In this document: positions 1 through 64,000 of the stretch, in pieces
Position numbering within the stretch: the stretch's first letter is position 1
How the letters are laid out: every line of letters starts with the position of its first letter
Assembly: GCA_009103225.1 (NCBI GenBank)
Contig: RHPI01003009.1
Coordinates: 210,091 to 274,090 of the forward strand
DNA from: Chlorokybus atmophyticus
Lineage: Eukaryota > Plantae > Mesostigma and Chlorokybus algae
Direction: 5' to 3'
Length of the DNA stretch: 64,000 bases
The notes under the pieces: generated by a model
Told to the model about the DNA's origin: nothing
The model's input: the letters and a program-made list of their open reading frames with translations, nothing else
Databases searched by the model: none
Position numbers and translations under genes: made by a program

Positions 1-1142
1 ATGCGGTGTTCTTTGTCTTGCATGATTACACAATAAGCAGATAGCAGCAAAGCTTTTTGCCCATGTTGCCCGGTGAGACGAGCGGACGCATGATGGATTT
101 AATGGCCACTTCTCCAAATTTGGATCAGCGCCTCTTGTTTAACACTACCATCACAGCCGCCATTACCACCCTGCCGGCTGATGTTCGTGCTGTTGAGGAT
201 GAAAACGCCGCAAGTATGCTGACCACTTTGCTGGCAACGTGTTCATTCCTTCGATAGTGGAGGTGCACGGATCCTTTAGCAAGGCATTGCGGATTGCTAT
301 AGCTATGTGTGACAACGGCCTTACGAATGAGGCAGTTCGACTTGCAGTACTTGTACAGGTTTGTCGCCCGCCACTGTCAGCAGGTGGCGGTCCAACTTTA
401 GTGCGCACAGGCGAAAGCGCTTTTGGCTAAGGCGCATTTGGCAGTTTCAACAGTTCCAGGGCGTGCGCCATTTGCCCCGCGCATAGTATACCACGTTGAC
501 AAAGGTAGTAGCGACGTTGGAGTAGTTGTGCAACTGCACACACCAGTAGCTATCGAGTGTTGATAGGGTTCATAATAACGTAGTTGTCGTTGACCTACAT
601 GCGACCTTTTTAAATAGTTATGTTGAGTTTTTTGCACTATTTCTATTTGATAATATATTGGTCGTTGTGTGGCAGAAAGCTTAGGCAGAGCGCATCTGGT
701 GCGTGCTATATTGTGCAAATTGTCGCCAGCTACGGCGGCTGTAATCTTGAGGTCAAAATCGAGTTTTACGGGGCAAACGCGTGAAACGATCCCAGCCGGC
801 TATGTATATACATGAAGCATAACATGGCAACTTACAACAGCCTAAAACTCTTTAACATACACGAAATATATGGATCAACAAGTACTGTATTTACCCCAAC
901 ACAGTCCCCCCCTTTTTATACAGTCCCCCCCTCGATTTTGCTGAGGGGGACTGTGTACGGGGGGGGACTGTGTTACAGTAGGGGGGACTGTGTTGTGTAG
1001 CTGGGCGCAGCACAGTCCCCGCCCAAGATATGTCATCCAACCTTCAAGTTACGCCCATGGTCGTAATTGGGGTTTTCTGGCGCCGAAACAGCGGCGTTAG
1101 GGTTATTGAGCTGGTTGGCGAGGTTGTTAAGGTGGGGCGGCG

Positions 1143-4037
1143 GTGAACATGGTGGGGGCGAGAGCTGCAAGGCATGCAGCGCGCAACCGCCTGGAAAGAG
1201 AAGCTGCTGCTGCCGAGGAGGCTGCCAAGATAGCTGCAGAGGCGGCAGCCAAGGCACGTGAGGCGGCCGCCAGGCTTGCGACAGAGGCGGCAGCAGAGCA
1301 GCTGGACGCCGGTGGTGAGCGGCCCACCGGCGTCCAGAAGCGCGTCAATGCTGCCCGCACCAACAACGGGCGCAATAGGAGGTACAAGCGGCGAGCATTC
1401 ACATGCCACCAAAAGGTATGTTTATGCAATGTGCTTTGTGTATTGGTAATAATGCATGCTGTTACTGCTCAGCACAATAAGGGTGTGCATTTGCACGTGT
1501 ACTTAGCTGTGCTGCGTGCTGTGACAATGCATGCACGCTCACACACTTGCATGCACGTGACGCATGTGTATGCGTGCATGCACTGTTGCTGCGTGCTATG
1601 TGTCTGGCTGGCGTGACTAACAAAGTGTTACATGGCAGCGCAAGTTCATTGACATTGCCAAGCATCTTGGCATTAAAAGAACCGAGCGCGAGCACGGCAT
1701 CCACGCCAAGAGCTTGCGGAACTGGCTTAAGCAAGAGCTAGAGATCAAGTCTGCATGTGCAAGTGATTGTAGGCTAAAGGGTGGCGGGAGGACACTCTCA
1801 ATTCCAGAGCTTGACACTCTTGTGTGCAACTACATTGTTGATAAGAGGTCGCGTGGGTTGGGAGTGACACAAGGCATGATCAGGGTATGTTTATGCATGT
1901 GGTACACTTGTGTTTGCATCAAGGGCTGCACGCACTTGCACGCACACACGCACGCGCACAGCTGCACCACTCTAGCATGCACACGCACACGGAGCTGAAC
2001 CATGCACGCACGCACACGCACACGCACTCCCGCACGCACACGCACGCGCACACGCACACACATGCACGCAGCTGCACACACACTCACGTACATGGCTGCA
2101 CCACTCACGCACGCATACACACACGCACGCAGCTGCACACACACACTCACGTACATGGCTGCACAACTCACGCACGCATACACACACGCACGCAGCTGCA
2201 CACACACACACTCACGCACGCAGCTGCGCCAGCTGCACACCCACGCACCACTCGCACACGCACACGCAGACGCACGCAGCTGCACACACACACGCACTCA
2301 CACGCACGCAGCTGCACCACTCGTGCCCGCACTCATGCACCCACACGCACACGCACATGCACACGCAGACGCACGCAGCTGCACACACACGCATTCACAC
2401 GCACGCATCTGCACCACTCGCGCCCGCACTCATGCACGCACACGCACACGCACGCACGCAGCTGCACACACATGCACACACATGCAACAATGCACTGCAC
2501 ACGCACGCGCACACGCACACGTATCTCAAGGGCACAACCACACACACGCACGCTGGTACACTCAGCAAACGCACACACCAGCACTTCAATAGCTCAATCA
2601 ACATGCATGTGTGCAGCTGGAGGCCAAGCGGCTAGTTGCTGAACACAACGCCAACCTCAATGATGATGGCGATAAGTGGCAGTTGAAGGCCTCCCTCAAT
2701 TGGGTGGTGCGCTTCATGGCGCGCCATGATCTTACTGTACGGGCACGCACTAAAGTAGGTCAAAAGCTCCCTCGTGATCTCGCACAAAAAGTTGAGGGCC
2801 ACCGCATGTTCATTACCCTCATGAAGGAGCGGCACAAGTATGCCTCCAGTCAGGTCGTCAACATGGATGAAGTTCCAATCACGGTGGACATGCCCGCGAC
2901 TCGCACGGTCAACCAGCAAGGCAGCCGCACTGTCACCATGAAAACAACAGGTGAGGCATGCATGCGCATGCAATCATGCAATCATTGCATGCTGATTCTG
3001 GCACAACACAACACATGTATGGCCTGGCCTCACACTCATTGAGCAGGCAACGAGAAGAAAAACATTACCGTGGTGTTGGCCTGTGCAATGGACGGCACCA
3101 AGCTACCGCCAGTCGTCATTCTAAAGCGCAAGACTCTGCCTTCTGATTTGATCATACCAGATGGTGTGGTGGTGTGGGCGAATGAAGCGGGCTGGATGGA
3201 TGAGGCACACACGTGTGAGTGGGTCGAGGCGGTGATGCGCAAGCGGCCGAAGCGGGTTTTTGGCACGAGAGCGCTGCTTGTCTGGGATTCCTTTTCAGCA
3301 CACATGTGTGAGTCCGTGAAAGCAGCAACGCAGGCTGGCGGTATCGATCAAGCTGTCATTCCGGGTGGGTGTACGCCTATTCTTCAACCTTTGGATGTAG
3401 GGGTGAACAAGCCTTTCAAGGACATGCTTCGTGCAAAGGTGAGTTGCTAAAATGTGCATGTGCTGATGTTGTGAGGAGTGCACAACTCACACGCTAGGTT
3501 GCATGTAAGTTTGTGTGCGTACCACCTGGGTGAGCTGCTCTTGGGTAAGGTTGCAATAACGGTTGTCATCTTAGGTTGTCAGTCATGATTAACATTGTGC
3601 TTTGTTGGTGTATGCAGTGGGCGTTGTGGATGGCAGACCCAGCCAACCATTCCTACACTGCAGGCGGCAACTTGCGGCACGCGGACTGGTCAACCGTAGT
3701 GTCGTGGGTGCATCAGGCTTGGGAGGAGTTGTCAGTGCAGACCATCATCAATGCGTTCAAGAAGGCGGGCGTGTGTGAAGCTGATTGGACCCCGGAGCAG
3801 GTCGTTGATGACAATGCGGACAATGTCGTCGATGTAGATGAGTTGCCGCTGGAGGTACAGGAAGAGCGTGTGATCTCAGAGTTGGAGAAGTTGCGTGTGC
3901 GCGATGAGGCCAATGCTTCAAGGGCTAACCATATCGAGCTGTCCAGTGATGAGAGCGAGCTTGATAGCATGTGTACTAGCAGTGATGATGATGCACAGGA
4001 GGAGGATGGTGATGACTCTGATGATGATCTTGTGTAG
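1143..4037 (+). CDS. pogo transposase, 5 exons (1143-1415, 1639-1884, 2617-2950, 3047-3438, 3618-4037), 554 aa
   Basis: GT-AG joins give one stop-free frame. It has a Brinker-like HTH (RRAFTCHQK|RKFIDIAKHLGIKRTEREHGIHAKSLRNW), a CENP-B HTH, and catalytic NMDE...WDSF...QPLD with 35 residues between the last two Asp. Confidence 0.9.
1930..2580. repeat. CA/CG-rich degenerate tandem repeat inside transposase intron 2
   Basis: Repeated CACGCACGCAGCTGCACACACAC-like units. These generate the spurious His/Thr/Ala-rich ORFs in the track. Confidence 0.9.
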
Positions 4038-4085
4038 TGAGAGATTACTTGTGTTGGATGTTGTTGCTAGCATGTGTGATTCCCT

Positions 4086-4129
4086 CGCACGCACGCGCGC
4101 GTACGCACACACGCACGCACACACGCGCG

Positions 4130-4188
<59 letters not shown>

Positions 4189-4190
4189 AC
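4086..4190. repeat. alternating purine-pyrimidine (CA)n/(CG)n tract
   Basis: About 100 bp of near-perfect RY alternation between the transposase stop and the right TIR. Confidence 0.9.
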
Positions 4191-4926
4191 AGCAGGTAGG
4201 CGCGCGTTATATGTCAATACAGTCTCCCTCAAGGGGGATACTAAAATGGGGGGGGGACTCTAAGGTCAAAACACAGTCCCCCCCCCCCCCAACTTTGCCG
4301 GGGGGGACTGTGTTCGGGGGGGGACTGTGTTGGGGTAAATACGGTAGCCTTGGTCAATTCTTCGTGCATAAGCTATGCAACACCACCGAAGTTCAACTCT
4401 CGCCCCTAATCAACATGTGTGGCATTGAGACAGACACCACCGTTCATGCATTGCCCTGATGGCCCAATCCTGGCGGGCCCCCCGTCACCAAATCAACAGC
4501 AGGGCAGCGTCCTTTTGGAATTTTCCAAAGTGGGAGTTGCCCCCATCTCCAAGACTGGAGCGGAAATGCATTCATCGTCGGCGTTAATGAACGCGTTCAA
4601 AACTGTCAACGACATGATGGTGACCGCGCAGGTTGTTGGCTGGCCTGGCGGTGGCGCAGGAGCGGCGGCGGTGGCAGCGGCGGCGGCGGCGGCGGCGAAC
4701 AACGTGGATGCACTAGCTGGGCCTACTGCCTTCCTCGCCTTCAGTAGCAATGAGACAAGGTGCAGGGTGCTGCCGCACCCTCGTCCTGTGGAGTAGTGGG
4801 CAGCAGAGTTAGGGTTTTATAGCAGAAGCGCAGCATGCTACCGGCTTAAGGGGTGGGCGAGCGAGCAGGCCCTCCGCTGATCAGGTGTTGGCCTGGTCTT
4901 GGTTTCAACGTGGACTCCTGTGGAGC

Positions 4927-7389
4927 ATGGTGGGAGGCCGCACATTCAACACACCGAGGCGCTGGCTGGCCGTCGTGAAGGGCATGCACGGCCGCCGGTC
5001 CAGCCGATGGGTGCTGCTCGCGGGCCTCGTACTCGCCGCGCTGCTCATCTCCCTCTCGCACGCTTACCTGGTAGGCCATGCACGTGTATACTACGATATC
5101 AGAGCGTCTATGCTCTTACATCTGCAAGCAACTTCATGAGTCTGAGCTTTCTGTCATTGCATAACGATGCCTGTGCTGAGGTATGCATGTAACAAACCAG
5201 TTAGTGATAAAACATCTGTTGCCACGAGCACACATAGCCTGCCGAGGGTACCCAATCCTAACTCCACGACGCGTGCAATGTACCATCTTTTGGCCGCCAT
5301 GGCGTGCAACGACACTGGGCATGGCCTACCCGGCAATGGCATTGTTTCTGTGCGTTCTGTCGTGGACGTACATGCACCCATTTGCCAATCGTCACCTTCC
5401 TGCCGGCTTTTTGTTACGATCAATGTGAGTCATTCTAGCCTTTGCGTTGTGATCAGTCAAGTACAGTGGACTGATCTCGAAGCACATGCTCAACTTCGCT
5501 TGCACAGCAATTTCATCGCCGCAATGCCTTGCTTAAAAAGATGTGAATGCATGGTTAGCTGGCAGTCTTGGCAACAGGTAGCAGCTGTACAGTCAGCTTT
5601 GTGACTTGTACGGCAGGTTCAATGCGCAATGCCTCCCTTCAGAAGTTGTGCTTGAACGGTTGGCTAGCAGTCTTGGTAACAGGTAGCAGCTGTGAGTTAT
5701 ATGACTCTGTGTCGGGTGCATCAGACGCTGTGCATGTAAACGATCCTGGCCATCTCCAGGGTTCAAATCTGTGATTCACTGAGTACATTATCTCGGCAGG
5801 GTTCAGGGAGCAACCGAAACGGCTCACCAAGCAATCCCCACTCAACCGGTCACAATGGTAATCATGAATGGAAAGAAGCACACAAGCCTTTGAACGGGTT
5901 ATATGTCGGAGCCAAGATCAAGCGTATGTGCCAGTGTTACATCTGCAAGTCATGCTTACCATGTTACTCAGCCTTGCTGATTTACTATTGTTCAATCGCG
6001 TGTTTTGCATGCAGTCTGAGACGATGTGTCACTCGTTGGCATTGTGCATTTGACTAACAATGCTGATGGTGATCCTGCGCAGCCCTGGAAGACCCTCCGC
6101 CACCCCCGCCTTCCTGCGAGTTCATGGAGCCGCAGGAGCATGAGCCGCTCGTGCGAAACAGAGAATTTTGGAAAAGCCTCACGAAAGAGAACATCCAGGA
6201 CATTCAGAACAAATGGATGGCGTTTGCTGATTCGGAGCTGGCAAACATACCCATCACAGAGCTTGGAAGGGTCTTCCAAGGCCGCGGTATCGTGTACTTG
6301 ACATATGGCAACACGTACACTTTGACACGGGCCAGCATACGCACGGTCCGGTCGTACCTGAAGGTCACGCTGCCTATTGAGGTGTACTACTGGGAGGGGG
6401 ACCTCATACCCGACCAGATCAACGAGTTGCGGTCAATGGGTGATGTGGACGTGATCGACCTGTCGCAGAACTCAAGCGCAACCAACCCATACTGGTTGAA
6501 GTCTACGCAGTCCAAAGAGCTCACGCACTACAACTACCAGCTAAAGGGTGCTGCCCTGATCAACAGCAGATTTGCGGAGATTATCTACTTAGACTCCGAC
6601 AACTTCCCGCTACGCGACCCTACGTTCCTGTTCGACTCCCCCGAGTTCAAGCGCTATGGTGCCATGTTCTGGCCTGACTTCTGGAAGACTCCAATTGACA
6701 GCCGCATGTGGGAGATCTGCAACTTGACTTGCACTGAGGAGTGGGAATTTGAGACTGGGCAGATGGTGTTGGACAAGGTCAGTTGCTCTTCCTCATGGTT
6801 GAGTTCAGGATTGCATAATGCAGCCACCGAGCAGCTCATCTTCTTGGCTGCAACACTTGTGAGAGTTGTCATGTGTGGGTGTGAACACTGTTGACTACTT
6901 TTGCAGGTGAGAAACTGGAGGCCGATGCAGCTGGCGATGTATATGCAAACCAACAAGGACCTGTATTTTAGATTGGTTTGGGGCGACAAGGACACGTTCC
7001 GTTTCGCGTGGCGCGCGCTGAGGGTGGAGTACTTCTTCAACCCTTACTGGATCACTTTGGTAGGGAACCTGTGGACCGCAAACAACCGGTTCTGCGGGCA
7101 CTCCATAGGCCAGCACGACACGGAGGGCGAGCTGCTGTTCCTCCACGCCAACGGGTGGAAGTGGAACAAGAATCAGCTGACGCTAGGGAGGAATTGGGAG
7201 TGGACCAAGCGGTACGGCGCCCCGTACCACAACATGCACCTGAGGGTGTATGCGTGGCGCGGGGACAACCGCTTCTGCTGGGACGTCACCGACGACGACG
7301 GCAGCAACGGAGGGGAGGTGTTTCAGCGCTACCAGCGCCCGCTCATAGACTTCGAGAGCTTCTTTGCGGAGCGTGGAGGCGTTGGCTAA
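4927..7389 (+). CDS. GT71 (Mannosyl_trans3, MNN2/MNN5-like) alpha-mannosyltransferase, type II membrane protein
   Basis: N-terminal TM exon (WVLLAGLVLAALLISLSHAYL, donor at 5071), a tentative small exon 5800-5857, and exons 6083-6777 and 6907-7389. Motifs GRGIV, TLPIEV, LKGAALINSRFAEIIYLDSDN, FWPDFWKT, EFETGQMVLDK, GDKDTFRFAW. Confidence 0.85.
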
Positions 7390-8898
7390 GAGCGCGCCCT
7401 GTGCTTAGTTGCTATCACAATTCGTCGCGATTTGGACTCTCCCTGGAGTCCTTTGTTAGTGAGCAAGTGTGTGCGGGTCAGTGTGTTGAGATGTGCGTGT
7501 ACAGGAAAGTAGAGCAGACCAGCCAGCTGCTGGTTGCCACCAAACTTCCTGCAAGGTTTAGGACTAAGTGAAAGCAATGTGCGGCGGGCCTAATTGCTTT
7601 CGCATATATTCAGTGTTGCTTGGCTGTCAAACAGTTGTTCAAATTGTGGCCGAGTAGTCTGTTGTATCATGTGCAAATGCTTTGATGCCTGGCAATGCTC
7701 TGTAACGCTTTTGTCTTTGCATGCAAGGTATGTCGCAACAGTCAAGTGTACATGTTGTATTCTCCATGCCGGACATTATCACAACCACCGATGTAAATTT
7801 GCATGATCATGATGGTCTTTATTACCATGCTGTATTTACCCAATGGTCGACAATAACTGTATGCAATCCCAGCTTTACGGTAAGTGCCCGCCAACAATGC
7901 ATCAGCACTTGAGGACGGGTTGCACAGCTTTTGCAATGAGAGACGGCGCTACATGTTTGTTGACAGTCCAGCACCCGCGCAATATCGATAGCAACACCAA
8001 GAAACCACAACAGCCTGTCACACAGTCTCCCATTGCAGCAACCAGCAACCACAATATAGCATAGGGTATGCATCATAGTCATTCCGAATCTCACACACAT
8101 GCTTATGTACAAGCAATTAGCATACAAGCATGAACAATCAACACCAGCACATTTATTACACCCGGGGCCGTCCACCACACTTAAGTGCCTTCTGTTCGAT
8201 GCAAATGGCGAGCAGCAGGAGCAGGCAGCAACCAACTAAGCACCTAACCGACCTGTAGATCACAGGCGAGCGTCAGTCCTTGGGAAGTGCAGAGGAGCAG
8301 GAGAGGCAAGGCAAGCGCAGTCAAGAGTTGTGCGACCTCCCACGTACATGCAAGATACAAACGCAAATTATTATATATGCGTAGGCGACACACCGGAGTC
8401 GCATGCAACCACCCCTGATGCAAGCACAATTCCTTCAAATCCAATGGCAATTGACACCCAGGCAGCTTGCACAACAACTGAGAGTGCTCTTCAAGCACAG
8501 TGTGTTGAAAGACCGAGTCCAGTCTCTGACGGCTACTTGGGTGAGAATGTCAATATCATCCCCTCAAGATGGCAGCAAGCGTGCGATGTAACAGCAACTC
8601 CGACGTGTTGCAAAAGCGATAGCCTTGACACTCCCAGTGGGGTATTCTCACACCTGCCATGGACTCGTGTGTGACCACATGACCAACACGCGACCAAAGC
8701 AAGCCTCATTCACTTTGTGGCTGGTGGCGGTCACTGCCGCATACACAAACCACGTTTTCCTTACGTCAGCACACATGCTACAGGCAGCGACAATTTCTCT
8801 CACGCATACCTCTCCACGCTTGGCACGTGAACTGCGCTTGCGTGCGACACACCAGTTGGCGAAGTTGACCCACATGGTTATGTGACTCCAGCTCTCAG

Positions 8899-10257
8899 CT
8901 ACCAGCAAGCCGGGTCCTTGATAAACGCCCTCGGGTTGGGCGCCAGCTTGTGCGGGGGCGCAGTCGTCCCTCTCCTCTCCAACCTGACAAACGATGCATG
9001 TCGCATATGCCGACACACACCCGCACAAGGCACTCCTGCGTGTACATTTTCTCACATGTCCACGATGGCGTCTTCTATCCGGCGCGAGAACTTGACGGGC
9101 GCAGGGTCGAGCTGCGGTTGAAGCGGCGCGCAGTATATCGACAAGAGGCCGAGGCGGTTGCCAAACACCACGTCCGTCAGCAACCTGCGCCCAAACACTC
9201 AGCGCGGTTGCTTCAGGTTTGAAATCATAAACAGTTGCATGTGGACTCCCTTACCTGTCACCGACCATGACGACGCGGTCTGCGGGGACGCCAAGCCCAA
9301 ACTCCACCGCTTCCGCACCACCTGGTGTCGCACGGGTGGGTTCGCGCGCGCGTGCGTGCGTGCAATGGACACACATCAAGCAATCCACATTCCACTCTCC
9401 GCTCTCTCACCCGCCGGCTTCTTGGCTTCGTGTCTCAGCACCCTCACCCCAACCTGCTTCTCCACCCTCTCCGCCTTCTTCCCTTCGGGGTCGTACTGCT
9501 GCAGCCCCGCGCTGTTGCTCAGCACCGCGATACGACCCTCGAACGCCGAGCGCGCTGACTCCAGGGAGGGGAGGAGAGAGGGGGAGACGCCCTCCACGTA
9601 GGGGAGAGTCAGCGTGTTGTCCTTGTCGAAGAGGGCAGCGAGGAAACCGGCCGAGGAAAGGGCGGACCAGTCGATCCACCTGGCAGGGAGGGAGGGAGGG
9701 AGGGAGTGTGTGAGTTGGGTGGTCACTTGTGATGATGCAGTGTGATGGGTGTTGCACACAGTGCGCATGCATGCGTGTGTACGTGATGCATGCATGCGTG
9801 TGTTGCTGGCCTTCCGGTTCCGGTTGGTCGCGCAGTAGGGGCCCCAGGGCGCATGCAACTTGCAACGTGCGCGCAGCGATGCAGCAACTTCTACTACGCA
9901 TCACGCATGCTTGTGCGAGTGTTGATGCCAGCTGGAACAGGGTTGCAGGCAGGCATCATCCACACCAACTGCCAGGAGGAGAGGGTATGTATGCACTGCG
10001 AACCTGATGTCTGGTACTCGTAGGTGCGGCACTGCCCACGCTCCCTTGCCTCCTGCCACCACCTCCGCAAGCACCGCCACCCCGGCACCGTTCCACGCCT
10101 GACCAGCAGCACCCCGCCAACCCATCTCAGCCCTTTCCGTGGACGACGCCTCGCACCTCACCACCGCCACTCTCCTCCTGGTCGTCCTCCTCCTCCTGCT
10201 TACAGGCAACGGCACGGCCTGTGATACCGCCACCACCGCCGCTGCCGCCCCACCCAT
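8899..10257 (-). CDS. PGPP1: phosphatidylglycerophosphate phosphatase (HAD IIIA, YqeG/GEP4 family), probable plastid transit peptide
   Basis: Spliced: VPHLRVPDIR|WIDW...FDKDNTLT...SNSAG...RHEAKKP...MVGDR|LLTDVVFGN...PACW-stop. Ala/Arg/Ser-rich N-terminus from the ATG at 10257. Confidence 0.88.
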
Positions 10258-10591
10258 CCCCAGCCAGGAGCGGGGGGATATGCTGTCGTCTACGGTGTGA
10301 TCGTGGTTGTCGCCATCGCCGTCGCCGTCGTGCAGCTTGCGAGCAGAGTCGGCAAGAGAGGGTAGTTGGACACCTGTGTGGTCGTCGTCCTCCGCAGCGA
10401 CGGCGGCGGCGGCGGCGGCGGCGGCGTTAGGCACGTCAGGGGCGAGAGGGGTGGCATCTGCTGCTCCCCTGCGTGTTGGTTGGTGTGCGCCTCATCCTTT
10501 TCTTCCTTCTCCTCCTGGCTGCCGCCGCCGTCTCCCCCATCGCATAGCTGCCAACTCCTCCTGCTCCTGCAGGAGCTTGTCGTCCGTGCAC

Positions 10592-13500
10592 ATGGCGGGG
10601 TCGGGTGCGGGTGCGGGAGCGGGAGCCGCCCCGTCCGTGCACTGCCGCTACTGCGTTTGGGATGAGGCGGAGCGCATGGTGGTGCAGCCAACAAACGCCA
10701 CGTCCTCAGCGTCCGCCTCGTCCATCTCCTCCGCGGCAAGCTACCTGCTCGCCGTCGACCGAGCAGACGGACACATCTCGCTCATACCGAGTGAGTGTGT
10801 CATCCGTCAGCGAGTCGCACTGTGTGCTGCTCTGTTGATGGTTGTTTGGCGTGTTACAGACACGGGGGATCTGCGCTTGGGTGCTGCAAAGGACGACGCT
10901 TCGTCCACAACAACGACGACGACCATCACACAGCCGCCGCTCACCATCTTCGGCATCATCGGCATCATCCGTCTCTTGGCGGGTGCGTGGCGGTGCATGC
11001 GTGTTAGTGTTGCGCGAGCATGCGCACGGTGCGCTGTGCTCGTGTTGATCGGGTAGTGTTGCGTGCGTGCAGGTCCGTACTTGCTTGTGATCACGGGTCG
11101 GGAGCAGGTCGGCACGCTGCGCGGTGACGCCGTGTACCGCATCACCAAGGCCAAGATCGTCCCGTGCAGCCCGGGACAGATGGACACACTATCGCCAGCA
11201 CAGGCAAGTGGGCTTACGCAGGTTCCTTGTTGTTGTTGCCATGTGCATTGTGTTTCTGAACATGCGTGTTCTTATTCTTGTCACAGAGGCGTGATGAGGG
11301 TAGGTACCTGTCGATGGTTCAGTACAGCTTGAGCAGCCCGTACCTCTACTTCTCGTACCACGGAGACATCACGCTGCAGTAAGTGGTAGTGGTAGCAAGA
11401 TGCTGTCTGACCTGGTCAAGTGCGTGGCATGGCGTGGCCTTTGGCTGAGAGCTACTGTTGTGTTGACTTTGGCAGCACGGCTGCGGCGGAGGCCGCTGTG
11501 CAGCGCGCCGGAGACAAGCCCATCTGGCAGAGGGTGAGGGCCTGTAACCCGCCTCTCTTGGTTGGTTGTCGCTTCTCGCCTTAGTTGATGACGAGAGCGA
11601 TAGTGATATGCGGTGTTGCGTGTCTAGGCCGACGAGCGCTTCTTCTGGAACTGGTTCCTGGTGCAGCCGCTCATCCAACAGCAGGGGGTAAGTGTGCACT
11701 GACACGCAGGGACGCCGCTGGCAGCGTGTGAACTGAACCACCATGCGTGTCACTCACACTCGCAGTTGGACGCCTTCATACTCCCCATTCTTTATGGCAA
11801 TATCCTCTTCCACGCGCAGCTCCATTGCTTGTTGAGTTGCGCGTGCGTGTGCTTGTGCGATTGCGTACACGAGGGAGTGTGTGACACCCTTGACTTTGCA
11901 TGACGTCAGCACGCGTTCAGTTTGCGAGCACGACCGTCAAGGGGTTGCCCCTGGCGATGGCGCTGCTGTCCAGGAGAAGCACGCACAGGATAGGGATGCG
12001 TCTCTGGCGTCGCGGCATCGACGCGGAGGGCGACGTGGCCAACTTTGTGGAGACGGAGCAGCTCATCAACGTCAACGGCATGACGGCGTCCTACGTCCAG
12101 GCAAGCTCGCACCCCGCACGCGCGAGGCGTTGCTGAGACTGCTTCACAATGGGTTGGAGTATGACGTGTGCGTGTCGTCGTGCGCAGGTGCGCGGGTCCA
12201 TACCGCTGGTGTGGATGCAAGCGCCCAACCTCAAGTACAAGCCCACGTACAAGGCCGAGTTGGGCGAAAGCACCGTGAGTTGTGTTGTTGTCTGACGCAC
12301 ACTGTCGAATAAATAATAGCATCGCCACCGCTGTCGTGTGGCTTTGGTTGACGCACGCACGCACGCCTACCTCTGCCTAGGTGGTTGCCCTCAGGAAGCA
12401 CATCAACGCCCTCGTGGACAAGTATTCCAACATCGTGCTCGTTGACCTCGTCAACCAGGTGAGCAACGATTCGTCACTTGTTGTCGTCTGCTATGCTGTT
12501 GCGCGAGACACTGACTGCAAGTGATGTTGCGTAGCACGGCAGCGAGAACATGCTCGGCGCCGTGTTTGCGAAAGAGCTCGCGGCGCTCAACCAACCAACA
12601 GCACAGTGAGCCAACATGCATGCACCAAATCATATGCTACACATTGCTTGCATGCCGACCTTATTATTGTTGGGCTTGATTGTGAATCTTGTCGATGTGG
12701 TGCGGTGATGACGATTGAAGTGGACAGGCATTGTCTGCAGGTATGTGCCTTTCGATTACCACCATAATGTTGGTCTGGCGGGCTTCGCCAAGCTCAACAA
12801 GCTCTATGCTCTTCTCGAGCAGAACTTCACCAAGTTCGGGTACGGGCTGTTGCCAAAGCGAGTTGCAGTCGATGCTGTCGTTGTTGGTGCTACGTGGTTG
12901 CCAACACTATGGGTGTGTGGTGGCAGTTTCTACCTGGCTGACTCGAACGGCAAGGCGCTGCGCGTGCAGAGCGGCGTCATCCGCTCCAACTGCATCGACT
13001 GTCTCGACCGAACCAATGTCGTGCAGGTGCGTGCAATTGGAACGCTTGCACACGCGCGCCCGTGCGCACCCACATGCATGCGCATAGATACATGTGCGCA
13101 CGCTTGCGCATGCATGCTTGCACACACGCACGCATCCGTCTACCCACCCAATCACCAAACTTTGCGTGCAGAGCTACTTTGCTTACAAGGCTTTGGAGCA
13201 GCAGCTCGTTGCCGCGCGCGTCTTTGAGCCGGGTGAAACCGTCGAGCAGCACGCGGGCCTCAGCGTACTTTTTAAGAACGGTAAGCAATACATCCATCCG
13301 TCCGGTCATCATCATCATCTCGTGCGGTCTTTTGAGAAAGTGGTCGTCACGCAGTGTGGGCTGACCACGGCGACGCCATCAGCATGCAGTACACCGGCAC
13401 CGGCGCGCTCAAAGGGGACGTCACAAGGTGAGTTTGTTGGTCTCACCAGCAGCACGACATGCGTGCGCGCGTTGCACATGGTGATAATCAGAGTTTCACT

Positions 13501-14294
13501 CTTGTGCCACGTGCAGGACGGGCGTGCGGACGCTGCAGGGTGCCGTGAACGATGGCGTGAACGCGCTGTCCAGATACTATCTCAACAACTTCTGCGACGG
13601 CTTCCGCCAGGTACATTGGCATCCTCTGTCTGTGCATAAACCACAGTGCGTCCATAGCAATGGTGTATGCTTGAAGCAGTAGTGAACAAAGTAGGAAAAG
13701 CGTGTGGAGGTTGTATCGTGTAATCGACGTGCTCTTTCTGTTGCAGGACTCGTGCGAGCTGGTGACGGGTAAGTACTTACCGGACCCAAAGGCGCCCTCA
13801 CCTTTCGTCAAGAAGGGCATTGAGCACCTGGCGGTGAGTCAACAGCCAGGCGTGCAGTACGCATACAATACACCTTCTTGCATGCGTGGCTATGCTGTGA
13901 GCAGTCCAGTTTGCGGATGAAATATACCGCATTCGGGTTGTTTTGTGCCCCGACTGACATGGGTGGCTGGGTTTGTTGTGTCAGTCGCCGATGATCGTGC
14001 CAATCGCGGCGGTTGCGGGAGTGTGGATGACGGTCATGGCGCTCGCCAGTGCCGGTAAGCGTGTTGGGAATGATGTTTGCATGCGTACACTTGCGGCGCG
14101 CCTGCCATGGCAGGGTTCTTGTTGATGCGCGTGAGTTATCTCTCCTTCTCTCTGCAGTTGCGTCGAGCGAAGCGCATGCTTACCTGAGTGCATTCTTGTG
14201 GGCATTGTTGGCCGCCGTGGCCGTTGCTGTCATGAAAAAGCACGGTCGCGAGCTTGTGGACAAACCGCGATTGAACCGCACGCAAAAGCGCTAG
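10592..14294 (+). CDS. SAC1: SAC1-type phosphoinositide phosphatase with C-terminal TM helices (multi-exon)
   Basis: [34 protein letters not shown]|VRGSIP, catalytic CIDCLDRT (CX5RT), [33 protein letters not shown], two hydrophobic C-terminal segments. Confidence 0.93.
11800..11912 (+). other. U12-type AT-AC intron in SAC1
   Basis: 5' end ATATCCTCTT, branch site CCTTGAC (11888-11894), 3' end CAC. Removing it gives [18 protein letters not shown] in frame. Confidence 0.85.
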
Positions 14295-15113
14295 CCAACA
14301 CACTGGCGATTTTATGTGTTTGAGTCGTGGGTTATAGCTGGCATATGCAAACGGACTTGCTGTGTACAGTAGGTAGTGCGCCTTGTGTTGTTGTGTGTAT
14401 CATGGTGTCGTGATTGGGCGTATGGTGTGGGAACAGGTCGGCGGCATCTGTGGAAGTCTGTCGCGTTCTGGCTGTTTGTGCGGCGCCACGGGAAGAACCT
14501 TGTGGTCAAGCCATGGCTGCGGCGATAGGGCGGGTTATCCATTGGCAGCCAACATGCCAATGCAACAACTGCACAAATGCAATTGCGCAATGTTGTGCAT
14601 GGTACAGCACATGCCGTGTGCAAGCATACCCACATCAACATTGATGTCAGGGGCATGATTTGCAGTTTTTGAGTACAGTATAGATAGGCCCGGGGTATCC
14701 GTAGATCACAAGTATCTGCACTAGTAGCACAAGTTACATATCCAGTAACATACACGAGCTATGCACAATGGTGTCCTGCTGCTGGTAGCAATGGAGTGCA
14801 GGGTTGGCTATATGTTGTCACCATTGAGACTGCCTGGCACAACACTGTAGGCGATTGCAGTGTTATTTGCAAATCGGTTGCAACTGGTTGCCTCCTGTTT
14901 TGCGCCTGGTTAAACACCAGCATACGTACCCAATGCACACCCCGGCATTGCTTGCTCCATGTACAGTCTGAGTTGCCACGGACAGCACGAACAACATAGT
15001 ATACTAGGTAACCCTAGGGTAGGTCAGCTGCATCATACTTGTGAGCAGAACACTCGCACAGCAACGGCAGCAATGTACAATACAAAGGGGGAGAAGGTGC
15101 TATATCGGGCCTG

Positions 15114-18100
15114 TTAGGTGGTGAGGATGTCGGGGAGGTTGGTGCTTGCGCCCGCGATCTTGCCTCCAATGTCGGGGAACTCTGAGCATCCATCGAGATC
15201 GCGAACGGTGCCGTCCTGCTCCACCTTCATGGGGTACGGGATGAGGTGGGCCGTCATCTCGGTCACCTCCGGCGCCATGAACTTGCGCCAGTTCTCCTGC
15301 GCCAGCGCGTTCACACGCCTCACGCACTCCACGCTGCCAGGCCGCTGGAACACGTCCTCCACGGCGCCCATGTGCTCCGCCCACAGCGACAATCGGAAAC
15401 CGTGCACAGCCCCCGTACCCAACTGCAATGACACAGAACGCTCAGTACTCAACCACGCTTGTACACAACGTTGACACAACATTGGGTTCGTGCTTGAGTG
15501 TGCGACGCACCTGTTGACCCTTGCCCATGTGGTGCGGTTGGAAGGCGCCGACGGCAATCTCGGTGTCGCGCACGGCCGCCATCGACCGCATGTTGATGTT
15601 GGCGCTGCCCACGATCGCGTACTCGTCGTCCACAATCATGTGCTTCGAGTGAATGTAGATCTGCGCGCATCATCGGGATGAGAAATAAACCTTTTGCTCA
15701 CTCCATGCAGCGTACTCACCATGAAGCGTCGGCTTTGGCTGAGTGCCTTCTCGGCTCCCTCCGCGGGCGGCTTGTCGGTGAGGATGGGGGAGCCTTCCGT
15801 TGTTTCTCTGTTCGCAAGGCAGAAGAAGTTGAGGTAGTCTTGAGGATGCTCGTTTGCGCGGTTGTTGTTCCTGCAAGGAAAACGCAACGACTGGTTTGAT
15901 GGAGAAGATGACACCAGGGGGATGCGAAAGAAAGAAACCAACTCTAGTACCTGAGTGCCCTGGCGATGGCCTTGTACATGGCCTGCATGGTGAGCCTCTG
16001 CATCCAAAGGATTTCCTGCACTGAGTCCGAGTTCTGCACAAATAAAACAGCAAATCAGTGTTCACATCCACATGGAGAGAGAGAGAGGGAGAAATATGCT
16101 GGCACGCACGGGGAAGCCTTCTGAGAACATGGGGATGTTGATGTAGGTGGCAAAGCGTTCTCCGCGGTTGATCTTGGAGACGATCTTGTTGGATATCTCC
16201 GCGGGAATGAGGTGCGAGCATCCGATGAACGAGGGCGTCTCCCAGAACTGCGAGCTGCCAAGGAAGTACTGGTTCTCAATGTAGATGAAGTCTCTCGCGC
16301 GTCGGATCTGGTGCACGTAGGCCTTGTGTATGGAGTTGTCGACGCCGCGTCCCTTCTTTCGCCAGATGGCGGGGGGCTTGACGGCGGGGTCGAAGGCGGC
16401 GCTGCGCTCGTCGATGGAGCGGAAGAGCTGCGCGTGCCACGTGTCGTTGTCGCCCTCGCTGGTGACGGCCTCGTCGGCGTCGGTGATGGTGAAGAGTGCG
16501 GGGTTGAGCTCCAGCAGCATGTTGGTCTTGGGCTTGGCCTGCTGTCGCCACCGCTCCTCAAAGTTCTGCAGCACGTCGCGCGCGGCGCCGCCCTCGAGCT
16601 GGCAGTGGATGTCGTGCCAGGGCTGTCGCGGCCCGTGCGCTTGGCTGACGGTGCAGCAGTGCTGCATGAAGTCGTCCTTGTGCACGCTGTCGCGCGTGCG
16701 GAAGAGGCTGTGCTCGGCCGTGTCGTAGCGACCGTCGCAGAGATCGATGCCGCCGATGAAGGCCTTCAGGCGCCGCTTCTGCCCGGCTGCCTGGCTCCCC
16801 GCCACGCGCGCCACGCCCGGCGCGTCCACCACAACAATTTTCTGAAATACCATGATGGAAATAAAGTCAGTACCTAAGTGCATGCACACGCGAGCGCAAG
16901 CAGTTGTATATGTACGCATGCACCAAGCGCCCACACACGTGCGCTGATATGCATGCACACCGCACATGCATACCTGATGGTGCGTGAAGATGCTGCTGAC
17001 TGCGGCGCCCTTGAGCAGCGAGTTCTGCGGCCCGCCCTCACGCGCCACCAGCTGGCACTCCACGCCCGTGCCGATGAAGTGCGCGAGCGTGTCCTCGTCG
17101 TGCACGGCCATCACGCCCGCGGTGCGCACGAAGGGCAGCGACACGGATGTGCTGTCGTTCCACACGAGCATGAGCACGCGGCACCCCTGCGCCGCCTTCT
17201 TCTTCAACAGATCACCAAGGTTCATGTGGCCCGGCTCGTCGCGCACCAGCACCACCGGCGTGAACACGCTCCACCCCGCGACATACACCATCTTCTCTGC
17301 GGCCAGGATGGCGGCCTCGATGTCGCGCCAACACTGCCCGTGTGGGTAAATGGACCCGTCGGGTAGGCGTATCTCGGGTAGGAGTCCATCAGGTTGGTGC
17401 GCGTCCTGGTACAGTGAGAGCGCGCAGCCCTTGCGCAGCGGGAAGTACGCGTGCGGCACCTCGGGCGAGCCCAGCGACGAGTCCTTCTCCACGGGCGTGT
17501 ACGTGAGAGACACGCGGATCTTGCCAAGGTGGTATTTCGTCACCTTGCCGTTGCCCTTCTCGGCGCGCAGGTCGAACCAGCCGCTCACGGTGCCCTTGCC
17601 AACGAGTGCTTCTGTCGGCACGCTCGTCATGCCAATCCACTGCACGCCCACCGTGTCCTTGTCCTGCACGCGGAATTTCACGTCCGGCACGTCGTGGCAC
17701 ACATCGATCAGGAACTCCTCCTCCCATACGGGGTCGAGGTTGTTGTTAACCGTCGCCGTCTTGGCCACGCGATCGGGACCCAAGTACACATTGGCATACG
17801 GGTCCGACACGTCTCCGCAGCACGAACCGCACGCCTTGCCGAAACACCAAGCCAAAGGATTCACGCCGCAACTGACCAAGGAGTAACACATCCAATACAT
17901 TACAGACAGCAGGGTGAAGCTTAGGTGCGATTGCAATGACCGAAGAACTGGAACCTGCCACCAGCTAGCAGACAGCGCACTACTATGTATGGACAGCTAA
18001 TGCACGAAGGGGAGGAGTTTGTATACGACAAGTTGTATCAAACACACTCCAGCTAGATTGCATACACACGCATGTTGTTGAGGAGTGAGCCATGAAGATG

Positions 18101-18657
18101 GCGACCAAAGACGATTCGCTTAGATTGCACTGTCGGACTTAACGCTGATGTACTGCGCATGGGTAGGTTGGAGAATGCACGCTACACCAGCTCGAGCTCT
18201 GAGGCACAACCAGGGGAGGGAGGGGAGTGACTTCTCTGCCGGCTTGTCATCGTCTCTGCCGGATTGAACTCTGTATGCTACTTAGAGAGTGACCACTGCC
18301 GCTTTTGGAAAGGCGGGTTATTATTTATCCAAACGAGTTGGGCGTGCTCTTATGACGAACGTGAGTGGCGTAGCCACGAAGAGTAACATGGCCGGAGTCA
18401 CTCTTGTGTGAGTAACTGAGAAAGAGCGCATTTTGTCCGTTCCGCGGTGGCGCCGTCGAGAGCATGCCTGTTGCTGCTGCTTGTGCGTGCAAACGGACGG
18501 CGGCGTACCTTCCTAGCGAGTCTGTGTTGAGTAGGTCTTTTGCCTCGTGCACGACAATGTCGAGCCTCCCATGCATGAACACCATGGCTCCGCTGCCGCC
18601 GCGGCACCCCGCCGCCGCCTCGGGCTGCTCGTCCTCGCCTCCCGCCCCCGCTGGCAT
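15114..18657 (-). CDS. PLD: plant-type C2-domain phospholipase D (PLD alpha/delta-like); start is 18657 or 18585
   Basis: C2 domain ([14 protein letters not shown]...SDPY), HKD1 HHQ|[18 protein letters not shown]2 HSKHMIVDD...GSANIN, and C-terminal [10 protein letters not shown]...LPDILTT-stop. Confidence 0.95.
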
Positions 18658-19038
18658 CCCCTGGTGTAGACCGCCTGGACGTACGCACCTCTCAGTAACG
18701 GGAACGAATATGTTCTGTCATGTATAAAGGTATTGACTTTCGGTGTGGAGAGATCTGTGCCTGGGGTGTCGGCAGGCCCACCGCTCCGCCAAAGGCGACG
18801 AGCACACAAACCCTAAACACCTCGGCCCAATGATGAGTGAAGGCAAAGCCGGGGGACCGCATCCCATGCATTGGTTGCGCGACTTCCAGCGTTTCGCTCC
18901 ATGAGCGGCGAATTCCCGGCAATGCGGCGAGCGAAGGCTCCGCAGCGGCGACCAGCGTCTGTGTGTGCGCGTCCGGGACGGCTTCTCTTCTACTCCCTCT
19001 CTGTTTTGCAAAGGGTGCTAGGACGGCTTCACAGGCCT

Positions 19039-19071
<33 letters not shown>
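19039..19071. repeat. (AGC)11 microsatellite between the divergent PLD and MFS genes
   Basis: Direct reading. Confidence 0.95.
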
Positions 19072-19261
19072 TTGGGAAGCATAGTGCTGAGACAGGCAAT
19101 GCTCCATGTTGTCCAGCCAGCTGCTTGATGCTGCTGTGGCGCCCAATGCAACCTTCGCTGACACACGCAATCCTCAGTCGCCTGCGAGTTGGACATCAGG
19201 CAGACGGATGTGAGGTCCACAGCTGCGGCGTGCGAGGGTGAGTGGTTGAGGTTGGCGCCTG

Positions 19262-22026
19262 ATGGCCTGGGGGGGTCGTTGGTGGACGTGGGAGGCACGA
19301 CTGGCGCTGGCGTACAGCGGACTCCTACTGTTGCTGGGAGCAGGCATCAACATTGTCGGACCGACCATCAGCGCGCTTTCACAACAGGTCGGAAACGGCA
19401 ACACGTCATGCTGTATGCCCATCAACAATAGCAGATTGAAAAAAACAGAATCCGTCGCCTCACAATCATCAGCAACACATGCAAACAACACAGGTTTTGG
19501 GCTGCAGGGCTTGCTCATAGGTGCATGTGCAGGAATGTGAGAGCCTATCGCAATGTACAGTCTGATATTGCTATCAAGTCAAGTAGATGGTAGGAAGACA
19601 TGCCTCGCAGGTCATACCTAGCATGCTTAACATGGTTGACATACAACACAATAGCAGCGCCACGCCTGCGTGTTGGATGAGGCATGTGGTGTCAGCATTA
19701 GACTGTTCTCTCACATGTATGCTGCACCACAGCATTGCTTGCGACATGCACACACTCGAGTCGTTTGCTTTAAGACCACCTTGGTAATGGATGAACTGTG
19801 CTTTTGTAGTGTAGTCATGGCAAGACATCGAGGAAAAACGTTGCATATGCATTGCTGGAGGTTCGTTGCACGCTTAGTCTCGCCACATACTCTGTTGCTT
19901 GCATAGCGGTCAGTGCTGCTATCAGGTGCACTTGCATGTTTTCTGGCAAATAACCAGGCTGAGACTGGGCAGGCCTCTCCGCATTGTCATGCTGCAGCTT
20001 GTCGCCATGCTATGAGCGTAGAGATGGCACATGCTTGTCACATAGAAGACAGCACAGTATCGGTGTGCGTGCGTGTCATAGCTTCCAATAACAATGACGT
20101 CATGGTGCCCCACTGGCCTGCAGGTGCACCACGATGAGGAGGACCTCGGCATCATCTTCGTGACCAATGGCCTTGTCAGCGGCCTCACAGCACCGCTCGG
20201 CGGGTGAGAAGCAAGATTGCGCGTCGTTCATGTGCTCTAAGTTTGGACAAAATCTGAAGTTGCATGCTAGGTACCTCGTAGACCATGTGGCCGGCCACCC
20301 GCTGCTCGCTGGCGCAGTATGCATCCTCACCATCACGTTCGCGATCATCCCGTTGTGCACGACCCTTGTCGTGCTCACAATGGTGTACACGCTCTCAGGC
20401 AAGCTGCCACATGCACGTGTGCTTGTACATGCGCATGGGTGTGTGCGTGTGCTTGCATGCGCGCGCGTCGGTGTGACACCATGCAACGGTGCTCATGGCA
20501 GGCATTGCATTCACGGTGATCAACATAGCGTGCACGACATTTGTGACGTGGGTGTTTCACGAGAAGAGCGGCCCCTGGCTCAACTTGACGCACGCGTCCT
20601 ACGGTGTCGGCTCCATCCTTGCACCAATCTGCGTCGCAGGTGCAGTCCGCATAGCAACTGGAAAAGAGGCATCAGATAGAAGCTGTCTGCCTTACTGCTA
20701 TGGCTTTGCTGTACCTTGCGAGGCAGGCAACCGCGCTGTGTTTGGGCATGCGCTGTTTGCGTACCCCACTGTAGCGGTGCTTGCGGGGACGGCCGCGGCG
20801 TTGATGGCTCGCTTGCGAAGCCCCAAGCGGCCGCTGGACGACGACGGTGACGGCGAGGATGATGACGGTGGCGAGGTGAGGGGTGGCGGGGACGCCAGCA
20901 GCACCGAGCTGTTGGCTGAGCTGGAGGAACTCAACGGCAGCCCCCACAAGCAGCAGAGGCCTAGAAAGCTGCTGTGGTCCATCATTCTGCTGAGCCTGCC
21001 TCTTTATGCATTGACCGGTAGGCATGTGTGTGCTCTCATGCTAAGCATCAACCAGCATGGATGCTTAAAATGTGTGAGAGTGTCCATTCGGAGCAGCCGC
21101 CGACTTTGTCTTTGGGACGCTTTTGTGCCAGGGTGCACACAACCACCGACCCGCCTCATGCTTGCGCGCAGTGGGTTGTGACGTCGGTTACGGAGCGTGG
21201 CTCGCGACGTATGCGAGCGAGATCAACCGGCCGAACGCGGATCTGCTTACGAGTGCCTATTGGCTCTCCTTCACTGCTGCACGCCTCCTTGCGGTACGCG
21301 CAGCGCATGCAACTGTGGCATTCTATTGCGTGGAGTTCCTTGCAAACAAACACACGATCTTGGGAATGCTCAGTGTCAGAACTTACAAGAGCTAATCGTT
21401 GGCTATTGCAAATGGCAATGTTGCAGGTGCCAGTGGCTGTGTACGTCGGGCCCGGAAAGATCTTGCTGGGATCTCTTCCGTTGGCCATAGCCAGCCAGGT
21501 CCTGTTGCTGTACTTCCCGTCATCGGAGGCGTGCTTGTGGGTGGCGAGTGTCTGCTTTGGAGCGGGCCTGTCGACGGGCGTGGCCAACTCCGTGGCCCTG
21601 CTCAGGCAGCACAGCATGATATTCGGGTCAACCGTGGGCGTGCTCGTATTTGCGAGCAGCATTGGACGCATGCTCGTGCCCAGCACCGTCGCGCTGATAG
21701 CCACCCACACGCACCTGCGCATGCGCGCGCTGCCTCTCACCATGCTCGCCGCCTGTACGGCTCAGGTACTTCTCGTTGCTGCCATGCTGCTGTTGGCTCG
21801 TCGTCTATCCCGCGCTGAAGTGGACGAGTTCGAACCGGCATCGCAGCCATCTCAACCAGAGCCCTGTTGGCGGCGGGTGGGGCAGCGCAGCACTCAATCA
21901 CCCGGCCTCAAAGACAACAAGACCGGCTGTGATGAGGATGCAGCCGCGCCTGAGACAGCGTCCCTGCTGCAGTCTTCTGGTGTTGGGTCGCCCAGCTCCA
22001 GAACAGGCAGACGTGTAGAACTCTAG
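19262..22026 (+). CDS. MFS transporter (MFSD4/FucP-like), multi-exon
   Basis: Hydrophobic exons GPTISALSQQ|VHHDEEDLGIIF, WLNLTHASYGVGSILAP, VGCDVGYGAWLATYA, SAYWLSFTAARLLA, FGAGLS, FASSIGRMLVP. Start codon is uncertain. Confidence 0.8.
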
Positions 22027-22809
22027 GATGAAACCTGACAAGTGTGTGGCATGGCACCATTGACATTCCAATAACCCAAAGTGTACTCGGATGCAATGGC
22101 ATGCGCACGTCAATAGCCAACATGTGTATAACAATCGAAGATGGTGTTGCATGTGTTCACGTAATGGCACCTCGCTGACTTCGATACTCTTGTGCTGTAG
22201 GTCATGGGTTTCACAAAGTTTTCATCATTGCTGACGGTGTGTACTGAAAATTGAAGATGCCGCTGCGTGCAAGTCATAGCGCATGTGTTGATTGGTACGG
22301 CATACAAGCAAGACAGCGTGATCCGATATTGCCAATCGATTTAACACTCCTCCCGTCAAACAACCCTATTGCAGCCCCCCGGACCCTTTGATGATATCAT
22401 TCATGAATCCGTCAATTGTGTACAAGATGTTACTAACATGTTTATGCCACTATGGCAAGGTTATTGTTACAATTCGTATCATAACAACATAACAACATGC
22501 CAAACGCGAAGTTTCATGCCTAATAGTTCTCTGATAATTCTCAACTCGAAGGATACCAAAGAAACAAGTTACTTGTTATGATAGGTGTTGATACATCGGC
22601 CTCTGCTTATTCATATGATGTTATGACAAGGGTCCGGCCACTTAAGCCATAAAAGACCATGGTGGGATTTATATCTACCTCCAATTTTACGTATAACGCC
22701 CAACTCCATGGCTGCCGTAAAATACGAAGTGTTCATAATGCATTTGGGCGCTGAGCGCATATACGGGGCTATTGTCACCATCTGAAAATAAGCATGCTCT
22801 TCCGAACCG

Positions 22810-22915
22810 AGTACTTCGTAAAGTGGATGGGTTATGGTGAAGAGCATACCTCTATGAGCCAATCTCAAACTTGGAAAACTGTACCGCTAAGTTGGATAAG
22901 TTTAAAGAGTGAGCC
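22810..22915 (+). pseudogene. frameshifted chromodomain, likely remnant of a chromoviral integrase
   Basis: EYFVKWMGYGEEHT then, after a frameshift, EPISNLENCTAKLDKF. Confidence 0.6.
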
Positions 22916-23556
22916 TAGATCCACATGGGTGCCAATTGAAGGAGCTTATGCTCTTGAGGTTGTGCTCAGTTGCAAGTTGTTGCACAAACCGCAACTCGCA
23001 ACATGTGCAACACTCTTCTGTAATATAAGAACATGCGCGCACTGGTTTCTTAATATCAGAGTTGATTGTCACTCCCGTGACTTGCACTTGATTTACGTGT
23101 AACGGTTTAAAAGGGCTGGTCACCCTTATTGGCAATCCTTGTGCGAAACTTGTATTTAATCAATTTGCAACACAAAAGGTGCAATTCAAGTGGGGAGAAC
23201 TGCCACGTCCAAAGGATTGGCTAATGTCACTCTCAGTACCTTGCTTATGTAGTTAGTGAGAACGACTAAGTGAGCATTCTGTATAGTCATGGTGTGTGTA
23301 ATGATTGGCATACGTGCTCATGAAGTGAATTCTTATGCACTTGTATAAGGACCCAGCAGCTACATAAAGCACTGTCTACCGGTAAGTACAGGACTGGTCA
23401 GTGTTGTCGTGCCTGCCATGGTCGAGAGTCACGCTGTCTTGCGCACACTGCAGACGAGCGCTCATGCCGTGGGCATGCTGGTGCTGCACGCATCATTAGA
23501 GCAACACAAACAAAGACAACCCCCCAGACGTAGGCATAGGCTCGGGGATGAACCTA

Positions 23557-26500
23557 TGTGAGGATCAGGCAGTAGTAGAGCTGGTGACGCTCTCCTCCTT
23601 ACTGTATCTACTGTGCTGTAGTACACACAGTCAACAAGCCACTACGATAGGTAGTGCTGTATACATAATTTTTGCATGAGTGGATGGTGTACTACACAAT
23701 CAGGTGAGGTGATTGAACAAGCAACTCAGAGATGCTATGTCCTGACTGATGCAGCAAACACACCACCGCCAAGCTCATAGCAACGACAAGCATAGCGCAC
23801 AAGAGCATGTTGACTAGAGATGCTGCATGCAACCATGCACAACAAGCATACACAGCACAGTGGTAAGAGCAGAGCTACACCGCCAACGTAGTGACCAGAG
23901 AAGTGAACTAACTCAATAATCCGCGGCCTGTCGGCTCTAGGCCCTCAGTCTGGGTCCTACCAAAGACCAGACTGTACTAGTCCTAACTGCCTGCAGCCTA
24001 TACATGCAGCTGCAGTCTATGAGTAGTTTATCGAGTACTAGCTTAATAAGTTACAACAGGGCTACTTAAGCTAATTGGACAATAGCACATAAGTGTCATA
24101 CGCTATACATGTAGAGAACACTGCAAATCATGCTATGTTCTCCACACTCCCACGCAGGCAGCTTGGCCAGCTCTGAATCTTCTGAACTTCGTCTTCTGTG
24201 TCTTCATCTTCATTGTCCGGATGCCCAGTCCTTCACAGCATGCTCTGAAATCTTCACAGGCAGTGCCTTCGTCATGAAGTCAGCCAGCATCTCCTCAGTG
24301 CTACAGTAAACAAACTCAACCTCATCCCTCGCCACTCTGTCTCTCACAAAGTGATGGTGCACATCAATGTGCTTGCTCATGGCCGAGAGAATGGGATTCT
24401 TCAGTAGCTTCACTGCTCCTTGGTTGTCACAGGACATCTCCACGCTTCCACATGGATGACTAAGGTCTCTTAGCAGCTCTTTAAGCCACAATGCCTCCTT
24501 TGCCGCTGCTGTAAAGGCCATGTACTCTGCTTCGGTAGTGGAAGCTGCCACTGTTGGTTGCAGCTTGCTGTTCCAGCTAACCACTCCACCATTTTGCTTA
24601 AAGACATATCCAGTGGTTGACCTTCTGGTACTTAGGTCACCAGCATAATCGGCATCACAGTAGCCTTGCAACTCCTGATTGCCCCGCCCATATTGGATGC
24701 CAATTGTTGCTGTCCATGACAAGTAGCGTAGTATTCCTTTTGCTGCCAACCAATGCTGCATTGTTGGAGCAGACATGTACCTTGCCAATTGTCCTACAGC
24801 ATGTGCAATGTCAGGCCGAGACGCAATGAACAGGTAGAGAAGGCTCCCCACAAGCTCGCAGTAGGGATACTTTGCCTTGTCTAGCTCTTCATCACTGTCC
24901 AGTGCTCTCACCAACTGAACTCCCACACTCAGTGGCACCTCTCTGACATCCGCGTTGTCGAGCCCAAACTTTGTCACCAGCTACTTCACCACTTGCTCTT
25001 GCGAAATGGTGATGGTTCCAGCAGCTCTGTTTCTGGTGACAACCATATTGAGAAAGTATGTTGTCTCGCTTAAGTCTAAACACTCGAATACAGCCTGCAG
25101 CTGAGTCTTTACTCGCTGCACTCCAGACATTATAAACGCTGCAATGAAAATGTCGTCTATGTACACCAACAGCCATACTTGCTTGCTCCTGTGGTAGAAC
25201 AAGCTTGGATCTGCCAAACTTGCAGTAAACCCCTTTTGAAGCTCCTTGCACAGTCTTGCATGCCACACCCGTGGTGCTTGCTTCAAGCCATACGATGCTT
25301 TAACCAATCTGCATGCTGTACCAGGTGGCCACTCCTGTTACCCTTTTTGTTGCTGGATGTAGATTCTCTCCTACAGCTCCCCATACGGCAATGCTGTCTC
25401 GACATCCAAGTGATGGAACTCCAGACTGTCTGCTGACACAATTGCCACCATAGCTTTGAAGGTTGCCAACTTCCCCGCAGGTGCAAACACCTCATCGAAG
25501 TCCACTCCTTCTTGCTGAAAAAAAACCTTTGGCAACCAATCTAGCTTTGTACCTCTCAATGTTGCCATTACCGTCCCTCTTCACCTTAAACACCCACTTG
25601 ACAGGAATAGGCTTGACCCCTGCAGGTGGAACCTTAAGTTGCCATGTTGCATTGGCCTGCAGCAAGGCTATCTCTTCATCTTGTTGCCTGACGCCAAATG
25701 TCTGCATCACTCCTCATGAGTGCTTTGTCATATGTCGCTGACTTCACACTTTGTGAATCTGAGCCTGCCATATAGTCAAACTCCTTGTGGAAATGAACAA
25801 GACCCTTCATGTCGCGCCCAGGATAATGCCCCCTGCCATGTTGTTGGTTTTGCTACTAATGATGACTCCTCTCATCTCTGCGCGCAGCGCTGCTCACTTT
25901 TTTAGGGCTGAGCTCTCTTGCCGGATCATAACCACTGTCCATTAGATATGGAACACTTGTTGCTGTACTTAACTCAGGCTGTTGTTGATCATCATCAGTG
26001 CCTTTATCTTCTAATGAATCGCTGTCACGAATCTCCTGCAATTGCTGTGCTCCCACGGCTTTCATGGAATACAACTTCTCTGTTGATCACAATCTTCTGA
26101 GTATCCTCGAGCAGCACCCTATAAGCCTTGGAGTCAGGCTCATAGCCAAAGAAGACACCTTTCTTGCTGACCGGGTTCAGCTTCTTCCTTTGCTGCTTGG
26201 GTGTTAATACATATGCAGTGCAGCCAAACCCTCGCATGTTGCTAACGATTGGAGCCTTCACGAAAAACAGCTCCCACAGAGTTTTTACTTGAGCACGCAC
26301 TGGCAATCTATTCCTGATGTAGTTGGCTGACAAGACCGCTTCTGCCCACGAGCAATACTCCAACTTTGCATCACTCAGCATAGCACGAACTCTCTCCATC
26401 AAAGTTGGACTCAGCTCTCTGCTGCACTTATCTGCTGCAAAGTTGTACGGGGCTATTGTCTGATGCACAATGCCTTGTGAAGACCAGAATGCAGACAGCT

Positions 26501-27505
26501 CCTTGTCAGGTACTCCCTTCGTCTGTCACTGCTGACTGTCTTCACAAATTTGCCAGACACATTCTTCAACCACAGTACCACCTCTTTCACCACAGCTGGG
26601 ACATCTGACTTGAGCTTCACATAACGCACCAATGACAGCGTGGAGAAGTCATCAAGGAAGGTGACATTGTAAGATGCTGACCCCTTCAATGGCTCTGGTA
26701 ACGGACCACACACATCTGTGTGCACCAAATGTCCTACGTGCTCACTGACGCCCTCAGACTTGTGGAAAGGTTGCCTACGCATCTTGGACAGCACACATGG
26801 CTTGCACAACACGCCTCTAGATCATGTAATCAGCGCCTTGCTCACATCGATGCCTCTGACCAGATCTTCAGCCACCAAAACGATGAAGGTTGTCATACCC
26901 AAGGTGTTCAAACCGTCAATGCCAAAGTTTAGATGACTCAGGAACTGTCGCCACTAGCGCCTTGTCAGTCTCAGCTTCTTCTATCAGGTAGAGCCCGTCC
27001 TGCTGTTCCCTCGCGATGAGACACACCTTGCCATCAACACGCAGACAAACTCCTGCTCCTTTTCCTGACAGATTGGCTCCAGCCTTCAACGCAGCCTTCA
27101 AGGAGAAGAGGCTAGCCTGTGCACACCTTCTTGTGGGAGATGAAGAACCTTCTTTAGCTCCACCCTGTACACACCTTCTCCCACCTTGCATTGAAGCACT
27201 GCCTGGCCTGTACCTGCTACCTCAAGGCTCCCACCCAACACCTCCACAGTGCAGGGACTTGTCTGAGCCTTGTAGTTCTATAGCAGCTCAGCATCAGGAG
27301 TAAGATGCTGCGAACAACTAAAATTAAACACCCACACAGACATCTATCTTTCTGTGGATGCTGTGAAGGCAACTGCTCCACCCACTCCTCTCTGTCCACC
27401 CTGTGAATTGCCCTTTGCTGATCTCAGCTGCTGACAATTACTCTTCTTGTGCCCAACTTTGTCGCAATGGAAGCACTTCCCTTTGAAAGGCTTCTTCAGC
27501 TTCTT
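23557..27505 (-). mobile_element. Copia LTR retrotransposon A, 5'-truncated and degenerate (gag knuckle-PR-INT-RT-RH; tentative 3' LTR 23557-24146)
   Basis: CFHCDKVGHKKSNC knuckle near 27450, LVHTDVCGP integrase, YGLKQAPRVW/YIDD RT, GYCDADYAG...SKHIDVHHHF RNase H. GGGAG polypurine stretch followed by TG at 24146. The left LTR border is a guess. Confidence 0.85.
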
Positions 27506-28525
27506 CTACATGAGTTTGACGGCAGGACCCAACACTAGGAACGTGGATTGCAGCTTGCCACAGATGCGGGCTAGCAACTTCACCGGCACATGTCGCGTAT
27601 CTCGAAAGGCGCGCTGCAAGTCTCTGAGCAAACCATCCCGCTTCTTGCCAGGGACACAAATGGTGCCAGCGTGTGTATCCCACAGAAAGCCGAGGAAGAT
27701 GATGACTCTGCTAAGCACAGTCTGTGCCTTGGTGTTGATTACTAACCCGCACCACGCTGCGTCTGCTTGCACCACAGCCAGGGTGGAAGCATGTGCTGCC
27801 CGTGAACGAGCAGCAAAGAGGAAGTCATCAATGTAGGGCAATACACGGATGCCTAGCACACGCCAGCGCCTCACCAACTGCTTCATCACTTTGGTGACTA
27901 CAAAGCACGCCGTGCTCAACCCAAATGGCAGCGAGCAAAAGTTGTACACTTTGCCCGCAAATGAGAACCCCAGATAGCCCCAAAAGGCGGGGTGAATGTC
28001 CACATGGTGGTATCCAGACTTCAAGTCCGTGGAGAACAACCAGTCCTCGGGTTGCAGCAAGTCTGGGATGCTGCGCACATCTTCATACTTGAACGGCGTG
28101 TTCACCAAGTAGGAGTTGACATAGCGCAACTCCATGATGAGGCGTAGCTTGCGCCCATCATCCACCACATTGAGTGGGCTCACCACGAGGGGGGGCGTGA
28201 CACACTCTTGTGCAGCCCCACTATGAACCAAGTTGGCAATGGCCGCTGCAGTGAAGTCCGCAAACTCGTGTACCCCCTTATGGTTGGTGAACGCCCATTC
28301 TGGCGGTGGGTCTTGAGCCCACGGTAGTTTGTAGCCATACTCCACCCAAGACAAGACCATAGTAGACTCGCAGAACGCGCGCCATGCAGGAAGAGCATTA
28401 CGCAATCGATGACGCATGTAAGGTCCCTCAACGGTGAGGTTTGCAGGCACACGCGCAAACTTATGATGCTTCATCCAGTCGTGCACAAGTTCCTCCTCCG
28501 TGCTAGTGTACGCCCCTGTAGACAA
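27506..28525 (-). CDS. DIRS-type reverse transcriptase, truncated before RNase H
   Basis: YGYKLPW, SPLNVVDDGRKLRLIMELRYVN, TDLKSGYHHV, LPFGLS, YIDD. Confidence 0.9.
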   Translation of the reverse strand: MSTGAYTSTEEELVHDWMKHHKFARVPANLTVEGPYMRHRLRNALPAWRAFCESTMVLSWVEYGYKLPWAQDPPPEWAFTNHKGVHEFADFTAAAIANLVHSGAAQECVTPPLVVSPLNVVDDGRKLRLIMELRYVNSYLVNTPFKYEDVRSIPDLLQPEDWLFSTDLKSGYHHVDIHPAFWGYLGFSFAGKVYNFCSLPFGLSTACFVVTKVMKQLVRRWRVLGIRVLPYIDDFLFAARSRAAHASTLAVVQADAAWCGLVINTKAQTVLSRVIIFLGFLWDTHAGTICVPGKKRDGLLRDLQRAFRDTRHVPVKLLARICGKLQSTFLVLGPAVKLM

Positions 28526-30789
28526 CTGGTGTTACTATGGATGCACTCCTAGCATACCCGCGTGTGCACATTGCAACACCTAAACCGCCACAACTATTGC
28601 ATATAGTGTCCAAATGCCATGAGGACGGGCTCATTGCAAAGCTCTAGTGCTCATAAAGGCAACCACCGAGTAGCATTGATGTTCAATGGCGTTCAAGGGC
28701 CCAAAGCCCTTAGCATCACCAATTAGCCATAATCGGCGCAAACAAAGTCAGAAACCGATTCTGATTTAATCAATCTAAGCCTCTCCGCCTCATTGTGGTG
28801 ATCCCAGAGTGTCTCCCATTTAAGGGTGTTCTGAGACCACAAAACAAAGTTACAAGCAAAATGGTGATTTCGCCAAGTTTAAACCACCAAACTTCCACTT
28901 TCATTCATCACGCTCGCAGTTTCATTCACTAATATAGCAGTCGCAAACACAAAAAGGTGCCCCACCGGGCTACCGCATCAACGAGTGCAAGTGTACAGCT
29001 ACGGGGCTGTCACATCAGCTACAAAGCTGTTCTATCGGCCCCCACGGTCAGTGGAGGCCTTACGGCAATAGGCACGCAGGTGCCCAGGCTCCCCACAGTT
29101 GTAACAGGTGCGGGTGTCACGCTGGCCCCGTGTAGAAGCGGCCTGGGATTGCATGGGAGCGGTCCTGTAGCTGGTGTTCCCCGCACCAGATGCGTAGGAC
29201 CCAGAGTAGCGAGGGGGGTACTGGCCCCGCCCCTTGTTAGGAGTGTAGGCAGGCTTTGCCTTGTGCTTGGGCTGCGCCGCAGCCGCCTCCTTGATTGCCT
29301 TCTTAAGGCGCTTCGCCTCGGCGTCATCCGCGGCCAGAGGATGTCCCTCGAGCTCCTCCACCACTTTTCAGTTGTGTTTGTTGGCTACTTCTAAGTAGTG
29401 AAACTGTTTGAATACCTCCTCAAATGCTGCGCACAAAGCACATGTAAGCAACACGAGTTGCATCAGCACACTGGCTCAAAGCCATAGGGTCCAGCGCCAA
29501 GCGCACCCACATCCCACCCTCAACTTTACCTACCACATGCCCTGCGGATGCGGATGCATATGATGTGCCCTGTTGTGCTTGTTACCTTGCTGTGAGGTAG
29601 TCATAATGTGAATACAGGGGTGAGCATGCAAAGGTGTTAAGTGCGGGCCCTCCCCCCCCGCCGGATATGGGGGGAGGAGGGATGCGGAACAAATGCATCT
29701 CGTGCATCTATGTTGACCAGGGGAAGCGCCTTTATAAGGCCCATAGCGCACGCATGTGCAAGTGGGCCTGGACCAAGTCCACACCCACATGATGATGTTT
29801 GTATGGACGCTCGTGCACATGACGCTACGAAGAATGAGCCCACCTTTCATGTTCTCCCGGCGACCACGAGCGAAGTGAAGATCGTTGAGAAAATGAGCGG
29901 GCACACGGTCGAAGGAGCTCGCCGCCGCGCCAATGTGAGCCGCCACATCCACATGTTGCCGAGCCCGCTTCTTCAAGTTCTCCTTCCAAGGGGTCGCGGG
30001 CTCGGTGTAGCGGTTGCACAACGCCGCCACCCGAGCATTAGGAGTGTTGGAGTCGCTCTCGCGGCGAAGGATGCTCACAAGTAGTGGATGGTTGGGCTCG
30101 TCCATGGGCTCATCAAGAGGGATGGCGGGCGCTTTTCCACGCTTGAGGCGGATGTTTTTCGCTTCCAACTCCTCCAACCTCTTCACCATGGCCTCCGTGG
30201 GTGTGGTGGAGGCGTTGGAAACCGGGCTTGCCGCCCTCTTTCTACGCTTGTAAGTGACCGCGAGTCGTCGTCGTCATGATTATCCTCATCATCACCATCA
30301 CCATGACCATCACCATCACCATCACCATCACCATCACCATCACCATCCTTGTTCACCTCCTCCCCATCCACCACGGGGGGGTGCTTTCTTTTCTCCTCAC
30401 TCTCCGTTCGCCTCTCCTCCTCCTCACTCAAGGTCTGGCGACGCGGACTTCTCGCCTTTGCCAAGCGGTTGGAGGCCATGAGAGCCGCCGCCGCCGAGGC
30501 TTCCACGTCCTCGCATTGCCCTTGGGCGCTTGCTTGCGCCCGCGTCAACCTCTTGTCCATGGTGAAGGTCCCCCTTCCCCCTCACCACACTCGCCACCCT
30601 CGCCAAGGATGGCGCCGCCGTGCTAGGGTTTCAAGCGACTAGATAAGGAGCTTGTGGCTCACACTCACGCCTAGTGAGTGCTTGTGCCCCCTAGTGCCCG
30701 ATGCACTAGGGGCACAAGAGTCTCATAACTCATTAATGAGTTCTTGAGTTCATGGGCGCGCATTTCATGCGCTTCATGAACTCATATAC
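27506..30789 (-). mobile_element. DIRS/PAT-like tyrosine-recombinase retrotransposon, 5' half (A repeat, gag, RT)
   Basis: A repeat 30585-30789, ORF1 from 30560 ending in the CYNCGEPGHLRAYC knuckle, and a DIRS-type RT. Confidence 0.88.
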
Positions 30790-32613
30790 CACCGAGGAAA
30801 AGGAGCCAAGCACCTACCATAAGACCATTACAGCTTCTAATGATGAGTTCTTGCGTAAGGCCATAAATGAGGAGATTGCTTCGCTACACGCTAACAAGAC
30901 TTGGGTACTTGATCAGGTTCCACAAGGCGTCAAGCTTATGCCTGTCGAGTGGGTGTACAAGGTCAAGTGTGATGGCAAGGGCAAGATTGAGCGCCATACA
31001 GCGCGACTTGTGGCAAAGTGCTTCCTACAAGAGGAGGGCATTGACTACAAGGAGGTGTTTGCGTCTGCTGGTAAGCACACAACCTTCAAGGCACTGCTTG
31101 CAAAGGTTGCTATAAAGGACTTGGAGCTGCACCACCTGAATGTGAAGACTGCTTTTCTCTATAATGAGTTGGATGAGCGGATCTACGTGCAGCAGCCTCA
31201 AGGTTAAGAGGAGGGAGGCTCACACAAGGCTTGTTTGCTACACAACGCTCGTTATGGGCTTATGCAAGCGCTGAGAGTCTTGCACATACGGCTCAGCAAG
31301 GAGCTAGAAAAGATGCGCGATCAGCAATTATTATTAAACCCTGGGCTCTTCATTGGTGAAGGCGGCCAAGTGTGGTTGCTGATGTACGTGGACGACATCA
31401 TCTTGGCATCACATGACACTGCACCAATATCACATACTAAGGTGACACTGCAATCTGCTTTTAAGACTCGGGATCTTGGCAATGCATGCCTGTTCCTCGG
31501 CATTGTCATCATTCGAGAGAGAGTTGCAAGGACGATTAAGATCACTCAAATGCCGATGGTCCTAGATGTACTCTAGAAGGTCAAGTTGCAAAGCGCCAAG
31601 GGCAAGGCAACACCACTGAGCGTGGGAGTACATGTACTCACAAGACACTACCGCAGTGCTTGATAAGGCTATATATCCATATGGTGAGCTGATAGGAGCC
31701 TCATGTGCATATCCATCAGCACGAGGCCTGACGTCGCACAAGCTGTGGGAGCCTTGGCAAGACACATATAAGCACCAACCATGGATCACTGCAAGGCGGC
31801 AAAAGGAGTTCTTCGCTACCTTAGTAGCACCCCGGACATGGGCATTACTTTTGGAAGGACAAAGGACATCACAATACACGGTTACTGTGATGCGGACTAT
31901 GCGGGGGACCTCGACACGAGGAGGTCTACCACATGATACACTTTTCTAATGGGAGGAGGCGCCCTCAATTAAAACAGCCGACTACAACCAATGATTACTG
32001 CATCAACCACTGAGGCCCAATACATGGCGGCTTCATCTGCGGTGAAGGAAGCGTTATGGCTTCGCAAGTTGGTCACTGACTTGGGACATGCAACGAGCCG
32101 TGTCACAATTATGCGTGATAACCAGGAAATGCTCAAGTTAAGCATGCACCCCATTACATCAGCCAGGTCGAAGCATATCGACATCATGCACCACCTGGTG
32201 AGAGAGAGAGTTGCTTGAGGCAAGGTAGGGTTTAGGGATGGCAGCACGGAGGATATGCTCGCAAACTGCATAAACCAAACCACTACCACCAACCAAGTAA
32301 ACTGGTTGCTTGCGCTCGGAGTGTTACAGATACTCTGCTCGCATGGGAGTGTTAAAGGTACTTTGGTAGGCGCCTTAGCTAAACTTATACAATCATCTTC
32401 ACTTTAGGAGTTACGGTCAGTTGCCGTTATGGGAGTTACAGTCCACCCTAGTCAATGTTGACTTTGACTTTGACTATGACCTTTAACTTGGACTAGTGTT
32501 GACTAGTGTTGACATTAACTAGCATTGACTGATGTTGACTAGCACGCGCTAGTGTACCATATAAGATACTGTATGTTGTGCACTACAGTAAGATCCACTG
32601 TGCTCTGTTGACA
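30790..32613 (+). mobile_element. Copia LTR retrotransposon B, 3' part (RT-RH, 3' LTR 32350-32613), degenerate
   Basis: KEPSTY...EEIASLHANKTW, RLVAK, YVDDIIL, GYCDADYAG, RSKHIDI. GGGAG followed by TGTTAA...TTGACA. Confidence 0.85.
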
Positions 32614-32619
32614 GCGCCA

Positions 32620-33632
32620 CACATGTGCTTCTCATTGGTGCTATTGTGCAATCGCAATATAGTGCACATAGCTGCTGCCGGGGGTGATGTGCGCCCTGTG
32701 ATGCACATCAAAAAGTTGTTGTTTGGGCTACAAGCAAGCCGAGCCTGGCAAGTTGCTGCGCTCCATTAAGCGGGTGGGGGGAACGTGATCATACGCGACA
32801 GCGCTGTACCATGTGTACCATACTTGCGGTTGGGAAAAGGCAGCCATTGAGGCGACGGGGGAGGACCCCACACGTTTTGGCACACACTCTGCCCATTCGG
32901 GTGCTGCAACCCAGGCGGTACAGGCTGGTGTGCCCCAGCACGTGTGGCAAAAGTTTGAACATTGGAAGTCTTCCACTGCGGCTGAGGGCTATGTGCGTGT
33001 GGCATTGCCTGACTTGCACACACTTATGAGAAGCCTCGGCTTAAGTGGTACGCGCTCATAGTGTTTTAATCTATCTATCGACCCATAGCGACCCCCCAGG
33101 ATGAGCCGTGTCGCATATATCTTGTGTGTGAATAATATGAGTTCATGAAGCGCATAAAATGCGCGCTCATAAACTCAAGAACTCGTTAATAAGTTATGAG
33201 ACTCTTGTGCCCGTAGTGCCTTGGGCACTTGGGGGCACAAGCACTCACTAGAGTGAGTTGTAAATCACAAGCTGCTTATCTAGTCGCTTGAAACCCTAGC
33301 ACGACGGCGCCACCCTTGGTGTGGGTGGCGGGTATGGTTTACTTTGCAGGTGTAAAGGCTTCGCAGGCTTCGACCTCTGCATCGGCAGCCATAGTGCCAG
33401 GTTGGCAATTGCAGAAGCGCGTGACTTTCGCACCTGTCGTGAACATGCAATAGTTCTCAGCAGCTGTAGCCTAGTACCCTAGTGCAGATGTTGTGTATAG
33501 GTCAGCCTATATCTGTACACTTGCACATTTGTTTTGTTATGCACTTGGGTGCTGGGCGTAGCCGCCGTACTATCGACCCCTATAGCGACCCCCCAGCATG
33601 AATTGTGTGTCGCAAATAACTCATGTGTGAGT
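32620..33632 (+). mobile_element. 3' end of a DIRS/PAT-like element: tyrosine recombinase C-terminus plus B1-A2-B2 split direct repeats
   Basis: FGTHSAHSGAAT...HWKSSTAAEGYV (HxxR altered to HxxH, catalytic Tyr present). B1 33075-33132, A2 33135-33338, B2 33570-33632. Confidence 0.82.
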
Positions 33633-34469
33633 TGTGCACAATGTCATATTGACGCCAATATGTCACATTATTTTCTCACTTACCTGCCGGTGAGGATTAG
33701 ACACTTATGCACCAGCAGTTCAACTTACAGCACACCTTGCAATAAGCAACACCCCATACAAAAGTTGATGGGGAGAGCGCCCTTCAACCGCTTCAACCAG
33801 GCACCCAACACACAAGCAGCTTCGCAAGGATAGTAAGTGATTGCCACCACAAGGTGGTAGTCATGCCCTTGTACTCCTGCTGCTCTCTAACCTGGCAAAA
33901 TAAAGACCAACAAGGTCTTGCTTCCTACGCGCTAAATTGACAGCACAGGCTGACTTTATATACACTCAGACACTTCAACACAAATAGCATGACTGCTGCC
34001 TGTGCGACAATGCGCATTGACATTGTCATGCCAAATACCCTCGCATGCCAGTCCTCTTTGAGCATGCCTATCCCACCCCAAGCCCGGGCTACCAGCATAA
34101 AGACCGCGCGCGCCCCAGTGTACTTTTAGCTACTTTGTACTCTTATAGCATGTAGCTAGGGCTACTCTATAGACCTCTCTGTAGGAACCGCGCGTAGCTG
34201 ATCATTTAAGAATCAATTATTAGCTCGTGTGCTATATTAAGTCTTAGGGCATTTTCGCAATAACATACGGTCTTCATGTGACCATTGGCACTGCACAGTC
34301 ATGATTTAACAGGTATAAGTAGGAAGTCATAGTACTAGACTCGCTGATGACACTGTGAGTGAGTACTCAGAGTAGAGACTCAAACTTTAAGAGCTTGTGA
34401 AGCGACTTGAATGGAAGCACGCCATCCTGGTTGCTAAGGACTGCCTTACCACGTGAGACACAGTGTATG

Positions 34470-34650
34470 CTCTTATGCGCTGTGCTTGTCGATTCTGCGA
34501 GCTTGGCGGTGATGTGTTTGCTGCATCAATCAGGACATAGCATGTCTAAGTTGTTCACTCACCTCATTTCAAAGTGTATTACATCATCCACTCATGCAAA
34601 GAACTGTGTATGCAGCACTACCTATCGCAGTGGCTTGTTCACTTACAATG
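34470..34650 (+). repeat. dispersed ~170-bp repeat, inverted copy of 23630-23810 (Copia A LTR region)
   Basis: Shared GAGCTTGGCGGTG.TGTGTTTGCTGCATCA.TCAGGACATAGCAT...CACTCATGCAAA...AGCACTACCTATCG; roughly 80% by eye. Confidence 0.7.
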
Positions 34651-35049
34651 TCATCCTCGTTGCTCAAGTGAGTGCATCGCATTCTGCTTTGAATTGTGCA
34701 ATGTGTAGTTGGGGATACATCCATGTGCATTTGCTATCACTGTCATCATATAGTGCACACACAAGCACTAGTGTGGTGAGTGGTAGCAGCATCAAGACAA
34801 TTGGTATAGCACAAGCACTCTACCCTGCATATGGACTAGCTGTATGAGCAGGCCCACCCCAGTCTTTTCAATAAAAATGGGTAATCTCAGCTGCTGAAGC
34901 CCAACCTTTAATTTCACCTACAAGCGAACCAGCGACGGGAGCAACAATCGCAGCAGCAGAGGCTCGCATTTGATTATCGGCTTCACTCCATTTCGGTTTA
35001 CCCCTCAGCATCGAGCTTCCCTTCTATCATCCGACAGCGTCGACTACGG

Positions 35050-35950
35050 CATGGGGTCTTCCAGCTCAACCACATCCATGCGCTTTTTGAAACGTGCTGG
35101 CCCTATCTCGTTGAACAAATTCCTCATCAAGTTCCATTCAAAGATGTGACAGCAAGCTCTGAAGAACGAAGACTAGTCATATGAGATTTATTTTCACCTT
35201 GCTGCTCAGTATTTGGACCATGAAGCACACTTTGTTAATAAGTCTGTTGCTGAATTGCATCGAGTTACTGGCTATGCGAGCTCATCAGCACCATAGCATC
35301 TGCATCACTACACAATCCAGCTGCTGTCTTTCCACCTACTATTCTCGATGCAGTCACCGGCTTGTTTATAGCTGCAGCCATTAACAGGGCAAATGAGGAG
35401 GAGCCTGAGTTGGTGATTGTCAACCTAACCGCTGCAGAAATTGAGACTACAATAGTTGCACGACATGCCCGCATTTCAAACCGTTTTGCTACTATCCTTA
35501 AAGAACATTGAGCTCCAGCCATTGAGGTGGGCACACCTCTACCTCTAGCAACACCTGGCTCTTGTGCGGCAGGCAGCACTTTCACCCTCGGGTCAGTTGC
35601 ACTGTGCGCATCAGCCATCACCGTAGGTGCTGCCATCTTTGACTCTCCACTCAAGGACCTATACGCTGCACTTCGTCGCACTTTCCCATCTCAGACCATC
35701 AGCAAAGTGGAGGAGCTGAAACGGTTTTAACGCAAGCCCAACGAGGACCCTCTACGCCTGTAACCCAGACTGGAACGGCTGTTGAAGGACATTAACTACA
35801 AGATCGTCCGTAATGAGGCTGCTGCAATGGTGTATATCAACGAGTTGGATGCCACATTGAGCGCGTCGTTGCGTCTGACCCTAAACTACAGCAAGCCCCT
35901 TGGCTACACGCTCAAAAAGGCTTTTAAACTGCACAAGCCATCTATAAGCG
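35050..35950 (+). pseudogene. highly degenerate gag-like ORF
   Basis: QTISKVEELKRF*RKPNEDPLRL*PRLERLL pattern resembles a retrotransposon gag; many stops. Confidence 0.35.
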
Positions 35951-36009
35951 CTTGGTGCATGAGAAGGCAGTGTTGGACACCAATCGCAGTGCCTCACGGC
36001 TTGTAGCCA

Positions 36010-36622
36010 GCACAACTACTGAGCCTCCTCGCCGCGAGCGTGATCGGGACGCTCCACCAGCATGCAGCAAAGGGAAACGGCTCATACTGCTTTGCCTTTT
36101 TATAAGGTTTTAGGCTCATAACATGTGTGACAAATGGTGCCCACATCCCACCGGGGCAGAGCACGGGCCACCAAGTTTGTGTTGTCCACTCGGGCGCAAT
36201 GAGGCACATGCGAGCTTTGCATTCGCGGGCATGGCAGCACAGTGCCCACACGGTGTGGTGGGGGATGGCACCAGCTGTTGCAACCACCCAAGTCAGAGTG
36301 CAAGGCATTGCCCGATGAGCCCAGACTTGGCAACACCGAGTTAAAGGCCACACACACAGTGTTGGCATCCGTGGTGAAATGGTCCACATCAAAGAGGCCC
36401 CGCTTGCGGACGAGTAAGCAAACCCAGGCTGTTTTTAGAGTCCTACCATTCCAATCTGGTGCCTTCAAGAGCGCGTCCGCCTCCTGATAAAGCTCGCGTG
36501 GTAACCACTCCACGTCCGAGCGGATGCAATGGAAAAAGATGCGATATGCCACTTGCAAGTGTTTGGCCTCACTGCCCCCTTTGCGCATAAAGTAGTACAC
36601 ATTGCGGGCATCGCCATGACAC
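36010..36622 (-). pseudogene. DIRS RNase H C-terminus plus Dam-like adenine methyltransferase fragment
   Basis: GDARNV...KGGS...IFFHC...SDVEWLPRE...ADAL (RH), then FDVDHFTT..NTVC..FNS...GNA...WCHPP (DIRS MT). Confidence 0.75.
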
Positions 36623-37600
36623 AGCGTCTCGATGCGTTGTACTTCAAGTCCACCACAGTCCATACTAAATAACTGGAGGCAAAGGCATGGTGATCAGCCC
36701 AGGGGAGGCTTTTAACATGCATGGAGACGAGGAGAACCAAGTTTAGCGCTTGCCAATGAGGTGGAGCTGACTCTGGGCCTGCACCAATAAAGGTGGGTGC
36801 CATACACATGCATGGAAGTTAGGCGAAGCACGGCGGACATGGTGAAAGAGGTAAAGGTGTGCGCAAGTGTTATGGCGTACGGATGCTCCAAACGAAGCAC
36901 GCAATAGCCAACACCAAATGGCACCCCTCGTGATTGTTGCATCAACACCATGGAGCAAAATGGCGTAGAGCAGGAAAACGACTTCCCCCAATAGGTGAGG
37001 AGGCTACTGCTGGGGATCAGAAGGAGCCTTATGCACGGACGGATGCTGTGACATTACCATCAAAGAAGCAAGAGGAAATGGCTATGAACGCACCAATGGT
37101 GGTGAGTTATGCAAAAGAGGAGACAACAGAGTATTCTGGGCTTCGAGCACACATTTGCGATCACCATGGACGATGGAGAAAGTATAAGCTCATGATTGAT
37201 AACGGTGCCAACATCAACTTTATGAGTATTGATATTTCGCGGTGTTATGGTTGGCTATCGTCATTATGAGAAGGTGAAGTGAAGCGCTGTAACAGTCAAG
37301 GCCAAAATTCGTGATTTCAATGGCCAATTTAGGCCTACTTGTGAGATATCATGTCTTTCATGACTTGTGGCGGATATTGGCGAGTTGCCAGTCTGCCGCA
37401 GATATCGACCGGCCCACGGCCAGTCTGGAAGACGCCAGACAATGGAGGGCCAGTTGAAAAAGGGCTCAACCAAATTTTTGGAAGGGCCTGGCGCCAAGTA
37501 GTATACTTAAAACCACATGAGCAGCAAATGAGGAGATCTTTGGTGCGTCGAAAAGGTCTAGAAGTGTCCTACAAGATTCTGCAAGAATAGCTGAGCTTCT
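36623..37600 (+). pseudogene. gypsy remnant: gag C-terminus and aspartic protease
   Basis: LMIDNGANINFMS protease motif. 36623-36777 repeats 38662-38812. Confidence 0.65.
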
Positions 37601-38813
37601 AATTCCGTCTAGCGCTATAATCGTCTAGACAGTAGTATGTGCTGGTAGTTGCAATACAACCTTTGGCTCCCTAGTTTCTTGTGTGCAAGCTTGGTGGTGG
37701 TTATCAGGGGTTGCTAGCGAGTGTCCACCAGTATGTGCTTGCTTGTGTGACAATCCAAGGCGCTACACATGTCGATGTGTAGCTTCGAGCGCATGCGCGT
37801 GCGTACGCGAGTGGCGGGGCGCACGTGCGATCTTGATACAAGAGGCAAGGTTTCGGTGTGAATACTGTGCCTTAATAAAAGGGTTGTTAATTGCACGAGC
37901 TCACAGGTGGCAAGGCACGAGCACCGTTACAACTGGTATCGGATCTATGGTTGCGGAGGTGCGAGTGTGGTAGCATTTCAAGGGATGAGGCTGCATACAC
38001 TCTACTGTGAAGGAAAGGAGGTAAAGATGGAGGATGTCCGTGTTGAGAAGCTTAAAATGCAATGTTGGCACTGCGAGAAGAGCTTCATCACATTCAAGCG
38101 GCGGCACAAGCACAACGCGAGGCGTATGAGCGTGCCATGGCGCATGCACAAGTTCCCACGGCGTCAAGCTCGCGCGTGCATGTGAAGGTGCCAAAACCAA
38201 AGCCATCTAAGGGTTAACGTGATGGAGATGTTGTGGACGAGTGGCTCTTCTAAGTGTCATCATGGTTTAAGCTCACAGAGGTAACTGCACACTGCAATCC
38301 GAAGGTTGCCGCGACATTGCTTGAAGGTGCAGCACTTATGTGGTGGAGGCATCGATGTACGCGTGTTGCAAATGGGTTGGCGCTACCATTGACCACTATG
38401 GAAGAGTTGGCCATGGAGGTTAGGCTTTAGTTTGTTTCCGTGAGAGCGTGAAGGCCGCACGCGACAAACTTGCGGCCCTTGTGCAAGTGGGGTTGGTGAT
38501 GGCGTACACGGCTGCGTTTCAACTATTGGTGATGTCCATACCCATCATGACCGAGGAGGAGCAGCTGAATAGGTATACAAGTGGTTTTAAATCTTTAGGG
38601 CGTAAAGAAGTGGTGCTACGGGACCCGAAAACACTCGTGGAGGCTATGCGCATCGCGGAGCGTCTCGACGCGTTGTACTTCAAGTCCACCACAAGAAGCA
38701 CTGCCTGGAGGCAAAGGCATGGTGATCAGCCCTGGGGAGGCTTTTAATATGCATGGAGACGAGGAGAACCAAGTTTAGCGCTTGCCCATGGAGGTGGAGC
38801 TGACTCTGAGCTT
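37600..38813 (+). pseudogene. gypsy remnant: LTR end, PBS-like site and degenerate gag related to the 48204 gag
   Basis: GAGCACCGTTACA (ends 37931) plus TGGTATC mirrors the 48116-48129 LTR/PBS. VKVPKPKP and EEEQLNRYTSG match the chromovirus gag. Left border uncertain. Confidence 0.7.
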
Positions 38814-41800
38814 GCGTGATGGGCGTAATGAATCTGCGCTTGTAGCATATATATGCTCTTAACGTTCAAGAGCATATTATGCTCTTAATCGCCAAGAGCA
38901 TAAACCTACCAAGAGCCTACGATTTTTAAGGATATTAGTATCACTGGTGATTCTAAGCCCCCCTGATACATATATTTTCAAGATGTTTGGTCTTAATAGT
39001 CAACAAAAATAGGGGTGAATAGCCTAGAATACGGCGTCCCTGGCTCCTTCGTGTCGAGGTGAATATTCAGACCGCTTGGTCTGAAAGGTGTTGAAGCCTA
39101 TTCAATGTAATCGTTGGTGAATATCCCTGTGGCAATTAGATTGCACACTAGTCCTATATGTGGGGCATTTATTCACTTGCAATGGAGCTGTACATGTTTT
39201 GATCCAACATTTTCTCCTGCTTGCCAGTCGAGGGGCCTGCCTCCTTAGACTTGTAGGGAGCCGAAATTGAGCGAACAGTCTTTGCTTTCTTTTGGGGGCT
39301 TGACACCTCAGTCTCTTGCCAGCAGCATACACATCAAATTGTGAGCCACAACGTAATGCTATGCCATTCGTTGTGAAGCAGAGTGGTGCGTACATCACCA
39401 GACACTTTGCGCTTCCCTTGCCCTCTGCCTTCCTTTTTAATGAGCTCCACGATCTTCGCGGCGTCCTGTGTTACATGTGGTGCGGTTTTTGTTGCAACAA
39501 CTGTTGCAATAAACTGATATGCTTGTTGGATACTTGCTCCAGTTATTGTTGCATACCTTGAGAGCTGAGCTGATATCACGCACATCAGCATCCTGTTTGG
39601 CAGGTGTATGAACACAACAGTCATGAACGGTCATGATGACATGTACAGGAGAGTACAAGCATTGGCTGCTCGTGTAATGATGACAGACATCCAACCAATG
39701 AACCAGTAGCGGGTGACCTTGTGGGTTGTGGCGCAGTGCCTTCCTTGATACCTATCGCATGCACAAGGCACCGATCCTAACAGTGTATACACAGTACCTC
39801 TCGCAGCGGCCTGCGCCCGCAAAACATGGCTCACGCTGCGAGGTGACACTTCGGACGTCGCTGGCGTTGCTAGCGTGAGGTGAACGCGTGGGCGCCGTGC
39901 ATGCACAGGGGACTATCATACACACCTCACACCCTGCATACATAAGGCACCATCAGACACAAAGTGTGTCGTTCTCAACATAGTCATTTACCAAACCGTA
40001 GCTCACCCTGTGAAGTGGCATTCTCGGCGTCGTTGGCAGAGTGGTGCAGCGAGGAGCTGTCTCTTGTCTTTGACTTGTCTTTGACCTGCAATTATGCACA
40101 TGGCAAAGGCATTTAGTACATGCAAACATTGCACAGACAACTCAGTCACTGCATGGCACACACCTTGTTGTTTTTGTCCCTGGGCGCTCCCTTGCGCTTT
40201 CGTTAAAACCTCCCTGCTTCAGCGCGCTCTATCATCTCCTTGTAACGTTCCCTACTCTTCTGTCTCTGCCTTTCTTTGTGCTTGGCGTTGGTATACCTTT
40301 TTGTTGATAAGAAAGTCCTGCATTATCGTTTTTGCTTGCACCAGGCCCCGAGTGGTGACTGCCACCGAATGCAAAATCCTTCAAGCTTGAACGATGTTGC
40401 ATGACAGCTGGTGACTCTCACATCCTTGCCAACCTTTTAAGACGGAACTCTGGATAAAGTAGATGCCAGCATGTCACTGCAAAAGCAAACTTAAGTGGTC
40501 CTACTTCGTCTGGGTCTTCCCCGATAGCAAACAACAGTACTTATAGCAAATCCGCCCTTGTCCGCCAGCTTTATGATATTGCGGCGATCAATGCTATAAT
40601 GCTGGCCACGCCAATGAAGGACCTTTAGTGCCTGCACAGTGCTAGTACTCCATAGTAGAGCGCTGTTACAACAATATCAATAGTGTGAGTTGCTTGTGCA
40701 AACCTCAAAAATCGAGACAGACTCCGGCAACACATGCTGATATCGACAGTGGTTGCTTGCACATCATTGTAAGCTCACTTTCAAGGGCATCATTGCTGTG
40801 GTCTCAAGATTGCGGAGGTGAGCCGTCTCCTCAAATTTTTCCCACTCACGCTGGAGCTGCTCATCTGATGGTGCAACAGCATTTTTGCCCCGGATCTCAT
40901 CGTCCAAGTTTTCCCAGCCTCCACTCAGGTCGCTAGCCCGCCCACCAGACGTCGTGCCTAACATGACTACTGCTCCATCTATGTATTGAGTAGGTCAAAC
41001 TAGTAGGTCAAACTGCTTGTCAAGCTGTGCACAACCGCAACACTGTTCAACCAAAAACCTCAGTTAACGGCCTCAGTTGACTGCAGCTGCTTGGCCATGT
41101 GCATGTGCTTCACACATCAAGTAAACCGTACTTCACCTTGCCAAAGCACGTCGTTTAGCTCCTTGCCAGCTGAACATGACTTAGTCCAGCTGAACAGCAA
41201 GCTAGCAGGCATATGCCAGTGCATGTACAAACCTTGCCTGCATGTCTACAAGAAAGTTGTGCTTTATGGTCATGAGGAATTGAGTATCAAACCGATAGCA
41301 GCACAGTGAGACAAGTGTGCCACTAGTAGCCGCTCACTTACCGCCGCCGTCGCCGCCGCCAACACCATGAGCAACAAGCACTGCGTAGGGTATTGCCGTG
41401 CGTATGGAATCGGTTGTGCATTCGCTCAACACGTCAGCAAATATGCATATCGGACACTAGTAACGACTTAGCTGTCTCCAACCTACCATAATAAATGCCG
41501 CCTGTCACAAGCACAAAGATGACAATGAATAATGTTACATTTGTGTACTGTAGTGTACCGAATTGCTTATGTGATAATAAAGAATAAACAACTCGAACAT
41601 CTGTTTAGGCGGAGCTACAACTAGTAGTTATAGCTTTGTGGTTGTCAACTACTACTGCCAGTGTGGCTCACGAATTCCACGCTGGTGTGGATGTTGCGAG
41701 CCCCACTGGTAGTAGTAGCAGCATCTCACCCACAACCATCACAACTGCAGACGCATTTACAAGAAGTGAAACCATGCAACCTGGACATCGGGGTCTTACG

Positions 41801-42927
41801 CACGAGGCTGCCCCAGCGTTTTGCGCCAACCAACTTATGTAAGGGCACAGAGAAGGACACCGAGGCCTTGCGCACGAGGCTGCGCCAGCACATACATATC
41901 CTGCAACCGGTGGTCAACAAAATGTCATTTGTATGACACCTTGCATGTGTTGCTGCGTGCTGACTAGACTACACGTTGTGCATGCACAAACATATCCTGC
42001 ATTTTATGTACACCAACACATGTCGGCGAATGCAATCTGTGACGGACATCAGCAGACCATGTACACAGCCTAAGTTGTACTCCAACCATTGCATACTTTG
42101 ATGCAGTGCTGCAGACTGATCGCACACATGCATCTACACATACTTACATGCAAGGGCATATATATACATGGGCCAAGGTCACTGCTCGCCAATGTCATTG
42201 GCCAAGGTCAATGCTGAACCTGGTACATAGCTCAGACAGCACCACTTTGACAGCCTGAACCTGCACAAAACTGTACACGCACTGCATGTGCACAGAGTCA
42301 TTGGGCCTCGGGTAGCTGCATGGGCCAAGGTTCATCCACAATAGATATGAGCGGCCCTGCGCGCAGCACATCCCCCACAGCTGATCCCGATGCAAGGCTC
42401 CAGCCAACTGGAGCCTTATTGACGGTCTCGATGGTGAGACGTACAGCAGTATAGCCAATGACGCCAATGTCGAAGGACGTGAGCAGTGGCATGGGATCGG
42501 GCTCAGGGTCGGGCACAGGGTCACGCGGCGCCGCCGGGCTGGTGGCACTCTCATGCTGCGATACATTGCACGTCACTTGACTATTCACAACGGGTGGAAT
42601 AGCCAAAGGGCCAGTGTTCTCGTAGCCATGTGTGAATACCGCACAGTCATCAAGCTTGCACTGCTTGTATCCGTCATCGATGCTAACCTTCCCCAACCAG
42701 CGCTGCACCTTCCCCGGGCCCACCCACCTGGAGAAGTTTGTTAGTCAATTCTAGCCTCATTTAAGGCAATGGTTGCGGCGTCTTTGAATGCGTCTTGGGA
42801 CGCTTTGCCAGGCCTCCGCTCGCGCCCTGCATGTACATGCACGCAGGTTTGACTGAGTTCACGGGCTCGCAATCGAAGGAAACTTACACACCACAACAAG
42901 CAACGACACGAGCCCAAGCCCCCCCCC

Positions 42928-43717
42928 NNNNNNNNNNNNNNNNNNNNNNNNNNNNNNNNNNNNNNNNNNNNNNNNNNNNNNNNNNNNNNNNNNNNNNNNN
43001 NNNNNNNNNNNNNNNNNNNNNNNNNNNNNNNNNNNNNNNNNNNNNNNNNNNNNNNNNNNNNNNNNNNNNNNNNNNNNNNNNNNNNNNNNNNNNNNNNNNN
43101 NNNNNNNNNNNNNNNNNNNNNNNNNNNNNNNNNNNNNNNNNNNNNNNNNNNNNNNNNNNNNNNNNNNNNNNNNNNNNNNNNNNNNNNNNNNNNNNNNNNN
43201 NNNNNNNNNNNNNNNNNNNNNNNNNNNNNNNNNNNNNNNNNNNNNNNNNNNNNNNNNNNNNNNNNNNNNNNNNNNNNNNNNNNNNNNNNNNNNNNNNNNN
43301 NNNNNNNNNNNNNNNNNNNNNNNNNNNNNNNNNNNNNNNNNNNNNNNNNNNNNNNNNNNNNNNNNNNNNNNNNNNNNNNNNNNNNNNNNNNNNNNNNNNN
43401 NNNNNNNNNNNNNNNNNNNNNNNNNNNNNNNNNNNNNNNNNNNNNNNNNNNNNNNNNNNNNNNNNNNNNNNNNNNNNNNNNNNNNNNNNNNNNNNNNNNN
43501 NNNNNNNNNNNNNNNNNNNNNNNNNNNNNNNNNNNNNNNNNNNNNNNNNNNNNNNNNNNNNNNNNNNNNNNNNNNNNNNNNNNNNNNNNNNNNNNNNNNN
43601 NNNNNNNNNNNNNNNNNNNNNNNNNNNNNNNNNNNNNNNNNNNNNNNNNNNNNNNNNNNNNNNNNNNNNNNNNNNNNNNNNNNNNNNNNNNNNNNNNNNN
43701 NNNNNNNNNNNNNNNNN
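42928..43717. other. assembly gap (790 N)
   Basis: Run of N. Confidence 1.
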
Positions 43718-43848
43718 CCACACACACGCACATATGTGAAGGCAAGTAAGCAAACCATCTAAGCGATCGCACCCAAGCACAGGTGACCACCGCAAAACTA
43801 CTGAAACTAAAACCCACACGCATAATGCAAGCATGCAACCTGGACACC

Positions 43849-44105
43849 GAGGCCTTACGCACGAGGCCGCCTCAGCGTTTTCCCCCAACTTGTGCAAGGG
43901 CGCAGGGAGGGTCACCGAGGCCTTACACACGAGGCTGCCCCAGCGTTTTCCCAAAACCAACTTGTGCAAGGGCGCAGTGAAGGTCACCGAGGCCTTACGC
44001 ACGAGGCTGCCCCAGCGTTTCACCCCCTCAACCAACTTGTGCAAAGGCGCAGGGAAGGTCACTGAGGCCTTTCGCACGAGGCTGCCCCAGCGTTTTGCCC
44101 CAACC
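43849..44105 (+). repeat. minisatellite, four ~68-75 bp units with core GAGGCCTTACGCACGAGGCTGCCCCAGCGTTT
   Basis: Units start at about 43849, 43917, 43989 and 44064. Related copies at 41791 and 41862, and inverted at 46572 and 46674. Confidence 0.9.
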
Positions 44106-47100
44106 ACGAGAAGTAACAACACAAGCCCAACCCACCCACCCACACACACATGGTCACACACACACACACCGGCACACGCACAGATGTTCAGGCAAGCAAA
44201 CAAACCAAGCAAGCGCTCCTAAGCGCAGGTGACCATCAGCTGCTTACCGGCGAGGGCGGCGGCACGGGACTTCCTCAACAAAAACTAGCACCGGCGGCGG
44301 CACGGGAACTCCCCACAAGAGCATGGGCGCTCTATCATGGCTAGCCATGGCATTGGCGGCGTGGGTGACAGCGACATGATACCCATCAGGGCTACCCATA
44401 AACTTAGGCTTGTCAGACTCACTGCCACAATCAGCAAAAATTGCAGCCTATTTGCACCAAGTTGAGCACACAGCCGTTTGGCCAGCTGTTACACCCCTCA
44501 CATGCCTCTCAATTTGAGAGGCGGGTGTCAGGTAGTAGAATATCGCTCCTCAACAGGACCGATCAGGTACGAATTAGGGTTTGGAGTTGCGGGCGGCGTG
44601 GTCGGCGGCAGTATCAGCGGCGTGGGCGGCAGCGTCAGGGGTGACTTTGCAACTGTCAATTCTCAGTCCTCTGCTGACGCACTAGGCTGTCAGTAATGGG
44701 CTAAGACTCGACAGGGTGTCACATTATGAAACCCTCGTCCACGCCGGTTGTGTGCATGTTGGGCGTCAAAGTTGTTGCAGTTGTAGTCTTGTATCCGAAG
44801 GCGCCGCCGCCGTCTCTGTTCCCACAGTACTTCTTCCCTCGCCGCCACGCCTTAAGATCTGGTAGTCTACCTCACTGTGTGTAAACCTTCTTGTTGTGCA
44901 GGCTTGCTCTGGTTTGTGTATGCACAAAGTTGAGATGCTTCATTGTCTGTGCATATTTGTGTGCATATGTGTTTGTGTGTTGACCAAGTCAGTCAATGCA
45001 CGGCCAGCCTCTTCTTGCTCAGTCTCTGTTGGCATGCATGCTTGTGCATATCGGCTTGCCAATGTCATGCTGCTTACATGGACCTCTTCGTGTTCAAGGC
45101 CTCTTCTTGCTTAGTCTCTGATACCATGCATGCTTGTGCATGTCATCTTGCTAACTTCAAGCTGATCGCAGGTGCCTCGTCTGTGTGTCCACCCCGACCG
45201 CAAGACAGCAACAGCATGGAGACCCTGCTGCGCCGCGACGTGAGAGAGCTGCGGCAAACCGAGCTGCTGATATCTGTTGGTAGCATGCATTGTGACCAAA
45301 CTCTAGCAACGCAGGTGTCTGCACAGCGTTAAGAGATAAACAGGCTTGGTGTAGACCTGCAGGATGTTATAGCGGAGAATGTACGTGCCGCCCGCTACAA
45401 GCATAGATTCCGTCGCATGCGCTATCGCATGCGGAGGGTGCCCAATCTCCCCAATTACGTGAGGGAGGAGATTTACAACCTCTTCCTCCTGGCACTCGCT
45501 GCATCCGGTAGCGAGCTGTCGAAGTATACGGAGGCCACCATGGGAGACTACGACAGCGATGGTCACGGCTATGACTACTCCAATTAAGTCAACAGCAGTT
45601 TTCACCTTGTACATAGCTGCTCTATCAATGTCTTGCTGTTGAGGTTCCAGTAGGCTCTTAGCTGCTCGATCAATGGGCCATAAGACCAGTTCCAATAGGG
45701 CAGTGGCGTTGTATACATAAGCTTCCTGCCTGCCTGCAATAAGAACTTTCTGTTATAGTGGCTGATGTCTGTGCGTACGGGGTACTCCATCACACGCATG
45801 TCTTGCGGTTTCTGTATGCAACATGCTTACATGCGCAGTCTGTTACATGTCTAATGCATGCGCATATGCACGCCACATTGTATAACAAAAATAGCGGCGC
45901 CCCCAATCAACACACACCGCGCACCAACCATCACATTAACCAGCAACACCAGGCACAACCACAACAACTACAGCTAAGGGGGCCTTGTCTAGTGCAAGTG
46001 CTGAAATTATATGTGCACTTGTATCACGCACAAACTTACACAACCTTCACATGTGCAACTACTGTCTTTGTTTCCATGTGGTGTTGTTCTATAGTGACGG
46101 CCTATATCTGGTTGCTGCATATAGGACTACCTGGTGCAATTCATACCCTCCATATGCATCTTTACAAATGGATCAATGGCACCCATTTTGCAATACATCA
46201 CTTTATGACCCTTGCCCAGTACAGCGCCGCCTGACGCGCGGTACAGGGTTGCTTCAATGAATAGTGCACGGTTGTAGGGTTTGGAGTTGAGCACCTGCAG
46301 TAGTGCAGCATTTCTTGCATGACGTGGTTTGAGGCGGCGGGTGGTGGCGGCGGGGTGAGCGGGAGGCGGTGTGGTTGCTGTGGTGGTGTACTGCAAGCCT
46401 TTTCGCATCGGTGCTCCAACCGCTTTGTGTAGATCTCTTGCAGCTTCATAGGCAGCTTGGTAGGGTTTGAAGAATTCGCAAGCCAGGTGTAGTGCATGCC
46501 GCGCTCCTCTTTTTTTGTGCTTGTTTTGCTGACCGCTCTTAAGGCCCATTCTTGCTCATGCTGATCGTAGGGGGCAGCCTCATGCGTAAGGCCCCTGCAT
46601 GCTCATGCTGACCTCAAGCAAATCTTGCCTTGCTCGTTGTCAATTTACGCCTCTGTTCATGCTGACCTCATATGGCAGCCTCGTGCGTAAGGCCCCTGCT
46701 TGCTCAGTTCTAAACTTGGTTCACATAATCACTTCGTGTCTGCTTGTAAGTTTCTCTGTGTGTGTTGACACAGGTTGTTCATAGTGGCAACAAAGCAGAA
46801 GGTCTTGTTAAGTAGTCAGCAGCAGCGTGCAGGTACTCTTGGAATGTGTAAACTTTCTCACACAAACTCGTGCTCATACCGGTCATTGCAACCAGGAAAA
46901 GAGGTGAAGAAGCCGCAGATCCGGGCAAACAAGACCGACAAAGACTCTTCGTTCCTCGGAGGTTTTCGATGATTTCAAGGCTCTTTGCGTAGGTTATGCA
47001 AAAGTATGGAGAGAGGAAAAGGGAGGCTGCCCTACATGGGAAAAGCTGGTGGTCAAATACAAGCAGCGGTTGGAGAAAGCTGATTTGCTCGCCCTCTCAC

Positions 47101-48203
47101 ATGAATAGAGGGTCAAGTTGAATCACTTCTTGCGGCGGCAGCTCAGCAAGCTGTGTGACAAGCAGGCAGCAGCTGCGAGTATTGACCTTGGGACCCTTGT
47201 CGGAGAACCTGAAGCGGAAGTGGGCACATCAACGGGTCATGCATCTGCTGATGGTCGTCATCGTTGTTGGGAGTTTGGTCTACCTCCTCCACAACCAGGC
47301 GATGCGGTGGAGCTGATTGGGCTGCTGCTGCATGAGACAAGACTGCGGCTCTTTGATGCCTATGCTGATGGCAACTGCTTCTACTCTTGCATTGCCCAGT
47401 CGCCCTCCCGTTAACGCTGCGTGCCTGAAACGCGTGGGCGCAATCAACAACGAGGCTTTCTTGCGAAGCATTGTTGTAACAGCCTGGGGCATGTTTTGTA
47501 TTTTATTGTACATAAAGTACTTATTTTGCCTTTTTTGCTGGCTTGATGAGGGCTTTTATGAGCTTTATTAAGCCCATGTTGCGCCTGCCCCTGCTGCCGC
47601 GCGCGACTCGCCTGCGACCTGCTCGACAGCAGCTAATTCGGCGACGTGACCCACCTGCCACGCGGTTGTGACACAGCCGCTGACTGGACACGCGCTGTGC
47701 AGTGCCAGGTGACGCGGAGTGCACAGTCACACAGCCGCCGAAAGCCCAACGCGCGTGGCGGGGAGCCTGCACTTGGACCTGCCCTTAGATTTGGTAGTGA
47801 ATAATGAAATGCCTGTTAATTAGGCTATTTCTTCCTAGTGCTTGTATAAATAGAAAAACCCTGTGTAATGCAACCAACTTTGTTTTCTGCTCTCTGCTGT
47901 GAGTATGCTGGTGCATGCTTGAGGGAGTTGTGGTCCAAGGCACACTGCTGCGTTCTTACTTGGCATGAGAAGTAGTAGTGTTCGTGTGCGTGGGCGCGCT
48001 CGACGCGTGCGTGCGTGCGCGAGTGAAGGCAAGGTTCCGGTGTGAAGATTGTGCTCAGCTGCACACATGTGTTGTATGACTTGTGTGCTGTGTATGTGAG
48101 CACGAGCATCGTTACAGTGGTATCAGAGCCCTTGGAGGGGTTGGGTTTGTTGTTTTAAGGGGATATTAACTATCTCTTTGGTGTGTGAGGTATTTTTCTG
48201 TTT

Positions 48204-49205
48204 ATGGACGCTACCATGGATGATGCACGTGTTGTGGAGCTTCAGCAAGTGCTGGTAGCTGCTCATGAGGAGCTGCAACGTGTCCAAGCATCTGCCCAAG
48301 CTCAAGCGGCACAATTTCAACAAGCCATGGCGCAAGCGCGCGCGTCCACGCCCGTTACAGCTCCTGTGGTTGCCCCATCAGCCTCTTGTCATGTGAAGCT
48401 ACGAAAACCAAAGCCATTCAAGGGTCAGAGGGACGGTGACTGTGTGGAGGAATGGGTGTTTGCCGTTTCGACATGGTTAAAGCTCACCGAGGTACCTATA
48501 CATCTCCGTGTCGATGTGGCTGCTACTTTCTTTGAGGGAGCTGCACTTGTGTGGTGGCGTCATCGTTGTGCTCGTGTGGAAGCTGGTCTTGAGGTTCCTT
48601 TCACTACCGTGGCTGAGCTGGCTGCTGAGGTGAAGAAACAGTTCGTACCGGTGGAGAGTGTGAAGACGGCACGCGACCAGCTCTCTACGCTTGTGCAAAC
48701 GCAGTCCGTGATGGCCTATACCTCTGCGTTTCAGCGTCTTGTGCTCTCTGTACCGAACATGACTGAGGAGGAGCAGCTGGACCGCTACACGCGCGGGAAG
48801 ACTCTTTGTCGCAAGGAAGTTGAACTTCCTGACGCCAAGACTCTCGCGGAGGCCATTTGCATTGCTGAGCGCACGGACGTGTTGTACTTCAAGGGGGCTG
48901 CCAAAAACACTGATCGTGGACATTACAATCACTTCCGTGGAGGTTCGTATCGCTCATACGCATCTGTTGGGGCTGGTTCGGGAGCTGCAGCAACTCAGGG
49001 GGCTGGCTTGGGACCAACTCCAATGGAATTGGGTGCGCTCCATGTTGCTATGAAGGCCCCAAAGGGTCGGGAGGCTGCCAAGGCTGTTCGGAAGTGCTGG
49101 GAGTGCTCTTCTGCTGATCACGTGCGCTCCAACTGCCCTATCTATAAGGCAAAGTCTGCTGCACATGCCCGCAACGCTCGCNTGCTCGCAGCGGTGGACG
49201 TGTGA
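48204..49205 (+). CDS. gypsy gag with zinc knuckle
   Basis: PKPFKGQRD, retrotransposon gag core, TPMELG, CWECSSADHVRSNC. Confidence 0.9.
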   Translation: MDATMDDARVVELQQVLVAAHEELQRVQASAQAQAAQFQQAMAQARASTPVTAPVVAPSASCHVKLRKPKPFKGQRDGDCVEEWVFAVSTWLKLTEVPIHLRVDVAATFFEGAALVWWRHRCARVEAGLEVPFTTVAELAAEVKKQFVPVESVKTARDQLSTLVQTQSVMAYTSAFQRLVLSVPNMTEEEQLDRYTRGKTLCRKEVELPDAKTLAEAICIAERTDVLYFKGAAKNTDRGHYNHFRGGSYRSYASVGAGSGAAATQGAGLGPTPMELGALHVAMKAPKGREAAKAVRKCWECSSADHVRSNCPIYKAKSAAHARNARXLAAVDV

Positions 49206-52200
49206 ACATGGTGGAGGAGGAGATGTTGCAGCCGGGAAACGGCTCACCTCAGTAGCTGGAGAGGCTCCTGCTGAGGTGGTAATGCAGCCTCACTATGATG
49301 TTGAATGTCCAGCGGCTGGCGTGGAAGCGTTGTTGACGGTTGGCGGCATGTGCGCAACGGCAACGCAAAGCGGTATGGTTCGAGTGCCCGACAAGGCGAG
49401 GCAGCTGTTGGGAGTCGTGGCTCTGATCCGTGAGGGCAATGGGCCATGGATGGAGTGCAAGATGCTGGTGGATTGCGGCGCAAACAGCAATTTCATGAGT
49501 CGCGAGGTTGCGCGTCGGCACAAGTGGTTGTCATGGGCAAATGCCGGCTCGGTGGCGCTAGCGGACGGCTATGCGCTAGCATGAGGAGCTTCCAAGCAAA
49601 GCAAAGAGCTTGAAATGCACGTAGGGATGATGAAGGATCGCCTACGGTTTTGCTGCATCGAGCTGAACAATGGCTTTGATGACATTTTGGGGCTGCCTTG
49701 GCTTTGGTCACATAACCCCGCCATTGATTGGAGGAAGCGGGTGCTCACTACCCCGAAAGCTGGTGGTGAGGTTTTGATGTGCTTCAATGCTTCAATGCAA
49801 GGCGCGTGTGTGGTTCAAGAGCGTGTGAGCTGCGTCGAGGCTGCTAGCAATGTGCTGCATGCGCGTGACGCGCACGACACGACGGCGCGCCAGCAAGCTG
49901 CACCACAACATGCTTCTAGCTCAAGGGGAGGGGTTCCAGAGCTGGTGTCACAAGTTTCTAAGACCAAGATGGAGCAGATCTGGTCCGGGAACAATGTGAA
50001 GGATGCATGGCTGTGCATGGTGCGTGAGACACCTCCCAAGTCGGACTTGGAGCTGGTCGGCACTGGTTCGGAGAGTTCGAAGGACCCCGAGGTGCAGAGG
50101 TTGCTTGAAGAGTTCAAAGACGTCATGGTGGATGGGCTACCAGCTGGTCTGCCGCCCACGCGAAGTGTTGATCACCGTGTGGAACTGATAGAGGGCGTGC
50201 ACAAGCCGCCGTACCGACCGGTGTACAAGTTGTTTCCGGCTGAACTCGAAGAGGCGAGGAGCCAAGTCGAGGACCGTCTACAACGTGGGTACATCAGGCA
50301 CAGCAAGTCTCCTTACGGTGCACCTATCCTATTTGTACGTAAGAAGAGCGGAGCCTTGCGCATGTGCATCGACTATCGGCCACTCAACAACATCACCAAG
50401 AAGATGTGTTCCCTTTGCCACGCATTGATGAGTTGTTGGAGCAGCTCGAGGGTTCTGAGTTCTTCTCAAGCTTGGACCTAGCCGGTGGCTACCATCAGAT
50501 CCGTGTTGCGCCCGAAGACGTTGAGAAGACGGCTTTCAACACTCGCTATGGCCACTATGAGTGGTTGGTGATGTCCTTTGGCATGACAAATGCTCCGGCA
50601 ACCTTTCAAACCTTGATGAATGAGGTCTTTGCTGATCTGATTGGCAAGGGCGTGCTAGTGTACCTCGACGACATCCTTGTGTACACAAAGAGCAAGAGAG
50701 AGCACGTGGCATTGTTACACGAGGTGATGCAGCGTTTACGTACACACAAGTTGTTTGCTCAGCTCAACAAAGTGCCGCTTCTTGCTTGAAGAGGTAGAAT
50801 ACCTTGGCCACATTGTATCCAAGCAAGGAATCAAGGCAGATCCAAGCAAGCTTGCCGCGGTGCGCGATTGGGCTGCCCCGAAGGACGTGAAGGGTGTCAT
50901 GTCGTTCCTAGGGCTTGCCGGCTACTATCGTAAGTTTGTAAAGGGCTTTTCGCACTTGGCGGCACCATTGACGGCATTGTTGAGGAAGGGGGTGGCTTGG
51001 AGCTGGTCGGAGGCTGCAACAAAGGCATTTTCCGACTTGAAAGAGGCCCTGACATCGGCTCCCGTGCTGCTGCATCCCAACATGCAATTGCCCTTTGTGG
51101 TGGCGTGTGATGCGTCCGACAAGGCTATTGGGGCTGTTTTGCAGCAGGATCACGGCAACGGCTTGCAACCGGTGGCCTATTTCAGCAAGAAAATGAGCGG
51201 GGCTGAGCTCAACCACCCCGTTCATGAGAAGGAATTGCTGGTGCAGGTGCTAGCGCTACGGCAATGGCGTTGTTTCCTTGAAGGCAAGCGGTTCACACTT
51301 GAGACGGACCACTCGCCATTAAGGTACCTTCAAACGCAGCCTCACCTCTCACGGCGGCAAGCTCGTTGGCTCGAGTTCTTCCAACTCTTCGACTTTGAAG
51401 TGAAGTACAAGCCGGGCTCTTCAAATAAGGTTGCGGACGCATTAAGCCGTCAACTCAACGCGCTTGAAACGGTGGTGCAAGTGCAGCCCAAGTGGCTTGA
51501 CCAGATCCGTGCCTTATTGCATGAGGACGCGGTGAGGGAAAAGACCATTAAGGCGTTGGAGAATGGGACTGAACATAGCGGCCTTTGGGCATTGAAGGAC
51601 GGGCTGCTATGGCATGGCGATCGCATGTACATACCCAACATTGCGCACATGCGCGTGGCATTGATGAAGGAAGCGCATGATGTGCCAATGGCTGGTCATC
51701 GAGGGCTGGAACGGACACTAGCTTTGTTGAAACAGAAATTTTTTTGGTCGGAGATGCATCGTAACGTTAAGGACTATGTGGCATTATGCGACACTTGGCA
51801 AAGGGTGAAGGCGAGCAATCAACGCGCCAGTGGGCTGCTCCAACCATTGCCGATACCTTTGACGAAGTGGGAGCAAGTTACTCTTGACTTCATCACGGGG
51901 CTGCCACGGGCACGTGAAGGGCATGATGCTATCTTGGTGTTTGTGGACAAGACTAGCAAAATGGTGCGATTGGCGCCATGTACGGAGACTTGCACAGCTC
52001 CCGAGGCTGCCAAGTTGTTCATCAAGCATGTGGTGCGCTCTCATGGCCTTCCAAAAAGCATTATCAGTGATAGAGCCCCGCGGTTTACTGGCAACTTTTG
52101 GAGAGCTCTCCACGCAACTCTAGGCGCGAGCTTGAAGTTTAGCACCGCGTACCACCCTGATACGGACGGCCAAACGGAGCGCGCCAACCGCGTCATTGAA

Positions 52201-52962
52201 GACATGCTACGGTGCTATGTGAACATCCGCCAAGACAATTGGGGAGACATGCTGGAGCTGATTGAGTTCACCATTAACAACTACAAGAGTGCAAGCACGG
52301 GTGTGACACTTTTCCTTATGAACTATGGGCAACATCCATTGACGCCATTGACGGCGTGGGTGCCTAGCATGCAAAGTTCAGATGTAGAGGCCGTGGACGG
52401 CTTTCTTGAAAGGTGTGCCGACATTACCAAGACAGCTCGAGAGGCTCTGCTTGTGGCGCAAAACCGGCAAAAGCAATACGCAGATGCGCGTCGCAAGGAT
52501 GTTGTGTTCGAGGAGGGTGACCTTGTAATGCTTTCAACCAAGCATGTGCAGCTGGTTACGGGGGTGCGCAAGCTGAGTGAGCGATGGTTTGGGCCCTTTA
52601 AAGTGATCAAGGTCATCTCGAAGGTGGCCTACGAGCTGGAGCTGCCCAATACCATGCATGTGCACCCTGTTTTTCATGTCTCGCTTCTTAAAGGTTATCG
52701 AGGGGAGCCACCAGCTCATCCGCCTCCAGATGTGGTTCGTGAAGGTGAGGCTGAGTGGGAAGTGGAAGCAATTGTCACGGACAAGCTGATCCGAGGCGTG
52801 CGCAAGTATTTGGTGAAGTGGCGTGGCTATCCAATGCACGAGGCGACATACGAGCCCGAGGAGAGCTTTACCAATGCCAAACAGGTCTTGCAAGACTACA
52901 AGGCCAGAGGAGGCAGTCGTCATCTTCGAGGACAAAGCTCCCCCGGGGGGGAAGGGGTGTAA
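49206..52962 (+). pseudogene. gypsy pol (PR-RT-RH-INT-chromodomain) with stops and frameshifts
   Basis: [34 protein letters not shown] zinc-finger remnant, LDFITGLP, GQTERAN, EWEVEAIV...YLVKWRGY. Frameshifts near 50405 and 50765. Confidence 0.92.
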
Positions 52963-54420
52963 CAGCCTGGGGCATGTTTTGTATTTTGTTGTACATAAAG
53001 TACTTATTTTGCCTTTTTTGCTGGCTTGATGAGGGCTTTTATGAGCTTTATAAAGCCCATGTGGCGCCTGCCCCTGCTGCAGCGCGCGACTCGCCTGCGA
53101 CCTGCTCGACAGCAGCTAATTCGGCGATGTGACCCACCTGCCACACGATTGTGACACAGCCGCTGACTGGACACGCGCTGTGCAGTGCCAGGTGACGCGG
53201 ACTGCACAGTCACACAGCCGCCGAAGGCCCAATGCGCATGGCGGGGAGCCTGCACTTGGACCTGCCCTTAGATTTGATAGTGAATAATGAAATGCCTGTT
53301 AATTAGGCTATTTCTTCCTAGTGCTTATATAAATAGAAAAACCCTGTGTAATGCAACCAACTTTGTTTTCTGCTCTCTGCTGTGAGTATGCTGGTGCATG
53401 CTTGAGGGAGTTGTGGTCCAAGGCACACTGCTGCGTTCTTGCTTGGCGTGAGAAGTAGTAGTGTTCGTGTGCGTGGGCGCGCTCGACACGTGCGTGCGTG
53501 CGCGAGTGAAGGCAAGGTTCCGGTGTGAAGATTGTGCTCAGCTGCACACATGTGTTGCATGACTTGCGTGCTGTGTATGTGAGCACGAGCATCGTTACAA
53601 TCGTGCTGGACAATAGCCAAGAGCTGCATACGAAAGATCAAGCTGCTAAGTTGCGCAAGATGTGTGCTGACCGGGTTAACATTCGTTGGTTACGGACGTA
53701 TGATAACTACGGGGCCTCTGATGACATGGGCGAGGACTACCAGAAGGCCGCCAAGAAATTTCGGGTAAAAATGAATCTCGATGGAAAAGATGAAGGTGAT
53801 GCAGCTGTTGTTGCTCTGAAGAAAGTGATGGGTCATGAGGGTGTTTATGCGGATCAACTGCGATTGGCGCTGCTGGCGCACACATTGGGCATTCGCATTG
53901 GCACCGTGCAGCTCAAGGAGGTTGGTGACTGCAAGTACATCCTATGAAGCGGAAGACAAGGGAGTACTCAGCAAAGGGGATGACGGGAGGTATTATAAAC
54001 CCGATGATAAAGGAAAGCTGCAGTATATCAAGCTTGTGGTGCTGATTGGCGAGGATGTTCAAAAAGTGGCTGGCCAAGTGATTACTGGCAATACAGACGC
54101 GAGCAAGGCCTGCGCGCAATACATGTCTCTTGGCGATGTGAGTGGTAGGCTTCCATGGCAGCTCTGTGACATGCCACCAAAAGTCCTGCACTGCCTGTGC
54201 CCTGACGGTCCTCCGCAGTCAGCATCTAGTGCCACTCCAGGCGCCTACATCCTCAAGTAGACCCCCTATGCAATCGCAAGCTGGGTGTGTGCAAGAGGCT
54301 GAGGCCCATGCCAAGGGAGAAGGCAAGGTTGAGACCCAGGCAAGCGCGAAGGTCCAAAAGCCAAAGCTGAGGATGGGTCTAGAGTGCATGAAGAAGGTCG
54401 AGGCCAGCTTGAAGCAGCAA

Positions 54421-54665
54421 GCACAGGACAAGGCCAGGCAGAAGCTTGCTGAGGCCAAGGCCAGGCAGGCGGGCGAGGCGAAGACCAAGGCTGATGCTGA
54501 AGCCAAGACCAGGCAGGAACAGGCTGAGGCCAAGGCCAGGCAGGCGAGCGAGGCGAAGACCAAGGCTGATGCTGAAGCAAAGGCCAGGCAGGAGCAGGCT
54601 GAAACTGAAGCCAGGGCCAGGCAGGAGCAGGCTGAGGCTGAAGCCAAGGCCAGGCAGGAGCAGGT
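54421..54665 (+). repeat. coding tandem repeats (AEAKARQ / AKTKADAEAK; Ala/Glu/Lys-rich coiled coil)
   Basis: Repeated GAGGCCAAGGCCAGGCAG units in ORF 54142-54891. Confidence 0.85.
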
Positions 54666-54933
54666 CAACCAACAGGTTAAGGTGGAAGTCCAGAATCAGG
54701 CGGAACCCATGAGCCCAGCTGATGAACAGGTGAGCACTGACATGCTGTCTGCGTGCAAAAGCAAGTGTGGAGTTGCGCAATGTGGCACCGAGCTTGATGC
54801 AATGCAAGGCAATGAGAGCTCTGCTGATGAATCTGGCACATCAACTAGTAGTCTTTCCTCTGGTGTTCCTCGTCGTGCCACCACAAGCTAAAAGTGCAAA
54901 CGCCGTCGTACTCGCAGCCGAGCTCCTGCGCAA

Positions 54934-55150
54934 ATGGACAACACCCCTACCGGCGCTTTTAAAAAGCTGCGCCATCTGCGGCAGGCAGGTCGCAAAGTGG
55001 ATGAGTTTCACGCGCAGTTTGAACATCTGTGTATGGTTGCCAACGCAACAGCGCTGCAGGTGGATGATGCCCTCAAACTATAGCTTTTTTTCAAGGGGCT
55101 TAGGAAAGGAGTGCGCAATTGCGTTGCGAAGGCCAGAATTGGCGGGATGA
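54934..55150 (+). pseudogene. retrotransposon gag (capsid CTD)-like domain
   Basis: GAFKKLRHLRQAGRKVDEFHAQFEHL...DALKL*LFFKGLRKGVRNCV; in-frame TAG at 55081. Confidence 0.5.
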
Positions 55151-55606
55151 TTGGTTCAACGAGCTTGTGCGCACTTGCAAGCAAAATGAAAACGAGCTGC
55201 ATGAGACTTTGCAAAAGCACCGTCTTTATCGAGAGAATTTCCGCACGCAAAGCATACCCATGGAGATGTTAAAGTTGCAAAAACACGAACACATTGATGA
55301 TCGGCGGCAAAGCAAGAAACTAGCCAAGAAAGTGTCAACATGAGCGTGAGCGAGCAGTGATAGGCCAGTAGCCAACACTCAAGCAGCAGGAGCAACTAAA
55401 GCATCAACTCTTTCAGGAGCGTGAGCAAAAGCGGCAGGAGCGGAAGCAACAGTGCAAGCAGGAGAAGGAGCAGCGGAAGCAGCGGCGCGAGCACAAAGAG
55501 CAGCAGCAGCGGCAACCTCAGTGAAACCTTACCATTCTGCAGGTGTGATCACAAATGAGACAGTGGCAATCAAGAGAGCTTACAACTGCAAAGTCCTCTA
55601 CGTGTC

Positions 55607-57240
55607 TCAGTAAAAAGGAGGGTAATCGATATTGAAACCTATCGCTTCCAGCAACAGCCTGCCCACATGTTCAGAGTAAGTCGGTGAAATAGCATTCTTG
55701 ATTTCCGATTCCGCATCCATCCACTCCACCTGCATGGCGGACTGCCACCCTGCAATCGTACCATGGCAAGATGCTTGGCCGTATACCGGGTATATTTGCC
55801 TCTCCCCAGGTAGCAACCGCCGGCGCTGCTCCGGGTGGGTGGCCAGCTCTCCAAGTGCAGAACCAGTGTGGTTGCATTTTAAGTCTGAGCGCACTAGAGG
55901 GTTTGTTTCAAAGATGCGATGGCGATACACATCCAACTTGAACATGCTGCCACGCAGCTTAAGGTGAGTTGTCATGTGTCATGACGCGCCTGCGACAATC
56001 TCTATCACCCATGCCTTGCCGCTTGACTGCGACGTGGCTCTTATGGGGTCAATCAGGTTGACGTGATCCCATCGATATCCGTATGCGGACCGTTGTGTCA
56101 TGGGAATGGCTCCATTAAGAGCTTGGCATGGAGGACTTGCCCATACTGCATTGTATGCTGACAGGTCAGCGTCCGGTGCATCCATTTGGCAGAACTTGAA
56201 TGGGTATGCCGGCTGTGGCTTATTGTCTATACCCTCAACATCAAACCCAGCCCTGTACAGACCCATAGCAACACCACCGGCACCACAAAAGAGATCCAAT
56301 GCGCGTGGCCTGTAACGTCTACCGCTTGAGTCGCATGGTGTGCGAGTTACGAGAAGGGGTGGTGGCCTGGGCCAGTGATCGAGCTTGCGACCAGGCAAGT
56401 CTTGCAGTCTCAGACAGCTTTGACCACCAACTCGAACCATCACTGTAACGAAATCTTGCATGTTGTAACCCTCACGCACAGCTGCGATGTTCCGGTTTTT
56501 TAACAAGATGTGGTGCAGCCGCGGGTCCTCATAGTCGTCGTACTTGATGGTATGTTTTCTCGAGCCACATGTTTTACTGAGCCAGTGCTTGCGTGAACAC
56601 GCGCACGTACATCACATGCTCTGCATTATTTGGACACATGTACCTGTGTTGGCATTGAAAGTGATGATGCGGCGTGCATACCAGGTGCTCATTCCAGGCC
56701 AATATACCATGACGCGGCTTGCTACCAAAGACTGCCCCTCATCAACAATCTCCTTTCGCCACGCACTTATTGTCGCGGTATCGTCAATTGCGTCAACTAC
56801 TGCTACATTCCCCTTCAACATTGAAGAGTGAGTTGCTTACATATGAGAGCGCTATTTGTGCGCCAGGACAGGACAGTTCAACTCACTTTGTTGTTGTGAT
56901 CATCTAGGACGGTGGACTTGCCGCGACCGTTGCGCGCGAGCTGACGTCGCACCACATCACACTCCCGCCCATTTTGGTATGCTCCGGGTCAAGGCAGGTG
57001 ATCCATGGGTCGCCGGCCCACTCAAACTCGGAGAGCGAGCATTGCAGGCAAATGCATTCCTCGACAAAGAAGTCTAGCTTTATGTATTTTGCTTGAAGCC
57101 TGCACTGCTTCACATTATCTCCCCGGGCCTTATGGTGCCAGCAGGCTTAATAGAAGCCATACTGCTCACTGTACAGCTTGCACTTCTCTTCAAGCTATTG
57201 CAGCCGTTTCAAGTTGCCGTTTCTAACCAAGTATGCTCTG
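55607..57240 (-). pseudogene. Tudor-fused prokaryote/phage-type C5 cytosine DNA methyltransferase (MTase domain 55607-56320; one in-frame TGA at 55979-55981)
   Basis: Motif I ALDLFCGAGG, GFDVEGID, motif IV ASPPCQ, VIEIV (ENV position), GSMFKLDVYRHRIFETN, AMQVEWM...NAISPTYSEHVG. Upstream Tudor-like LVASRVMVYWPGMSTWY...KHTIKYDDYED. The 5' extent is tentative. Confidence 0.8.
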
Positions 57241-57559
57241 CAAAAACTGTACACCTTGACGCCGCGCATACTGCCGCCACGCAACCTACCATTCAAACCC
57301 TAGTAGCTGATGCACTTCGCGGAAGAAAAACTGGAGCACGTACGCAAATTACGGAGCACATCCGGATTGAAGCCGTGGCTTATACTGGATCTAGCTTTCA
57401 ATTTAGGATCAGGATTGACGGCTCTAAACCCTAATTCTACAACAGCGATGCTAGAGCGGCGGCGGTATCAGCTCAGGGCTCTAGATAGTTTGGTGGTTGT
57501 ATGCCAGGATAATAGTTGCAAAAACAACTTTGTGGCATGAGCTACAATCGCAGGTGTTT

Positions 57560-59550
57560 CTGCGAGGATTGCCAAGGGAGCAAAGTGGTCACACACAAGC
57601 ACATTATTAGGGCCAAAAACCATGAGTACCATGGCACAAGAATGTGGATGGGCACTCCTAAAGCTGTTGAACCGCAATATCGTGATCTTCTCGAACCCGA
57701 TGAACTTGAAGAACCTGACGCTGTTATTGCTGCTGCAACCTGCTGGTGCATGAGGCACAGTCTGAGGTGGAGCTGTTCTTCCCGCGGACTTCGCTCACAA
57801 TGATGCTGCACCTCCTTGGCCATCTACCAGAGCAATGCATGTGGCTTGGTCCGGTGCGCGATCACTGGGAGTAGGCCGATGAACGATTTATGCAGTGGGT
57901 GAAGCGCATGATTTTTGCCAGGCAGCATGTGGAAGCAAGCATCTGCAGAAGGCAAGTCTGGGCCAACTGAAAGTTGCATGCAACCTTTTCGTACTCTCGT
58001 TCTTTGACTTGTGTTAAATGCAAGTTATGTCTGCAGATACTCCATCCAGCTCATGTTAAACACTTATATAGACACTTTGAAGAGGCTTTTTGTCGGCATC
58101 AGTCTGCGATCGGGCAAAGAGCGAGATGTTGACGACGATGTCCTCTGCGGGCGCAGATACCGTGTTGAGTGTGAGAAAGATACCAAGATCAGGCAGGAGC
58201 TGGAGTGGTGGTTGGTCAAAAATGACGATGAGTACAGGCAGCTAAAAGAGTAAGATGCTGTAGCAATCGTTGTTTGGTACGCAATGTCGCCTGCATATTA
58301 TAAGTCCACAATGGGTTGGTAAGCAGAGAATTCAGTCAGGCTATTCACAAACGGCGGAAGACACGCGAAAGGGCCAAAGCACAAGGGAATCTCGTGACCA
58401 ATGACATGGAGCACATGACTGAGCTGCATCATTGGCGTGGACCTGATAGGGAGCTTACATAACACGAGATGGAGCTGTTGAGTGGTCCCATTTTTCCAAA
58501 GTACATCATGAGGTACTACAGAGCGCGCTACAAGGACATTGGCCAGTTCAGAGCAAAAGACACTAAGAAGAAGCTCCGTATCAAGGACTGCGGAGCGTTT
58601 ACCGTTAGGCGTGACTCAAATGACCCAACCAAGAAGATCCACTGGTATGGCAGGGTGCTGTGACGGGAAGGTACATCAAACCACCACAAATCGGCAATAA
58701 AAGCATCAAGTCTTTTGTGGTCGAGTGGGCTGTGACATTGATTATCGAAGCTTGAGACCCGGGTTCGATTCCTGCCTTGCACACAAATTCCGCGGTCGTT
58801 GTTTCTCGATCCGATAAAATCGTAAATGGTCACTTCATAAGTGCCATCATTGATAGGTCGCGACTTACCTAATGGCAGTCGCGTTGGACTGACCAGTTCA
58901 GTTGGCGCGGCAGGACGCAGCCTGCCTATTGCGATGCGACCTGTGGGGCCGGCAGCGGTGCGCTATGCGCGCGGTGACCGGTATGGGCCTAAATTGGCCG
59001 GTCCTTGAGTAGTGGGGCCGGTGACCGACCCTAAATCAGACCCCTGGGAAGATTCCCAGCTGATGGGCGCCAGCTGCCGAGGATGTCAGCGTTCTTAAGT
59101 GGGGGGCAATGGAACGGGAAGGTACATTAAATTACCACAAATCGGCCATAAAAGCATGAAGTCTTTTGTGGTTGAGTGGGCTGTGACAGGTGCAGTCTTT
59201 TCATGTTGTCATGGTAGCCGGTTGAGAGCACCAGCTCCTCAGAGCGAGGTGGTACATGAGCAACCAGGTGCAGCACATGGGAGGCTTTGCAATCCTGAGG
59301 AAAGACAAGCCCCGCTTTGCAGAACAAACCTACCTTGGTTGCAACCTAGTAAGTAGGTGTGTTGCAGCAGTTTTTGCGAGTTAATAGTAGAGTGAGATTG
59401 GGTGATACATGTCCTTGCTGGCAGGTCAAGGGCCAATGGTTTGAGGGTATTGACCCGTATGACACCAAAATAGCAGTAGCGCTTGTCGAAGACAGGAGAA
59501 GCCTCATGTGCCGAGGTGTGCACCGCGACACTCCGGTGAGAGCAAATTTG
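57560..59550 (+). pseudogene. CACTA/EnSpm TnpD transposase, C-terminal half (DUF4218- and DUF4216-like), spliced and degenerate
   Basis: KNHEYH; ELFFPRTSLTMMLHLLGHLPEQCMWLGPVRDHWE*ADERFMQWVKRMI..RQHVEASI; WYGRVL...SFVVEW. The DDE core was not found. Confidence 0.8.
58738..59113 (+). mobile_element. 376-bp insertion with a Pol III B-box (SINE-like), flanked by 75-bp direct repeats
   Basis: GGTTCGATTCC near 58762. Repeats at 58663-58737 and 59114-59188 (6 mismatches). Confidence 0.55.
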
Positions 59551-59790
59551 TTTGTGAGAATCTGGGTGTCCTCATAGTTTTCCGGGTCCTAGCATCACAT
59601 ACAACCATCTTGTGTACATGCATATAGTGCAGGGTGACCACTGCGAAACCAACAGCGCTTCGCGCAAGGTGTCATGGACCACACGCCGTGACTGATATTT
59701 TGAGTACATGAGGTACTCTTTGCTATTGTGATGCTGCATATACCTACTGTTGTGTGACTGCAGATCTGGGCACCTGACCTTGGTTTGCAG

Positions 59791-60130
59791 GATGAGACCA
59801 GGGCTAGAGCTGGATGCATTGGAGAATCGTGAACACGAAGACTATTGCTTTGTCTGCAAGGATGGCGGTAGCATATGTGGCTGTGATGCAGAAGGCTGCT
59901 GGAAAAGCCACCACGCACGCTGCGTCACTGTACCACGTGTGGAAGATGACCATTGGGAATGCCCAAGGCACAAGTAAGCTTCAGTATTCAATGAATGCAT
60001 GGTGTCTAAAGTCAACAAATTCTACAATGATCACTGGAACGCAGGTGCCATGTGCACAGATGCAATGAACCAGCTCGACAAGTATGCGCGACATGCCCAA
60101 ACAGCCTCTATTTAAGTCATGCTGTTGGTA
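59791..60130 (+). pseudogene. NSD-type PHD finger plus C5HCH module (two exons)
   Basis: HEDYCFVCKDGGSICGCDAEGCWKSHHARCV...WECPRH|KCHVHRCNEPARQVCATCPNSLYLSH. Confidence 0.8.
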
Positions 60131-60389
60131 ACATCTTTGCGGTCACATGCTCGCAATGCGCTGCATACGAAGAAGGTGGGGCTCCGGCACAGCTTTTAAG
60201 GGATAGCCTCGCGCGTCGTGCTCTGCCGGGCAGCAGCGGTAGGGTTTCACAACCACCGACTGAGAGCGTGGGTAAAAGCTTTGTTCAAGAGTGCAGGGAT
60301 GAGGATATGAGTGGTAAGCAGCAACGTGCTGGCGCTTCTTGGTTTGCGTTGCGGCGCTGATTGCATAATCCTACCTTTTTACGCTGCAG

Positions 60390-61444
60390 AGCCAGTCCCG
60401 ATGGAACTTGATGATGAGGATGCCACTGGGGAACGTCCCCAGCACCCAAGTCAGGTAACCACAACGGCTGCAGTAGTTGTGGAACTCGTGGACAGCGATA
60501 GTGACATCATGGTGCTGGACGGGCCGGGTGCTGAAGTTGAGGCGTCAACACCTGTGCCCTTGTTTATTTACCCTAATGCAAATGCATGTGATGCGGTAAC
60601 AGTGTTTGAAGCGGACAGAAAGTTTTTGGACGGCAGACAGGAGCTCAACGACGCCGTGCTCCACTTTTTTTGCAGGTATGAGCCTTGCGTCGTTGGTGTT
60701 GTGCAGCTGTGTTATGTATGTGTCACGCACGCGCAATTATAAGGAAGAGGAGGTCGTGGGCAGAGCTGACGGCATTCATGTGAGGCTGTTCAACCCGCAT
60801 TTCTACACCAAAATTGTGCACTGCCATGAACAACATAATTGGCACAGTGGCCATCACAGGATAGATTGGTGGGATAGCGATACGTTTTTCAAGAACTTGC
60901 TGGCAGCAATTGTCAACCCAGACAACTGGTGAGAGTGAAGCCAAGTTCTCGCACTGCAGTGCTGCTGTACTTGCTTGCATGACTTTGAAGTCTGCATGCC
61001 ACAGGACTCACTGGAGTCTGCTGCTGGTGTGCAATCCTGGAGGGGAACTTGGAAGCAACACGCCGCCCTTGATCGTCAATCTCGACTCCCTTGGTCTACA
61101 TCGCAACGTCGACGGACCAATGCGCGCTTATCTAAACTATATGTGGGGCAGGAAGCATGAAAGCGAGTCGCAACAGCGCTTCTCTCCCGCAAACGTCCCG
61201 CTACTTAATCCATGGGTAGGACATGTTGTTTTGGCCTGGTGATGAGGTCACGCCCTCTCCTGGCACAATCCCTATGTAGATGCACATACGTTTGGTTCCC
61301 CCGCATTGACATAGCGTGTTCGTGCAAGTCCCTTAGCAGAGGGATGGAGTTGCGTGCGGGCTGTTTGTCATGGTTTACCTTGACAAGTTTATAGATGTAA
61401 TACAAGCTGGTCCAGTCGAGCAAAACGCCCCAAGATTTCAGCAG
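60390..61444 (+). pseudogene. ULP1 / peptidase C48 SUMO-protease domain (spliced; premature TAG at 61334)
   Basis: LFIYP...DAVTV...LNDAVLHFF, FNPHFYTKI, THWSL (His 61009), NLDSL, VP*QRDGVACGLFV (Cys 61355). Confidence 0.85.
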
Positions 61445-61794
61445 GTACAGCTCATGCATTGAAATGTCTCCATATGGCAGCTGCCTTAGTGCAAAGTCGT
61501 GTAGGTTGACATGTGTTGAGCAACCAGATGGTGTGGGTGTGTGCAACGCAGATACAAAAGGATTGGTTTCGTCCAAAAGAGGCAGACAGCTTAAGGCGAT
61601 GACTGCGAACACTCATGGACAGCATGCCAGCACAGCAAACATCACGGCGGATGTGAAGTAGCAGGCGGTTGGTACATAGCTAAATTGTAGTCAAACGCAC
61701 AAGTTCATTGGCCAGCTGTGTAATAGTAGCCCAAGCTAACTTTGTGCTTAATAGAATTTGGAATGCAAGCCGTTAGCATGCTTGCCTTTTCAAC

Positions 61795-61945
61795 GGCACT
61801 TGGGACTTAGTGTAATTTCACAGCGGCAGTTTTGCTAAGTGGTGTTGAACATTCAATGGCACTTGGCACTTGGTGTAATTTCACAGCGGCAGTTTTGTCA
61901 AGTGGTGTTGAATTTTCGATGGCACTCGGGACTTGGTGTATTTCA
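61795..61945 (+). repeat. 63-bp tandem repeat, about 2.4 copies
   Basis: Units start at 61795, 61858 and 61921 (GGCACTTGG.ACTT.GTGTAATTTCACAGCGGCAGTTTTG...). Confidence 0.9.
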
Positions 61946-61955
61946 TGCTATATGT

Positions 61956-62798
61956 ATATGAGTTCATGAAGCGCATGAAATGCGCGCCCATGAACTCAAG
62001 AACTCGTTAATGAGTTATGAGACTCTTGTGCCCCTAGTGCCTCGGGCACTAGGGGGGCACAAGCACTCACTAGGCGTGAGTATGAGCCACAAGCTCCTTA
62101 TCTAGTCGCTTGAAACCCTAGCACGGCGGCGCCATCCTTGGCGAGGGTGGCGAGTGTGGTGAGGGGGAAGGGGGACCTTCACCATGGAGGTTGACGCGGG
62201 CGCAAGCAAGCGCCCAAGGGCAAGGCGAGGACGTGGAAGCCTCGGCGGCGGCGGCTCTCATGGCCTCCAACCGCTTGGCAAAGGCGAGAAGTCCGCGTCG
62301 CCAGACCTTGAGTGAGGAGGAGGAGAGGCGAGCGGAGAGTGAGGAGAAAAGAAAGCACCCCCCCGTGGTGGATGGGGAGGAGGTGAACAAGGATGGTGAT
62401 GGTGATGGTGATGGTCATGATGAGGATAATCATGACGACGACGACCCGCCCGCGGTCACTTACAAGCGTAGAAAGAGGGCAGCAAGCCCGGTTTCCAACG
62501 CCTCCACCACACCCACGGAGGCCATGGCGAGGAAGTTGGAGGAGTTGGAAGCGAAAAACATCCGCCTCAAGCGTGGAAAAGCGCCCGCCATCCCTCTTGA
62601 TGAGCCCATGGACGAGCCCAACCATCCACTATTTGTGAGCATCCTTCGCCGCGAGAGCGACTCCAGCACTCCTAATGCTCGGGTGGCGGCGATGTGCAAC
62701 CGCTACACCGAGCCCGCGACCCCTTGGAAGGAGAACTTGAAGAAGCGGGCTCGGCAACATGTGGATGTGGCGGCTCACATCGGGGCGGCGGCGAGCTC
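61956..62798 (+). mobile_element. 3'-truncated DIRS/PAT-like copy (A repeat plus start of ORF1)
   Basis: Near-identical to the reverse complement of about 29925-30789. Flanked by CTATATGT at 61948-61955 and 62799-62806. Confidence 0.92.
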
Positions 62799-63229
62799 CT
62801 ATATGTTCCCTGAATATGACGGTGACTATGCAATGGTATTTAGGACTCTAGGTTTTTGCGGCAAGCCGTAGCCAGCACCACACACGCTGGGTGATTATTC
62901 TGCTGTTTGGGCACTGACAATTCATTGTACCATATTGGTCATAAAGTACAACTTGACTGACCTTGAATATGCATGAAATACTCAGTTTGAAATTCAAAGT
63001 ATACGGGTTGAAACGAGGTTCAGTGGTATGTATGTTGAATATGAATGCGTCTTGCGGGTGAAGAACGCTGTTCCTTTTTGCAGGGATGGGACAGAAAGTA
63101 CAATAACCATTGGATATTCACGGACAAAAGGCGTGAAACGGATCAAGTCATTAAGATTCAGACGAAATGGCGTGAATAATCGGGGGGTCCCAAAATTACC
63201 GGTGTGTGCTCTTACAAAAGAGTAGACTA

Positions 63230-64000
63230 TACAGTCTACCCCCGTTCAAAGACTTCGGTTTAAGAGAGTAACCCCGTTGAGATCATAAATTTGCAAAAGA
63301 CGAATAATTTTACACGCAAATATCATTGGTTAGTGGAATAGTTTTGTACGCAATAAAACTACAACGGAGGGTTAAAATTTTGAGTGAGCTCAGTCTTGTT
63401 ACGGGAGAATACCTCGTTAATGGCATGCTTTTTCCAATATTATAAGCATAAACATATTATAAGACATAGTTAAGTACATAATCACTTTATTGTTGACTAG
63501 TATGATTTAATTCATGCCACATTAGAATATAATAATGTGGCTTACGGTTATTTCGCAATAGCCTTGTTAGTAAAATATATATAAAATGTATATTGTGTAA
63601 AACATAAGAGAGTATATATTATTGTAAACGCTAAGAGAATAACCCCGTTGATGGAATACAAGCTGAAAGATACACGTGATTTTTATAGCGGAGGTAGATT
63701 GTACAGTTAAGGTACATAGTTGTACCTAATCACATTGAAACATTCATTGTACAGTCTACCCCCCTTTAGAGCATACTGTTTGTTTTCATACATAGTATGC
63801 TCATGGCGGGGTTATGGTCTTGGCAATATTAATATGCTCTTACACATTATGAGCAACTGTATGCTATAAAGCAGTTTAATACGCCCATCACGCCCATTAC
63901 ATCACGCGCATTACGTCACGTCTAATATGCCATCTCGCTTATTACGCTGATTACGTGTTGCACTGTACCCATTACGCCTGGTCCATCACACTCATTACGC
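63230..64000. repeat. AT-rich subterminal-like region with short direct and inverted repeats
   Basis: TAAGAGA.TAACCCCGTTGA at 63261 and 63632; TACAGTCTACCCCC at 63230 and 63750, plus a related inverted copy near 63690; GAGCATA/TATGCTC and ATTACG motif clusters. Confidence 0.75.

Follow-up and report, generated by a model that had tools for sequence, protein, structure and literature searches.

A decayed DNA transposon copy, likely of CACTA/EnSpm type, holding a phage-type cytosine methyltransferase predicted to be spliced to a Tudor domain in Chlorokybus atmophyticus

The explanation that we favour for this locus, and that we hold to be fairly probable, is that a decayed copy of a CACTA/EnSpm-type transposon holds here a phage-type C5 cytosine methyltransferase (MTase) predicted to be spliced to a Tudor domain, and that intact copies of the element would likely dock on nucleosomes carrying methyl-lysine and methylate the DNA nearby. 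The window, i.e. the whole stretch that was analysed, is 64,000 nucleotides of Chlorokybus atmophyticus (contig RHPI01003009.1, positions 210,091 to 274,090). The whole predicted MTase gene lies on its minus strand, 57269-55607, with the following features:

56887..57269, minus strand: probable first exon, Cys-rich and weakly PHD-like, with a GTGAG donor at 56886
56644..56821, minus strand: exon with the first Tudor half (SLVASRVMVYWPGMSTWY), 5' splice site not placed
56560..56643, minus strand: 84-nt phase-1 intron inside the Tudor domain, GT donor at 56643 intact, acceptor reading CGA
56315..56559, minus strand: start of the last exon, with the second Tudor half (KHTIKYDDYE) and a linker, in frame with the MTase
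55607..56314, minus strand: short phage-type C5 cytosine MTase domain, from motif, homology and profile evidence
56296 (motif I), 56128 (Cys of PC), 56002 (EIV), 55981 (in-frame TGA) and 55684 (motif X), minus strand: landmarks of the MTase
55609-55607, minus strand: stop codon of the MTase

The MTase motifs quoted by the first-pass annotation do stand at this place, all on the minus strand and in a single frame; motif I (FxGxG) and motif IV (PC) are both present. The domain is matched at E<=1e-3 by 1878 of 4717 candidates (best 7e-59), and the best 120 of these 1878 relatives are mostly 200-260 residues long with 37-46% identity. PHROG 363 matches it with an E of 9e-18; Pfam DNA_methylase reaches 16.6 bits, below its cut-off of 22. 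Across 111 family sequences the motifs I, IV, VI, VIII and X are kept, and the N of motif VI is nearly invariant. The structure model made from these 111 sequences has a pLDDT of 90; its best PDB fold matches are C5 MTases (DNMT3, M.HaeIII, DNMT1; 11-16% identity) and its best viral fold match is a Pithovirus enzyme (31% identity). Among the eight PDB sequence matches at E<=1 there is no canonical DNMT1, CMT, DNMT3, DRM or DNMT2, and none of the PDB matches is a solved structure of the short family. A PHROG 363 match was found in five of five loci of relatives, four of which have phage replication or recombination neighbours, and for the top homolog, P0002, there are 326 matching annotated phage records, mainly of actinophages. 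Since the PHROG 363 profile, the phage neighbours and the phage records agree and no canonical DNMT is among the PDB sequence matches, the predicted enzyme is of phage type rather than a canonical eukaryotic DNMT, as had been proposed from the motifs. The literature search returned no assay of any MTase of the short family, and the search for longer fused homologs gave two proteins, neither with a reader domain.

The nearest relatives in our trees are not phage enzymes themselves, they form a methylase clade of which several members carry a methyl-CpG-binding-type (MBD) insert, one of them a chlorophyte gene model. Searching 1.84 billion representatives with a profile yielded 5238 matches; of the 150 listed, 28 were scanned and four of these have an MBD, two above the cut-off and two just below. 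That of P0002 scores 34.9 bits and lies inside the variable region, and the insert site is between motifs VIII and X, at the target-recognition region. One MBD-bearing relative is the gene model jgi/Chrzof1/UNPLg00428, where we take Chrzof1 to be the chlorophyte Chromochloris zofingiensis. Seven short phage-type C5 MTases carry an MBD or an insert resembling one, namely P0002, P0247, P0249, P0251, P0252, P0260 and P0394; it is possible that such proteins are 5mC reader-writers able to spread methylation. P0257, P0259, P0264, P0289, P0306, P0312 and P0375 carry another kind of insert at this site and form a sister group (100/93). This second insert was not called an MBD (best E 0.6 against the MBD-insert profile); the contigs of its seven bearers are metagenomic, up to 245 kb, and possibly belong to giant viruses. 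Tandem double MTases were also met (P0122, P0248, P0250, P0254, P0274): the Pithovirus protein among them is made of one short-type and one conventional C5 domain, and the others consist of two short-type units or parts thereof.

The core-column tree places the window enzyme in a 99/94 branch holding 18 of the 66 rows, namely this enzyme, all 13 insert-bearing proteins and four without insert; in the 62-row tree it pairs with P0002 (97/91). Both trees (LG+G4) are unrooted, made from hand-chosen subsets that include no canonical DNMT and omit the long rows P0123 and the second domain of P0122, and the bootstrap of the 66-row tree had not settled (0.938). A first tree of 148 rows was a quick search only, and the conclusions rest on the 62- and 66-row trees. 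The phylogeny called for by the first-pass annotation thus upholds the phage-type short family, with the enzyme nesting among members of about 210 residues in the 62- and 66-row trees, and goes against a direct phage origin, the MBD-insert clade being nearest. The independent acquisition straight from bacteria or phage proposed there is not borne out: because the enzyme branches with MBD-insert methylases, including the chlorophyte gene model, a eukaryote-associated intermediate is more likely, and the phage enzyme probably met eukaryotic chromatin before it joined this element. No MBD was found in the window enzyme or in the six frames of the window, and, among the matches listed, none of the 266 loci of relatives in viral, metagenome and prokaryote-genome scans has the MBD insert. 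The same scans gave, among the matches listed, generic relatives or nothing for the genomic context of the MBD clade, for which reason a giant-virus route of entry is a guess.

A reader split by an intron, as the first-pass annotation had suspected, is recovered in the exons upstream. In a phmmer search the read-through region matches PDB 7DE9 (E 0.036) in two pieces, query 2-29 on chain residues 9-36 and query 58-75 on 37-54; the pieces adjoin in the target, and in the query they are separated by 28 residues, the length of the 84-nt GT intron. Three WD40 chains scored better in the same search (E 0.018-0.021), across intron-derived residues, and Pfam LBR_tudor covers the first half only (E 0.044). 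The E-value alone is therefore not decisive, and the Tudor identity is drawn from the collinear halves and the conserved cage. Once the intron is removed, the halves align end to end with the Tudor domain of Arabidopsis RDM15/PDS5C. 7DE9 is this domain bound to H3K4me1; according to the parts of the paper available, its aromatic cage is formed by W616, Y623 and Y641, and D643, D645 and E647 give the specificity for H3K4me1 and H3R2 (PMC8184781). By alignment, the three cage residues and D643 are common to both proteins, while D645 is E and E647 is P in the alga; the plant domain belongs to PDS5, whereas the algal one is fused to the predicted MTase. We infer that Tudor and MTase would be spliced into one protein. 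The Cys-rich segment that had been noted further upstream is present too and is weakly PHD-like (PHD_Oberon E 0.026); a PDB search gave no useful match for it, and it has no likeness to the downstream PHD.

The copy of the MTase gene at this locus is dead. It has an in-frame TGA at 55981-55979, EIV in place of the ENV of motif VI (56002-55994), no AG acceptor at the Tudor intron and three in-frame stops in the upstream Cys-rich exon. Of the 30 bins into which 53600-63600 was divided, every one is covered in each of the runs X1 and X2, which stem from two studies; X3 covers 8 and X5 covers 2. Versions of the MTase about 96% and 89% alike to the locus were found, at least two in each of two runs. 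The sister contigs that differ at the TGA begin this codon with G and read ENV in motif VI; the G rules out the origin of the stop by CpG deamination of CGA that had been considered possible. The 89% version has ENV and an open frame in two runs, at the listed sites of 55940-56700. The first reading of the copy as dead is thereby completed by a better-preserved sister, and the search for an intact paralogue that it advised has a candidate. The long sister contigs end their alignment at 56559, and a 42-nt contig over the junction differs by two letters; the breaks would fit an intact AG acceptor in the sisters.

The codon analysis used 39 of 40 listed sites, out of 67 variable sites. Over residues 105-182, for which sequence of both versions exists, 15 of 18 codons changed only in the 89% version are synonymous (25% expected, p 3e-7), while among the nine codons that differ in this copy alone seven carry a non-synonymous change (Fisher p 0.004). 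As the changes of the far version are mostly synonymous and the private ones mostly non-synonymous, the comparison indicates that the MTase family was under purifying selection and that this copy decayed later. A CG-biased decay was looked for and set aside: private C-to-T changes fall at CG in 6 of 22 cases (p 0.22), with no excess.

The MTase gene stands head to head with a transposase remnant, about 270 bases separating their probable starts:

57537..57741, plus strand: probable transposase N-terminus with a Cys/His motif, presumably CACTA-like, no Pfam match
57758..57961, plus strand: DUF4218 (E 3.4e-8, 33.8 bits, cut-off 27)
58347..59366, plus strand: transposase-like C-terminal piece (WYGRV...), which we take to be DUF4216-like, no Pfam match, split by an insertion at 58659-59188
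59840..59971, plus strand: PHD-finger-like exon (PHD_NSD E 0.001, below cut-off)
60988..61143, plus strand: Ulp1/C48 protease-like piece (E 0.015, below cut-off)

DUF4218, which we take to be the C-terminal domain of CACTA/EnSpm transposases, is the sole match above cut-off among 21 read-through frames and bears out the DNA-transposon setting first suggested. One contig of the 89% version spans both 57174-57370 and 57529-57741, and extends in the transposase region about 1.4 kb into sequence missing at the locus, which is probably the transposase core; the catalytic core was not found in this copy. No pair of CAC...GTG termini with a 3-bp target duplication was found around the locus within the window, and the right end may lie outside. 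The locus is likely a remnant of a CACTA/EnSpm-type DNA transposon, likely and not proven because the termini were not found, and the MTase gene would lie within the ends of the element.

The surroundings are rich in other insertions. A chromovirus-type Gypsy element at 47475-53599 (LTRs 97% identical, near-perfect 5-bp duplication) interrupts an ORF with what we take to be an OTU-protease-like motif, without Pfam match; this ORF is possibly another gene carried by the same DNA element. The MTase does not lie inside an element coding for reverse transcriptase: the chromovirus, which has LTRs and a target duplication of its own, stops at 53599. Just beyond the MTase stop, 54400-55500 on the plus strand encodes Ala/Glu/Gln-rich coiled-coil repeats with a weak retrotransposon gag match (E 0.002). 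The 530-bp insertion at 58659-59188 is TRIM-like, with terminal direct repeats of about 75 bp, TG...CA ends, a 5-bp target duplication and a tRNA-like motif; it is missing from the sister contigs, and its contig depth is very high. An insertion of about 850 bp, also skipped by the sister contigs, occurs at 61948-62798 and 29913-30789 as an inverted pair 94% alike. Among 2593-4037, 24210-31207 and 27506-28531, Pfam finds a Pogo-type DDE transposase remnant and a reverse transcriptase fragment; the other fragments are presumably Copia-like.

Four other explanations were weighed. The locus could be bacterial or phage contamination, or a misassembly, which a scaffold gap at 42928-43717, between a phospholipase D gene and the MTase locus, would allow. 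That gene is of the host: its product is 98% identical to a jgi/Chlat1 protein, the 119 other listed matches being at 44-52%, and we take Chlat1 to be the JGI label for Chlorokybus atmophyticus. Contamination is unlikely because repeats are common to both sides of the gap and the locus shares its gap-free stretch with the chromovirus; DUF4218 stands in this stretch too, the intron is of spliceosomal type, and the two runs of two studies cover the whole region. We give this explanation next to no weight, and the eukaryotic locus assumed at first stands. It is also very improbable that the protein does not write 5mC in the alga but binds DNA while tethered to chromatin, or acts as a modifier of some other substrate. 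Its family is much shorter than M.HaeIII-type enzymes, with little target-recognition region, and the low Pfam scores and the silence of the literature on assays would suit such a role; the five conserved motifs, the ENV of the sister version and the C5 DNA MTase folds matched by the model point the other way.

In another alternative the gene would be passive cargo, i.e. a Pack-CACTA-like capture of a host or endogenised-virus methylase gene of no use to the element, a working host gene being elsewhere. CACTA elements do capture host sequence, in the available part of PMC13317346, eukaryote genomes contain orphan DNMTs that came from viruses, one Pithovirus-like case being silent (accessible part of PMC12344493), and the ends of our element escaped detection in the window. 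Against this, the gene directly adjoins the probable 5' end of the transposase in this copy and in the 89% version alike, for which reason the synonymous-biased divergence most simply arose inside elements, and orphan DNMTs are generally without companion domains, as far as the same part of PMC12344493 tells; the capture is an unlikely account. Alternatively the intact sister could serve the host as a chromatin enzyme of transposon or virus birth, with a duplicated pseudogene in the window. A host gene would account for introns, for a plant-type reader and for purifying selection, the bdelloid N4CMT is a precedent, and contig depth is uninformative on copy number; the 89% version nevertheless keeps sequence matching the transposase, the PHD-like and the Ulp1-like pieces, with its 1.4 kb more, and we judge domestication decidedly unlikely.

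Transposon-borne cytosine methylases are known in retroelements, as SymbioLINE-Dnmt, SymbioDIRS-Dnmt3 and KnitGypsy-Dnmt3, for which self-methylation was proposed (PMC5890265, in part). The resemblance is that of an algal, including streptophyte, transposon with a C5 MTase under purifying selection; the differences, according to the same part of that paper, are that the retrotransposon genes are intronless, within element ORFs, and Dnmt3-derived in the DIRS and Gypsy cases, whereas ours is a separate, predicted spliced gene beside a DNA transposase and combines the short phage family with a Tudor reader. The word Tudor does not occur in the text of PMC5890265. Mariner-1_OLpv is likewise a DNA transposon with a C5 MTase; it resides in a giant-virus genome, where an endonuclease accompanies it in the manner of a restriction-modification system, and the available part of PMC3627910 reports no histone reader. 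Chromatin-modifying cargo is shared with the TET/JBP-carrying fungal DNA transposons, EnSpm included (PMC12730594, in part), and the Ulp1-like piece recalls the Ulp1 cargo of VANC/KIU-Ulp1 in Vandal MULEs (PMC13317346, in part). In what these two sources describe, TET/JBP and VANC cargo removes or opposes methylation, whereas the Chlorokybus cargo would write it.

The bdelloid N4CMT is a chromodomain fusion. This enzyme and the Marchantia 4mC MTases are, like ours, prokaryote-derived MTases fitted to eukaryotic chromatin (accessible part of PMC12344493), but they have N4C chemistry and are host genes, not transposon cargo. Orphan DNMTs and ChloroDNMT are, in the same part of PMC12344493, lineage-restricted and laterally gained, as is the Chlorokybus MTase; the ChloroDNMT of green algae has its own reader, PWWP, one orphan DNMT is Pithovirus-like, and orphans in general lack a companion such as our predicted Tudor. 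Neither Tudor nor MBD occurs in the text of that paper, and the one supplement searched, in the part available, mentions Chlorokybus and Chromochloris nowhere; the sequences may be present, without a name, in published DNMT datasets. Fusions of readers with transposons are known in general (bioRxiv 2021.11.30.470311, in part). A CACTA-borne C5 MTase, its fusion to a Tudor domain and the MBD-insert clade have no report in the literature searched, which covered few subscription papers.

If the favoured reading of a transposon-borne, histone-guided writer is right, an intact element would encode a (PHD-like)-Tudor-MTase protein, the Tudor domain of which would dock on nucleosomes marked by methyl-lysine, probably H3K4me1, and the docked MTase would methylate adjacent cytosines. 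The enzyme would have descended from the phage-derived methylase clade in which several members have an MBD; the Chlorokybus enzyme has a predicted Tudor and no MBD. The catalytic sites survive in sister copies, so that the family would probably set methylation marks of its own on selected chromatin. In plants H3K4me1 marks gene bodies. In Klebsormidium CG methylation marks the bodies of active genes, in the available part of PMC5890265. The element might then methylate its new insertions and their flanks in gene-body chromatin, which would disguise them as methylated gene bodies or, alternatively, restrain the element itself; this is the likeliest purpose that we see, although taken by itself it is less probable than not.

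On a broader scale we suggest, tentatively and as something a little short of probable, that green-algal genomes have acquired a so far unrecognised clade of short C5 methylases derived from phages, that its members exchange targeting modules, with MBD in several of them and an H3K4me1 Tudor of plant type here, and that a CACTA family uses one of these enzymes as a histone-guided writer. As part of this same tentative reading, the clade perhaps entered through giant viruses, and the element would be the mirror image of the TET-carrying fungal EnSpm elements. If true, transposon-borne cytosine methylases would extend from retroelements to nuclear cut-and-paste elements, and a basal streptophyte lineage would provide a case in which a prokaryotic writer was joined to a histone reader of plant type. 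A catalytic domain of about 230 residues with exchangeable MBD and Tudor modules would offer a natural model for the origins of reader-writer DNMTs, and the question of why a transposon would carry the enzyme that usually silences it would become testable.
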